Below are positions 1-64,000 of a DNA stretch of 64,000 nucleotides, piece after piece (within the stretch, counting starts at the first letter, position 1; each line of letters opens with the position of its first letter). The DNA lies in the NCBI GenBank assembly GCA_964187785.1, contig OZ076409.1, positions 5,086,001-5,150,000 on the forward strand, written 5' to 3'. The position numbers and the translations under genes are program-made. This stretch comes from Amphiscolops sp. MND2022 (lineage: Eukaryota). The notes below the pieces were generated by a model. The model had not been told where the DNA came from. It saw only the letters and a list, made by a program, of their open reading frames with translations, and did not search any database.

Positions 1-1039
1 GGCTGGCAACGTTGCTCCATTCAGAAGAATCTCAGTAACGGTGAGGAACTCTCCATTATTGGCTCGGTTTCCACGCAAAATTCCTGCTAGACGCAGCTGG
101 TGTTTTTTGTGGCTCTTTTCTGCGCTTGTTTTTTCTGCTCCGGTTGGGAGAGGTTTTGATTTGAGGATCTGAACAACAAGGCAAAGATCGTAGACAATTC
201 ATGAGAAAATCTGTACTCACAGCTCGGGGAAAGGGTTGATGAAAACAGAATAAGAAACGAAATTGACCGAAGCCTCGGAATGAAACACATGATATACTTA
301 ACTGTGGTGACGTCGGTCCGCTGTTATGTGACCTCTCTGATGTCTCAGAGTTATGAAATTGCTCTTCGTGCAATGAAATCTTTCAGCTCCTCCGTGAAAT
401 TTAGCAAACACCAGTCTCCATAGTCTTCCTTCCCTTTGAAAAAAAACGTTGGCACGAAATAGTACACGGGATTTAAGCTTTAAGCGTTTGTAACTAGGCA
501 CATGACTATTCGGGAAAGATTAATTTCATCCATTCGGTCGCTTCCGCATCCGATGTTCCATGTTTGGCGATGATAAGGTTGCAAGCAGTGAGAAAATTCG
601 AAAGCGAAACGTCAGATTGTGGATGAACAGATCTCTCGATGGTTTCTGATACTGGATTATCATCATCACTTCACAACAAAGATTTTGATGTATTATCAAA
701 AATTAGAATCTAGCATAAAAACTAACCTGGAGTTGGATAATACAGGAGACAATATGCAGGTATCTGCAGTGATTGAAGAACAGGGGTCAGCGGTGCTGAA
801 AATTTCTGCATCACTTTCAGAAGAACTGTCGCTTGGATCAGCAATTTGGAAGGACAAAGTTTCTGGGTCGCAATCAGAATCACTTGTGACATCACTGAAA
901 TCCCGGTAATCAGTTTTTTTGGTTTTTTCTACAGTTTTGGTAAAAAAAATCCCCGTCTTCGAAGGTTGACTCTTCGAGCACCGACAGAGCTCCTAGGAGT
1001 GCTTGTTTTGGGAGCAACATACGTTTGTTTTGGATCACG

Positions 1040-1806
1040 GCATATTTTTCGGTATGCGGACATTGACAGTTACAGTTACCGGTGTCGAAGTACTCGGGTT
1101 CTTAAAAAACCGTCAAGCGTTGCCCAGGGAATACATCTTTCAGTGTTACCAGCTTCACACATTTCCTGCTTTATATTTCGATGCTAAGTAGTCGCAGTTG
1201 GGTGCACAACAATGATTAGCAAATCGGCGCACTCCAACAACCTTTACCCTGGCACTGGAACACATTGAGGTTGGTTCCAGAATTGATACAGGATCAACGA
1301 ACTTATGTCTGTTCTCAGGAATCTTTTCAGTAAAACCGCGTGTGCAATCCAATTTCGTTTTACTTGGAATCGTTGCACCAGTATTGTTTACCAATTGGTA
1401 CCCATTGTAATTGTCTAGCTCGAAAGTTAATCCATAGGATAGGGCATGTTGATACGCTTCGTGCAGTAAGGAAATGACCTTTCTAACAATTGACTGAGAT
1501 TCAAGCAAGTCATAGTAAAGATCAGTTGTTAAAAGAGGAACTAGACTGCTCACTTTTCGTTCCGGTTTTTGGACTAAATCCACAACAATGTGGCCATCGC
1601 ACAAAGCAATCAACTCACCCCGTTTTTGCGGAATTTCCATTTTCACTAAAACCAACCGACAAACAGCCTAAATTACTTCGTGAAACCTTTTTTCCAGTAA
1701 AAAAGCAAAATTCTGGAGAATACTGAAAATTAATAGTCTTACAGACAGTCCCCACAAGCCCCAAAATCATTTGTGGTTCCGACAGCCTTACAACAGCTTT
1801 TTTCAA
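1040..1806 (-). pseudogene. SET-domain lysine methyltransferase pseudogene, SUV4-20/KMT5-like (copy 1, with a 210-bp deletion)
   Basis: ORF 1155-1655 has RRFANHCCAPNCDY (SET NH motif). After a frameshift near 1165 the reading continues RKCVKLVTLKDVFPGQRLTVF*EPEYFDTGNCNCQCPH, resembling the SET C-terminus and post-SET CxC of SUV4-20 proteins. Confidence 0.75.
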
Positions 1807-1829
1807 ATTTAGAAAAATTTCAATTTAGA

Positions 1830-2365
1830 ATATCAGCTGCACACGCAAGTTGAATAATTACGAAAAAAAATCATTCGGTGTCATTCATTAAAAGGCGCGA
1901 CTCCTCCGCTGAGGCAGTTGCTTTCATCAGAAGAGTGAATCAGAATATAGGCCGCACACGCAAGTTGAATAATTGCGAAAAAAAATCATTCGGTGTAATT
2001 CAATAAAAGCCGCGGCTTTTACGCTGAGGCAGTTGCTTTCATCAGAAGAGTGATTTAGACCATAAGTCGCATACGCAAGTGGAAAAAATTCGAGAAAAAA
2101 AGCTTTCGGTGTAATTCATTAATAGCCGCGGCTACTACACTGAGGCAGTTGCTTTCATCAGAAGAGTGATTTAGAATATAAGCCGCATACGCAAGTTGAA
2201 AAATTACGAAAAAACCGCATTCTGTGTCATTGATTAAAAGCCGCGGCTACTACGCTGAGGCAGTTGCTTTCGTCAGAAGAGTGATAAGCCGCGGCTACTA
2301 CGCTGAGGCAGTTGCTTTCATCAGAAAAGTGATTTAGAACATAAGCCGCATACGCAAGTTAAAGA
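1830..2365. repeat. ~117-120 bp minisatellite (about 4.5 units)
   Basis: The core TACGCTGAGGCAGTTGCTTTCATCAGAAGAGTGA recurs, and the sequence between cores is also repeated. Confidence 0.9.
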
Positions 2366-3780
2366 ATTCAGGTTCGTTTCTGATTAGCAGCAAGAGTAGC
2401 TTCTCTGACTGCCATTTCTGGAGCTCTGGGGTATTTTCGACGGACAACAACTGATAACATAAAACTTATAGTAAGATATCAAAAAGAAACAGCAAAAGTC
2501 ACATTAAAGTCAAATCTTTAAACTTTTCCCGCAATTCCTGATCACATGGATCGCGAATTCCGGTTGACTTCCGCTTGGATTTGGCGATCAAGGTATTTGC
2601 TAGCTTGTTGGCTTTCGCACTTCCAAAGATGTGCTTCGGAAGCGTCCTTCCGAACTTACTCAGCTCTGAGCCGGCAAACGTTTCATGAGGTTCACTCCTT
2701 CATGCATAATTGGTTCTGCATCCTTCGAATTGTCGGCTGGCAACGTTGCTCCATTCAGAAGAATCTCAGTAACGGTGAGGAACTCTCCATTATTGGCTCG
2801 GTTTCCACGCAAAATTCCTGCTAGACGCAGCTGGTGTTTTTTGTGGCTCTTTTCTGCGCTTGTTTTTTCTGCTCTGGGAGAGGTTGGGAGAGGTTTTGAT
2901 TTGAGGATCTGAACAACAAGGCAAAGATCGTAGACAATTCCTGAGAAAATCTGTACTCACAGCTCGGGGAAAGGGTTGATGAAAACAGAATAAGAAACGA
3001 AATTGACCGAAGCCTCGGAATGAAACACATGATATACTTAACTGTGGTGACGTCGGTCCGCTGTTATGTGACCTCTCTGATGTCTCAGAGTTATGAAATT
3101 GCTCTTCGTGCAATGAAATCTTTCAGCTCCTCCGTGAAATTTAGCAAACACCAGTCTCCATAGTCTTCCTTCCCTTTAAAAAAAAACGTTGGCACGAAAT
3201 AGTACACGGGATTTAAGCTTTAAGCGTTTGTAACTAGGCACATGACTATTCGGGAAAGATTAATTTCATCCATTCGGTCGCTTCCGCATCCGATGTTCCA
3301 TGTTTGGCGATGATAAGGTTGCAAGCAGTGAGAAAATTCGAAAGCGAAACGTCAGATTGTGGATGAACAGATCTCTCGATGGTTTCTGATACTGGATTAT
3401 CATCATCACTTCACAACAAAGAATTTGATGTATTATCAAAAATTAGAATCTAGCATAAAAACTAACCTGGAGTTGGATAATACAGGAGACAATATGCAGG
3501 TATCTGCAGTGATTGAAGAACAGGGGTCAGCAGTGCTGAAAATTTCTGCATCACTTTCAGAAGAACTGTCGCTTGGATCAGCAATTTGGAAGGACAAAGT
3601 TTCTGGGTCGCAATCAGAATCACTTGTGACATCACTGAAATCCCGGTAATCAGTTTTTTTTCGGTTTTTTCTACAGTTTTGGTAAAAAAATCTCCGTCTT
3701 CGAAGGTTGACTCTTCGAGCACCGACAGAGCTTCTAGGAGTGCTTGTTTTGGGAGCAACATACGTTTGTTTTGGATCACG

Positions 3781-4750
3781 GCATATTTTTCGGTATGCGG
3801 ACATTGACAGTTACGGTTACCGGTGTCGAAGTACTCGGGTTCTTAAAAAACCGTCAAGCGTTGCCCAGGGAATACATCTTTCAGTGTTACCAGCTTCACA
3901 CATTTCCTGCTTTATATTTCGATGCTAAGTAGTCGCAGTTGGGTGCACAACAATGATTAGCAAATCGGCGCACTCCAACAACCTTTACCCTGGCACTGGA
4001 ACACATTGAGGTTGGTTCCAGAATTGATACAGGATCAACGAACTTATGTCTGTTCTCAGGAATCTTTTCAGTAAAACCGCGTGTGCAATCCAATTTCGTT
4101 TTACTTGGAATCGTTGCACCAGTATTGTTTACCAATTGGTACCCATTGTAATTGTCTAGCTCGAAAGTTAATCCATAGGATAGGGCATGTTGATACGCTT
4201 CGTGCAGTAAGGAATTGACCTTTCTAACAATTGACTGAGATTCAAGCAAGTCATAGTAAAGATCAGTTGTTAAAAGAGGAACTAGACTGCTCACTTTTCG
4301 TTCCGGTTTTTGGACTAAATCTACAACAATGTGGCCATCGCACAAAGCAATCAACTCACCCCGTTTTTGCGGGAACTCCATTTTCACTAAAACGAACCGA
4401 CAAACAGCCTAAATTACTTCTTCTTTTCCCGTAGAAAAGCAAAATTCTGGAGAATACTGAAGATTAATAGTCTTACAGACAGTCCCCACAAGCCCCAAAA
4501 TCATTTGTGGTTCCGACAGCCTTACAACAGGCCTGTCGAAACTAGGTCTCGAAAACAACAGTTGAACGCTCCCCCTGTTTGGTATGCTGCTGAAGGTATT
4601 GTATGAATGTAACAAACCAGCTTTGAGATTTGCGAGAACTGAGGATACACGCAAAGGTTTACAGATTGAACACAGAGGCGAAACCGCGCTTCGCATACAC
4701 TTGCGGAGAAAGTTGCAAACTTCAAGAAAAACCAAATCAGCTTTTTTCAA
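3781..4750 (-). pseudogene. SET-domain lysine methyltransferase pseudogene, SUV4-20/KMT5-like (copy 2)
   Basis: ORFs 4409-4750 and 3896-4387 plus the frameshifted C-terminal part. Same SET motifs and the same frameshift and stop as copy 1. Confidence 0.75.
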
Positions 4751-4771
4751 ATTTAGAAAAATTTCAATTTA

Positions 4772-5410
4772 GAATATCAGCTGCACACGCAAGTTGAATA
4801 ATTACGAAAAAAATCATTCGGTGTCATTCATTAAAAGGCGCGACTACTACGCTGAGGCAGTTGCTTTCATCAGAAGAGTGATTGAGAATATAGGCCGCAT
4901 ACGCAAGTTGAAAAAATTCGAGAAAAAATGCTTTCGGTGTAATTCATTAAAAGCCGCGGCTTTTACGGTGAGGCAGTTGCTTTCATCAGAAGAGTGATTT
5001 AGAACATGAGCCGCATACGCAAGTTAAAAAAATCGAGAAAATAAGCTTTCGGTGTAATTCATTAAAAGCCGCGGCTACTACGCTGAGGCAGTTGCTTTCA
5101 TCAGAACATATGTCGCATACGCAAGTTGAAAAAATTCGAGAAAAAAGTTTTCGGTGTAATTCATTAAAAGCCGCGGCTACTACACTGAGGCAGTTGCTTT
5201 CGTCAGAAGAGTGATAAGCCGTCGCTACTACGCTGAGGCAGTTGCTTTCATCAGAAAAGTGATTTAGAACATATGCCGCATACGCAAGTTGAAAAAATTC
5301 GAGAAAAAATGCTTTCGGTGTAATTCATTAAAAGCCGCGGCTTTTACGCTGAGGCAGTTGCTTTCATCAGAAGAGTGATTTAGAACATATGCCGCATACG
5401 CAAGTTAAAG
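4772..5410. repeat. ~117-120 bp minisatellite (about 6 units; copy number differs from the first array)
   Basis: Same core as 1830-2365. Confidence 0.9.
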
Positions 5411-5413
5411 AAT

Positions 5414-6218
5414 TCAGGTTCGGTTCTGATTAGCAGCAAGAGTAGCCTCTCTGACTGCCATTTCTGGAGCTCTGGGGTATTTTCGACGGACAACAACTGA
5501 TAACATAAAACTTATAGTAAGATATCAAAAAGAAACAGCAAAACAGTCACAATTAAGTCAAATCTTTAAACTTTTCCCGCAATTCCTGATCACATGGATC
5601 GCGAATTCCGGTTGACTTCCGCTTGGATTTGGCGATCAAGGTATTTGCTAGCTTGTTGGCTTTCCCACTTCCAAAGATGTGCTTCGAAAGCGTCCTTCCG
5701 AACTTACTCGGCTCTGAGCCGGCAAAAGTTTCATGAGGTTCACTCCTTCATGCATAATTGGTTCTGCATCCTTCGAATTGTCGGCTGGCAACGTTGCTCC
5801 ATTCAGAAGAATCTCAGTAACGGTGAGGAACTCTCTATTATTGGCTCGGTTTCCACGCAAAATTCCTGCTAGACGCAGCTGGTGTTTTTTGAGGCTCTTT
5901 TCTGCGCTTGTTTTTTCTGCTCCGGTTGGGAGAGGTTTTGATTTGAGGATCTGAACAACTAGGCAAAGATCGTAGACAATTCCTGAGAAAATCTGTACTC
6001 ACAGCTCGGGGAAAGGCTTGATGAAAACAGAATAAGAAACGAAATTGACCGAAGCCTCGGAATAAAATACATGATATACTTAACTGTGGTGACGTCGGTC
6101 CGCTGTTATATGACCTCTCTGATGTCTCAGAATTATGAAATTGCGGTGTGATGTCTCCATTTCCGTTACACCCAAAATCAACCGAACTGTCACAAGTGGA
6201 AGAATCACTATCAGACAT
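5414..6218 (-). pseudogene. Decayed gene with a C-terminal BEN-domain-like region; 5'-truncated duplicate at ~2370-3102
   Basis: ATG at 6218 (MSDSDSST...). With one frameshift the 3' part reads IMHEGVNLMKL/AGSEPSKFGRTLSKHIFGSGKANKLANTLIAKSKRKSTGIRDPCDQELREKFK. A phase-1 67-nt intron-like gap (5497-5563, AG intact, donor AT) is followed by VVVRRKYPRAPEMAVREATLAANQ. BEN assignment is by eye. Confidence 0.5.
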
Positions 6219-6499
6219 TCTCCAAATTAACCACTATGGTCTGAAAATCAAAAATAGAAAACGAAATTGCACCAATTTTCGCAGGATCTGGTAACAGCAG
6301 CCTGTCAACTTGTCTACAGCCAGCACCACACATTGCGCCTCGACTATTCATCTGGCAAATCTAGCTCTTAGCAAGTTGAAAATTTCCTTACTTCATTCGG
6401 AAATAGAAATTGAAGTGATATTCCGAACGGGTCTTTCGAAACAACGTCCAACAAAACTCGACCTCCTTTATTCATTGTCTCTTTAAACAACTTGGAAAA

Positions 6500-8465
6500 G
6501 AACTATTCGGATACCAAATGTTTTCTCGTGACTTGAACTGGTTGAAATAGTATAGGACTATTCTCAAAGATGTTTAAAAAACAAAATGTGAAGACAATCC
6601 AGTAAAAACACGAAAATATCGATACTTGAATGTTGTACAAAAAAGCACCAAAATTGATCAGCGACAAATCTTCGATCGAACATTTCGAGAAAGCTGGGTT
6701 GAAGCAAGTTGAAAAGAAAGAAGACAACTCACAATACAGTAAAGTACAAAGTAAACGAGTTTAACAATTGCATTGCAGGTTGTTGATATTTTAGAACATC
6801 GTGAAACATGCAAGTTCAGCGAGCAGCAAAAATTGCTGCTCTGAACTGGCAATTGAAACACCTTAAACAAAAAATATTGCAAAATACAGCATTGTTTGCG
6901 GGAAAAGCAGACATATTGGGCTACCAAGCGTTCTCCAGGCATATGTTTAAACGTATGACTTGATTTATTAGTCCATTGTTGAGCTGCTTTTTCTGATTTG
7001 AACCGTTGCCTCCGCTCCATATTGATTGACTCCACGAACAGCTTCTTCCTCCCGATGGAGAAAATTCCGCTCAACAACCTCTGGAAACACATATCAAGTT
7101 CAGCGGATCGAAGAACTCAAGCAAGGTGAGCAGTGACTCGCGACCTTTTTCGCGGAAAACGGAGTTTTCAAGTGAACAATTATTGATTGTTGCTCAAGCG
7201 AGTCTGATAACTCTTCGACTGCAAAACACTTTCAATATAACCTTTCGACACTGCTTTACTTTCGGAAATTGGACGGAATGGAAACGCGAACAATTATGTG
7301 CATACAACCTTTGAAAATTCTCTCCAATTCCGGATCAACTGACTTTCTTGTGTTCTTCTTCTCTACCCGGAGACCTAAACGCTGTTCCACGAGTTGGCAA
7401 TCCTTCCCCTCCCCAAACATTTGAGATGCAAGAACGGGCCATCGGTTGATAGCAAATCCAAAAGATTTTGTCCAATTATTTCTATAGATTCTCCTTTATC
7501 TGAGGTGCTGTAAAAAACGGCGTTGCTTGATGTTGGAAAGGCTGCCGAACGCTTGAAAACTTCAAGAAGCTCATTCTGTAGCATCCTATTCTGCTTCACG
7601 AATTTTCTCATTACTTTCTCATTGGTCTGTGTCATTTGCCTCAAATATTCATCAACTTTCTCATTCAGTTTGTCGATCTTTTTTTCTTATTGGCAGCTTC
7701 GAGCCTTAAAAAAATATAAAAACAATTCGGTTGCAACGCGAATTTGTCGTTTTGAACGCAATGTATGTCCAAATACCTGTGGCGTCATTTCCGAAGCCAA
7801 GATTGAATCTCCGATCTCAATTGGTGTCGACCGAAAAGGTGCAACAGGACTCATATTCACAACATGTAGAACAGAGGGATTGGCCTGAATGGAATTCTCA
7901 CCCAAAACAATCCTAGGTTTCTTTTGGTGCTTCAAAGACAATGATTTTTTCCGTTTCAAGGCGTTAGTTGAAACATCGGGCGACTGAGCAACAGGTTGGG
8001 TGGAAGGATCGTGAACTTGCCATTCATGCTCGAAGTTTTCTTCAAAAAAGTAAATTTCATTTTACCTCTTGTCCAGCAAACTATTTTATTTCAATTGACC
8101 AAAACAACTCCAATTCAAAACCTACTCGTTTAGACTCAGCACACTTGAATTTCCGCCGGTTTCTCACGCCTTTTTCACCACTTGGTTCGCTTTTCGCTTC
8201 ACTTTCTCTGTCTCGCAGATGCACACAAGTGACATGTTGTAAGTCCCTTGTGTTTTTCACCCTCACCTTGTCCCTATTTTTGAGATCCAGCTTGGCTCGA
8301 ACTGAGAAATCAGCTGGCCAGAGACTACTGTTGTACTCCATGATTACATGAACTTGGTCCCCTTTGGTATAAAATACCCATCGTTTTTGACTGGCCAGTT
8401 TGAGACGATCGTAATCCTCATCATTCAACTGAACGTCCGCGGAATTCTCTATCAGGCAAAGGCAT
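6500..8465 (-). pseudogene. Fragmented coding-like sequence of unknown function
   Basis: A run of same-strand ORF fragments (8081-8428, 7687-7959, 7375-7644, 6658-7092) with protein-like composition. ATG at 8465 follows a strong polypyrimidine-AG. No domain recognised. Confidence 0.35.
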
Positions 8466-8737
8466 TCCTCGAAAATCTAGAAAAAAGGTACGGTTGAGAA
8501 ACGCCGAGCGGGGCACAAAACATCTTCGTCAGCTAATTGTGTGAGCGGAGCCAACTGCAATAACTGATTTAAAACTGGACTGACTTATTCTTCCCGAGAG
8601 CCTCTCAAACAGCCCTCTCTGGGAAAAAACCTGAAAACGACTCAAAAGACAAACACAAACATTCCTTGAACTACAAAAATTTTTTACTTCACATACTAAT
8701 GGAGAATCTCATCAATACAGGGTCAAAGCCCTTTTGT

Positions 8738-9283
8738 TCATCCAGACCGAGTATATTTATCACAAGTGAAACAGGTCAATAGATCAAAACATTTTGAACA
8801 ATTGAACTTGGTGCACAGTTGGCATTGTATGAAACTTGATTCTTCGATCCCAAATTTCAGCCTACAGGAGGAGCATTTCAATTGCTTTTCAGGGTATTTG
8901 TACGAGTGCATTTGTCTCCTTTTGACGCTGTACCACCACTCTCTACCTGCTGCTTGTCTATTCTCCCGCCCTTCTGGGACAGCTATATTGAGACGCTTTG
9001 CGAATTGATAAGCATACTGGAGAACATGCTTCAGGGGAGTCAAATCTGGGAAAGGGAGGTTACGAATCTCCTTCAGGAAACTTTTTTCTTCGCCATCGCT
9101 CAGCATAGTTCGAACAGTTGGTGTTGTTTTATTTAACCGTCGCGACAAGGTTGTTCTTCGAATGTTAGTTAGGAGAGCAGCACGCGATTTAGAAAAGCCT
9201 TCCTTGACCACTAACGAGCAACCAAGTTCCAGTTCCAGAGAACTGTAACCAACCTTGCGTTTTTGGATGTAGGTTCTGGGCAT
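8738..9283 (-). CDS. 181-aa protein: pogo/Tigger-type psq HTH + CENP-B HTH fused directly to a four-CxxC zinc finger; no DDE domain
   Basis: MPRTYIQK start, SKSRAALLTNIRRTTLSRRL (psq-like HTH), LSDGEEKSF...AGREWWYSVKRR (CENP-B/Tc5 HTH), then CSSC..CQLC..CSKC..CFTC. Uninterrupted from ATG 9283 to the stop at 8738. Confidence 0.72.
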   Translation of the reverse strand: MPRTYIQKRKVGYSSLELELGCSLVVKEGFSKSRAALLTNIRRTTLSRRLNKTTPTVRTMLSDGEEKSFLKEIRNLPFPDLTPLKHVLQYAYQFAKRLNIAVPEGRENRQAAGREWWYSVKRRQMHSYKYPEKQLKCSSCRLKFGIEESSFIQCQLCTKFNCSKCFDLLTCFTCDKYTRSG

Positions 9284-9719
9284 GGCCACTGAAAAAAGGT
9301 ACCATATCAAAAGTACAGAGAGTTAAAGAGTTATTGTACTTTGTTAAAAAAAAAATAGAGAATGAAACCAGCGTTTTCCACAGACAGCCTCTTACAAACT
9401 GTTAGAAGAAAAAAGTCATCGTCGTAGCACTCTTACGTGTATTGTAATATATATGGAATCACAGAACCCGAAAATTTTCTTTCAGAAGGGGAAAACACTC
9501 AGGCAATGTTGTGTGCCGTCTTCATTGAAACGAAACAGTAACGATAACTCGCTCAGGATAAAACGTCGATAACTGGACATTTTATTGTTTGTGAATCAAT
9601 GACGTTGAGCAAGAAAGGTGAATGACAGCAACAAAGTAAACAACAGGCAAAGTTATTTCAAATTTTTCAAATTCAAAAAAATGCAAATAGAAGGCTCAAT
9701 GTTTTCTATTCAAGAAAAC

Positions 9720-10185
9720 ATAAGGTTTCCTGCAGAAGTTCCGCGTAGCAATTATTCGTCAAATTGACGCCATCAACAAAGCTTTTTCTCTCTTCCAATT
9801 TCATATAACATCCACGGAAACGCTTCCGCAAGAGTGCGTTCAAGTTCCGTACTTCCAAAGGGTAGGCCAATAGACCGGCATAATTTTAACATTTACGCTT
9901 GGGCCTATCTTGTCAAGGAAACGTTTGAAAGTGTTTGAAACCTGTGCCCACCAGTCGGGTTTCATATCTTTCCTGGGATGAAAAGCAATGTCATTTCCGC
10001 CGCATTGAATAACCTTAACTTGGCCAATGTGCCAAATTTGGCACATTTTGTTTCTGCAAATTCTTAACGCACCAGCTGATTGTATGGTAAAGCAAACCCT
10101 TTAATAAGAGTTTCAGACAATATTGCATAGCATTCGGCGCCTTTTCACGGAAAATTGACGTGATGTCTCCAAAACCCAGAAAATG
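9720..10185 (-). pseudogene. SGNH/GDSL-hydrolase-like pseudogene
   Basis: Frameshifted fragments in the expected order: FGD (block I-like, ~10165), VIQCGGNDI (block III GxND, ~10000) and FVDGVNLTNNCYAELL (block V DxxH-like with H to N, ~9770). Confidence 0.5.
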
Positions 10186-10332
10186 ACGCGAAAAAATCAA
10201 AAGAAAAATAAGTGCAGATTTTCCGTTTTCCCAGTTTTCGTTTGTGCCCCTTTTATCCCACTGGTATCAACATTGGGTCAAAGCGTCCCCAGCATGTTTT
10301 GAAACATGCTGAAAAGCAAGCAGAGACATGAC

Positions 10333-10453
10333 GCGTGCAAAGTTTTGGCGCAAAGTTCGGAGCCAGTGCGGCGAAGCCGCACGCCAGCGGAGAACTTCGC
10401 GCAAAAAACTTTGCGCGCAAGGGGCCCGCGCTAGCGGGCCCCAAGGCCAGCAG
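10333..10453 (+). other. GC-rich double hairpin, possible rolling-circle transposon terminus
   Basis: An imperfect long stem GCAAAGTTTT...AAAACTTTGC encloses TGCGGC-GAA-GCCGCA. It is followed by a perfect GGGGCCCGC-GCTA-GCGGGCCCC hairpin (10421-10442) and CAGCAG then a T-rich flank. Confidence 0.5.
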
Positions 10454-11509
10454 TTTAAAAATTGATTTGAAAGCCCCAATGCTCCTCTTTCGAACGCTGT
10501 ATAAATCGTTTGTCGGACTTGTATAGTTCAGGAGATATTGCGGTTTAAAGTTGAAGCACCTGATTTTTGGATGCAACAAGATTTTTCCTGGCCAACTTAA
10601 GGATAACAACATCGAAGGAGCTCAGCATTGGAATAAATGAAAAGGCATCTCTCAGGCAATACCGTGATTTGAATTGGAAGGTAATTCTATTCCTTGTGCT
10701 TATCCAAATGTTTCGAGAGCCTCCCAACATGGAAATCTCTGAAAAAACATACTTTTGCTTTTTCGCTCCTGAAAACCATGAAATTATCAACTTTTCACTC
10801 TCACAGAAACATTTTCCAATTTTTGATTCAGATTTGTAGTTCTAATTCGCGGAAGAAATTACTTCCAATTCCTGCTTGAGGAAATACGAATTCTGTTCTG
10901 TTTCACATGAACGTTTCAGAAAATTTAAGCATGTTAGTTCTGTATCCATTAGTTCTATTTCTTTAGTCCGACTTCTCCTTTAGTCCAAAAACTCAAAACA
11001 GCTTTTAGTCTCAATCAAAACAATCGATATAGAATTCCTAAATAAAATTGTTTCAATATCATGACATCATATCAAATTTAAAGAAATTGATAATTCCGGC
11101 AGTCATTTGAGTACCTTGCGAACAAATTGAAGTTTTCGACCCAAGACCTTTCGACCACTTTCCATTCGACCTGTTTCATTCGACCTGTTAGTAAACAGGA
11201 AACAGGTCGAAAGAAACCGATCGAAAGTGCCTGCTGTGTCCGTGATCGAATTCCTCGGATAGAATTCCAGCGATCGAAATCAAAGCGGACGCATATGAGA
11301 CAGTACAAATATCAGAACCAACGAAAAAGAGTGAAGCAGACACACAACTCATGAACAACCAAACTGAAGACTTGGAGGATTCCAAGATCCATTCAAAAAC
11401 CAAGTCAGGACCTAGAAGACTTCCAAAGTTTTCGGGAATATCGTAGCCAACTGCCACACAGCCGACACTGACATCCACAAAATGAAGTACTTTCAGAAAA
11501 ATGTCAAAG

Positions 11510-13930
11510 TTGCATAAGAGGCCTTGATTTAAGCGACTGGGTGCAAGAGCATCAACAACCGTGACATCCCACACCAGCTGTTTACCCATTTTCCAAGGAA
11601 TCATGATAACACCGTCTGGGCCTTTGCCGTCGGTTCGGTACAGTCCACGCGGTTCGAGCTTTGAAGGCAAGTCGAGAGATCCCAACGTCTGCTTTATGAG
11701 AGAATTGAGAGTAGCATGACGTGAGAAGCGACCCGCACTTTTAGTGCAAGAAAGACCGTGTAAACCGTCCCGTTCAACTTTTTCCACAGTGGCAAGTACG
11801 CGCAACAAAGATGTTGGCTCCGACACGTAAACCAATCGGAATTCAAAGCTGCTGATCATCAAGTTTCAGGCCTAGGTTCTTGCAAGGAACAACGTTGAGC
11901 CACTGAGACCCGAATTTGCCTTGATGAGCGTTGAAAACTTTGGTACGTTTGTCATCCATTCAATGAATTAAATCTTGGGTGGTTTTGACGTAGACAGGTT
12001 GGGCCCAGCTTTTCTGGGTTCCATCGAGAGGATTTTCTTGTTCATTCGTGAAGCTCAGCCATTTCTCAACCGCTTTTGTCAATGAAATATCTTCGAAGGT
12101 TTTCGAGAAAATCGTCGTGAGAAAGTCACTCGTACCACAAGTAGAGGCCAAAAAGGCAGGTAGTGCTAATAATGATGCGGATGAAACCCCAAGACCACCT
12201 ATTTCAGCAGGCAGAGCCAGCTGAGTACTCGAAAATTCGTCAAAGTTTACCTTACACACTTTGGCAAGCCCGTCGCGTACGGTTTTCTCATACGTTTTCA
12301 AAAGAGCAGGGTATTTCAAGCAGGTACTGGTTCTCAGGAAATACAACAATTTTGGCAGACTGAAGCAACTTTTCAACATATAAAAACCATAATGCGCATC
12401 CGGTTTGTCAACAATTTCATTAACTTTTCCAGATCGACAATTTTTTTCCAACAAGTGTACTTTCGCTTTCGGGCCAAGCGGTGGACCAAAAATGATCAGT
12501 TCATCGTTTCGTTGGGGTTTTGATCCCGCGGCAGATTTTTTAAAAGATGTTACAATTGTCGATCGTGGTTTTTTGGTGACGTCACTGAAGAAAAAACTTT
12601 CAAACTTCGTGGTATTGATTTTAAGTCCTAGTGTTTTTCCGGCTTCAACAATATTCCTAAGGTCTTTCGAAACGGTCCGGTTATCATTACTTAAATTTCT
12701 TTAGTCGAGGTACCATAGGTTTATTTTCCACTCCAAAATTGAATCCGAAAACGAAACTGGAGACTCAAGATCTTGCTGGGTCCCTTCAGAAGACCTAATC
12801 ACCGAATCACCGTTGGAATGAGAACTGAGTTGGCTTTACGCCGAGTGTGAGTACAGTGTTGAAGAATATACGCTAGATGAGCCTGCTTATCATGCTCTGA
12901 TTACCACTGACGGTCGCCTCGAGAAGGCAAAAATCAATGAACCGAACTGAACAATTGGCGAGAAAATGACTTGAGGCAGTACCGGATGTTGGTCTTCTTA
13001 GATCACCACTCGATGGGAAGGTTGAAGACGCGCCTGATTGCGAGATGATTCCAAGAATAATCGGGAAATTTAGCAACTTATTCGCCAACATGCTTGCTCG
13101 AAAGACCATTTCGGCTTGTTCGATCACTAGTCGTTTCACACCCTACATGGAATGTTGAAATCTTGGAAGTGAAGACAACACTTTTACAAGAACAAAGATG
13201 TGGAATTCCAGCAAGCCTTGTTTTTGCAACCAAAACTTTCGAAAGAAGCTTACGGCACATTCAAAATTACTTACAGTGTGGTTAAGGCACAAGAAAGGTT
13301 CATTTGCATCTCTCCTTGAGATGTTTCAGGAGAGTGGGTTTACCATTCGTAAATTCTTTCCAAACAGAGCAATTGATGCAACGCAAGGTTTAAGTGACAC
13401 ACTTGCTCTGCTTTGGTGAAAATGAGCATATGAAGAACAAAAGAGGGTCCTAAACTCCTTAGTTGAAAAATCAGAAGCCTCTACTACTACCATAAGTATC
13501 TGACGAAGTACTTTGATTGTTGAAAAGCGATCGGTGTTGAAGTGACCAGCAATGAATATTGATATCCATCAAAAGAAGCACTTTCAGAAAAAAACAAGGT
13601 GAACCAAACAAGCAACGAGCAACACCCACAACAGTTTCAACGGAAACTCGACATTATTCGAAAAGTCAGACCGAGACGTCTGAATTTTTCGTTTTCTGAA
13701 AAACTAATACGGGAACTTCTTCACAGCGGACGCATATGAGACAGTGAAATTAACAGAATCAACAAAAAGAGATCGAAGCTGACACATAACGCAGGAACAA
13801 TTAATTTGGAAGTTTGAATATTTCCAAGATCCATCCAAAAACCAAGTCAAGACCTCGAACACTACTTTTTTCGGTAATTATTTTAACCAAATGACACATA
13901 ACCGACACTGAGATCCACCGAAAGAAGCAC
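11510..13930 (-). mobile_element. Decayed RLE-type non-LTR retrotransposon, CRE-like
   Basis: Broken RT motifs (SEGTQQ-DLESP ~12780, NLWYLD* ~12710, LPAEIGGLGVSSA ~12195). Zinc knuckle and restriction-like endonuclease segment HGLSC...RHATLN...EPRGL..DGKGPDG...PWKMGKQLVWDVTVVD. Many stops and frameshifts. Confidence 0.8.
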
Positions 13931-15698
13931 AATCAGGGTGAGCAAAGTAATCCAAACAAACAACGAAAGAAAAAACAGGTTTCCAGAAAAATTGAAAATT
14001 TTGAAAAGTCAGGACATTCGAAAATTCCGTTCGCAGAAAAAAGCCTAAAGGAGTATACCTTCCATCGGAGAGGAATGATACAAATTTAAAAAAACGAATC
14101 AACACAGAGAAGGTGGAAAAGACACACAACACGAGATTACCGGCAATTTTTCTGATGGAGTTCATGTTATTAAAATTTGGTCATTTCATGGGATTCATGC
14201 TTTTGCCCTCTAATGCAACCCAAATTTTTAAAGTATTGCGCTTTTGTGGACCCCATGTTTCTAGAGTATGGCTTTTTTACGGGAATCAAGTTTCTTGAAG
14301 CTTACCGATTTTATGGATTCCAGGTTTTTAATTTTATAGCCCTTTTATGGAAATCATGTTTTTTTGCAGTATGGCACTTTCATGAAACCTGCTCTTCTGT
14401 TACTATCCTCACAAAAAACAAGTCATATTAGGACTCATAATTTCTTCTGGAAGTGGCCACTTTTGCTGAAAGCTCAACATAATTTGAACCCATGTTTTCA
14501 AAGTATGGTTATTTCATGGAATGCATGTTTTTAAAGTATGTTTTTGAAGTTTTAAAGATGAAAAACCGAATAAAGTCACCGTGTTAGACAGAGGAACTCT
14601 AATTTCTGCCTAATTAATGCTGACAGTGAAAACTTGTTTAAAAAGCACGTTTTTCATAATTTGAACAAACTATGGAAACCATTCGTTCCATAAAATGACC
14701 ATAGTATTCTCATAAAATCTTTTTGTATGGTCATTTTATGGCTGAACTGATTTCATAAACACCATATATGACATTTTATGATCTACATGTTTTTCGTATG
14801 GTGGTCAACCCGGGATACTTATCTGGATCTCAAGCCATATGTGAATTTATTTTCGACCGGCACTGTGTGACGTTTTTTGAAAAATTTGAAGTGTCGCAAA
14901 TAGGGTTCCCTTTGGTTTTTGACATTTTCAGTGAGGAAAAAGTCTTTTTGGGCTCCCTTTGGGTTTTTAAGCACTGTGCCACGTTTTTCGGACTGTTTTT
15001 CTGAGCCAACTTACGTCGTTCCCGGTTTTCTTTGACGCTTTGGCGATAATTTTTGAATTTGTGATTTAACCCAAAAGTTGATTCAACCCAAAATGAGGTT
15101 GAGCCTCAATGATACACCTAGATATTTTTTCGAGAATACCTTTCCATTTGAAAGACTTTTCGAAAAAACTGCCATCAGCAATGAATATTTCACTTTTTTG
15201 TTCTTTCCAAAAGTTGTTCAAGTTTGACCGATTCTAGAATATCATGGAATGTTTGGCTCTTTTCTGTTTTCTCCCCCACAACCAAACACTTTTTGTAAAA
15301 TTTGTGAAAAAATTATAACAAAAAGACTTGAATACAAACCAGAAACCTTCAATTTTAAATTTACAGGGTGACAGCTTTGAATTGAGATACAAACTTTGTT
15401 CACACTATTTTTCTTTGTGAATTGACGCAGTCTCAATGAGAAATTGAACGAACATCTTCCTGTTTTGAGTAACAACAACCAGTTAATTCGAACTTAATCA
15501 CAGTCAGAATGTGGGGAAAATGTTTTGTTTAAACGAAAAACTATTATAATGCACGTTAACTTCCGGTTATGGAAAAAGAATGTACTTTTACTTAGGCTAG
15601 TGTTAAATTTTCAAGGAAATTCACTTTCAAAAACTTTGGTGGTAGGGGGGGGGAAACAGAAAAGAGCCGAATTTTTGAGCAATTTCTGTCACTTCCAG

Positions 15699-15876
15699 CT
15701 TCCATACTGCCTCGAGTTCCATCTGCTGGAAAAAGTGGTCACGTGTCGAACATGGTGACGTCACAAGCTGATTCGATGACGTCAGAGCGAGGAGTGTTGA
15801 ATGACGTCACCACTGGGGGGATGCAGAGAGTGAACTCTGTACCACCTGTTCACTTGCAGCCAACTGAACACAACAT
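15699..15876 (+). CDS. Host gene internal exon A (phase 1 to 2)
   Basis: TTCTGTCACTTCCAG acceptor, GTACGT donor, open frame SILPRVPSAGKSGHVSNMVTSQADS...LQPTEHN. Confidence 0.65.
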
Positions 15877-16028
15877 GTACGTGCCACTGATTGCTGTAAA
15901 TACATTCATTTCTTTGATAAATAGAGTGTTAGGAGTCGGAAAAAATTTTCGACTACGTATGCAATTGTGTCGTTTTTTTTCTCCCGACCTTTCATGAAAA
16001 TTTCAAATTTCTCAAAAACTGTCCATAC

Positions 16029-16471
16029 CAGAGATTTGACGCTAATAGCGCTGCTTTAGCGTTAGCGAAGGATTACATTAGCGGAAGTTAGTTAGCGTAA
16101 TACATATTATTTAGCGACCGCTTAGCGATGGCGTTTTCCTATTGGTAAATTTTCTATAACAACGCTTGATTTTGCATCGAACATTACATACATATCACAA
16201 ATTGTCTCTACATACACTGATTCCTCGCAAGAACTGTTATATATATTATCATTTATTTATCTTTACTATGGTTTGAACATAGCTTTACGCAGTAAATAGT
16301 AATGAATTCTTTTTCAGATCGATTTTTAAACAATGTGAATTAAACTTTTCGCTATAGATTTTAATTAGCGTTAGCGATTAGCGACTATCAATTAGCGAAG
16401 TTAGCGATTAGCGATATATAATTAGCGTTAGTTAGTGATTAGCGAAAAAAAATTAGCAAGTCAAATCTCTG
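16029..16471. mobile_element. hAT-type MITE
   Basis: TIR CAGAGATTTGAC / GTCAAATCTCTG, perfect 8-bp TSD GTCCATAC, sub-terminal TTAGCG repeats. Confidence 0.9.
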
Positions 16472-16845
16472 GTCCATACTATTTTTATTATTTCTGCGAT
16501 AGCAAGAATATTATTGAAATCTCAAGATGTCTACTTTTTTTCAGTACAATTCTTCGCACGATTACTGACTAATTCAGATATTTTGTTCGGCAGTGACTAT
16601 AAGCGTGAGAACTGAGTTTCTCAAGCTGTCGACGACATTTCAATTCTCGTGCGATGGAACGAGCGAGTGGTAATAATGCATTCGTGTGCTTGACGTCATT
16701 GAGATGAAGCGAATGTTCGTAATAATGCGTTATTATTCGGTCGTTGAGAGCTTCGCCTGCATTCAAATGCGAATGCCAAACTTCGTCTACGCTTATTAGT
16801 TATATTTTCTTTAGTCCGAGAAGAATTGAAGGCGGTGTAAACTTG

Positions 16846-17161
16846 GATTACGTACCAAATAACATAAGAGCAAATAACATAAGAACAAAATTACTTTCAA
16901 ATATTATTAAAATGAAATTAGTTTCAAATAACATAAAAATAAAACCGAATACCCGGTTAAACAATCGAACTCACGAAATTTTATTTGTAATTTTCATATT
17001 TTTTTTCCAGTGAAACTTTTGAATTGTGAATGATTTTGACCAGTAAAACTCTCTCCTAAACATTTTTATTTTTATGTTCAGTGAAACTCATTTCATTTTT
17101 GTTATTTGAAACTTTCTTTTGTTTTTAAGTTATTTGCTCTTATGTTATTTGTGAATTCACC
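16846..17161. mobile_element. MULE-like MITE
   Basis: 9-bp TSD GTAAACTTG. Perfect 23-bp inverted repeat CAAATAACATAAGAGCAAATAAC at 16856-16878 and 17129-17151. Confidence 0.7.
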
Positions 17162-18122
17162 GTAAACTTGTACAGTGATTCATTGTGCGCTAAATAATGA
17201 CTGAACAGGAGTGTATTGGTATTCCAGATTTGATTCTATTATTAATGAAAGATTAAAGCAGAGATAATAATGTGCACCGGAGGGCAAAGTTTTGCACAGT
17301 CATTCTACACCCGAAGGAGCCCCTGCATGAACAAAGGCATCAAAATCGTTTGACTGGAATGTGAGAAACATAGCCAAAATTAGCCCAAAAATGGCCAAAA
17401 AACAGCCATTTTTCGACTTATTCTGATTTTTGCAAAAACTGTCCATACGATTCGATTGAAAATTTCTGCAGTTATTTTCTACACCATAGTATGGTCCTAT
17501 GTGTGCAATTTCAATAAATTCGTATGACTGGGATTGGAGGGAGTCAGAAGGAAAAACACCTAAGCCGACTCCTTTACCGCATATGCGGCTGTTTGATATT
17601 ATTGTCTAAATAAAATAGCAGAAATTCACGTTTGGAAGAAGCTAAAATTGTATAAAATGGCCCCTATTGCAGCAAAAATTGTGTCCGCTATAAAATCTAA
17701 TGAGCAACTTAACTAACAGTCAATGCAATGGATAGGATTATGTCGACATCAATTATTTCAATTGGACCAAAATTTCAGCGCAAACGATGTCGACATAATG
17801 GTATTTGAACCTTCTGTCTTACTCCCCCCGCCGCAGTTTGGGGGGAAATAGATGACATGATCCCTTCAAGAAATTCTATTTTCCCATCTACTAGTTTTTA
17901 GGAGTCGGAAAAAATTCTCGGCTACTTATGCACTCGTATCTTTTTCTCCTGACCTTTCAATGAAGATTTCAAATTTCTCCCGATTCCTATAAAATTTCCA
18001 TATGGTTCTTATAAATTTAAGCACAGTCATTCTACACCCAAAGGTGCTTCTGCATGCGAAATGACATCAAAATGACTCAGTCTAGGTTAGGATTTGAGAA
18101 ACATAGCCACAGTTAGTCTAAG

Positions 18123-18720
18123 AAGCCGGGTCCGGCCCAAGTCGGCGCCATATCTAAGGCTCAAAAATAGCAAAAGAACTTCAATATTTCAAAGTATTGG
18201 TGAGTTGGGGACCCTTTTATGAAAAAAATTTTTTGGAAAAAAGTCTCACAATGCCGAAAAAACTGAAAGGGAGGACCCTTTGGGGGTTTTCAACATCCAT
18301 TTTGTCGCAAAACATCAAAAAATTGAACGGGGAAATTATTTTCGGAAAAAAATCTCACAGTGCCGAAAGAAAACTGAAAGGGGGGACCCTTTGGGATTTT
18401 CCAACATCGATTCTGTCGCAAAACAGCAAAAAAAATTGAAGGGGGGAACCTTTGGGGAAAATTTTTTTTTGGAAAAAAGTCTCACAATGCCGAAAAAACT
18501 GAAAGGGGGGCCTCTTTGGTCTCCCCCGGTATGGTATGTTACGCGGGAAAACAGGAAAAACCTTTTTGGTTCAGTTCGCTAGGCCAAATGGTGCAATTTG
18601 GTGCAATAATATTTTGTAGAACTTTTGTAGAACTATTTTGGTCAGTTCAGGTGGTCTTAAAAAACACTGACGAAAAGCCATGACTATAGTCGACTCTTTT
18701 CTAACGAAAAGCACCGACTA
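18123..18720 (-). mobile_element. HINE/DINE-1-like family 1 element nested in a family 2 copy
   Basis: One end AAGCCGGG..CGGCCCAAGTCGGCGCCATATCTAAGGCTC, the other end hairpin AGTCG...CCGACT+AAAA. Internal GGGGACCCTTT/GCCGAAAAA repeats. Confidence 0.7.
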
Positions 18721-19148
18721 AAAATCACCAAATGACAAAGTACGTAATTTGTTTTTCAATATTTTAGTCCGTTTCCAACTCCTTTTTACCGCGCATGCGA
18801 CTCTGGTTTTAGCTGTAAACGTTTTTTATTCTACCTTGGTTGCATCCTGGGGATTTTGAAAACTTACGGAAATCTGTTTATAACGTTTCTTGAAATTTCC
18901 TCTTGTCTCAAAAATCAATTTACCTTTCAAAATGATCAATCATTTTTAAAAAATCATTTTCAAAATTTCCACTAAGTCTATTGCTCATCTTAGGGTACCA
19001 ACCTTGGAGAGTTTCAGTACTTTTTGGACCACTACCCAGTATAGATACATTAAGATCCCCTTGATACAAAAGTATAAACCATTATTTCTCATTGAAGCAA
19101 TGAGTTTTTAATTATTCAAACTAATTATTTAATTAGTTAATTTTGCAG

Positions 19149-19319
19149 AGGTGAGCCAGGGGACCCTCAACTGACTGGCATCAATGCAAAAAGTGTACCA
19201 GCGGACACCTATTTGAGTAGAAGTGGCGGCAGTAACAGCCACAGTCCCCCTAAACCCACAATCAACGCCTTCAGTCGCTACAATTACGACAACTCCGTGC
19301 CCCCAGAACCAAACTACAA
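19149..19319 (+). CDS. Host gene internal exon B (phase 2 to 2)
   Basis: TTTTGCAG acceptor, GTACGA donor. Reads GEPGDPQLTGINAKSVPADTYLSRSGGSNSHSPPKP...PEPNY, in phase with exon A. Confidence 0.65.
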
Positions 19320-20141
19320 GTACGAATCCAGGGACCATGTTTCTTAATACCCCTCCCCCAGGTACACTCTGGGAACAAGACTAACACCTTTTATTATTGA
19401 AAACAGTCTTACACGAATGAAACAATATTATATGGCTACAGATACTTAGAGGCAGTGATGGATTTCTAACACAAAAGTTTCATTTCTAATTTTAAAAATG
19501 TTAACATGTTAACACTTTCGTTAGAAAAGAATTTTGACAATTATCAACTGTTGAAAAATCAACTGATTTCGTAGAGCATTTTATAACAAAAAGCTATCTT
19601 TTTCTGGATCGAGTCTGTTCTTTTTGCTATCGCAGATGAAACCCATGGTAGAAAATTTTCGATCGGGTCCATATCAGCTTGGGACTAAAACATCCAGAAT
19701 ATCAGCAACCTTACAAAGCGGATACGACAAATTCGTGAAATTTTTCAGTTTTGGTTTGTTTTGATCGCCAAATTTTTCATATGCTTCTTTCACTCGCAAA
19801 TTATCACCACCAATGAAATTGACAAAATCAGCTTACGCATCTGGGAATTCTTCCTCAATAAAATCAGTGGCTTGATTGGGTGAGATTTTCACCGAGAAAT
19901 TGGGCATGAAGAGAATTCGCTGCATACCGAGATTTATGTATCGATTGACTGTAACTACATTCGGCCTTGTCTAGCCCATCACGGTATTCAGGAGTTCTGA
20001 CCTCGCTGAGTAAGTTGTTCCACGCTTCCACTGCATCTGCCACTGAAACTTTGCCCGACTGCAATTTTTCTAGAGTGCTTGCAACAGGCTTCAAACATGT
20101 TCGACATTCGTCGAATGCTCGGAACAAAAAAGTGTCACCGA

Positions 20142-20562
20142 CAGTGAATTAGGTTTTCCCAAAAAACGCGCTTATCGCTTGTTTCGCTTATGACCGGCAC
20201 GCTTACGCTTAAGCGGCGCTTCTTGGAAGAAAACGCTAGCTCAGCGAATTTTGGTTCTCAAAAGCTGTAATTTTTTGAAAAACATTACGAAATTTTGAAA
20301 ATTTCGATCGGTTACTTCCTTATCTCAACAAACTACCACCACCAGAGACAAATTTTTCTATTGTACTAGTGTCGGGTGAAATTCTCTACAAAAAAACTTG
20401 CCACTGTTAGAGTGGGACACTTTTTGTAACCAAAATAGCTATAATTTCTGACCAATTAGATAAGCGCAAATTTCAGTCGTCGCTTTCGTTGTCGGCGCTT
20501 ATCCGGATATCACGTCGCTTTCGCTTTTTTTGCGCTTCCGCTACAAGCGACCTAATTCACTG
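20142..20562. mobile_element. hAT-type MITE inside the hAT transposon
   Basis: TIR CAGTGAATTAGGT / ACCTAATTCACTG, perfect 8-bp TSD GTCACCGA. Confidence 0.9.
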
Positions 20563-20781
20563 GTCACCGATTGCTTTTCTGATACCGTATCTGTATTTTG
20601 AGTTAACTTCGTGAAAAAGTCATTTGCACAATGTCTCGTAGTTGCTGCCAGTTTTTACGATACCACTCAAAAGTTGCGAGTGAAGAATTCCAGCGTACGT
20701 CAGAGGGTAAAAAAGGGTTGGTTCAACCTGCATCTTTTAATAAACTTCTCGGTATGTTGCCAATGCGGAAAAATTAGGGTA

Positions 20782-20944
20782 CAGTAAACCCTCGATTATC
20801 CGCCACGTTTGGTCAACCGCCAAAAATCTACGGGGACATTTTGCTATACCACCCGTGTCTAAGCTCCCTTGATTAACCGCCACTCTCACTTATCCGCCAT
20901 AATTCGCGCTGGACCAATGGTGGCGGATAATCGAGGGTTTACTG
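20782..20944. mobile_element. 163-bp pogo/Tc1-type MITE
   Basis: TIR CAGTAAACCCTCGATTATCCGCCA, TA TSD. A second copy lies in the opposite orientation at 32236-32397. Confidence 0.9.
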
Positions 20945-22381
20945 TATTTGAATCAACCGTTTCAAAACAATTGTTGAACCAAGATCCCTAGTGAGTAAAT
21001 TGAGTCGTTGGGCACCGCTGCCCAACTCACTGAAATCTCTACTTATGATCGTCCGAGCTCTGACCATAGCTGCTCAATTATCAGTAACCATTCCCGCCAC
21101 TTTGCATTTGTAGAAGTCTTAAGAGAGAGCTATTCGGATTTCAGCTTTTTCTGCAATGTGCTCTGGCGTCTGCGACTCCCACGCGTGTTTAAACAGACCA
21201 AAGGATCCATCTTGCCATCGTACATTATGCTGAACCCAAGTATTGGATCTCCATTCACTTTTGACCACCCATCCATAAAAACCATCACATTTTTCCGCTG
21301 AGATCATTGTGGCAGTACATTACAATTGGGAGTAGATTGCATCCAAATTGTCATTTGCCAGGCGCTTCCCTGACGGAGGTTTATTATCCTGGTGAAGTTT
21401 CTTCATCAATTGTTTGAAATGGGAATTTTCCGCAACGGCAAAGTTTGTATTCGATGATAGGAAAAACTTGTCAACAGATCAATCGATTTTGTCATTTCTG
21501 GGGTGGTTCTAACAGGGAATTGTCCAAGATTAATTACTTTGATGAATGCTTCGCTTCGTTTTGGAGTTTTTCGCGTGTTTTTCGTCATAATGTTTCTTCA
21601 TCCGATTAACTTGATTATATTCATAATTGCAATGGATGCAATTAACTCTCCCGAGTGATATTTCTGTAAATTCACTCCAATTTGAATCACGTTTACGGTC
21701 AGGCATTATCTTAAAGCAATACAAAATTTGCACATTGCAGCTAGTACATATGGGATTAGTTTTAATTGCTTGAATTTGATGGCCAGTTTCTAACAGTAAT
21801 ATCGGACATGTATCTTGATGATAATACTGTAATAACGCGCTTGTTAAAATTAAGCCATCACTGCTTAGAGGATTATCTTTAAAACGGTTTTTGGCACTTT
21901 CACCGAAAAGCCTTTTTTTCCATATTTTTGTTCGAAATAGCGAATATTCACCCCGGGAACAAGTTAAAATTGCATGAAAAGGCCCTCAAGTTAGCACAAT
22001 TTTTCTCTGCCATAACATCTTCTAATAATGAGCAACTTCTAACTGGCAGTCAATGTGAACGATAGGATTATGTAGACATCAATTTTTTATTGGAACGAAA
22101 TATCAGCTCAACGATGTCGACATAATGGTATTTGAACCTTGTTTATTGTTTGCCCCCCGCGGCCACTTAAGGGAGATAAGAAACATGGTCCGATTCCAGT
22201 TTTCGTGATGTGATATTTTTCCTTTGTAATATCAAAAACTCTGACCAAATTACTCAACAAATTACCCCCGCGCGTTATTACTGGAGGGGGTATTTGCCTA
22301 GTATATCTGCTGGGTCCATTTCATAAGTGGACTCCCTTTCATACTGACTCTTTCCGAATTAAAGAAATATTCACCTGAACG

Positions 22382-23469
22382 CAGTTAATTGGCCGCTTAT
22401 TGTGAGACCGCTTTTCCGCATATCGCTTATTTTAGTATACCGCTATTTCGGTTATTTGAAAAATCGGTGTGCGTTCATTCCACCCCAAAATCATTTCACC
22501 CCATATCACTTCACCCCATATCATTTCACCCCACATTCATTTCACCCCATGTTCATTTCACCCCACATTCATTTCACCCCACAATCATTTCACCCCACAT
22601 TCATTTCACGCCATTTTCATTTCACATCATATTGTAATTATACAAAAGCGTCTCGCCTTAATTAACCAATTAGCAATTAAACTTTGATGCCTACTGTTTT
22701 TGAATCAGCTTTCATTTGATTGTCAGTTTCTGGCCGGTAGGATTTTTTGCCGTAGAAACAACCGAATAAGAAATTTTTCGTTGAAGATTCGCAACATCCA
22801 TAATTGTAAATTTTGATTGACAGAAGAAAAATGATTTTTTCAGCGCCTTGTTCAGAAGGATAACAATTCCAATAAGTGAAACTTTTCGGTTTCGAATTTG
22901 TGGTTCACATAGCAACCATCGTTTGCTTATCTAATTGGTAATTAGATTCAAGACGCTTTTCTATTACCGCTAAGATTGAAATTGTGTGGCTTTAGTAATT
23001 AATATGAGACGCATTTGATAATTTAAATGTGGGGTGAAATGAACGTGGGGTGAAATGAACCTGGGGTGAAATGAACCTGGGGTGAAATGAACGTGGGGTG
23101 AAATGATACTAAACCGAAAAATCGCCTATTCCGCTTCCGCTTATCTCTTATTAGGAGAAAAAATGTCAGAATATTCAACTCCAAAATCTCATTCACTTTG
23201 AGAAACATGAGGTTTTCCAACATTTTACTCCCAAGGCGATTCCGTTTCTCGGCTTCGTTTCACACGTGCAAAACAATTTGAAATTTCTTTTGTTTAAAAT
23301 ACATTGGAGACGTTTTGTTATTACGATAATTACGTACAAGTATTTTTCATTTCCGAAGCCGCTTATTTTTTGCTCATTGGAATTTAATTGCCGCTTATAC
23401 TGCTATTGCTTATTTGTTGCCCGCTTACACTTATTTTACCCGCTTACGCTTATAGCGGTTCATTCACTG
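22382..23469. mobile_element. Old hAT-type non-autonomous element
   Basis: Imperfect TIR CAGTTAATTGGCCGC / GCGGTTCATTCACTG, TSD CCTGAACG/CCCGAACG (7 of 8), CCGCTTA sub-terminal repeats. Confidence 0.65.
22466..23115. mobile_element. Foldback-like MITE whose arms are 16-bp tandem repeats
   Basis: GG...CC termini, 8-bp TSD GAAAAATC. (CATTTCACCCCACATT)n on the left and its reverse complement on the right. Confidence 0.75.
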
Positions 23470-24497
23470 CCCGAACGACAAGAATTTGAGTCAGTACTAG
23501 GCAATATCAGAATCCCGAAACGGGGAGAAACCTAATTAGGAGTAGGAAAAAAATTGCAATTTATGAAATCGTACCATTTTCTCTCTCGACCTTCATATAA
23601 AAATTTCAATTTTCTCACACTATCCATAGAGTTTGAGCATTTACAACAATTAAAAAGAATTAGCACAGTCATTCTACACCCAAGTTGCTGCTTGTATGCA
23701 AGGCAAGATATGCGGTCGATACTTCTTCTTTAAACACCGATATGCAGTTCAACCCAGTTATGGGGTCACCGTTGTGCGGTCAGGCACTCAATCGACGTTA
23801 AAAAAACCTATCAGAGACATGCAAACAGTCTGTGGAGATTGATTCGAAGTATAACTACTCCAAAACGACTAAATTTTGCCGGCTAATAAGCCGCAGTTAT
23901 TTTTAAAACTACTTGGACCACATATCCAGTTGTTCCGAGTTCGAGGTACAAAAAACACGTATGTGTGAACTTACTCCGGAAGCACCCATGTGAAATCTCC
24001 ACATTGTTGGTATAGTCTCTCAATTTCTTAATTGTATTACGATCACTTGGAACCAGAGATAACGGTACAGATCAAAATGAAAGTTTCAAAAAGGAGACAA
24101 TATGTAGTACAAAGTGTTGAAAAGGAAGACAGTGTCACCTAGAAATACAAGTACTACTTCGTTTCCTACTACTTTTAATTTTGTATTGCTTTTTGATGCT
24201 TGTTCATCAGAGACATGCAAACAGTCTGTTGAGATTGATTCGAAGTAAAACTACTCCAAAATGACTAAATTTGCCGGCTATTAAGCCGCAGTTATTTTTA
24301 AAACTACTTGGACCCCATATCCAGTTCGTTAGACGTGTTGATAATTACCCGATCTGTTTATCGCAGGTTCAATTTTCTGAATTGCGTAGTTAACCAGTCA
24401 ACTTGTGTTACCTCATTCGATACAATTGTGATAATAAGTTAACAAAATAATAGACGAAATTGAATTTTGTCAACGAATTCGATTTCAATCTAGTTAG

Positions 24498-24646
24498 CTA
24501 TAACACAACAACGAGCATAAGTCCATCTTCGTTAATCTGTTCGGGGAGTGCGTTGTCTCCAAAAACCAACTCTGGGGTGTTTAAAAAAACTAGTAGCCCC
24601 ACCCCTAATTTAAGACACCCTTCTGACCTTCTTCTGACCACAGCCG
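24498..24646 (+). CDS. Possible host gene exon C' (phase 2 to 1, or terminal exon to the TGA at 24714)
   Basis: TCTAGTTAG acceptor, GTAATT donor. S/T/P-rich frame YNTTTSISPSSLICSGSALSPKTNSGVFKKTSSPTPNLRHPSDLLLTTA. Confidence 0.4.
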
Positions 24647-25813
24647 GTAATTTGGGAAGCTCTGAGTTTAAAGGCGGTCAACAGCGCCCCTGTTATTTTC
24701 AACATATCGCCTGAAGAGTTTGAGTCGATGTTCAGGAAGTACAGATCTCCCAGTACCTTTTCACAGGCTTTTTTCGTGCTACATCATGGAAGCTTTCTGG
24801 CTTTCAATGATGACTCACAACATTGACTCAACATGAACTCAAACTATCTTATCTTTACTTCCTGACTTTTCACGCTTGTTTTCATACCTTTTTGTTCAAA
24901 CTGTTAATCGTACTGGTGACTCAATAAACGAAATATAAGACGTTTCTTATACTGGCTATGAAATGTAGTGCCTCTGAGAGGGTCAGAAACAACCAGAAAT
25001 TTCTATCCAACGATTTTATCCATCAGTTGACACTATTGTGCCAATTTTGGTTCCCCGAAATTGACAATGAATCAGTGTCGAAAGCATTGAATCAGAAACA
25101 GCGGAATGTTCTATGCTCTGTCAAACCTTGGTTCTTCTACCTCAAATGCGATGTTTGCTCAGAAGCCAAACAAGGAACTTTAAAAGATCTCAAGATGAAG
25201 TTCGAGCAATTTCAAAATTCTCAAAAATGATTGCTCATTATTATTCCATTTACTATTTCCAATATTTATTGATTTACATTTTCTAACTTTCATGCTCACT
25301 TTTCTTCTCAAGTTAAATTTATATGGTTCTTAATTTTTTTCAATAGTTAAAGCAATTAAAGCAACAATAGATATAAACAAGGTCATCAACTTGATTACTA
25401 CCCATTGCTTCTTTGAAAATCAGTTTCAATTCTGAGTTCTCCAGTACAATATATTTTGTATTTATATTTTCACAGCCCTGCATGGTATAATGAGGAAATG
25501 GGGAACATCACTTTCTTTCTTCCAATATTCATTCAACTTTCATTCGCTCAATTTTCAACAACTTTCCTTCATCTCAGTTTGAACATGCAGTCCTTTCAAG
25601 CTTTCATTGCGGCTTATGAGCTAATATTTGCTTCATTATATGCTGCATGTTCACAGTGTGCTTCAGTTCAGCTAACAGTTAGCTAGTTAATACGGCTAGT
25701 TAGCTAATGTGAAGCGCTAATGTCCACCGAATGAGGAACTGATCGCTGATTGGTCAACGAATTGTGTTTGAAACGCAGGTTGCAGCGAAAAGTCATCAGA
25801 TATAATTTGATAT

Positions 25814-26509
25814 CATTTGATAATTTAAATGTGGGGTGAAATGAACGTGGGGTGAAATGAACCTGGGGTGAAATGAACGTGGGGTGAAATGAACCTGGGG
25901 TGAAATGAACGTGGGGTGAAATGATACTAAACCGAAAAATCGCCTATTCCGCTTCCGCTTATCTCTTATTAGGAGAAAAAATGTCAGAATATTCAACTCC
26001 AAAATCTCATTCACTTTGAGAAACATGAGGTTTTCCAACATTTTACTCCCAAGGCGATTCCGTTTCTCGGCTTCGTTTCACACGTGCAAAACAATTTGAA
26101 ATTTCTTTTGTTTAAAATACATTGGAGACGTTTTGTTATTACGATAATTACGTACAAGTATTTTTCATTTCCGAAGCCGCTTATTTTTTGCTCATTGGAA
26201 TTTAATTGCCGCTTATACTGCTATTGCTTATTTGTTGCCCGCTTACACTTATTTTACCCGCTTACGCTTATAGCGGTTCATTCACTGCCCGAACGGCAAG
26301 AATTTGAGTCAGTACTAGGCAATATCAGAATCCCGAAACGGGGAGAAACCTAATTAGGAGTAGGAAAAAAATTGCAATTTATGAAATCGTACCATTTTCT
26401 CTCTCGACCTTCATATAAAAATTTCAATTTTCTCACACTATCCATAGAGTTTGAGCATTTACAACAATTAAAAAGAATTAGCACAGTCATTCTACACCCA
26501 AGTTGCTGC
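25814..26509 (+). repeat. Near-identical dispersed duplicate of 23012-23690
   Basis: Same sequence from CATTTGATAATTTAAATGT to CTACACCCAAGTTGCTGC, differing mainly by one extra 16-bp repeat unit. Confidence 0.9.
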
Positions 26510-26534
26510 GTGTGTGTGTGTGTGTGTGTGGAAT

Positions 26535-29500
26535 TTAGTTAGCGCCCAAAAGTGTTCTTTTGGCAAGCGCTATCGACAAGGCGGGGTCTTCAGACAGGAG
26601 TTCTAGGCGGGGTTCTGTTGTGCCGAAAAGTTCTTGGCGGCACGCTGCTGTAGATTGGCAGTTCATCCAGTGCTCCAAAGTTTGTGGCTCTTCTTGACAT
26701 TTGGGGCAGTTGGGATCTACGTTTTCATTCATGAGGTGGGAATAGGCTTTCAAATGGCGGCAGTGTCCAGCTCTTAATTGTGCAAGCAAGGTGGCGTCTT
26801 TTCGGTTGTCTATTTGTTCTTCATCTCTTTTTTCCGAGTATCCAGCGTAGGTCCGTTTTGTTCGGTGGTGCGACGGAGCGGGATCCCTGAAGGACCGTTT
26901 GATACATGATAGGGCGGCTTTCAGGCTGGTACTTTCGGGTTGTTCTGTTGTGAGTTTAGAACCGTTTTTTGCTTCTTCGTCAGCTATTTCATTTCCCTTC
27001 AGCTCGGAGTGTCCTGGTACCCACTGGGCCCAGATCGTTTTTTCGCTTCTGTCCAAAAATTTCCTCAGTTCTTCGGTATCTCGGGTTTGTGAGTTCAGGG
27101 CTGTGCAGAGGGATTGGCTGTCTGTGCAAATGAGTATTTCTTTATCGTAGGGGTGGTGTTTTTCCAGGATTTCTAGGCACGACAGGAGGGCTGCCTTTTC
27201 TTCGTCGTAGGATGAAGTGATGATCCTGCCTCTTTTCCTGATTATCCTGATAACTTCTGGGTTGGAGGCACTACCTCTGGTGAAAATGGCTGCGTACCCT
27301 CCGTCTGTTGTGCCGGCAATGGCTGATCCATCTGTGTAGATAGTTAAGTTGCAATTGAACGAGTCAAGGTGAGATATAACTTCATTTAGAGTTACGTCTT
27401 TGTTTCGCCCGTTGACTGTGACGTTGGTGTGCCAATTGCTGGAGCTCAGCCATGGCGGGTGGTTCACTTGCACTGTTTGTCTTGGGTTCAGTATGGCTGT
27501 TGGAAGGGTTTTGTTGAGTTCCTCTGATTGCCTTCGCCAGCTGCTTCTTTTAAGTCTGTTTGGTGCTGGCCTGTACAGAATTTGGGTGCGTGGATGATCA
27601 GGTGGGTTTCTTGATGCTTTTTGGTATGATGAAGCTATGAGTCGGTTGCTGTGAGTGCGGTAGCTACTTATGCCACTTTCTATCTGCAGTGCCTCGATTG
27701 CAGTGGAGCTGCACTGTCCAGTTATGGCGCGGAGAGCTTTGTTCTGTGACCGCTCCAGTTTATCGAATTGTGTTTGACTCAGGTTAGGTTGCCATGCTGG
27801 TGCTGCGTAATCTAGGACACTTCTCTGGGTGGCAATGTATATTTTCCGAAGTGTCTTTTTCTGCCAACCCCAGTCACGGGTTGCTACAGCGCGTATTAAG
27901 TTCGTGCGTTTGGATACCTTTTGGGAGATTTCCTCAGCGTGGGGTGCGAAGGTGAGACCCCTGTCCATTTTAATCCCTAGGAACTTTGGAGTGGGGTTGA
28001 AGGGCATGACCTCATCATTCAGTCTCAATGTAGGTTTCCATCTGGCTTCAGTGGTCCCGGAGGCAAAGAAGGTGACTTCGCATTTTGTTTGATTTAGGCT
28101 GAGCTTGAATTTTCTGCTCCATTCTGCCACGTGATCGATGGCTTTCTGGACTCTCTCTACGGCTTTTTCTTTGTTGTTGTCACATGACCATACTGAGAGG
28201 TCATCTACGAAAAGGGCGTGTTCCGCGGGTAGGTTTTTCGTTACTTCGTCAATAAAAAGGAGAAACAGAAGGGGGGCTAGCACAGATCCTTTGGGAACGC
28301 CCTGTTTTATTTTGTGACTTCTACTCATTGCTGAACCATATAACACTCTGGCTTGGCGGTTATTCAAGAAAGCGGCAATCCATCTGATGAATTTTGCTGG
28401 GATTCCTTTCTCTGATAGTATGATCAGTAGTCTCTCTCTCCATACTGTATCAAAGGCTTTTGAATAATCGAAGAGAGCCATGACTGTTCTCTTTGGCTTT
28501 TTTTCTTGAAAACCATCGTCAATGGCTTGGGTCAGACGTGTTCTTAGGTCTTCGCAGCATCGGTTTTTCCTGCCTCCGCACTGTGCATTGCTCAAGAGTC
28601 CGTTTGTTTCGACGATGTGGATGAGTCTGGTGGCAATCATTCTCTCCAATAATTTGACTAAGCATGAAGTGAGGCTGATAGGTCTGTATGAGGAAATTTC
28701 AGATGCTGGTTTGCCCGTTTTTAGCAGGGGAATGATTGTGGCATTCTTCCATTCTTGTGGGCATACTCCTTGGTCCCAGGAAAGGTTGAACAGCGCTAAC
28801 AGTTCTTCTCTTGCTTTCGGGCCAAAGGCTTTTATGAACGCGGGTGTTATTTCGTCGGGACCAGCTGCTCCATTTTTCCTCATGCTTCTGATCGCTTTGT
28901 TGAGTTCACTGGCTGAGAAGCTTTGTGTGCTGCTGTTGTCTACCGATGGGGCGTTCACGATCTTTTTTGAGAGTCTGTTTTCGTTACGTTCTTCCTTGTT
29001 AAAGGTCAATTTGCTCTGACGGGCATAATAAGCTGCGAAGGCGTCCGCTTTTTTGATGTTGCTGTGGAGGACGCGTTTGTTGACTGTCAGGGCCTCGTTT
29101 GGTTGTGAAGGTGGTGTTGTGTTGCCGATAGAATGGAAGACACGCCAAAGCTTGCTGGGGTCAGTGCTGAACTCCGTTTCTTCAATAAAAGATCTCCAGC
29201 TGCGTTGTCTTTCCGTCTCAATTTCTTGACGTACCTTTTTGCATGTTTCAATCCATTCTTGGCGGTGCGTGCGTACCATCCTTCTTAGCTTGTTCCGCTG
29301 TTTGATTAGAGTTTTGATAGCCGGAGTTAAGTAGCTCTTTGTTTTCTTGCCTGGTTTTGTTCGGGGGACCGTTTGTTTTGCTGCGCTGATGACCGCCTCT
29401 TGGAAGTTCTTGATTCTCTTGATGGTGTTGTTTTCTGTACTATCTACTTTTTCTTCTAACAGTTCGCTAAAGGCAGATAGGTCAGCGTTTTTCTTCCATC

Positions 29501-30202
29501 TCGGTTGTCTCTCAAGGGGCTTCATTTTTTTGCATTTACAGAGGAGTGTGGTTGTTGACGGCAAGTGGTCTGAGCCACCTATGTCTTCGTTTGTGGTCCA
29601 CTGTATCCTGTTCAACCACTGCGATGGCACCAGGAAGACGTCTGGCGTGCTCTCATTGCCGGTGGCTCGGTTGATTCTGGTTGCTGAGCCATCGTTGGCG
29701 CAGTATAAGTTGCTGTCCGATAGCCACTCTTCTATCCGTTCTCCTCTGCTATCTGGAAATTGCTTTGGGTCCCACAAGGCTGAATGGCCATTCATATCAC
29801 CAGCGATGAAACAGGATCTTGATGCTGGGATTTGATCCGTGTAGATGACTTCTTCACCATTGTCGCGGTTTGGGGCCATGTAGACGTTGCTAATTGTGAG
29901 CCATTTTCTCTTGTCAATTCGGACTCTGAAGGAGATTGACTCAACAATACCAACAGTTTGTTTTCCCTTCGGTATCTCCGAGTATGGGATGCTGTGCTTG
30001 ATTAAGCAGAGTAGTCCACCGCCATCCCCGTCTCTATCGTACCTAATGGGAGCGTAGCCTTCGAAAGTGGGCGTTTTGTTCTTTTGCTTGTACTTTGTTT
30101 CTTGAATCAGTGCTATATCGATTTGTTCTTTTTTCAGCCTCTCGTTAAGCTCAGGCCATTTAGTAGACAAGCCGTCAGCGTTCCATTGGAGGATCTTTAA
30201 TG
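26535..30202 (-). CDS. LINE polyprotein: APE endonuclease, reverse transcriptase, RNase H, C-terminal zinc knuckle
   Basis: LKILQWNADG, IQETK, GDMNGH, TPDV, GSDHLP (APE). YRPISLTS, DYSKAFD, GVPKGS, LFVDD, KFLG (RT). YTDGS, CTDSQS, WVPGHSELKGNEIAD (RNase H). CPKC...EHWMNC. Confidence 0.95.
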
Positions 30203-31067
30203 AGCTTTGACTTCTCCTTGGAAAGGTTGACTTGATTCGATGGCATCATCCAAGGTTGAGGTTGTGGATGGAACGGGGGCTGCAGGTGATGAGCACTTGT
30301 CGCACTTCCATTCTTGTAGGCAGCAGAGGATTTCGATCTCGTCCCTGGTGTGACCCGACCTTGTGAGGCAAGACTTGTGGAAGGCGCCATCGCAGGAGGA
30401 GCATACCAGAGGGGCTGTATTTTTTGCAATGGTCCTCTTGCATATGCTGCAGCTAGTGCGAACTTTTTTAGTTTCTGTTCGTCGCTGCAGTGAGGCAACC
30501 GTTCTCCCTGCGATTGTGAGTTTTGCGCTGGTTGAATGGGTTGGGCACATCCACTGTTCTTTACTGTATCTGCTGATTGTGCTGCAGTCTTGTTTCTTGT
30601 GGCAAGTTTGTTTGCAACTTTTGGCAGTGCATTGAAGGGCCGGCGTGCCTACTCTCAGGGGTTCGTTGCAGACTGAGCATTTGTCCCCTCTTTTCGATAG
30701 GTACGTTGGGTCCGGGTCCTCCGGGTGTTCTCCATGTGCGTGGCATGTCCATTCTTGTGACCTGCTGTACCGCGAGAGACCACTGCATTTTTGTTGCTTG
30801 TGCGTGATGTTTCTGCAGAGCTTGCACTTGAAGTGTGGACGGTCTTCGCCAATTGGTTTTTTACATTTGTGGCACTCTGGGCCAGGGTTTAGTTCAATGT
30901 CTCCGGCCAGTACTAATAAGAGGGGAGCGTAGGCCGGTTTGGCACTCCCCTTCTTCAAAAACCCCGTTTGGTGCCAGTGTGAAGGTGAGCCTTGTCGATT
31001 TCCACTGCTTGGCGTGTTCGTCTCCTTTTTGGGGAGTCTCTTGGTCGCCACGTTGAGGCCACGCCAT
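30197..31067 (-). CDS. LINE N-terminal region: 2A-like StopGo peptide and three PHD-like fingers, out of frame with the APE-RT
   Basis: LLLVLAGDIELNPGP (DIELNPGP at 30878-30901), then CHKC..CKLC..H..C..W.CHAH, CSVC..C....C..H..C..W.CPTH and CSIC..CSSC...FHKSC..W.CDKC. Confidence 0.8.
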
Positions 31068-31076
31068 TTGACCAAG
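31010..31076 (-). ncRNA. HDV-like self-cleaving ribozyme (L1Tc/Ingi Pr77-type)
   Basis: P1 CTTGGTC/GACCAAG, P2 TGGCGTG/CACGCCA, P3 GCC/GGC with loop TCAACGT, P4 CTCC/GGAG, J4/2 ACGAA. Its first base is the TSD-defined 5' end of the LINE. Confidence 0.85.
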
Positions 31077-31396
31077 CCAAGTTGCTGCTGCATGGGCCAT
31101 GACATCAAAATCGTGTGACTGGGATCTGAGAAAGATTGCCAAAATTAGCCCAAAATGACCAAAAACTGCCAGTTCTGTACTTTTTAGATTTTCTCGAAAA
31201 CTGTCCATGCGATTCGATTTTAATTTGTTTTTCATAATTTTAATCTGTTTCTGACTCCTTTACCGCACATGCGGTAATGCATGTCAAGTTAAGAATCGCA
31301 TCAGACTGAAATGTGGAGCCGCGGATGTCACAGTTTGGTGTTGTTACATTTGGTACTGTATACCAAACTGTAATGCTTTGATGTTTTTGTGTTTTT

Positions 31397-31858
31397 AGTC
31401 GGCGTCTTTTCCCTTAGGGAAAAATGCCCGACTATTACAGTGGGTAGTTTTTTCAGCTGACTATCTCACTCCGAATGGTCCACTTTTCTTACAATTCTTA
31501 CAATCTTACAATTTCTTACAATTCTTACTTAGCTTACGAAGTAGTATTTTTAAATCATCTAAGAAGCTCAACAGGGGCAAAGGGTACTCCCTTAGAGTGT
31601 TTTCGGCTCTGTGTGACTTTTTTTGCGAAAAAAAAAGTTTTCACTGAAGGGTCCCCCTTCTATTTTTGATATTTTCCGACAGAAGGGATGTTGAAAAATC
31701 CCAAAGGGTCCCCCTTTCAGTTTTTTCGGCACTGAGACTTTTTTCAAAAATTGTTTTTTATAAAAAGGTCCCCAATTCATCAATACTTTGACATTTTGAA
31801 GTCCTTTTGCTATTTTTGAGCCTTAGATATGGCGCCGACTTGGGCCGGTCCCGGCTTG
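31397..31858 (+). mobile_element. HINE/DINE-1-like family 1 element
   Basis: TTTT-AGTCGGCG...CCCGACT 5' hairpin. 3' GCGCCGACT sub-TIR, stem-loop GCCGG-TC-CCGGC, then TTG-TTTT. Confidence 0.72.
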
Positions 31859-32135
31859 TTTTTTCTGATGATGAGGATCGCCTCGAAATGCATTTATGAT
31901 CTGATCTTATTTACGTTTATCATTTCAAGTTTACTTTTTTTCAAAATGGAAAATTAACTTTGGAATTTTTCAAAAATGGAGAGTTCGTAGTTACGCAGTG
32001 TAATGGGAACTTGATGTGTAAAGAGTTCTGAATTTCTTTTGAAACAGGTAATAATAAAAATAATACAATTGATGCAAATCTCTCTCTCTATCGTTGTTCA
32101 TTTTGTTCTGAAATGAGTTTGTTCCGCCGTTTCAG

Positions 32136-32209
32136 CATGCATTCGAAACCGACTCAATCAGTTGCCAATGGAAGTCTCGATCCTCTGGACTCCTCGCGCT
32201 TCAAACCAG
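32136..32209 (+). CDS. Host gene internal exon C (phase 2 to 1)
   Basis: CCGTTTCAG acceptor, CAG/GTGAAC donor. Reads MHSKPTQSVANGSLDPLDSSRFKP; phases fit exons B and D. Confidence 0.55.
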
Positions 32210-32235
32210 GTGAACGCCTTGTAATTCATCATCTA

Positions 32236-32397
32236 CAGTAAACCCTCGATTATCCGCCACCATCGGTCCAGCGCGAATTATGGCGGATAGGTGAGAGTGG
32301 CGGTTAACCAAGGGAGCTTAGACACGGGTGTTATAGCAGATGTCCCCGTAGATTTGTGGCGGTTGACCAAAGGTGGCAGATAGTCGAGGGTTTACTG
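32236..32397. mobile_element. pogo/Tc1-type MITE (second copy)
   Basis: CAGTAAACCCTCGA TIRs, TA TSD, homologous to 20782-20944. Confidence 0.88.
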
Positions 32398-32418
32398 TAC
32401 TTAATTGCCTATCACAAC

Positions 32419-32778
32419 CAGAGTTTTGACACTGCTAATCAGCGATTTAGCTAACTAGAGGCCGCGAAGAATTTTTTCAGCGATTCGATTAGCGATACAA
32501 ATTAGTGGCAAATAATAGGTTGTCCAAATTCAAAAATGCCTCGGAAAATACACGGGGTTTCAAAATTAATTTTGAAAAATGCCAACTCTTACCCTTTTAA
32601 AACCCACACAGTATGAAAAATGTTAGTCTTTTGTCTGGCAAAAATTGAATTGGGTTATCGTTTATGTTCGAAACATTCTTGAATTCAAATATTTATAGTT
32701 TGGAAAAAACTTTTTCAGCGAAATAGCGAATTTGAAATTTGAGATTATCGAAAAATTAGTAGCGATGTCAAAACTCTG
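32419..32778. mobile_element. hAT-type MITE
   Basis: TIR CAGAGTTTTGACA / TGTCAAAACTCTG, degenerate TSD ATCACAAC/GTAACAAC, same family as 38228-38589. Confidence 0.8.
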
Positions 32779-33194
32779 GTAACAACTTGACAATTGATAA
32801 TTCTTCTCAATGTTTCTGCGCCAGCTTGAAAATTATTGTGGAACCGCCGAGGCCACTTTCTGCTAATTTTGTTTGTTCACTGAAATAGCCTTTGGCAATT
32901 TCTTGGAAATAGGCGATCGTATATAGCCTTTCGATGACGAAGATGCAAAATAGCATATACTTTATGTGTGGCATTATATTTTAGTCAAGTTTTTTCATTT
33001 ATTCAAGTAGCGAAGGTTTGTTCTAAGATTTGAATATTTTCAGTGAAACTCATTATTCTCCGCCCACATATAACGGGCGAGGAAAATCATAATCTGTATT
33101 GCATTTTTTTCCCAAATTCTGCCAAATCTCCACCCAGTTTCTCCATCGACTTCACTTATAGTTACTTGACTATTTTAGTTACTTGACTATCTTA

Positions 33195-33276
33195 GTTACT
33201 ATGGCTCAGTTGGTAATCCATCCGCCTCTCAGGCAGTAGTTTATGGGTTCGAATCTCGCCTTCGCCAGACTTTTTT
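33195..33276 (+). repeat. tRNA-derived Pol III-like segment (SINE head or pseudo-tRNA)
   Basis: A box TGGCTCAGTTGG (33202), B box GGTTCGAATCTC (33246), T6 run. No convincing cloverleaf. Confidence 0.5.
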
Positions 33277-33527
33277 GAGAAGGCGGGAAAATATCCCGGT
33301 GCTTAGCGGGCGTCTTGGATTGTATTGTTGAATTTGAAGGTTCATGTCTGCAACATTTTATAATGGGTTTTATCCCAAAGCAATCGTAGGAATGAAATAC
33401 TAATTGGAAAGGAAGGGGGTCGAATTGCTTTTCGAGGTGCTTTCTGTGTTTGCTAGAGTTTTAGTTTCTGTTAGTTGTGCAAAATTTATGGCACTAGTGA
33501 TGTTTTCGTTGATCAGTTAATCATGAT

Positions 33528-34821
33528 CAGGGTTGGAAAAAAGCTTTTTATTGAAAAACAAGCCGAGAACGGCCAAAGTCGGCGCTATATCTAAGGCTCG
33601 AAATTGTGAAAGGGGGGACCCTTCGGGCTTTGTGAAACTCCAGCTGGTTGCAAAATATGAAAAAAAATTTCCGAAAAAAATTTTAAAATGAGATTTTTGA
33701 ACAGTGTCACAGTGCCGAAAATTGTAAAAGGGGGGACCCTTTGGGATTTTTTGACATCCATTGTGTTGCAAAATGTCGAAACAAATGAAGGGGGACCCTT
33801 TGGTGCAATCCAAAAAGTTTCAAAAAAGTCGCATAGTGCCGACAAAAAGTGGGGCTATGGGGGGATCCTTAGTGTGATTTCGAGGTTCTGGACGTCTGTT
33901 TTGTTTCTTCTTTTCGTTTTGGACGCGCCTTTGAGGTTCGAGTTGTTGAGGTTTGACGTTGTTGAACAAATGAACAAAAAAGTGGACCTTACGCGTCTAA
34001 AAAAACTACCCACTGTAAAATTCGGCCACATTTTCTACTTGAAATACGTTTTATACGTTGAAAACCAAACATAGTTTTTTTTCAAAAGCTTTACATTATT
34101 TCACAGAGACGAAATGCCAGTTTCGAAACTTTTTCAATCCCGAGTCTGTTCTTAAGATCAGAATGAACAAAACCCATGGTTGAAAATACTCGCTCTAGAT
34201 CACCGCTACTGGGCGCCATGGCCAGTAGATCGAGCGCGAACTCCATGAGAAGTGTGGGATAGGCTCCGAAAATATTCTGGGATTTGATGAAATTGACAAT
34301 CTTTACATTGGGCGCCCTCTCAAATGATCTGTGAATATCTTCTTTTGAAAAACAAAAAAAAACATTGTTGAAAGAGTAGTTAGTTTCCCCATTACCGCGG
34401 GCTGGACGCCGAATAAGCAGTTCTGCTTTTCTAAGTCGGCGACCTTTCGGATACTATCTCCCCATAGCAAGCTATGGTACCATATTTGCAGGTCAAGTAA
34501 TGGTGGAGTTGAAGCTGTGGTTTCAAAGTGACTTGCTCGAGGTTACAAAGGTCTTGCTGCTCGCCGTTGCTCTTTTTTTTTAGCTTTTTTCCGCCAAATG
34601 CGTTATTTTTTGTCACTGACCATACCACTAAGCTAGGGATGAAGGACTTGCTTAAAGACCAACAATGGTAAGTTGATTGAGATTCGAACCTGATACCGCC
34701 CCAGTACAGGCCGAATGCTCTAACCACTACGCCATGGCTCCCCTGAGAGAAAGAATAATGAAACTGATCAAAAACACTGCTCTTTTTCAACATTTTTTCG
34801 TTCTGTTTTCAGCCAACCCTG
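33528..34821. mobile_element. hAT-type non-autonomous element holding a family 1 HINE (~33559-34050) and a tRNA-derived SINE
   Basis: TIR CAGGGTTGG / CCAACCCTG, perfect 8-bp TSD ATCATGAT. Confidence 0.85.
34570..34743 (-). mobile_element. tRNA-derived SINE (3' end uncertain)
   Basis: GGGGAGCCATGGCGTAGTGGTTAGAGC (A box) ... GGTTCGAATC (B box), then GTCTTTAAGCAAGTCCTTCATCCC, resembling the conserved post-tRNA block of many animal SINEs. Confidence 0.65.
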
Positions 34822-34848
34822 ATCATGATCGTCAATTTTTCTATTTAG

Positions 34849-35120
34849 ATCGTCCGACTTCGAAGACAAATCTTATATCATCAAACCCTTCAATGCAATA
34901 CAGACCCTCTCCTGTGGAAGACATTCTATCGGCAGCTCACCCATTGGACAGGGGTCTCCTTACGAAGCCACCTTTGCCACCCCTGGAAGATTCCATTGCG
35001 CGGGGTATCAACAACCGAAATTACAACAACAATAATGATTTCTCCAATGGGCTCGGCTCTCTGCACAGAAACAAGGCCAATTCGTTGAATGCGTTGGATA
35101 ATTCCTCGGGCGGGTTTCAG
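34849..35120 (+). CDS. Host gene internal exon D (phase 1 to 0)
   Basis: TTTTCTATTTAG acceptor, CAG/GT donor. Reads RPTSKTNLISSNPSMQYRPSPVEDILSAAHPLDRGLLTKPPLPPLEDS...SSGGFQ. Confidence 0.65.
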
Positions 35121-35406
35121 GTTCAAAAAATGTTTATTTAGTCGCATTAAAAAAGTCGCATAGTGCATAGGAGGGGGCGTGCCGGTAAAGATAAATTTTA
35201 AAAACCACAAAAGGTCAGGTGTCAAAACGTTGCAAGCTGCAGAGCCTCGTTACAGTGTCAGTAACGGTCCCATAAAAAATTAAATTCTGAAAACATCGGC
35301 AAGTGGACCATGATTTATAAACTAGGTCTTCGAATCTCAATTTTATTAATCGTCCAAAGAAACGAAAAAGAGCTTGATTCTAGGATCAGTTGCACCCGAG
35401 AGATTG

Positions 35407-37516
35407 TTAAGTTCATGACAGCCCTCCCTTGTGGACAACGGCGCTTATCGAAGATTCCAAAAATGTTCATTTCGTTTGGCTCAAATCAATAGGTACTCTG
35501 CACTTCGTAATAAGAGTCGTTCCCCGCTTCCTTGTATTTTCTGACTCCTAAAATTGGCGCCCCATCTTTAATTAATTATAGGGTTTACCCTTCATTTTGA
35601 TTATTTTTTAACAATGTTTTGGTTTCACATGGAAAAAATAAATGTGTGAAAACGTCATTTTGATATCCGGTCATAAAATTTTCGTAACACGTTTTAGTTT
35701 TTCATTTACACAAAATCCATTTCCGTAACACAGTGATCTATTCTGGAGAACTATTAAAATGACATTCAGTTCATTATAATTTCTTTGTCGTTTATATACA
35801 TCTGTAGAAACTTATTGAAATGAAATGAAATTTCATCTATCAAAAGTTTTCACCAGCATATGAAAAACAAACAAGTGCGAAACAAAAAGATTGTTGAAAA
35901 TTATTAAAATTAGCTGTAAACCATGCATGTAAACCACTTTTCTTGATTTTTGAATTCGAATTCCGAGATTGTCGACATATTTGACAGAGCGATTTTCAGG
36001 TATCATGTGTCGCTATTAGTGAAAAATGACCAAACCAATGTCACATCCAACTAGACGTTTTGCAGTTGGTAATCAAATTATGTATGAAATTGAAGTTTAC
36101 CGGCAAAAATATTTAGACCACTTCTTAATAATGGTCGGTGAATTTCAGTTGGGAGAGACAATTTATTGTGGAGATATTCGAACTTGCCCCAAAATTGGCA
36201 AAAATGCGAAATTGCTTTCCCTTTTTGACACTTTTATCCAGCTTTGAACGTATTCAGTAACAATCCTTGGAACGTTTCAATCGTTTCTCCAAAGCTGCTG
36301 AAGAAACTGAAGAAATCAATTCATACAGCCTGTTTTTCTTAAAGAGATAGAGTAACACTTTAATCATCTCGAGTCGAAAAGCGTACTGAATGATATCTCA
36401 AACCCATGAATAAACAATATCAAATCAATAAATGAGCATCGAGTTGTTTACAAACATTATTAAGTTCATGACAGCCCTCCCTTGTGGACAACGGCGCTTA
36501 TCGAAGATTCCAAAAATGTTCATTTCGTTTGGCTCAAATCAATAGGTACTCTGCACTTCGTAATAAGAGTCGTTCCCCGCTTCCTTGTATTTTCTGACTC
36601 CTAAAATTGGCGCCCCATCTTTAATTAATTATAGGGTTTACCCTTCATTTTGATTATTTTTTAACAATGTTTTGGTTTCACATGGAAAAAATAAATGTGT
36701 GAAAACGTCATTTTGATATCCGGTCATAAAATTTTCGTAACACGTTTTAGTTTTTCATTTACACAAAATCCATTTCCGTAACACAGTGATCTATTCTGGA
36801 GAACTATTAAAATGACATTCAGTTCATTATAATTTCTTTGTCGTTTATATACATCTGTAGAAACTTATTGAAATGAAATGAAATTTCATCTATCAAAAGT
36901 TTTCACCAGCATATGAAAAACAAACAAGTGCGAAACAAAAAGATTGTTGAAAATTATTAAAATTAGCTGTAAACCATGCATGTAAACCACTTTTCTTGAT
37001 TTTTGAATTCGAATTCCGAGATTGTCGACATATTTGACAGAGCGATTTTCAGGTATCATGTGTCGCTATTAGTGAAAAATGACCAAACCAATGTCACATC
37101 CAACTAGACGTTTTGCAGTTGGTAATCAAATTATGTATGAAATTGAAGTTTACCGGCAAAAATATTTAGACCACTTCTTAATAATGGTCGGTGAATTTCA
37201 GTTGGGAGAGACAATTTATTGTGGAGATATTCGAACTTGCCCCAAAATTGGCAAAAATGCGAAATTGCTTTCCCTTTTTGACACTTTTATCCAGCTTTGA
37301 ACGGATTCAGTAACAATCCTTGGAACGTTTCAATCGTTTCTCCAAAGCTGCTGAAGAAACTGAAGAAATCAATTCATACAGCCTGTTTTTCTTAAAGAGA
37401 TAGAGTAACACTTTAATCATCTCGAGTCGAAAAGCGTACTGAATGATATCTCAAACCCATGAATAAACAATATCAAATCAATAAATGAGCATCGAGTTGT
37501 TTACAAACATTATTAA
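35407..37516. repeat. Two-copy 1053-bp tandem duplication inside a host intron
   Basis: 35407-36459 and 36460-37512 are nearly identical (one substitution noticed); TTAA at the junctions. Confidence 0.93.
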
Positions 37517-38034
37517 ACAAAAGAAGTTTCGAGATAGCAAATTATCGAAAGGAGTATTTTAGTGGAAAACGGTATTTTAGTACTTTTTTACCAAAGACTC
37601 CGCCGGTTCCGAGAATCGAACTCTAGTCCTTTGGATCATAATTAGTCGGACATGATTAGTAAGAAAATGTAAAATAAAATGTGTCCTACTAGTAACATGA
37701 CTAGGTTTTTCTCTCAGCACCACAGAGCTTTCAGCGAATAATCCATCTTTTAAAGATAGATTTTGAAGAGAAAAAACTTAACAAGGATCCCCGTTGATTT
37801 TTGGATTGTCAATCAAATTGATCCCCAAAATCGACTCTGAGTGGAAAAACTTGAAAAAATTCTCCTTCATTAAAAGATTTTTAAAGTTTTTGATACTTCA
37901 AAGATTTTTGAACTTCAAAATTTTGATGATTTTTTCTTTAAACATGTATTTATAATTTTTAAAACACAAACTAAAAAGTTTTTTGCAACCCTGGTACGTT
38001 TCCTTCCATACTCTTAACAAATGTAACATTGCAG

Positions 38035-38223
38035 GCACAGAACTACAGCAATGGGGGCAATACGACGGGACTGGGTGCACCCATGGGCTCAGGGGGTAAG
38101 AGAAGGTTCCCCAACGCGTACAAGACTCCCCCTAGTTCTTACAACATTTTCGGCACTATGCCACTGAATCCCGTCACACACAATCAACCAGCCAATAGTG
38201 CATTCAGAACCAGACTGTGGTAG
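38035..38223 (+). CDS. Host gene last coding exon E (phase 0 to TAG)
   Basis: ATTGCAG acceptor. Reads AQNYSNGGNTTGLGAPMGSGGKRRFPNAYKTPPSSYNIFGTMPLNPVTHNQPANSAFRTRLW*. Confidence 0.62.
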   Translation, partial: AQNYSNGGNTTGLGAPMGSGGKRRFPNAYKTPPSSYNIFGTMPLNPVTHNQPANSAFRTRLW

Positions 38224-38227
38224 CAAC

Positions 38228-38589
38228 CAGGGTTTTCACAGCGCTAATCAGCGATTTAGCGGCCGCATTAAGCGATTCTATTACCGATTCAAATTAGCGG
38301 CGGCAACTAATAAATAGATTGTCAGAATTCAAAATTTCCTCAGAAAATGCACGGAGTTTCGAAATGAATTTCGAAAAATTCCAACTTTTACACTTGTGAA
38401 TCCTACACAGTATGAGAAATTCTAGCTTTATTTTTTACAAAAATTGAATTTGAAAAGTTGTCGTTTGTTTTTAAAACGTTCTCGAATTCAATTGTTTAAT
38501 ATTTTGAAAAAAAGTTTTTCAGCGAAATAGCGATTTTGAAATGAGCGGTTTAGCGATTAGCGAAAAAAATTAGCGATGTCAAAACTCTG
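38228..38589. mobile_element. hAT-type MITE inserted at the host stop codon
   Basis: TIR CAGGGTTTTCACA / TGTCAAAACTCTG. The perfect TSD GTAGCAAC contains the TAG at 38221-38223. Confidence 0.88.
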
Positions 38590-40371
38590 GTAGCAACATT
38601 CAACTTCCTTACTCGTTTTAGTCCTTCTGAGAATTCTCGAGCAAAGCCCATCGCCCATCCGTTTTCAAATGTTTTTTTTTCTAATTTTTGTTATTCGAAC
38701 GTAATACGCCAGTGCATATAAAAGCAGTTTTCAGTAAGCCTCGAAATTTTTCATAAGCCGCCGCGGCTTTTATTTCAAAAATACTTGATGTAAATTGCTT
38801 GGAATATCAGACGCTAACTGTTTTACAAGTTTACTCATTCATGTTATCGAAAGAAAAATAGCCATTGTTACAGTATTTGCTCGAGAATTTGACGAGTTAC
38901 TAATTGTCATTGATTGAAATTATCACCTGAACGACAAAGCGTTTCCTAGGAAACATTTTCCATTTCAATCGGTTGTACTAGAGTTAGGTTAAGATTGTTG
39001 ATAATTGCAATCAAGGGCCTTATCGTTCAAATATTTTGGAGGAAAAAATCCATTATTTTCAGATCGTATCGAGCTACCGGTAGATTTGAAGAGATTTTCT
39101 TGAAGTGTCTGTAGAAACATCAAAATCTACCGCACAATACAAGACATTCAAAGAATCTATTAGTTGACAAAATGCGTTTTCTATTAAAGAACCTAGTTTT
39201 TCTTGATTATAGTTTTCTATCTGTACTGTTTATCAATTTCCGGTTAAAAAAGAAGAAAAATTTTTTTACTAAACAAAAAGTGCACATATATTTCACGCAA
39301 TAATTCGTAAATAAGAACCTGTATTTAGAGCCAAATTCCGTATCATCAATTGAGACCTGAATTTTTCAACCTTTTGTAAGTTTGTTGAACCCCAAGTTGC
39401 CGTTTTTGTACCTAACCCGAGTTCACTTCACTGATGAATTTATCCGATTTACAATTTTGCGCAAAGAACATGACTAGTTTTCGGTAGAATTTGCTGTCTG
39501 TCACTGTAAATTGAGTGTCTTTCATTTTTTCGAGAGAATTTTTTGTTTTTGATCTGAGAGTCCTGTGTTATGAGTTCGATTCTTTGTTCGGATGTTTCTA
39601 CAGCCATTTTGAAAAAGTGCTCGAACGATTTCGAAGCAACAATGCGTTGAAAGTACTTCTAAAAAGTCTTTGATGTTTGACTGCAGTTTGAAGGCAATTC
39701 TTCATTGTAAGCTAATCAAAGTGCAGTGAAATTGCGCAAAAACCAGGAAGTGACATCAAGGATTTTTATATGATACACTCATGTTCAGCCATTCAAACAG
39801 TGACCTGTTATCGTCTCAGAAAATACGCTTTTTTGATACACTGCTTCAATCAATGTGCTTCTTCATTTCATTTTTTCAAGCTTGGTTTCAAAGAGGTTCT
39901 TGAATTGGTTTGTTAATTGCCACAGAGTGACTGATTTAAAAAAAGTAATATTGGTGTGTTTTGAAAGCGTTGGTATTCGTGTGACGTATTATTGATAAGT
40001 AACTGGAATATACCAAATGTGTGTCAATTATCCGTTGAAAGTGTAAATTTTGTTATAAAAAGTTTATTCAATGTCTAAATGAAATTTATTTTCTGCCAAC
40101 CTTTTTTCAAAGAATTATCTATGGAGTTCACAGACTGCTGATCAGCTACTTCGAACGAATTTCAACTAAACGAAAACGCCCCTTTAGCTATCAAGATGAG
40201 TCAAAAAGCTGCATCCATGAACAATGAAGTTATATCTTCAAAATTTTTTTTCCCTACACGCGAGAAATTTTGGGAAGCACTTGCCAAATTAGCAGAAAGT
40301 AGTAACTGATTATATCCATTGACCGTGAAATTATCAAAATGAAGTGGAATAGAGTTTTTGAGGTTTTAGGC

Positions 40372-43300
40372 AAAGTAAAAGTTTAGTTTTCCAGTTACGT
40401 TTGGGGAGTCTCCGTTTGGTGTTCGGAAAATAGCTATTATACTGCCTGCCCAGGGCGGGTAAATATCTTGACTTTATATCCGAATGTCACTGTAAGTGAA
40501 GATACGAAATTGAAAGCGTTCATTCAAAATGATACAAAAATTGAGGGCAGTTTCGTGGACGTATGCAGCTAAATTGGTTTTTGCGTAGAGGCTTCCTTGA
40601 ATTTTCCCAGAACAAAACAAGACGGGAACGTCTAAAGTCGGCGCTATATCTAAGGCTCAAAAAGCGCAAAAGACTTTTTTAAAAAAAACTTGAAATTTTT
40701 GATTTTTTTCTTTCAGAAAATGTCGCATAGTGCCGAAAAATGTAAAAGGGGGGACCCTTTGTGCTTCATTAACATATATTCTGTTGCAAAATATCAAAAA
40801 ACTCGAAAGGGGGACTCTTTTGAGACTTTAAAAAATTTTCGAAAAAACTCGCACAGTGCCGAAAAAAAATTGAAAGGGGAGACCCTTTAGTCTCTTCTGG
40901 TTTTGTAGGTTACGTAAAAAAGGTTAAAAATGAAAGGGGGGACCCTTTGGACTAAGTTTGCATTGGCCGGACTTGGCCTGAGTAGTCTGAGTAGTTTTAT
41001 CAGTTTCTGTAAAAAGTGGTACATACGCGATGAGGTCTGTGGTCTGACCAAAAAAAAAAGAAACAAGCCGGGAACGACCCAAGTCGGCGCCATATCTAAG
41101 GCTCAAAAAGACTCGAAAACCACTTTTTCTACAACTGGAAACAACAAAAGCTCTCAAAAAACTAAAAATTGAGAAAAAAAATTCCGAATTTTTTTTTGAA
41201 TTTTTTTCGAAGTTTCCGGTAAGTCGCATAGTGCCAAAAAATGTAAAAGGGGGACGCTTTTTTACCTCATGTTGGACGCTTTAGATGCGTTGAAAATGAA
41301 ATACTAAGTATATATGGTAAAATTGGTAAATGTGCATTAATTGCCTTAATGCACAAAAAGTGGACGTTACGCGTTGAACTGACGAAAAAAAACTAGCCAC
41401 TGTAAGAGTCGGGATTTTCTTCGAAAACGCCGACTAAAAAAACTAGCCACTGTAAGAGTCGGGCACTTTTCACTAGAAAAGCGCCGACTAAAAAAGGCTA
41501 CTGCCCATTGGATTTAGAAAAACCAAAATGAAGTCAACGTCTCGAAAATATGTTCCAGAAAGGTTACAACTTGATGAAAATATTCGATCCAATGGCGAAA
41601 AACTTGGATTATTTCTGTATCCGACAGTATCTGACAGCTTAGTTGGTGGGACGACGCTGGGAAGGTTTTTCTTTTCGGAATATTTATGCGAAGTAAGTCT
41701 TTCTCACCAATACGTCTTCAATGGGGCCATACTTCTTGTTCTACTCCGAAGTTAATACAAACGTTCTATTTGTGACTTTAGTTTCAAAGTTTTCTGTAAA
41801 CTCATCTTCCGTTCCAGGGTTTTTCGGGGTTCTATTTGGTTATCAGCTTAGGTCACAATTGATTCCTCAGGGCAGAGGCTCAAAAAGGTACAAAACCTCT
41901 TACGAAACAATATGCCGTAGTCAATATTACAAAGAGCAAGCCGGGAACGGCATAAGTCGGTGAGATATCCAAGGCACAAAAATAGCAAAAAGACTTCCAA
42001 GTGTCAAGTATTTTCTTTTGCAGTTCTCGAAAATCGAAAAACCAAAAAAAATGGACCAAGTGGGGCGCCGGGGCCCGCTTGCGCGAGCCCCTGGAGCGCT
42101 AAAAGGATGACTCTTTCGAAATTGTCAACATTTTCGTCGCAGTTGTCGGGGGGACCCTTTGGAGAAATATCAAATTTTCAAAAAAAAGTCTCACAATGCC
42201 GAAAAACTGAAAGGAGGGACCCTTTGGCGTTTTTCAACATCCATTCTGTCGCAAAACATCAAAAAATGGAAAGGGGGAAATTTTTATTTTCGTAAAGTAA
42301 AAGTAAAGTTTTCCAGTTACGTTTGGGGAGTCTCCGTTTGGTGTTCGGAAAATAGCTATTATACTGCCTGCCCAGGGCGGGTAAATATCTTGACTTTATA
42401 TCCGAATGTCACTGTAAGTGAAGATACGAAATTGAAAGCGTTCATTCAAAATGATACAAAAATTGAGGGCAGTTTTGTGGACGTATGCAGCTAAATTGGT
42501 TTTTGCGTAGAGGCTTCCTTGAATTTTCCCAGAACAAAACAAGACGGGAACGTCTAAAGTCGGCGCTATATCTAAGGCTCAAAAAGCGCAAAAGACTTTT
42601 TTAAAAAAAACTTGAAATTTTTGATTTTTTTCTTTCAGAAAATGTCGCATAGTGCCGAAAAATGTAAAAGGGGGGACCCTTTGTGCTTCATTAACATATA
42701 TTCTGTTGCAAAATATCAAAAAACTCGAAAGGGGGACTCTTTTGAGACTTTAAAAAATTTTCGAAAAAACTCGCACAGTGCCGAAAAAAAATTGAAAGGG
42801 GAGACCCTTTAGTCTCTTCTGGTTTTGTAGGTTACGTAAAAAAGGTTTAAAATGAAAAGGGGGACCCTTTGGACTGAGTTTGCATTGGCCGCACTTGGCC
42901 TGAGTAGTCTGAGTAGTTTTATCAGTTTCTGTAAAAAGTGGTACATACGCGATGAGGTCTGTGGTCTGACGAAAAAAAAAGAAACAAGCCGGGAACGACC
43001 CAAGTCGGCGCCATATCTAAGGCTCAAAAAGACTCGAAAACCACTTTTTCTACAACTGGAAACAACAAAAGCTCTCAAAAAACTAAAAATTGAGAAAAAA
43101 AATTCCGATTTTTTTTTGAATTTTTTTCGAAGTTTCCGGTAAGTCGCATAGTGCCGAAAAATGTAAAAGGGGGGACGCTTTTTTACCTCATGTTGGACGC
43201 TTTGGATGCGTTGAAAATGAAATACTAAGTATATATGGTAAAATTGGTAAATGTGCATTAATTGCCTTAATGCACAAAAAGTGGACGTTACGCGTTGAAC

Positions 43301-46300
43301 TGACGAAAAAAAACTAGCCACTGTAAGAGTCGGGATTTTCTTCGAAAACGCCGACTAAAAAACTAGCCACTGTAAGAGTCGGGCACTTTTCACTAGAAAA
43401 GCGCCGACTAAAAAAGGCTACTGCCCATTGGATTTAGAAAAACCAAAATGAAGTCAACGTCTCGAAAATATGTTCCAGAAAGGTTACAACTTGATGAAAA
43501 TATTCGATCCAATGGCGAAAAACTTGGATTATTTCTGTATCCGACAGTATCTGACAGCTTAGTTGGTGGGACGACGCTGGGAAGGTTTTTCTTTTCGGAA
43601 TATTTATGCGAAGTAAGTCTTTCTCACCAATACGTCTTCAATGGGGCCATACTTCTTGTTCTACTCCGAAGTTAATACAAACGTTCTATTTGTGACTTTA
43701 GTTTCAAAGTTTTCTGTAAACTCATCTTCCGTTCCAGGGTTTTTCGGGGTTCTATTTGGTTATCAGCTTAGGTCACAATTGATTCCTCAGGGCAGAGGCT
43801 CAAAAAGGTACAAAACCTCTTACGAAACAATATGCCGTAGTCAATATTACAAAGAACAAGCCGGGAACGGCATAAGTCGGTGAGATATCCAAGGCACAAA
43901 AATAGCAAAAAGACTTCCAAGTGTCAAGTATTTTCTTTTGCAGTTCTCGAAAATCGAAAAACCAAAAAAAATGGACCAAGTGGCGCGCCGGGGCCCGCTT
44001 GCGCGAGCCCCTGGCGCGCTAAAAGGATGACTCTTTCGAAATTGTCAACATTTTCGTCGCAGTTGTCGGGGGGACCCTTTGGAGAAATATCAAATTTTCG
44101 AAAAAAGTCTCACAATGCCGAAAAACTGAAAGGAGGGACCCTTTGGCGTTTTTCAACATCCATTCTGTCGCAAAACATCAAAAAATGGAAGGGGGGAAAT
44201 TTTTATTTTCGTAAAGTAAAAGTAAAGTTTTCCAGTTACGTTTGGGGAGTCTCCGTTTGGTGTTCGGAAAATAGCTATTATACTGCCTGCCCAGGGCGGG
44301 TAAATATCTTGACTTTATATCCGAATGTCACTGTAAGTGAAGATACGAAATTGAAAGCGTTCATTCAAAATGATACAAAAATTGAGGGCAGTTTCGTGGA
44401 CGTATGCAGCTAAATTGGTTTTTGCGTAGAGGCTTCCTTGAATTTTCCCAGAACAAAACAAGACGGGAACGTCTAAAGTCGGCGCTATATCTAAGGCTCA
44501 AAAAGCGCAAAAGACTTTTTAAAAAAAACTTGAAATTTTTGATTTTTTTCTTTCAGAAAATGTCGCATAGTGCCGAAAAATGTAAAAGGGGGGACCCTTT
44601 GTGCTTCATTAACATATATTCTGTTGCAAAATATCAAAAAACTCGAAAGGGGGACTCTTTTGAGACTTTAAAAAATTTTCGAAAAAACTCGCACAGTGCC
44701 GAAAAAAAATTGAAAGGGGAGACCCTTTAGTCTCTTCTGGTTTTGTAGGTTACGTAAAAAAAGTTAAAAATGAAAAGGGGGACCCTTTGGACTAAGTTTG
44801 CATTGGCCGGACTTGGCCTGAGTAGTCTGAGTAGTTTTATCAGTTTCTGTAAAAAGTGGTACATACGCGATGAGGTCTGTGGTCTGACGAAAAAAAAAGA
44901 AACAAGCCGGGAACGACCCAAGTCGGCGCCATATCTAAGGCTCAAAAAGACTCGAAAACCACTTTTTCTACAACTGGAAACAACAAAAGCTCTCAAAAAA
45001 CTAAAAATTGAGAAAAAAAATTTCCGAACTTTTTTTGAATTTTTTTTCGAAGTATCCGGTAAGTCTCATAGTGCCGAAAAATGTAAAAGGGGGGACGCTT
45101 TTTTACCTCATGTTGGACGCTTTGGATGCGTTGAAAATGAAATACTAAGTATATATGGTAAAATTGGTAAATGTGCATTAATTGCCTTAATGCACAAAAA
45201 GTGGACGTTACGCGTTGAACTGACGAAAAAAAACTAGCCACTGTAAGAGTCGGGATTTTCTTCGAAAACGCCGACTAAAAAAACTAGCCACTGTAAGAGT
45301 CGGGCACTTTTCACTAGAAAAGCGCCGACTAAAAAAGGCTACTGCCCATTGGATTTAGAAAAACCAAAATGAAGTCAACGTCTCGAAAATATGTTCCAGA
45401 AAGGTTACAACTTGATGAAAATATTCGATCCAATGGCGAAAAACTTGGATTATTTCTGTATCCGACAGTATCTGACAGCTTAGTTGGTGGGACGACGCTG
45501 GGAAGGTTTTTCTTTTCGGAATATTTATGCGAAGTAAGTCTTTCTCACCAATACGTCTTCAATGGGGCCATACTTCTTGTTCTACTCCGAAGTTAATACA
45601 AACGTTCTATTTGTGACTTTAGTTTCAAAGTTTTCTGTAAACTCATCTTCCGTTCCAGGGTTTTTCGGGGTTCTATTTGGTTATCAGCTTAGGTCACAAT
45701 TGATTCCTCAGGGCAGAGGCTCAAAAAGGTACAAAACCTCTTACGAAACAATATGCCGTAGTCAATATTACAAAGAACAAGCCGGGAACGGCATAAGTCG
45801 GTGAGATATCCAAGGCACAAAAATAGCAAAAAGACTTCCAAGTGTCAAGTATTTTCTTTTGCAGTTCTCGAAAATCGAAAAACCAAAAAAAATGGACCAA
45901 GTGGCGCGCCGGGGCCCGCTTGCGCGAGCCCCTGGCGCGCTAAAAGGATGACTCTTTCGAAATTGTCAACATTTTCGTCGCAGTTGTCGGGGGGACCCTT
46001 TGGAGAAATATCAAATTTTCGAAAAAAAGTCTCACAATGCCGAAAAACTGAAAGGAGGGACCCTTTGGCGTTTTTCAACATCCATTCTGTCGCAAAACAT
46101 CAAAAAATGGAAGGGGGAAATTTTTATTTTCGTAAAGTAAAAGTAAAGTTTACCAGTTACGTTTGGGGAGTCTCCGTTTGGTGTTCGGAAAATAGCTATT
46201 ATACTGCCTGCCCAGGGCGGGTAAATATCTTGACTTTATATCCGAATGTCACTGTAAGTGAAGATACGGAATTGAAAGCGTTCATTCAAAATGATACAAA

Positions 46301-48054
46301 AATTGAGGGCAGTTTCGTGGACGTATGCAGCTAAATTGGTTTTTGCGTAGAGGCTTCCTTGAATTTTCCCAGAACAAAACAAGACGGGAACGTCTAAAGT
46401 CGGCGCTATATCTAAGGCTCAAAAAGCGCAAAAGACTTTTAAAAAAAAACTTGAAATTTTTGATTTTTTTCTTTCAGAAAATGTCGCATAGTGCCGAAAA
46501 ATGTAAAAGGGGGGACCCTTTGTGCTTCATTAACATATATTCTGTTGCAAAATATCAAAAAACTCGAAAAGGGGACTCTTTTGAGACTTTAAAAAATTTT
46601 CGAAAAAACTCGCACAGTGCCGAAAAAAAATTGAAAGGGGAGACCCTTTAGTCTCTTCTGGTTTTGTAGGTTACGTAAAAAAAGTTAAAAATGAAAAGGG
46701 GGACCCTTTGGACTAAGTTTGCATTGGCCGGACTTGGCCTGAGTAGTCTGAGTAGTTTTATCAGTTTCTGTAAAAAGTGGTACATACGCGATGAGGTCTG
46801 TGGTCTGACGAAAAAAAAGAAACAAGCCGGGAACGACCCAAGTCGGCGCCATATCTAAGGCTCAAAAAGACTCGAAAACCACTTTTTCTACAACTGGAAA
46901 CAACAAAAGCTCTCAAAAAACTAAAAATTGAGAAAAAAAAATTCCGATTTTTTTTTATTTTTTTTTCGAAGTATCCGGTAAGTCGCATAGTGCCGAAAAA
47001 TGTAAAAGGGGGGACGCTTTTTTACCTCATGTTGGACGCTTTGGATGCGTTGAAAATGAAATACTAAGTATATATGGTAAAATTGGTAAATGTGCATTAA
47101 TTGCCTTAATGCACAAAAAGTGGACGTTACGCGTTGAACTGACGAAAAAAAAACTAGCCACTGTAAGAGTCGGGATTTTCTTCGAAAACGCCGACTAAAA
47201 AAAACTAGCCACTGTAAGAGTCGGGCACTTTTCACTAGAAAAGCGCCGACTAAAAAAGGCTACTGCCCATTGGATTTAGAAAAACCAAAATGAAGTCAAC
47301 GTCTCGAAAATATGTTCCAGAAAGGTTACAACTTGATGAAAATATTCGATCCAATGGCGAAAAACTTGGATTATTTCTGTATCCGACAGTATCTGACAGC
47401 TTAGTTGGTGGGACGACGCTGGGAAGGTTTTTCTTTTCGGAATATTTATGCGAAGTAAGTCTTTCTCACCAATACGTCTTCAATGGGGCCATACTTCTTG
47501 TTCTACTCCGAAGTTAATACAAACGTTCTATTTGTGACTTTAGTTTCAAAGTTTTCTGTAAACTCATCTTCCGTTCCAGGGTTTTTCGGGGTTCTATTTG
47601 GTTATCAGCTTAGGTTACAATTGATTCCTCAGGGCAGAGGCTCAAAAAGGTACAAAACCTCTTACGAAACAATATGCCGTAGTCAATATTACAAAGAACA
47701 AGCCGGGAAAGGCATAAGTCGGTGAGATATCCAAGGCACATAAATAGCAAAAGGACTTCCAAGTGTCAAGTATTTTCTTTTGCAGTTCTCGAAAATTGAA
47801 AAACCAAAAAAAATGGACCAAGTGGCGCGCCGGGGCCCGCTTGCGCGAGCTCCTGCCGCGCTAAAAGGATGACTCTTTCGAAATTATCAACATTTTCGTC
47901 GCAGTTGTCGGGGGGACCCTTTGGAGAAATATCAAATTTTCGAAAAAAAGTCTCACAATGCCGAAAAACTGAAAGGAGGGACCCTTTGGCGTTTTTCAAC
48001 ATCCATTCTGTCGCAAAACATCAAAAAATGGAAGGGGGGAAATTTTTATTCTCG
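40372..48054. repeat. Four-copy ~1920-bp tandem array, each unit with two nested family 1 HINEs and one truncated one
   Basis: Units start at 40372, 42294, 44213 and 46134. In unit 1, HINE 41064-41436 sits inside HINE 40618-41489. A third HINE from 41938 is cut by the junction and is complete only in the last unit (47699-48298). Confidence 0.93.
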
Positions 48055-49846
48055 AAAAAATATCTTACAATGCCGAAAAAATTGAAAGAGGGGACCCTTT
48101 GGTCTCGCCCGGTATGGTATGTTACGTGGAAAAACAGTAAAAACATTTTTGGTTCAGTGCGCTGGGCCAAATGGTGCAATTTTGTGCAATAATATTTCGT
48201 AGAACTTTTAAGAACTATTTTGGTCAGTTCGTGTGGATAAAAAAAAGAGTCACTATAATAGTCGCGTTTCACTTCATGAATTCATGAAGTGCCGACTAAA
48301 AAAACCGGGAACAGCCAAGTCTGCAGCCAGCTTAAGGTTCAAAAATCGAATTGTTTTAAAATGGCGAAGGGACACAATTGTGAATGTCGAAAACGTTCAA
48401 AAAAGTGCAGGGGGTACCTATGGACCACATTTTTTTTGAAAAAAGTTGCTTTTTGCCGGACAAAAACTCAGTGGGAGACTTTTTGATATCTTCTTAACTT
48501 TTACAAGCATTTTTGTTCCAATGCAGGATTTCGACCAAGGTAATGCTGATGCCCAGTCACGCACTTATGCATGAGGCCAATTGGCTAATGAGTTTGATTT
48601 CGCTGCCCTAGTTGAAACTGCAGAATTTTTTTACATGCTGCAGGCCTGCATGTAGGGTAAATTTTTATAGAAACTAGAAAATTCATTGAATTTCGTGTGG
48701 TAATCATGTACAATAACACTGCATTTTCCACTACTGTAACTAAATTTGAAAATAAATACCACTGTATTATCGACGCGATCACATTGTATTCACTTTGTTT
48801 TCTCAACTGCGCTGAACATGATGCTTATTTGCAGTTTATTACGCGACTGAAGTTTTATTGCATCAATTTAGCGGTAAACCTGATAGCAACTTATTTGCTT
48901 TCAAAATTATAACTGCTGCTTAATGAAACTTGCAATTTTTCAACCTTTAAAATTGCCGCCAAAACGTTGCTGAATCTTTGAAGCAGCTTGATAAAAATTA
49001 AATACAACTGGGAAATATTTCCGCATGAAAGTTTCCGTAGGAGTTTTAGAAAATCATATTAAAAGTTACTGGCAACAATAAAGTACATGCAAATAGTGCA
49101 AGCAGTTCCAACAAGGGTGGTCTCAGAAACAGCCACTACTAAAGTCCGTTGTCTACGAAAGCACCAACTCACCACGCGATAAGTTTCTACCGAAGGATCA
49201 GCTCTTGAATTACTTTTTAAAAAATTGTAGAATATTCTATTTATCTCTATTTTGACAATCTGAGGATTTGCCCAGAACGCCTTATATGCTATGACAAGAA
49301 AAAGACATAATGAACCGATCGCAAATTGGAAACGCTAGGAATAATCGAAAACTTCACAAACCGCTCCACGTCAGAGCAGAACGCCCAGCACAACAATTTT
49401 GAAGACCACTGAACGAAAACTTCAACCCGAAGCAAATTTGGAAACAGCTAATGTACGTACAAAGAAGATGCGACTTTTCGAAGTGGTAAAGAGCGAAATA
49501 ACTGAATTATGCAAAATGAACTCAGCTATGAAAAACAAAAACTGAAATACAAAAAATCGAAAAAAAAATTATTTAAAAAATACAGCGTGAAGACACATAT
49601 CGAAGACGAAACGAAACAAACAAACGGTCTGACGACATTGTTCGGAAAATGAAAATGAAATCACCAGCTTAACTCTTCACATTACGCAAACAATGGAAGC
49701 AAGGGTTTTCAATAAATAACTGATCAAAAAATAATTGCAATTAAATTATAACCAATAATTTATTTTTAGTATTCAAAATATATAATAATTGACATTCGGA
49801 TAACCGATTAATTGCAAGAATTGTGAGGTTAAACGAGCGTGCGCCA

Positions 49847-50081
49847 ATTCCGTTATGCAGGGTGAATTTCGTCAGATAATTATCTGACGAAATTCACCCT
49901 GGATAACGGAATCGTAATTTTCTGCGACCTTTTGAATAACAGTAAAAACAACGCAAGCGCTTTTTCCGACTTCTGCTCACTCGAATATTTCTATTAATAG
50001 AAATATTCGAGTGAGCAGAAGTCGGAAAAAGCGCTTGCGTTGTTTTTACTGTTATTCAAAAGGTCGCAGAAAATTACGATT
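49847..50081. repeat. Two abutting spacer-less palindromes (66 bp with one mismatch; 172 bp perfect)
   Basis: 49847-49912 is centred on GATAATTATC and 49910-50081 on CTATTAATAG. Confidence 0.95.
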
Positions 50082-52924
50082 AGAAACATCGATTTTTTTC
50101 TTTCTCAAAGTGAATTTCACAACAAAACTACGAGGAGTCCGAAGGTGTACATCCTTGACCTTTTTTCGGCACTGTGAGACTAAAACGAATCAGACATAAT
50201 CTTTTGTAAAGATTTTGCTGATAAGTTTCTTTTTTTTCCAAGAAATCTTAATTTTTGTCAGACTCTTACCGTTACCGTTTTCAATGATGTTTTGTGAGTA
50301 AAATCGATGAAACTTTAGCGAGAACAATTCTTCAGAATATAATCAGTATAGGAAAGCAATATACTCTACTTATTCAGATTTTTCCTTATTCAAGTTCTCA
50401 CTCTATTTGAAATTTGATTCAATTTGAACCTGTTTTTGATTCTAGTCGAAAACATGTATTGGAATCTATCGGATTAGAGAGACAAAATTTATCAGGTTTG
50501 CTATAATTTCAAAACCTAATTATCTTATAAAATGTACAAATTTGGCACTGCATCGGTACACGTAACGAATACTCATTGCAAATCTACTGTGTGTTGTCAA
50601 AATCATCTAATCTAATAATAAATGACATATCACATTTCTCACTTACATATTTTATATACAATTTTTTCACTCTTGTAAAAAGATGACAATTCATTTCCGA
50701 CTTTTCACGTAACATCTTGTGTTTCACGGCATTTTCACAAATGTTGAGTTGTGAATTTCAAATATGGAAATATGCTCATACGCCATGAATGATTTTCACG
50801 TAGACTAAAAGCAACATGTAAGAATTTTAAATTGTACATGGACAATTTTGTATGATTTTTGCATGATACATACTTGCTTACGTAACAGATTGTCGGGATA
50901 AAAGGCCTCACAAAATGTTACCACGCGTGCCACGTCATTGTATCGTTTCATCATAATCTAATCTCTTTAGAGATAAAGACTTTATATAAATTATTCCAAG
51001 CAGTTAAATCATCTCGTTCGTTTTTGGTGGAAAATTAACTTTCATTAAAATTTATTTCAAAATTACACTTAAAAATGTTGATATCAAACGTTGCATCCTT
51101 GAGCTTGATTTACTTTTTGTCGGTAGCAGTTTTCCTTACCAATGCTGATGTCAAATTCCCCAAGGACCAAGGCATGAAACATCGGTGGCCGCCTTTAATT
51201 CTGAAACACGAAAGTGGAAGAATTCCCGACGGACATTTAAGGTAATACTTTAGGAAAACTTCGGGATACGGGACAAAATAGCCGATTTTCAAAACGAGAC
51301 ATAGCCGATTTTCAAAACGAGACATAATAGCCGATTTTGAATATAGGAAATTGAATAGGTAATGGGTTTTTGAAAAATTATTTTTATTGCTTCATCATTT
51401 ATCAAAAATAAACATTGTTGATTGATTGATGCATTGAAATGTAATTATTTAATTAAACTTGAGACAGAAAATGAAAGATATCCCATATCCGTAGTATCCG
51501 GAAATAAGACATCCCAGTGTTTACTCAATGTGGCATTTTCTTTCAACCCATTGCTGTTCTAATTTTGTAATTAGCATTCTCTTTGTACAAACAAATTCCT
51601 GAACACTTAGGCCTTTTACAGTTCAATAAACGCAAATCGCAGCGGCACTGCAACATTTCTTCTATCAGCTGAACAAGGTTTGTACGAACTGATAGACACA
51701 ACAAAATTGGCCTGAAAATACTAACAATTAACCACAAATTGAAATATAAAATTTTCAGTTCAGTCAATTTTTCAAACAATTATTAGGATAACCTTCAAAC
51801 GTGTAGAAAAATGCCAGTGCGAACTGATTGCCAAACGCAAAAACAAAAGCACCTTATCTTGGAAATTTGTGTTTCAGGACTCTTAATCATATTTTTAAAA
51901 CTTAAACACGAAGTCGGCCTTCGCTTTTTGATTTTTGTTTCGGTTTGGAAAAAGCGTTTTGCGGGCCTACACTGCATCTAATTTTTGGTGTTTCAGCACT
52001 AAGCGGTACCAATATTTTCTCACACGTTTGAGTTTTTTAAATGTATTCGGCCAGGAAAAGGCTGTTTTTGAGTCTGAATGGATTTTGAGTCCCTCCGAGT
52101 GTTTTTTGGCATTTTGAGATTGATGAGGAATACATCAGTCTTTTTCTTCTAGAATATATAAAGGTCTCTGCTAGTTTGAGTTCTGATCATGGCTCCAGCT
52201 TGGGTCGTTCCTGACTTGTTTTCAATATTTGATTTTGTGCGATAACTAATAAATTCAGTTGGACGGGGAGATTCAAGAAAATATTGCTGCTCTCACAGAA
52301 CCAAATCTGCTTTCATTCGGAGTTTGTAGCATTTACCTACCTAGTTTTTTTACACAGTCTTTCTTTCTAAAATATTTGAAAATTTTTTCTTCTGTTTGAG
52401 ATTGAAGTTTTGAAGTTATTGTCTCTCTTCTGAAATCCAGATAGTCATTAGGATGAGAAGCGCTTTATCATCGTCGGAAAACTTTAGCTAAATGTTGCAG
52501 CTAGGTCCCAAATTCTGAGAACTTTGAAAAGCTTCCGTGTTCCGGCCCTTACTTTTCTTTTGATCAGTTGTTTCATTTTGTTTTTGTTGACTTGAAAAAT
52601 TCCAGAAAATTCGCCGAAATTATTAGAAATGTCAAGTATTAGAAGTTGCAGAAATCTAAAGCCCAATAATTTCCCCAGGTTGTCTGTCATGGCCTGTTCA
52701 TGGAAAATCATCCATGATCATGGATTTTTCGACGCATTACTTCTACTTTCATGGAAAATCATGGATGGCCCATGGCAGGGCATGGCCCCATGCATCATCA
52801 TCCATGATTTTGACCCATGATTCATCCATGTTGAGCCATGATGAAAATTTCGTTCAACGAAAATTTTCTTCTACCACCGTGTCAGTTTTTGTCTCTGGTT
52901 CTTTCTCTTTATTCTGAGGGTTAC

Positions 52925-54847
52925 TGTAGAAATTTTAGTTTTTGGCGTCTACAAAAAAATGCATTGCGTTTGCGCGAAGTACATATGACAAATTGAACTG
53001 TGTTAATCACGTTTTTAGACCGTCGGAAAAATGACAATAACTAAAAAGGCTGACAATAGCGTGCTTCGATATGGCTTATTTGGCAAACTAGACTTTTATA
53101 AAGTAAACGAAACTTAATAGGCGAAATTAACGAGCTAGTGAGATACGCCGATGATGAATTTGTCCGAATTAACTAAGTTAGAATCGACCGCTTCGAGCAA
53201 AATTTACTAAGTTTTTATTTTGGGCAAAAACAAGAGGTATGTAAAAAAACACCACCCCCCCCCCGTCCCGGCGAACTACTGAACCGATCCCGCTGAAAAT
53301 TGGCACACGTATACCTGAGCTGTTATGCTACTTGTCCATAAAAAGGGAACCGAGCCGAGACCCCCCAGTCCCGGGCTATTAGCACCGGAAGTGACCTAGG
53401 TCGACCCCCCTATGATCTCGTCGGCCAATCACGGGATAAATCAGATTTTGTATGGAATTGATAGCCCATAGGATATTAGGCCGTTTGCGCATATTTTTGG
53501 AACCCTACGACGCGTGTAGGAGGAGCACGGACCCTAAGTAAATAAACCCCGAACGTCATGTAAATCGCCAACGGATGACCCAAAGATCATGAAACTTACC
53601 CAAGATGTTCACCTAGTAACCCCAAGTAATATACATGAAAGATACATTGATCGATCCACCACGCGCGGAGTAATGTTTGTTTAAGGCACGCGGGACCGGA
53701 CGCGCGGGCCCGACCGATAATAGACCTCGACCTTGGCTTGTAATATCTCAAACGAATTGGGATAACGAATGTAGTTGACTGCTATTGTGAACGGAACAGT
53801 ATTTGTAACCCACGTGGGGGTAACCGCCTTAAGTAAACAAACGATATGCACATCACGTAACTCGAAGACCATTGACCCTAGGACGATATAACTTGGCATG
53901 TAGCAACTTTAGATGAAGACAGATGACTTCAAGGTCACCGATGGACCTCAAGGCCATTCTAGATGTAACCCCGGAGCAGATAGGAAAACGTACATTAAAA
54001 CATGTAAATCAGCGTCTTTAAGCGATAATTTATGCATTTCAGTCAGGCGGATCGATTCGCGATGTATTGTACCTAGGATGATGGAAAAGTAACCCTCACA
54101 CGTAGAGAGCATGAAAACCATGTAACTCAAGGTCATTAAACGATTGTCTCGATATTAGAAATATCTCGGGTGACTTGAATTATTATTGAAATGTGAACTT
54201 TGTACAACCTTTGTTGAAGTATTTGTCGTTGGCGGCGAAGTATGTCTGGCCGAAACATAACTAGAGAGCTGCCATGCCATAAAAGGAATGGAACTACATG
54301 AAGTTAAAAGCATGCAAATAAAAGAGCGACGTCGGTACAATAAAAATGCGGCTGATGGATAAATATCTCAGGGAGGGAAAAAGAGACTGAATTGAGACAG
54401 AAGAACGACTACGAAGTCAAGAGTAAGTTGAGCCGTGTGCGGGCAAGAAACCTACTCGAGATCGAATTTGACTTAACTGCTTAGCGAGAGCAGAGAATTA
54501 GTTACAAGTCCGGGACTTGGAAATCTTTTGAGTGAAACGTGATTCTGGCACAGTCTTGTCGAGTTATTTTATATAATTCATTCACCTGCTGTGCTATTGT
54601 TATTTGATTGAGAGTTCATATACTGTGGAAATCTTCGACTTGTATTATCCAGATAATTCCTGAATTAGAGTATTAATTGCAAGTAACTTTTCCATAGTGT
54701 TTTTTGGAGTCGAAACTTGAGCACTGGAGAGACTTTGTGAAAAGAGTACGCGATACGTGAACGAAACTTACTCACCAAAAACAAAACCTTTCTGTTAGAA
54801 TCGAGCCATTGGGATCTCTCTCCAACCCACTAGCAAAAATTTCTACA
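52925..54847 (+). repeat. 5' LTR (1923 bp)
   Basis: TGTAGAAATTTT...AAAATTTCTACA, nearly identical to 59507-61427. Confidence 0.96.
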
Positions 54848-54848
54848 G

Positions 54849-54865
54849 TGGCGCTCCTGGGTGGG
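54849..54865 (+). promoter_or_regulatory. Primer-binding site, probably for tRNA-Asn
   Basis: TGGCGCTCCTGGGTGGG lies one base after the LTR. Its complement CCCACCCAGGAGCG-CCA resembles animal tRNA-Asn(GTT) 3' ends (from memory). Confidence 0.75.
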
Positions 54866-55054
54866 CAATTTTCGTAGTTCTGTATCGCTGTTATTTTGGA
54901 ATTGTTTTACTGGGACTTAACTGTAATCCCTTCACGACGCGATCAAAACAAGCACATTATCCGATGAGGTTGATCGACTGAGAACGTCCTTGTACAACAG
55001 AACAGAGACGTTTCTCTATTGCAACTAGTTGGTGCCTGAAGTAACGCCGTGGGT

Positions 55055-57550
55055 ATGGAAGACGAACAGCGACTTGCAATAATGGAGGCTGTCGCCCAAG
55101 GGGTGATACAGGGCCTCAACGGGAATGAGAATCGGCTGTTTGGCAATGGAGCAATCAGACCTGACAGCTTCCCCTCGCAGAACTATCCAGATTGGTCCCA
55201 ATGGAAAACGCACTTTTACAGAGTTGGCAGAGCCAACGGATGGACTGAGTTGCAAGGTCTGCAAGCTGTGCCTGTGTGCTTGATTGGGTACGCATTGGAC
55301 GAGTACAACGCTGCGCCTCGAGAACTGAGAGAGCAAGTGGATGGGGAAGATGCACCTACGTTAGCTGCACTATTCAATTACCTGGGTAGAGAAATGGGGA
55401 TGATGCGAAATGACCGTCTGGGGAAAGCAGAATTTAGAAAACTTCGACAGCAACCGGAGGAAACCCTGAGGGAATTTGCCCGACGAGTGAGAAACATTGG
55501 AAAAATTGCCTACTCAGAGAAGGACCCCAACACCAGAGACGAGTTGTTCCGCGAGAAGTTCCTCGAGGGTTTGAGCGATGTACAACTGGAAGTTCAGTTG
55601 TTGAAAGAAAACCCACAAACATTTGGGGATCTAGTGAACAGGGCTGTTGACTTGGAAGTTATTGCTCGAACAACACGTGGCCGTTCACAGGATGAACAAG
55701 AGCGGTACGAAGAGCTTGGAAGGCAGCAAGACTCATGTCGTGACATCCGTGGTTATTCAGACGAACCGTGGAAAGAAGGGTTACAACAGCTCACTAGAAG
55801 AATGGACGAGATGACGCAGATGATGATGACTTTCATGGAAACTCTGTCAACAACTGTGAGACCTGAGAAGCAGGCTGGGATGACAGACCCACCCAAACGT
55901 GAGGCCACCCCTGTGGCGACCGAACGAAAATTCAAGGAAAATGGCGGTTTTGTAGCCGATATCTGCCCTATTTGCGATGGTTTTGGACATTTTCCCCAGC
56001 AATGCCCCAAACGGCAGGTGGTGGTCGAAGAAGCTCCAGATGTGCATGGGAAGTTGACAAGAGAGAAAGCTGCACAAATTGTTGAGAGGGCCGGCTTACC
56101 AATTGAAAGAAAGGCGCTGAACGCTGTGCGTGTGGTAGACTGTTCTGGTTGTAACAGCGGGGTTTTCGTGAAAGCCCGAATCGAGGGAAGAGAGATGGAC
56201 ATTTTGTTGGACACGGGAGCTGGCGTGAACGTGGTGGACTCAAGTACAATGGAATTGCTTAGACCCCCTGATGAGGTCAAAGAATTTCGTGGAGAGTTGC
56301 GGTCTGTAGACGGTCAACCAGTGACGACTGAAGGAATAACCCGACTGAATTTGCAGCTGGGACCCTTGAAGGAGCAAGAAGAATTTGTGGTGGTTCCCCA
56401 CTGCGAGCCATCCGTTATTCTAGGCTTGAACTTCGTGAAAAAGCATAGAATGATTTTTGACTTTGGGAAAGACGAACTGTCCATACCTCCTCTGTCCTCA
56501 GAACCGCTGAAAATGAGAGTTGTTGCATCGCAATGGGGCGAAGAAAGGGGAAGTTGTTACCCGCGGAGCACCAGTGACAGCCATGAAAGCGCGGAGACTG
56601 AACCTCCTTGGTCGGCATCCTCCACTCAGCACTTGAGCGCTCCCGAGAGCAGGAATTCAAGATGGGATTCCGGAGAGAAACCGCCACCAAGGCGTTGGGA
56701 CGCAATGATAGTCGACACAGATGCTGATTTCCGCATGGTATCGACAACAGAGTCTAAGTACAGGAGTGATCGCAGCAGAAGCTCCATCATTACTACCCTG
56801 AAACCTCGACAGACTACACTTTTTGGCGATGATGACGTCGACGTTGAACGCGGGAACCTGAAGTACAAAGAGATCGAGGGAGACCTATTTTCGTCCAAAG
56901 GTTGTTTGGCTCACTGTGTTTCGGCAGATTTCCACATGGGGGTCGGAGTTGCCAAGCAAGTCAAAACGAGGTGTCCCACTACTTATCCAAAGGATGTCAA
57001 CCACAAGAGACAGCCAGTTTTTGCGCAGTGGATTGAAGGAGAACGTCGTTACGTGTATCACTTGGTCACCAAACAACGATACTTCGAGAAACCGACCTAC
57101 GAATCCGTGAAAACGTCGCTGCAACAGATGAGAACTCACGCGGAGTGGTCTGGGGTCCACAGAATAAGCCTGCCGAGGATTGGCTGTGGGTTGGATCAAC
57201 TGAGTTGGAGTGAAATGAGGAGTCTAATTAAAGACGTTTTCAAGGGGAGTCACGTAGCAATTACAGTGTATGTAGCCCCTCAGCAGAACTCGCCGCTCAA
57301 TTGCGAGATTGACGTTGAAGACGTTGGAAGCAGAAGGGGAGAACGCCCTTCGCCGACACCTTCCAGCTCGGAGTACATTGACGACTGGTTCGACAGGAAC
57401 CAACAATCAGAACTGGGAAAGTTCAAGGAGCGAGGGTTGCGGTCTCTCCGGCACAAGAGGTGCGAGAATGCAGGATTGTGGTCAGTCAAACGCGGAGCGG
57501 CTCAGCCGGATGCCACTGGACCGTACAAACGTGAGAAGATGATGGCTTAA
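55055..57550 (+). CDS. 831-aa Gag / CCHC knuckle / retropepsin / TARG1(OARD1)-like macrodomain polyprotein
   Basis: Capsid-like QQPEETLREFARRV...FLEGL, CPICDGFGHFPQQC (55964-56005), LLDTGAGVNV (56210) and ILGLNF. Macrodomain 56858-57274: EGDLF, LAHCVSADFHMGVGVA, YHLVTKQRYFEKPTY, LPRIGCGLDQLSW, ITVY. Confidence 0.92.
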   Translation: MEDEQRLAIMEAVAQGVIQGLNGNENRLFGNGAIRPDSFPSQNYPDWSQWKTHFYRVGRANGWTELQGLQAVPVCLIGYALDEYNAAPRELREQVDGEDAPTLAALFNYLGREMGMMRNDRLGKAEFRKLRQQPEETLREFARRVRNIGKIAYSEKDPNTRDELFREKFLEGLSDVQLEVQLLKENPQTFGDLVNRAVDLEVIARTTRGRSQDEQERYEELGRQQDSCRDIRGYSDEPWKEGLQQLTRRMDEMTQMMMTFMETLSTTVRPEKQAGMTDPPKREATPVATERKFKENGGFVADICPICDGFGHFPQQCPKRQVVVEEAPDVHGKLTREKAAQIVERAGLPIERKALNAVRVVDCSGCNSGVFVKARIEGREMDILLDTGAGVNVVDSSTMELLRPPDEVKEFRGELRSVDGQPVTTEGITRLNLQLGPLKEQEEFVVVPHCEPSVILGLNFVKKHRMIFDFGKDELSIPPLSSEPLKMRVVASQWGEERGSCYPRSTSDSHESAETEPPWSASSTQHLSAPESRNSRWDSGEKPPPRRWDAMIVDTDADFRMVSTTESKYRSDRSRSSIITTLKPRQTTLFGDDDVDVERGNLKYKEIEGDLFSSKGCLAHCVSADFHMGVGVAKQVKTRCPTTYPKDVNHKRQPVFAQWIEGERRYVYHLVTKQRYFEKPTYESVKTSLQQMRTHAEWSGVHRISLPRIGCGLDQLSWSEMRSLIKDVFKGSHVAITVYVAPQQNSPLNCEIDVEDVGSRRGERPSPTPSSSEYIDDWFDRNQQSELGKFKERGLRSLRHKRCENAGLWSVKRGAAQPDATGPYKREKMMA

Positions 57551-58356
57551 AGAACAACTATCACTTCGGGAGATTGACGTGTCTTTGGTTAGATGTATTT
57601 GACCCGAAACTTCGATTCGGCTTGACGACTTTACGAAACATAGTGAAACTTTCCTTAATCTTACGATTTTTTTGTTTTTGTTTTTTTATGAATCAGGTAA
57701 CGCGCCACCCGTGAACACCTAAAACCCCCCTGTGACATTGTTTCGAAGCGAGCAGAAGGGAAGAAAGGATTTTGAATTAGCAGTGCTAGGTATCAGAATT
57801 TGGGGTATTACTAAAACAACGGCGCCTCGAAACAATGTCACCCCCCCAAGGCTCAAGGCATGTTCTTGCGTATAATTTTCACGACCCAACGAGACCTGTT
57901 CCTGAGGATCCCCCCTTCCAAAGAAAGTATGTCTCTTCGACGAATTATGTCCCATGCCCCATGTTTTAATCGCCCTGAGATACTCTTCTATCAAAGCGGT
58001 GTCCCGCCTTGACTATATATATATATTTTTTTATCTACGATCAATCGACCTCCCCTCCCTAAAATGACTACCCCGAGTTAATGATGCGGTGCAAAATCAG
58101 CGTTTTGTACCTAGTGATGAATCGTAGCCCCCAGATTTGCTTTGATATAGTTTTGTGCAGTATTTTTTTTGTTACATTCTTTGACCCCTGCACCCTTTTC
58201 TTTAAAGGGGGCCTAGAAGACTCGACCGAACCCTGAATCGTAATCGTTCGTAAGCATTAAAGGGGACTTTCTCAAATTAGAGGGAGAGCTATGAATACTG
58301 TATTTCAATTTTAACGAAGGAAGTCGATGATGACAGATGATGTTTATACGGATGAA

Positions 58357-58659
58357 TTAAAGTAAGAAATGTGGAGGGGTTGGCTCCCGCAGAGCACCCC
58401 AGAGTTTTTGGCGGGCAATGAGGAGACGAAGTTTTTGCACTCCCACCAGACCAATCTCCGATGTGGCGAGGTTCCTCAGGAAGATGACGAATTCTACCCA
58501 ACCAGGGCTAAGGTAGTCCAGACATAACGCGCCCAATTCGCCCTCCACGGTCAGCTGGACCTCGTGATGCTCTGCAATTTCCATACGGGTGATCTCGAAC
58601 ACCACGCGGAAGTACTGAGACTCCCAAACCAAGTTCAGTAAGAAAGGGCCTTGTGCCAT
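58357..58659 (-). CDS. Orphan 100-aa antisense ORF inside the LTR element
   Basis: ATG in a GCAACAACATGG-like context, uninterrupted, richer in GC than its flanks. No domain recognised. Confidence 0.35.
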   Translation of the reverse strand: MAQGPFLLNLVWESQYFRVVFEITRMEIAEHHEVQLTVEGELGALCLDYLSPGWVEFVIFLRNLATSEIGLVGVQKLRLLIARQKLWGALREPTPPHFLL

Positions 58660-58885
58660 GTTGTTGGTTACAGCGACGAGTTACGATTTTGAATGTTACA
58701 AAACTCCTTTTTACTGTCGACTCAGTGGATACAGGATGTCCAGATGTTTTCTAGATAAACAAAAGCTAGCGCTTCGATATGAAGGGAAAATTGCCCAACT
58801 TAGTGGTATCGGTACGTTGAGTGGGTAAAAGTTGACGGATTTCGCAAAGTAAATTTGCCGAGTAAACAAAGGCCTGAACGGCGAA

Positions 58886-59200
58886 ATGTTCACAACACAA
58901 AACTTTCGATCTTTTTGGCGAGCAGTAGAAAAATTCGCATTTTATGAGATGACGTATTTTGGCTTATATTGGACCTGGGACTGCCCAGACTTCGAAGAGG
59001 TGGTGTTGTTAGAGAGGATCTTCTTTGACTTCGGGGAGGCACCCATGATCGCCCACATCCATTGTTCTGACCGGCCTCGAAGGCGAAATGTGGAAGTCCA
59101 TCCAGGGACCCGAAGGTGGACCAGCTTGTTGGCCACGCTTAGAGAAATTTTTCTGTACGCAGGAAATCTTCACCGCGAGCATCGGCTGCAGGTCGGGTAA
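58886..59200 (+). CDS. Orphan 104-aa sense ORF inside the LTR element
   Basis: ATG-initiated, uninterrupted, aromatic-rich, richer in GC than its flanks. No domain recognised. Confidence 0.35.
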   Translation: MFTTQNFRSFWRAVEKFAFYEMTYFGLYWTWDCPDFEEVVLLERIFFDFGEAPMIAHIHCSDRPRRRNVEVHPGTRRWTSLLATLREIFLYAGNLHREHRLQVG

Positions 59201-59494
59201 TTAATTAATTTTATGTCAAACTCCAGGAAAGTGCGGGAATAACTCGTTTCATATAGCGTCCCTCTTTTATACCCGTATATAAATCTCATCTTTCATTAGA
59301 TCTTTCAATTTCATTCTATTAGTTTAGTTTCAAATGCTTTAAATTGTCTGTTATATAGATATTATTTTTTTAAATTGATGTTTGAATACCTAATCCCCGC
59401 CCTATATCTATACTGTATTGTTTTTTTTTAAACCCAGATCCCACGATTCAGCCAACGACAATACCGTTAAGTTTATTCGGGAGAATAAAAGTCC

Positions 59495-59506
59495 AGAAGG
59501 GAAGAG
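59495..59506 (+). promoter_or_regulatory. Polypurine tract
   Basis: AGAAGGGAAGAG immediately before the 3' LTR. Confidence 0.9.
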
Positions 59507-61427
59507 TGTAGAAATTTTAGTTTTTGGCGTCTACAAAAAAATGCATTGCGTTTGCGCGAAGTACATATGACAAATTGAACTGTGTTAATCACGTTTTTAG
59601 ACCGTCGGAAAAATGACAATAACTAAAAAGGCTGACAATAGCGTGCTTCGATATGGCTTATTTGGCAAACTAGACTTTTATAAAGTAAACGAAACTTAAT
59701 AGGCGAAATTAACGAGCTAGTGAGATACGCCGATGATGAATTTGTCCGAATTAACTAAGTTAGAATCGACCGCTTCGAGCAAAATTTACTAAGTTTTTAT
59801 TTTGGGCAAAAACAAGAGGTATGTAAAAAAACACCACCCCCCCCGTCCCGGCGAACTACTGAACCGATCCCGCTGAAAATTGGCACACGTATACCTGAGC
59901 TGTTATGCTACTTGTCCATAAAAAGGGATCCGAGCCGAGACCCCCCAGTCCCGGGCTATTAGCACCGGAAGTGACCTAGGTCGACCCCCCTATGATCTCG
60001 TCGGCCAATCACGGGATAAATCAGATTTTGTATGGAATTGATAGCCCATAGGATATTAGGCCGTTTGCGCATATTTTTGGAACCCTACGACGCGTGTAGG
60101 AGGAGCACGGACCCTAAGTAAATAAACCCCGAACGTCATGTAAATCGCCAACGGATGACCCAAAGATCATGAAACTTACCCAAGATGTTCACCTAGTAAC
60201 CATAAGTAATATACATGAAAGATACATTGATCGATCCACCACGCGCGGAGTAATGTTTGTTTAAGGCACGCGGGACCGGACGCGCGGGCCCGACCGATAA
60301 TAGACCTCGACCTTGGCTTGTAATATCTCAAACGAATTGGGATAACGAATGTAGTTGACTGCTATTGTGAACGGAACAGTATTTGTAACCCACGCGGGGG
60401 TAACCGCCTTAAGTAAACAAACGATATGCACATCACGTAACTCGAAGACCATTGACCCTAGGACGATATAACTTGGCATGTAGCAACTTTAGATGAAGAC
60501 AGATGACTTCAAGGTCACCGATGGACCTCAAGGCCATTCTAGATGTAACCCCGGAGCAGATAGGAAAACGTACATTAAAACATGTAAATCAGCGTCTTTA
60601 AGCGATAATTTATGCATTTCAGTCAGGCGGATCGATTCGCGATGTATTGTACCTAGGATGATGGAAAAGTAACCCTCACACGTAGAGAGTATGAAAACCA
60701 TGTAACTCAAGGTCATTAAACGATTGTCTCGATATTAGAAATATCTCGGGTGACTTGAATTATTATTGAAATGTGAACTTTGTACAACCTTTGTTGAAGT
60801 ATTTGTCGTTGGCGGCGAAGTATGTCTGGCCGAAACATAACTAGAGAGCTGCCATGCCATAAAAGGAATGGAACTACATGAAGTTAAAAGCATGCAAATA
60901 AAAGAGCGACGTCGGTACAATAAAAATGCGGCTGATGGATAAATATCTCAGGGAGGGAAAAAGAGACTGAATTGAGACAGAAGAACGATTACGAAGTCAA
61001 GAGTAAGTTGAGCCGTGTGCGGGCAAGAAACCTACTCGAGATCGAATTTGACTTAACTGCTTAGCGAGAGCAGAGAATTAGTTACAAGTCCGGGACTTGG
61101 AAATCTTTTGAGTGAAACGTGATTCTGGCACAGTCTTGTCGAGTTATTTTATATAATTCATTCACCTGCTGTGCTATTGTTATTTGATTGAGAGTTCATA
61201 TACTGTGGAAATCTTCGACTTGTATTATCCAGATAATTCCTGAATTAGAGTATTAATTGCAAGTAACTTTTCCATAGTGTTTTTTGGAGTCGAAACTTGA
61301 GCACTGGAGAGACTTTGTGAAAAGAGTACGCGATACGTGAACGAAACTTACTCACCAAAAACAAAACCTTTCTGTTAGAATCGAGCCATTGGGATCTCTC
61401 TCCAACCCACTAGCAAAAATTTCTACA
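59507..61427 (+). repeat. 3' LTR (1921 bp)
   Basis: About 6 substitutions and one 2-bp poly-C indel relative to the 5' LTR, by visual comparison. Confidence 0.96.
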
Positions 61428-62974
61428 GTTACCTTAATGGCCCGGGTAGCATTAAGAGCGCTTTTCGGCACCGCGTATCCTGAAGCCGCGAGATAGGTAA
61501 GATTTTAGTAAGCATTAGGTTTTTGATGGCTTTCGACGGAATTGCGGAAAAACGCGTCTTTTCAGATCAATTTTAAAGAAAATTTAGAAATATTCTAGCT
61601 TGTATTTAGATCAATGCCTCGTCCGATTTGGAACTGAATTTTGATCAAAATGGCGCAATAATCTTTTGAGAAATTTGTTGCCTTAAAAATTGACAACACG
61701 CTTGTACAGTTGTGTCGATGAATGAATGGAGCCTATGATTTGTTATGCGAGTGTTGCAAAATACGATACATGAAAAGTTTTAAGAGTTTTTGTCTGTATT
61801 ATATTTCTCTTTCTGTGAATTTGTATCACCGAAATGAGCCAAGTTGGCAAAAAAAACATTTTTGACGTTCGGTTTCAATGCCTAAATTAGCAGCAAGAGT
61901 GAGTCACTGTTTTTCTATGATATTGCTAAAATTGCCAATTTGTGATTGATATCCCTCGAAAATTTTGATCGTCACGTGGCTTAGATTCAGAAAGAAGTTC
62001 GTTTTCAAAGAAAAATCAGTATTCTCAAAATCGTGTTCTATTCTCAATCTTAATACATTAACTGAGAATGTTCGTATGAAGATTGCCGATTTCCTTCAGA
62101 CGCGTGAAAACTAAAGGCCTCAAAGTTTGCTTGAGCAATCAATAGACACAGATGGGTTGGAAGATAATGAAAAAAAAAACAAATCGAAATTGTTTCTGAA
62201 GGACATAAAAATGAAAACTAATATCCGAAACGACAAATCAACTTCATTCACAAAACTGTTATTGTCCACCATCACAAACTCATTTGTGTAGAGGGAGAAA
62301 AATTACCATCGGAGTTGTGTTTTTTTTTCCAAATTCTGCCAAAAGTTCACTCAGTGATAAAATCCATTAAGTTATTAAGTTACTTGAGTAAAATGGGTAA
62401 TTTAGTCACAATTGGCTGTGATTTCGAATCCTAACTGGAGCGTGAACTTTTTTCTACTTTCCCAGACCGACAAACTTTTTGCTTATTTGAGTAGTGTGGC
62501 GGACTTTCGAGCCTCGCCTTTGCCATTAAATTTAAAAAACTTTCCTCTGAGACCTCATTAAATAGCTGGGAGCCTGTAATTACACGTTCATGTATGAAAG
62601 TGTTTTCGAAAGCTCGAATGATAGCTTATACTTCATTTGGTTCATTTTGAACAGTTTTATTACACTTCTTTTCTGTATGGAAACAATTCAATCTTCTATT
62701 TCAATTCAAGGCCTGCAGGTTGCAACTATCAATCATTATTTCATTTTTTAAAACCTACTCGTCCAGTGTTGACCTTCCATGGATATTTTACACTCTTGTT
62801 TGTAGCAACCGAACCAACACGTAGTTCGTACATGCAAAATGCAAAAGTGAACGCTCGATTTGCGCGCTAATTAAACACCTGCCAAAAAACGTTGACAAAT
62901 ATTTCATTAGCAATGTTTATTACCTTTCAAACTCTTAGTCTTAGAATTCACGTATTCTGAAAGCATTGAAATTA

Positions 62975-63290
62975 TGGGTCCGAGGAAAACCAGTGATGAA
63001 GCCAGAAAAAAAGGTCATTCAGAAATTGCTTCAAAACTTTTCGGAATCGAAAATTTCGAACGACCTTTCAGACGCAAAATCTTTTGTGCATCCTTTATTT
63101 CATCGAAAATTTATGAAACTAATTGAAAATACGAGTATCAAAACATAACATTCCAAATCTCCGAGAATTATGGACAATTATTCCAACTGAATTTTTCAAA
63201 ATTCCGGACAGTTTTATCAAGAATTGGTTTGATTCAGTCCCAAGAAGAATTGATGCCGTTATCAAGAACAAAGGCCATTCGATACGAACT
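62975..63290 (+). pseudogene. Internally deleted Tc1/mariner transposase relic
   Basis: NLRELWTII..EFFKIPDSFIKNWFDSVPRRIDAVIKNKG matches the Tc1 C-terminal pattern. The upstream RGKP...EKKVIQKL resembles a Tc3-type N-terminus. TIRs not found. Confidence 0.55.
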
Positions 63291-64000
63291 GAAAACTCTT
63301 CAAAACTAAATATTAACAAGACGCCCGCTGAGCAGCGGGATATTTTCCGCCCCGAACTGTTCTACAACTACATAAGTTTGAGGCTCAAGAATAAGCCAAT
63401 GCACTATAAAAATGCCAATAAGTTCGAAGAAAAGAAAACTTTGATTCATCGTACCCCATTTTAAAGGAAACCCCTAATTTATCATTTCAGAGAGCTGGCC
63501 ACTTTTCGTTTTTTTTCGGCACTATGCGACTTACCGACAAAAGAGAAAGTTTTCAATAAATTTTTTGAAAATAATTTTTTAAAAACAATTTTCAAAATTT
63601 TTAGTTTTCGAGTTTTTCTGTAAAGGAAACAAGTTTCCTGAGTCTTGAGGGTGACCTCTTGGTTACTTTTGATCACGTGGAACTGATGAGTTTTCTTCTT
63701 GATTGTGGGAATTACCTCATTTAAGTTTTTTTCGACTCTGTACCTCTTTCCGAAACTTTCATTTGGTCAAAGTGTACCCCTTGCTTTCATAGCACATTTC
63801 GGCTTGAGAAAAGCAGTTTCGCGAGCTGAAACTCGTTTCGCAATAAATGGTAAAAGGGAAAATGGTAAAAGCTTGAACTTAGGTCTGTTTCAAAGTTAGG
63901 AAAGTTGAGCGATCCCGGTTTGTTATATTATTGTAAATTGTTTCACCAGAAGTGTCAAAAATTGCAAATAGTTTTGACAACTTTAGGGTCAATTTGAGGA

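Follow-up and report, generated by a model that had tools for sequence, protein, structure and literature searches.

Are the co-oriented, chromatin-related genes at the start of a 64,000-nt stretch of Amphiscolops sp. MND2022 DNA (hereafter the window: assembly GCA_964187785.1, contig OZ076409.1, positions 5,086,001–5,150,000 of the forward strand) the cargo of a large mobile element, and of which type? The original prediction had described a minus-strand cluster at 363–10453, without a visible transposase, and had interpreted it as a dead, perhaps Helitron-like element. Both its description and its interpretation held in part. All assignable coding pieces within 363–10453 were indeed found on the minus strand (Table 1), and a mobile element with cargo is supported, but a transposase is present and is not of the Helitron kind. 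We consider it likely that the region is the 5′ part of a decayed, large, multi-copy CMCT transposon, for which we predict a SET gene joined by splicing to the start of the transposase.

Table 1. Features of the region in order of position in the window
Feature	Position	Strand	Remarks
Tandem unit 3, first part (continues beyond the window edge)	1..362	-	Probably encodes P0009
Tandem unit 2	363..3102	-	Part of BEN2, minisatellite, SET (1640–727), gap, transposase start (668–363)
EnSpm/Mirage-type (CMCT) transposase, N-terminal ~100 codons	3103..3408	-	Two frameshifts
Predicted phase-2 GT–AG intron, 58 nt	3409..3466	-	Would join SET to transposase in frame
SUV4-20-like SET (unit 1)	3467..4381	-	Post-SET Cys motif, basic and acidic tail
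Minisatellite, ~115 bp	4767..5415	none	Copy at 1823–2369
BEN2, decayed second BEN-like gene	5556..6218	-	Copy at 2660–2517
Interval without coding signal or match	6250..6960	none	Profile, phmmer and coding-score searches
BEN1, coiled-coil and BEN-like	6971..7941	-	GT–AG gaps 7776–7705 and 7308–7081
Exon C1, small beta-rich domain	8125..8554	-	Two frameshifts versus paralogs
HTH-Cys8 ORF, intact, 181 aa	8738..9283	-	psq-type HTH, likely CENP-B-type HTH, Cys8 finger
SGNH-hydrolase-like relic	9712..10133	-	Stops and a frameshift; GxND-like (~10013) and DGxxL-like (9774) motifs
Long imperfect stem-loop	10333..10418	none	~10-bp motif in both orientations; folding versus shuffles
GC-rich palindrome	10421..10442	none	Minus-strand CCC at 10438, candidate 5′ terminus

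The sole mobilisation gene seen was an EnSpm/Mirage-type DDE transposase, whose start lies directly behind SET in two places; a Helitron-like vehicle is not supported by this. No Rep (HUH) or helicase was detected in the frames scanned within the window, and Rfam gave no match of note for the region. In unit 1, the tandem junction cuts the transposase about 40 residues short of the first catalytic-type Asp. The transposase frame of the window showed 76–93% identity over residues 7–55. It is extended by the relative P0026, which matched DUF1258 (1.9e-5) and Transposase_21 (1.1e-4), scores that fall under the curated cut-offs because only part of the protein is present. DUF1258 belongs to the Mirage group, near CACTA (PMC3985635). 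The first Atlas match (0.95) was a cluster with the tnp2 domain, a family carried by 16% of its members. The first Asp motif was present in all four transposase relatives, each retrieved as a single exon; the second D, the final E and the C(2)C and H(3-4)H motifs were not seen in this exon.

Bases 1–6144 form a tandem array of a unit of about 3 kb, which was absent from the original prediction. The unit contains a second BEN-like gene, a minisatellite, SET and the cut transposase; therefore, SET is present twice in the window. Unit 2 was 98% identical to unit 1 over the half containing SET and transposase, and the tandem junction at 6144 falls inside BEN2. Judging by equal contig size, unit 3 probably encodes P0009, a near-identical SET protein on the same 315,810-bp contig.

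The SUV4-20-like character of SET was confirmed: P0009 matched PF00856 (3.4e-8), and SUV420H1/H2 made up all of the top 10 rows of the PDB search. The SUV4-20-like motifs (NHxC, FYG and the CxC post-SET) were intact in 4 of the 5 SET relatives and broken in the copies on the window's own contig; SET of unit 1 is frameshifted, and a stop interrupts its FYG motif. Since the similarity to SUV4-20 was significant over the C-terminal ~80 residues only, H4K20 as the substrate is a guess, which we hold to be rather less probable than its opposite.

Several features of the short gap between SET and transposase, a copy of which lies at 726–669, suggest a spliceosomal intron. Its G+C content was 24% versus 40–44% in the flanks; its donor, AG/GTTAG, is a site with 12 occurrences per 128 kb; and the phase matches. 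The transposase frame has no ATG upstream of its conserved-looking head. The same tail ends all four full-length SET relatives, and the tail of the window copy stops just before the transposase acceptor. This acceptor is AAG, not YAG, and alternative donor–acceptor pairs are present. We regard a SET–transposase fusion by splicing, predicted from these signals, as evenly balanced. The strongest alternative, whose probability we put just short of an even chance, retains the same CMCT element and disputes the fusion only: SET would be a separate gene, or one nested in a transposase intron, and the transposase acceptor would join an upstream exon. It is consistent with the 324-aa open frame of the relatives, which has its own stop, and with the alternative splicing known in animal CACTA elements (PMC1636069, available part), as in En/Spm, but this stop falls within the AT-rich gap, whose donor is strong, rare and matches in phase.

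With three GT–AG gaps in the cluster, its earlier description as intron-poor is doubtful. Compared with its paralogs, BEN1 has one stop and one frameshift; P0016 reads through the second gap (7308–7081), supporting this intron. BEN2 had been overlooked in the original prediction and was matched at 5711–5565 by tblastn with P0016 (E 4.5e-6). In a Foldseek search with the BEN-like model (pLDDT 51), BEN domains ranked 1, 2, 5, 7, 8 and 19, all with E > 1; none occurred in the VIA-align top 50, and no Pfam BEN match was obtained. The model thus hints weakly at a BEN identity. Exon C1 is probably the 5′ part of the BEN-like gene. A PWWP reading of C1 found no support, the best fold match (Tudor, Z 4.8) being not significant and tied with unrelated folds. 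Pattern scans of JGI metagenomes revealed no relatives of C1 or of the transposase exon. Positions 7116–6270 were also considered as a C-terminal half of the transposase with an HxxxH motif, and this was rejected: part of them is the last BEN1 exon, as matched by P0016. Pfam gave no match there in six frames, phmmer with one frame was blank, and over 6975–6225 every frame had a negative Markov coding score. An exact look-up of eight guessed ORFs of the window found one of them, a singleton.

The HTH-Cys8 ORF at 9283–8741 was intact, with eight C-terminal Cys counted on paralog P0001, which also matched HTH_psq (E 0.003). In all seven members of its cluster, the HTH runs straight into the Cys8 finger. 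Membership in pogo/Tigger was rejected because none of the seven has a DDE_1 core after the HTH; the window frames scanned gave no DDE_1 match either. Its relatives fell into three sequence groups at 86–92%, with others at 37–52%, values that point to a family. The proposed chromatin-modifying toolkit is borne out for SET, whereas BEN and the Cys8 finger lend it weak support; no chromatin role is known for SGNH.

The SGNH-like relic contains GxND-like and then DGxxL-like motifs, which resemble SGNH blocks III and V; block I is broken, and the His position is occupied by Asn. This pair, a pattern picked after the motifs had been seen, occurred in none of 600 random sequences. Profile searches of the relic for SGNH gave no match, and the motifs suggest this identity weakly. 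The GC-rich hairpin noted earlier does exist (z −5.5, with none of 200 shuffles as stable), but it is not proven as a boundary because its outer palindrome recurs in a repeat at 42–48 kb (3 mismatches per 30 nt). The inner stem-loop had no second copy in the window and may represent subterminal repeats. Termini of animal CACTA elements begin with CCC (PMC1636069). The cluster had also been called free of MITEs: dispersed self-matches covered none of 363–10453 versus 12.6% of 14–52 kb, but the contrast is weak, since coverage was also zero at 52–62 kb.

These end structures and the HTH gene bear on a composite or nested origin, in which a pogo-derived HTH gene, a SET–CMCT element and other relics would have been assembled on another vehicle, e.g., a Helitron/Helentron with its RepHel outside the window. 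The HTH head resembles pogo (Atlas 0.76–0.78, taken as a lead only), Helitron capture of SGNH has been published (PMC4021074), the hairpin palindrome is common to another repeat, and two contigs have HTH-Cys8 by itself, their copies forming a separate pair (98% identity). We nevertheless consider such an origin improbable: the window yielded neither a RepHel nor a pogo DDE piece, and the CMCT transposase is in line, co-oriented and, on two contigs, accompanied by the other pieces.

Relatives of five coding pieces (HTH-Cys8, C1, BEN-like, SET and transposase) were compared on nine other contigs, told apart by size only; two contained all five pieces, four at least three, six at least two, and three a single piece. 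None of 20,000 random draws, at 50, 200 or 1000 contigs, gave four contigs with at least three pieces. SET was present on all four contigs bearing the transposase exon. This co-occurrence speaks against pieces that are single-copy or unlinked and supports the predicted dead large mobile element with chromatin-related cargo. The relatives were mostly 96–100% alike, and the window copy showed 86–94% to them where measured; the 96–100% group could be haplotypes of a few loci. This near-identity would also fit a low-copy locus or segmental duplication, with one to three loci represented several times as haplotypes or re-assemblies, and with genes that have been domesticated or simply lie side by side. 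We assign this a smaller chance still, given the HTH-Cys8 groups at 86–92% and relatives at 37–52%, the stops or frameshifts in four of the five compared pieces of the window copy, and a transposase within the set. SET and BEN are found in some large DNA viruses, but it is highly improbable that the region is an endogenous DNA virus or a Polinton-like insert with such genes: pattern scans revealed no relatives of SET, BEN or HTH in viral contigs, there was no PHROG match below E 0.03, and the region has spliceosomal-type gaps as well as a CMCT transposase.

As a decayed CMCT transposon, the element would have been mobilised at CCC-type ends by its DDE transposase, with the HTH-Cys8 and BEN-like proteins as putative DNA-binding helpers in a TnpA-like role, as in maize En/Spm. 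A transposase-tethered SET might methylate H4K20, or a transposon protein, at transposase cut sites; the methylation might then guide end-joining of the break through 53BP1, whose link to SUV4-20 is known (PMC9213757, available part), or determine which chromatin state a new copy adopts. The full version of this reading is tentative and, on balance, unlikely: a recently mobile animal family of CACTA/Mirage type, with BEN-like and HTH-zinc-finger helpers and a single spliced SUV4-20-like SET–transposase fusion, which would be an independent, still selfish counterpart of SETMAR, methylating H4K20 at its own cut sites and so steering repair and silencing. SETMAR, a known SET–transposase fusion, is a domesticated primate gene; were an H4K20-type SET spliced to the transposase in a multi-copy CMCT element, this would mean that such a fusion also serves a selfish element. 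Steering of repair or silencing by a transposon at its own insertion sites would then become testable, with the near-identical relatives having intact SET motifs as material. Even should the fusion prove wrong, the element would stand out as a CMCT transposon unusually rich in genes.

A literature search, with Repbase Reports and subscription journals outside its scope, found no report of a SET-bearing animal CMCT element. The closest known systems are animal EnSpm/CACTA (TRC, e.g., SmTRC1; PMC1636069) and Mirage (PMC3985635), which share with the region the DUF1258/Transposase_21 matches (the CMCT clade; PMC12730594), splicing, co-oriented extra genes and, as a candidate here, the CCC end. 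In the available part of the source (PMC1636069), animal TRC elements are about 5–9 kb, and SET, BEN and SGNH are not mentioned for them, whereas the element in the window exceeds 7 kb before its transposase. SET histone-methyltransferase genes are present in the DNA transposons HarbingerS of oomycetes and MuDR of Phytophthora (PMC12730594, available part, citing Repbase Reports); these are likewise DNA transposons with such a gene, but they belong to other superfamilies and oomycete hosts, while the SET in the window resembles SUV4-20, probably has an animal host and is predicted to be fused. In SETMAR/Metnase (PMC2847698, available part), which is linked to break repair, SET lies N-terminal to the transposase, as predicted here; SETMAR, however, is a primate gene that has been domesticated, its transposase is of the mariner type and its activity is on H3K36, in contrast to a multi-copy CMCT element with a predicted fusion. 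Finally, maize En/Spm with TnpA and TnpD (PMC1636069) resembles this element in combining a transposase with element-encoded DNA-binding regulators and, possibly, subterminal repeats, whereas the putative helpers found here have unrelated folds (psq/CENP-B HTH and BEN-like) and would have taken up comparable roles.

The minus-strand cluster of chromatin-related genes probably represents a decayed copy of a large, multi-copy DNA transposon of the EnSpm/CACTA-Mirage transposase clade (CMCT). Searching 5366 candidate proteins with the stretch from SET to the tandem junction gave three matches: the window's own SET, P0025 (a 324-aa SET relative), and P0026. The original prediction stated that no transposase was visible, which was wrong: a transposase frame, cut at 3103 and 363, carries on in P0026, which matched DUF1258 (E 1.9e-5) and Transposase_21 (E 1.1e-4), both below curated cut-offs. 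A member of the transposase exon cluster scored 0.95 in Atlas against a tnp2-domain cluster. DUF1258 is described as Mirage, near CACTA (PMC3985635), and Mirage/CACTA-type transposases were placed together as CMCT (PMC12730594). Judging from the sequence, the tandem junction truncates the transposase of the window copy and leaves it unable to function: the window matches residues 7–55 of P0031, another relative of this exon, ahead of the first catalytic-type Asp at residue 96.

Self-comparison of the window revealed a tandem array, which the original account of the cluster lacked. Equivalent positions across the array were 6144, 3102, and 362; the units were 3042 and 2740 bp long with 98% identity across the SET half, and a third unit extends past the left edge of the window. 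The host is a eukaryote with the standard genetic code and, judging by gene content, probably an animal. Stops or frameshifts relative to the related proteins were present in the window's exon C1, BEN1, SET, and transposase, HTH-Cys8 alone being intact.

Features of the cluster, read leftward along the minus strand, and of the remaining window
Feature	Position	Strand	Remark
Stem-loop and palindrome	10442-10333	-	rightmost part; z -5.5
Second short palindrome	10288-10311		just inside stem-loop; plus strand begins CCC
SGNH-like relic	9712..10133	-	
GT...AG pyrimidine-rich motif, 14-15 nt	9305-9286	-	directly upstream of HTH-Cys8 start; possible acceptor site
HTH-Cys8	9283-8741	-	ORF of 181 aa
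Near-identical motif	8495-8474	-	directly upstream of C1 frame; possible acceptor site
C1	8125..8554	-	
BEN1, coiled-coil/BEN-like	6971..7941	-	followed by 700 bp without coding signal
BEN2, decayed BEN-like	5556..6218	-	
Minisatellite	between BEN2 and SET		115-bp repeat
SET	3467..4381	-	
58-nt stretch behind SET	3466-3409; 726-669	-	one in each window unit
Transposase start, cut frame	3103..3408	-	
Tandem array	1-6144		
Inverted repeat, 25 bp	11165-11225		11-nt spacer; built from 14-bp tandem unit
Decayed coding frames	11188-13600	-	by eye, non-LTR retrotransposon-like with C-terminal nuclease region; four frames without Pfam match
Diverged ~217-bp direct repeats	11280-11496; 13721-13936		76%; flank the decayed frames
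Local duplications	23012-26516; 35403-37516		
LINE ORF2, intact	26535-31144	-	1236 aa (endonuclease, RT, RNase H); preceded by Cys/His-rich ORF
Four tandem copies, ~1.92 kb	40372-48058		98-99%; MITE-like repeats; GC palindrome shared with 10421-10442
Perfect palindrome	49910-50081		172 bp
LTR retroelement	52925-61429		direct repeats 1925 bp, 99.6%; gag-protease ORF, weak Macro-domain match (E 0.003)

The linkage count covered HTH-Cys8, C1, BEN1, SET, and the transposase exon. Their clusters comprised seven (one being the window's own), five, four, five, and four members, respectively; SET also formed a separate three-member cluster from the window's own contig. Among nine other contigs, told apart by their lengths, two carried all five pieces, one four, one three, two two, and three a single piece, which should be read as co-occurrence on contigs and not as adjacency, order, or independent insertion. 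None of 20,000 random draws at each of three contig counts matched this co-occurrence, in a test presuming independence. Most relatives were 96–100% identical to each other, a group that could include haplotypes, and the window copy had 86–94% identity to them for HTH and SET. HTH-Cys8 fell into three groups (86–92% identity), and a representative search gave relatives at about 37–52% for C1 and BEN.

The top ten PDB matches of SET were SUV420H1/H2, spanning the C-terminal ~80 residues. NHCC and FYG were intact in four of five SET relatives, the fifth stopping just short of FYG; FYG was absent from the SET copies of the window's own contig. The HTH-Cys8 relative P0001 matched HTH_psq (E 0.003). 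In Atlas, HTH-Cys8 scored 0.76–0.78 against clusters of the psq, CENP-B, and pogo types, which serves only as a lead; HTH-Cys8 lacked a DDE core. The model of P0016, a BEN1 relative, was poor (pLDDT 51); Foldseek ranks 1–19 included five different BEN proteins, all with E>1, and neither the top 50 VIA-align rows nor Pfam gave a BEN match. Fold matches of C1 were not significant. The SGNH-like relic contained two motifs in the expected order, a pattern picked after the fact and found in 0 of 600 random sequences; profile searches gave no match.

There is roughly an even chance that SET is spliced in frame onto the transposase. The 58-nt stretch opens with AG/GTTAG, a donor context occurring 12 times in 128 kb, closes with AG, has 24% GC against 40–44% in the flanks, and is in phase to join the SET tail to the transposase frame. 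SET relatives have a basic and then an acidic tail, ending at residue 324; the gap implied by these tails is 66 nt, near the 72-nt gap of BEN1. The first ATG of the transposase frame comes only after about 47 codons, and three of its four relatives are called from that Met. Against the predicted fusion, the acceptor is AAG, and alternative donor–acceptor pairs are possible.

The outer palindrome of the hairpin recurs in the 42–48 kb repeat (five matches vs. none in 100 shuffles) and is therefore no proof of an element boundary. CCC at 10438, a candidate end, fits the animal CACTA core, described with CCC (PMC1636069).

In the scheme we infer, the element would move by its own DDE transposase, with HTH-Cys8 and the BEN-like proteins playing the part of TnpA in En/Spm (PMC1636069), namely attachment to the element's ends or promoters. 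Cut sites would be where the SET domain is brought. H4K20me2/3, made by SUV4-20, promotes 53BP1 recruitment and end-joining (PMC9213757), so the simplest benefit would be that breaks left by excision or insertion are repaired more safely; alternatively, the silencing state of the new copy may be changed.

We failed to find a SET-bearing animal CMCT element in the literature covered, Repbase Reports lying outside it. SET cargo is already known from oomycete HarbingerS and MuDR (PMC12730594), SGNH cargo from a fish Helitron (PMC4021074), and a SET–transposase fusion from SETMAR (PMC2847698).

Follow-up and report, generated by a model that had tools for sequence, protein, structure and literature searches.

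The window analysed here, a stretch of 64,000 nucleotides from Amphiscolops sp. MND2022, contains at positions 52925-61427 a complete LTR retrotransposon of 8503 bp (~8.5 kb) in which one ORF joins Gag and an aspartic protease (PR) to a TARG1/OARD1-class macrodomain. We consider it probable that this is a satellite Gypsy element which makes a Gag-PR-macrodomain polyprotein and is mobilised by a 12.7-kb helper, whose cis signals the satellite carries. A satellite equipped with a macrodomain enzyme hints that ADP-ribose marks matter in the conflict between hosts and LTR elements.

Anatomy of the element and its copies

The initial annotation had described a complete LTR element with an uninterrupted 831-aa capsid-CCHC-protease-linker-macrodomain ORF. 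The TSD, both LTRs, the PBS, the PPT and the ORF were all found as it gave them, and are as follows.

52920..52924, + strand: left TSD GTTAC, 5 bp, read in the sequence; the same bases follow the 3' LTR
52925..54847, + strand: 5' LTR, 1923 bp, TGTAG...CTACA, from blastn against the 3' LTR
54848..54915, + strand: first 68 nt after the LTR (spacer, PBS and 49 nt of leader), identical in the 12.7-kb partner
54849..54866, + strand: PBS TGGCGCTCCTGGGTGGGC, read in the sequence; a single G separates it from the LTR
55055..57550, + strand: ORF, 831 aa, Gag-PR-linker-macrodomain-tail, uninterrupted from ATG to stop
55055..56044, + strand: Gag part, aa 1-330, by homology to the partner's Gag and a weak Retrotrans_gag match
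55964..56005, + strand: CCHC knuckle CPICDGFGHFPQQC, aa 304-317, CX2CX4HX4C in the translation
56168..56434, + strand: retropepsin-type aspartic protease, aa 372-460, LLDTGAG, by Pfam and the DTG in the translation
56495..56839, + strand: linker, aa 481-595, rich in Ser, Arg and Pro, with no Pfam match
56840..57289, + strand: TARG1/OARD1-class macrodomain, aa 596-745, by phmmer, AF2 model and Foldseek
57290..57550, + strand: C-terminal tail, aa 746-831, and stop; dN/dS near neutral
57551..59449, + strand: non-coding 3' internal region, differing between copies; no Pfam match at cut-off and no tblastn match
59450..59506, + strand: 57 nt preceding the 3' LTR, PPT included, common to the partner
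59495..59506, + strand: PPT AGAAGGGAAGAG, read in the sequence
59507..61427, + strand: 3' LTR, 1921 bp, from blastn against the 5' LTR
61428..61432, + strand: right TSD GTTAC, read in the sequence

The two LTRs are 99.58% identical by blastn (6 mismatches and 1 gap over 1925 aligned columns) and have TG...CA ends. The protease domain was matched by two Pfam families (Asp_protease_2, E 5.9e-10; gag-asp_proteas, E 2.1e-8), and the end of the linker has low AF2 confidence. The absence of RT, RNase H (RH) and integrase (IN) from the rest of the internal region, also claimed from the first reading, held up in a Pfam scan and in tblastn of 54848-59506. The interval 57400-59506 holds 35 segments that run for 40 aa or more without a stop, and the 26 of these scanned gave no match at cut-off to any Pfam family. 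Additionally, a tblastn search of 54848-59506 with proteins from this genome's autonomous elements (two pol, three env) gave a best E of 0.3 outside Gag, PR and the macrodomain.

Among the Ty3/Gypsy criteria, TG...CA LTRs, a short TSD, a PBS and a PPT are all present in the window element, and the pol order PR-RT-RH-IN is absent, PR being its sole part present. We placed the element in the Ty3/Gypsy superfamily because its Gag, PR and LTR are homologous to those of a PR-RT-RH-IN element. A third ORF for an F-type env, the errantivirus-like criterion, was not found in the window element by the Pfam segments or by tblastn.

The RT-less layout recurs in the genome with different TSDs, a point that the initial annotation had set out for checking. 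It is carried at ~113 genomic places (macrodomain match of at least 65% identity), and in 49 of the 111 full family rows (hand count) the frame stays open, with no stop, for 815 codons or more. An ORF of 830-840 aa is kept at 10 of 20 loci. The three copies checked have the TSDs GTTAC (window), CATTG (C12) and CCTGC (C3). A search with the internal region gave at least 33 scored places, and no added coding sequence at any of them. Most copies differ in the 3' internal region, where query positions 3817-4578 are swapped for another stretch of ~0.8 kb, and ~143 bp are missing from the internal region of some. Two copies of old subfamilies (L056 and L057) were read over 2.7 kb each. The family is thus a successful, many-copy, non-autonomous one, of which the window element is one young copy.

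Class, constraint and origin of the macrodomain

Searched with phmmer against PDB chains, the macrodomain matched human TARG1/OARD1 at E 3.4e-29, with ~45% identity over the aligned region; the next class was Thermus DarG at E 2.5e-5. The Pfam Macro profile (PF01661) scored 17.9 bits (E 0.0031), under its curated gathering cut-off of 22 bits, as did other Gypsy macrodomains (L051 pol, 17.3 bits; P0029, 17.9 bits). P0018 (23.2 bits) and P0023 (22.8 bits) narrowly pass, with single stretches that cover about half of the profile. An AF2 model of aa 585-760 had a mean pLDDT of 88.3, and in a Foldseek search of the PDB with this model ranks 1-8 were all TARG1 (TM on target 0.79-0.87). The best of these was 4j5s (E 1.4e-14, TM 0.86 on target), and the next class was DarG, with 5m31 (E 1.4e-10).

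K673 (57071-57073) and D714 (57194-57196) correspond to the catalytic residues of TARG1, K84 and D125 in human numbering, and align to its ITK and GCGLD. Both are invariant in 18/18 intact copies and kept in two older subfamilies, and 16 of the 21 other macrodomain motif positions checked are likewise invariant in all 18. Sequence comparison and the predicted fold thus confirm what the initial annotation had read from motifs: a TARG1/DarG-class domain, specifically of the TARG1/OARD1 class, with catalytic Lys at 57071 and catalytic Asp at 57194 retained.

Pooled over 153 pairs from 18 intact copies, dN/dS was 0.25 for the macrodomain, 0.24 for PR, 0.31 for gag, 0.49 for the linker and 0.79 for the tail; these values come from open-frame copies only, and the pairs are non-independent. 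Across comparisons the ranges were 0.24-0.31 for gag, 0.17-0.25 for PR, 0.37-0.49 for the linker and 0.16-0.27 for the macrodomain. Between deep subfamilies the macrodomain gave 0.16-0.27 (Fisher p 6e-6 to 3e-14), so that it does not evolve neutrally; neutral evolution would, by the initial annotation, have counted against its reading. Judged by these ratios, the macrodomain is under purifying selection as strong as that on the protease. Upstream of the tail, the linker is the part under the weakest constraint. The tail itself, at 0.79 pooled and 0.96 median, is therefore close to neutral, and in one older subfamily it is swapped for unrelated sequence.

In a tree of 163 macrodomain rows, the satellite domain lies inside a 27-row clade (SH-aLRT 95). 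Its companions are three Gypsy pol proteins with the order RH-macrodomain-IN and fragments with RNase H or integrase zinc-finger domains. Other Gypsy families in the same genome hold a macrodomain between RNase H and integrase, and one is found in at least 12 rows from other families within frames that stay open for 1400 codons or more. Among public proteins, several architectures of Gypsy pol include a TARG1-type macrodomain. The satellite macrodomain is 45-47% identical to the Gypsy pol macrodomains, and its likeness to L052 pol continues ~35 aa upstream of the domain. Cellular relatives of the macrodomain clade are fusions to enzymes such as PNKP, DNA ligase, UDG, XPG and TatD. Because it clusters with Gypsy pol macrodomains, the domain was inherited or recombined from a retroelement and not freshly captured from the host; on the evidence of the tree, it came from a retroelement lineage. 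The initial annotation's caveat that it may derive from an autonomous Gypsy parent was right in substance, as the clade of Gypsy pol macrodomains shows, but the actual LTR-sharing partner has no macrodomain.

A likely helper, the proposed mechanism and its alternatives

The initial annotation had looked to an autonomous partner sharing LTR ends and PBS. Such a partner is present in the same genome, with a common PPT region as well: a 12.7-kb env-bearing Ty3/Gypsy element with gag, PR-RT-RH-IN and an F-type env. For one copy the whole sequence was read: its gag, pol and env are 340, 1420 and 745 aa long, its LTR pair is 99.85% alike and its TSD is GGGTC. The other 1420-codon rows were assigned to this element by two features only, identical scores and the PBS junction. 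In the fully read copy, pol, with its order PR-RT-RH-IN, lacks a macrodomain, and env has a furin-like site and a hydrophobic fusion peptide, as in the macrodomain-bearing relatives. The Baculo_F matches in the partner and in L051/L052, at 21.1 and 23.0 bits, fall under the cut-off of 24.1 bits.

The partner LTR is 85.5-85.8% identical to that of the window element overall and 92% identical in the last ~850 bp, and the start variants TGTAG and TGTGG are common to satellite copies and partner. Beyond the LTR the blastn alignment reaches element position 2022 (window 54946), and the 68 identical nt are a candidate packaging or dimerisation signal. At the other end, 2 mismatches separate the two elements over the 57 nt that lead up to the 3' LTR. 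A genome-wide count of the 19-nt CA-G-PBS junction, allowing no more than 2 mismatches, gave 807 occurrences, as compared with one for a reversed control. In protein, the two elements are 40% identical in Gag (331 aa, E 9e-80) and 31% in PR. The nearest non-family proteases (31-35% identity) sit in 1420-codon frames (10 rows), and among the matches listed, 6 of the 7 in such frames have the CA-G-PBS junction ~1.26 kb upstream. Taken together, these sequence features make the 12.7-kb element the likely helper of the satellite family.

In the mechanism that we propose, the satellite would yield a single Gag-PR-macrodomain polyprotein without RT, RNase H or integrase, and the helper's enzymes would copy and insert it in trans, as the common LTRs, PBS, leader start and PPT suggest. 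The common leader would admit satellite RNA to particles holding helper Pol; the satellite polyprotein would join those particles, bringing the macrodomain in at Gag level, and the satellite protease may free it. As a mono-ADP-ribosyl hydrolase, the domain would remove ADP-ribose added by host transferases from element proteins or from cDNA or DNA ends, which could improve the odds of finished reverse transcription and integration. Such a hydrolase role would probably be one of counter-defence. Particle building by the satellite's own Gag, release of the domain by the protease and counter-defence were all put forward in the initial annotation, and here too we purely infer them. With just 40% identity between the two Gag proteins, it is uncertain whether the satellite's would co-assemble with the partner's Gag-Pol. 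If the partner's Gag packages satellite RNA via the common leader, the reason for the lasting constraint on the satellite's own Gag and PR is not obvious. A more far-reaching version, which we hold only tentatively and think rather unlikely, is that ADP-ribosylation of retroelement proteins or cDNA is a host defence in this lineage, against which Gypsy elements repeatedly gained TARG1/DarG-type erasers. The satellite would then be the eraser half of a two-part retroelement, supplying at Gag-level dosage an enzyme that the helper lacks, and the substrate would be nucleic acid (thymidine- or end-phosphate-linked ADP-ribose on cDNA) and not protein.

It is unlikely that the macrodomain is instead a reader of ADP-ribose, binding mono- or poly-ADP-ribosylated chromatin or PARP-marked breaks and tethering the particle or pre-integration complex in the way of a chromodomain. 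Autonomous relatives do place the macrodomain right before integrase, the usual spot of a targeting module, the cellular relatives are fused to DNA-repair enzymes, and purifying selection suits binding as well as catalysis. However, the invariant and long-kept catalytic Lys and Asp would be superfluous in a pure reader, and the satellite has no integrase to tether. Mutual dependence, with the helper supplying RT-RH-IN and Env and the satellite supplying the macrodomain, we regard as quite unlikely. The lack of a macrodomain in the helper pol, when other families have one in long frames, would fit such an arrangement, as would the LTR pairs (99.6% in the satellite, 99.85% in the helper), which indicate that both were recently active, and the common LTR start variants, expected under co-packaging and template switching. 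Yet plain parasitism accounts for the same facts, and the 10 helper rows with open 1420-codon frames give no sign of dependence on the satellite.

That a defective element recently took up the host's own OARD1/TARG1 gene by transduction is very improbable. In its favour, identity to TARG1, judged from the human protein, is similar to that with the Gypsy pol macrodomains. Against this, the identifiable members of the clade are Gypsy pol proteins and fragments, the domain does not group with the stand-alone proteins of ~140-200 aa in the tree, the likeness to L052 pol extends beyond the domain, and within-family macrodomain dS of up to 0.78 implies long residence in the element. The idea that the layout arose by deletion in a single copy or by an assembly error, its ORF being open by chance, is almost certainly wrong: nothing in its favour was found, and it is ruled out by recurrence at ~113 places, 49 of them with the frame open, by TSDs that differ among three copies and by a dN/dS far under 1.

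Relation to known elements and macrodomains

Non-autonomous LTR elements that share LTRs, PBS and PPT with an autonomous family include ETn/MusD in mouse, Dasheng/RIRE2 in rice and BARE2/BARE1 in barley; ETn and Dasheng encode nothing, and BARE2 has no working Gag. Similar to these, the satellite lacks RT and IN, is multi-copy with its own TSDs and carries cis signals matching a complete element of the same genome. Unlike ETn, Dasheng and BARE2, it retains a constrained Gag-PR, well diverged from the partner's (40% and 31% identity), and has an extra enzyme domain missing from the partner. An accessory enzyme for nucleic-acid hygiene has a parallel in the retroviral dUTPase, which lies between RNase H and integrase in non-primate lentiviruses and in the Gag-Pro frame of betaretroviruses. 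The macrodomain occupies the same two sites, RH-IN in the autonomous relatives and the Gag-PR frame in the satellite, but it is a different enzyme with different chemistry, and dUTPase-bearing viruses are autonomous.

TARG1/OARD1 (PDB 4J5Q/4J5R/4J5S, 2EEE, 2L8R) is the best match in sequence and fold among solved structures, with Lys and Asp equivalents present; it is a stand-alone cellular protein of ~150 aa, whereas in the satellite the domain is C-terminal within a retroelement polyprotein. The DarG macrodomain (PDB 5M31, 5M3E, 5M3I, 7OMU) is the second-best structural class. DarG is bacterial, paired with the DarT toxin and ~24% identical to the satellite domain; no DarT-like partner gene was found in the element, which has no second gene and no Pfam match at cut-off in the segments scanned. 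DarG acts on ssDNA, where it strips ADP-ribose off thymidine, and such chemistry is of relevance to a cDNA intermediate. Among positive-strand RNA viruses, the macrodomains of coronavirus nsp3 (Mac1) and alphavirus nsP3 are ADP-ribosyl hydrolases thought to counter host PARPs and, like the satellite domain, lie inside a polyprotein. These RNA-virus domains are MacroD-type, appearing in the Foldseek list only from rank 23, with 12-17% identity to the satellite domain.

TR-GAG elements, as described in the available part of PMC4350172, are plant non-autonomous LTR elements of <4 kb with a single ORF encoding Gag. The satellite likewise retains Gag in its single ORF, but at 8503 bp, with 1.9-kb LTRs and an ORF that adds protease and macrodomain to Gag, it falls outside that description. 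The helper and the macrodomain-bearing relatives resemble the env-carrying, errantivirus-like metazoan Ty3/Gypsy elements of PMC13524379 in having gag, pol and F-type env; the satellite has no env. The words 'macro', 'ADP-ribos' and 'non-autonomous' are absent from the text of that paper. Teleost epsilon-like endogenous retroviruses carry macro-domain ORFs (Basta et al. 2009, via the available part of PMC4977317) and thus, like the satellite, are retroelements equipped with an accessory macro domain. The fish elements, compared here by description, belong to the vertebrate Retroviridae and have additional ORFs; in the present Ty3/Gypsy elements the domain is in frame, in pol (relatives) or in a Gag-PR fusion (satellite). 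Macro domains in retroelements are thus already known, both from these fish retroviruses (PMC4977317) and from Gypsy pol architectures in public proteins.

Structure and copy number of the satellite element

The initial annotation described a young LTR retrotransposon in which a single uninterrupted frame encodes capsid, a CCHC knuckle, aspartic protease, linker and a macrodomain, with reverse transcriptase (RT), RNase H (RH) and integrase (IN) missing. Each part of that structure was recovered, and we refer to the element as the satellite.

Features of the satellite copy in the window
52925–61427: complete LTR element (LTRs, target-site duplication, primer-binding site, purine tract, ORF)
Both ends of the element: LTR pair of 1923 and 1921 bp, starting TGTAG and ending CTACA, with 6 mismatches and one gap over 1925 columns
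Either side of the element: 5-bp target-site duplication (TSD) GTTAC, read from the sequence
One base past the 5' LTR: 18-nt primer-binding site (PBS) TGGCGCTCCTGGGTGGGC
Directly adjoining the 3' LTR: purine tract AGAAGGGAAGAG
55055–57550: sole long ORF, 831 aa, encoding Gag, aspartic protease (PR), linker, macrodomain and an 86-aa tail, in that order

The Gag portion of the ORF carries a CX2CX4HX4C knuckle, the protease occupies aa 372–460 (Pfam Asp_protease_2, E 5.9e-10) and the linker that separates it from the macrodomain is rich in Ser, Arg and Pro. The rest of the internal region (1.9 kb) holds no coding signal. The stretch 57400–59506 contains 35 stop-free segments that reach 40 aa or more, and the 26 that were scanned gave no Pfam match at the cut-off. 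Similarly, tblastn with the Gag, Pol and Env proteins of three autonomous elements from this genome matched only Gag, PR and the macrodomain, with everything else at E 0.3 or worse, in agreement with the claimed absence of RT, RNase H and integrase. An antisense ORF of 149 aa within the gag-PR region (55753–56202, minus strand) is probably a chance frame.

We searched the genome (1.07 Gb, 1929 contigs) with several queries. With internal-region DNA, at least 33 scored places among 554 candidates were collinear with the query without exception, and none contained added coding sequence. A search with the macrodomain protein, in which the best 150 of 977 candidates were scored, returned 111 full rows and two partial places at 65–100% identity, or at least about 113 places by hand count. 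Among those best 150, 49 of the 111 satellite-family rows have a stop-free frame of 815 codons or more (hand count), and an ORF of 830–840 aa is kept at 10 of the 20 loci fetched first. The layout recurs with different TSDs, since two other copies with ends that were read have their own, CATTG (contig C12) and CCTGC (contig C3). The number of places, the open frames and the differing TSDs led us to reject a one-off accident. Older subfamilies at ~80% protein identity encode ORFs of 838–839 aa with the same layout (2.7 kb read of each). In public protein sets, a word-indexed search found the satellite architecture in just 17 clusters, all of them ENA records, at 62–93% identity among proteins of similar length, and one pol of 1563 aa among longer ones. 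An ESM Atlas search with the whole 831-aa ORF gave generic Gag/PR clusters only (best score 0.82).

Four pairs of satellite copies lie on the same strand 6.4–7.9 kb apart (C7:34907253/34913870, C2:29052453/29060363, C5:30715672/30722054 and C7:20259246/20265870). Two copies of the helper element described below lie 12.1 kb apart (C1:40660557/40672675). These spacings fit tandem LTR-internal-LTR-internal-LTR arrays formed through unequal recombination. Additionally, two loci of the older subfamilies have mosaic relationships: measured against the window copy, macrodomain dS comes to 0.34 in L056 and 0.78 in L057, whose tail is unrelated. This pattern suggests recombination among satellite subfamilies.

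Class and constraint of the macrodomain

The macrodomain had been assigned to the TARG1/DarG type on the basis of its motifs. The Pfam Macro profile matches it below the cut-off (17.9 vs 22 bits). With phmmer against all PDB chains, human TARG1/OARD1 matched across the whole domain at E 3.4e-29 and Thermus DarG at 2.5e-5. We built an AlphaFold2 model of aa 585–760 from a 56-sequence alignment (mean pLDDT 88.3), and Foldseek placed eight TARG1 chains on top (E 1.4e-14, TM 0.79–0.87 on target) with DarG next (E 1.4e-10), which upholds the assignment. In contrast, RNA-virus macrodomains appear from rank 23 downward, at 12–17% identity.

K673 and D714 align with the TK and GLD motifs of TARG1, and we take them to be the equivalents of its catalytic Lys84 and Asp125. 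Both residues, together with 16 of 21 other checked motif positions, are invariant in all 18 intact family copies; thus the catalytic Lys and Asp are retained, as claimed. The other five positions vary among these copies, for example position 709 (12 M, 6 I). In the older loci, the conserved LAHC His is Gln (L056) and the GCGLD Cys is Tyr (L057).

To measure constraint on each segment, we used 18 of 50 loci that were unique and open across aa 90–831; the other 32 were duplicate places or contained stops or frameshifts and were dropped. Values are pooled Nei-Gojobori estimates over 153 pairs, which share history.

Pooled dN/dS among 18 open satellite copies
Gag: 0.31
Protease: 0.24
Linker: 0.49
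Macrodomain: 0.25
Tail: 0.79 (median of pairs 0.96)

Among these open copies, constraint on the macrodomain equals that on the protease and the tail alone appears neutral. The macrodomain was also non-neutral when the window copy was compared with two old subfamilies, giving dN/dS of 0.16–0.27 at macrodomain dS of 0.34–0.78 and a deficit of non-synonymous changes with Fisher p of 6e-6 to 3e-14.

A probable helper element with matching cis signals

The closest proteases outside the satellite family are 31–35% identical and belong to long open frames, of 1420 codons in ten rows, 1416 in two and 1407 in one. The 19-nt junction formed by the LTR end CA, one G and the PBS was counted 807 times genome-wide when up to two mismatches were allowed, against one occurrence of the reversed control, and it sits ~1.26 kb upstream of 6 of 7 such protease matches (among the matches listed, contig C1 to the first part of C3). 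One copy was fetched (C1:14669001–14682100), and it is the autonomous partner sharing LTR ends and PBS that the initial annotation had called for. This probable helper is a 12.7-kb Ty3/Gypsy element with LTRs 99.85% alike and the TSD GGGTC. It encodes a 340-aa Gag, a 1420-aa Pol in a frame other than gag (PR-RT-RH-IN, macrodomain absent) and a 745-aa Env. The Env has a signal peptide and a membrane span at the C terminus, a hydrophobic stretch follows its RDRR site, and its Baculo_F match falls under the cut-off.

Similarity of the helper to the window element
LTR, whole length: 85.5–85.8% (nt)
LTR, last ~850 bp: 92% (nt)
68 nt past the LTR (spacer, PBS and 49 nt of leader): identical
57 nt ahead of the 3' LTR: 2 mismatches
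Gag: 40% (aa), E 9e-80
PR: 31% (aa)

One satellite copy begins TGTGGAATTTTTAG, as the helper does, and the window copy begins TGTAGAAATTTTAG. LTRs normally diverge faster than coding sequence, and the reversal of that order here means that the satellite's cis signals were taken from, or kept in step with, the helper family.

We also considered and rejected as helper the type represented by L051 and L052, two autonomous Gypsy elements of the same genome with a macrodomain inside pol. These have no LTR or leader similarity to the satellite and a different sequence at the PBS position, and their Gag is 30% identical across just 97 aa.

Pairs of a non-autonomous LTR element and its matching helper are classical, as in ETn/MusD, Dasheng/RIRE2 and BARE2/BARE1. 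The satellite-helper relation found here is unusual in that cis signals are nearly common to both while Gag is merely 40% identical, which bears on how non-autonomous elements track their helpers. Gag-only TR-GAG elements are described from plants (PMC4350172), and a review (PMC4977317) cites fish epsilon-like retroviruses with macro-domain ORFs. Env-bearing Gypsy elements occur across metazoans (PMC13524379); the text of that paper contains no occurrence of 'macro', 'ADP-ribos' or 'non-autonomous'. A full-text literature search, with most subscription journals outside its coverage, found no paper on macrodomains or DarG-type enzymes in Ty3/Gypsy elements.

Descent and predicted role of the macrodomain

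A second class of macrodomains in the genome, at 42–50% identity, accounts for 36 of the 150 rows scored (the best 150 of 977), and 12 of these 36 have frames of 1400 codons or more. L051 and L052 are elements of this class with gag, pol and F-type env; their Pol proteins (1646 and 1592 aa) are ordered PR-RT-RH-macro-IN, and relative to helper Pol the macrodomain and its linkers form a ~250-aa insert between RNase H and integrase. One genome holds the macrodomain in two settings, as this insert in autonomous env-bearing elements and as the Gag-PR fusion of the satellite.

An exhaustive phmmer search against 1.84 billion representatives gave 3521 matches at E ≤0.001. We scanned 27 proteins with Pfam, 22 from among the matches listed (longer ones and close relatives) and five from earlier searches. 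The pol layouts seen included RT-RH-macro-IN (P0167, P0018 and the truncated P0068), RT-RH-IN-macro (P0071 and P0083) and RT-RH-IN-macro-Tpt1 (P0142). The last, a 1651-aa Gypsy pol from a public metagenome, carries after its integrase a TARG1-type macrodomain (aa 1168–1322) and then a Tpt1/KptA RNA 2'-phosphotransferase (aa 1353–1513), so that a single retroelement protein holds both an eraser and an enzyme of the ADP-ribosyl-transfer kind. Among the cluster labels looked up, one was that of a bacterial MAG and another read transposase/deacetylase. Cellular-looking proteins (P0050, P0056, P0061, P0103, P0162 and P0091) fuse the same macrodomain class to PNK 3'-phosphatase (PNKP), ATP-dependent DNA ligase, uracil-DNA glycosylase, XPG/FEN-type nuclease, TatD DNase or NADAR, and these fusions point to a possible nucleic-acid-linked role for the class.

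We ran a quick IQ-TREE analysis on 163 macrodomain rows, and in the resulting tree the satellite family (SH-aLRT 99) falls inside a 27-row clade (SH-aLRT 95) with L051, L052 and P0018. That clade includes fragments bearing RNase H or an integrase zinc finger (P0023, P0148 and P0029) and four short rows with no other recognisable domain. The remaining Gypsy pol macrodomains are scattered, and supported branches require at least two origins. Because it is nested with Gypsy pol macrodomains, the satellite macrodomain is judged from this phylogeny to be of retroelement descent. The caveat that it may have been inherited from an autonomous Gypsy parent holds to that extent, but the helper that shares the LTRs has no macrodomain. 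The route may have been either a lost PR-RT-RH-macro-IN parent reduced by two deletions or recombination with such an element.

Since the satellite has the PBS, purine tract and LTR ends of the helper, helper Pol would reverse-transcribe and integrate satellite RNA, and the identical leader suggests a packaging signal common to both. Gag-PR-macro would be translated as a single chain, so that every Gag molecule would bear protease and macrodomain; the helper would need a gag-pol frameshift. Release of the macrodomain from the polyprotein is suggested because the protease is constrained and the linker only loosely so. RNA viruses are known to use macrodomains as counter-defence enzymes, and ADP-ribosylation of DNA is reversed by enzymes of the DarG type. 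The TARG1/DarG class, the cellular DNA-end-processing fusions and the one retroelement relative with Tpt1 lead us to predict that the satellite domain removes mono-ADP-ribose from acidic residues or nucleic acid. The position of the macrodomain in autonomous relatives, adjoining integrase, is the site of the dUTPase that some retroviruses carry next to integrase. We favour a role in which the domain would shield the replication intermediate, or its proteins, against ADP-ribosylation by the host.

The main rival to this shielding role is that the macrodomain serves as an ADP-ribose reader or tether. The boldest reading the data allow is that satellite and helper form a mutualistic two-part element. 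The satellite dropped all other pol functions, yet selection on its macrodomain is as strong as on its protease, good comparative evidence that ADP-ribose removal matters for retroelement replication. With 150 aa and two known catalytic residues, the domain offers a compact system for asking if retroelements are restricted by ADP-ribosyltransferases of the host, and through which substrate.

Other features of the window
~140–6220: repeats spaced about 2.74 and 3.05 kb apart
1155–1667 and 3896–4408, minus strand: twin 170-codon frames, one with a sub-threshold SET-domain match
26535–31144, minus strand: LINE (non-LTR retrotransposon) with a 1235-codon frame (Exo_endo_phos endonuclease, RVT_1, RNase H)
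~40340–48200: tandem array of at least four units of 1918–1922 bp, 98–100% alike

The period of the tandem array equals the LTR length (1.92 kb), but the two have no blastn similarity and we regard the match as coincidence; the 180–190-aa ORFs of the array have no Pfam match. The LINE coincides with a block in which AT skew is strong (−0.24 to −0.30), and upstream of its 1235-codon frame lies a 314-codon frame with a C1/zinc-finger-like match.
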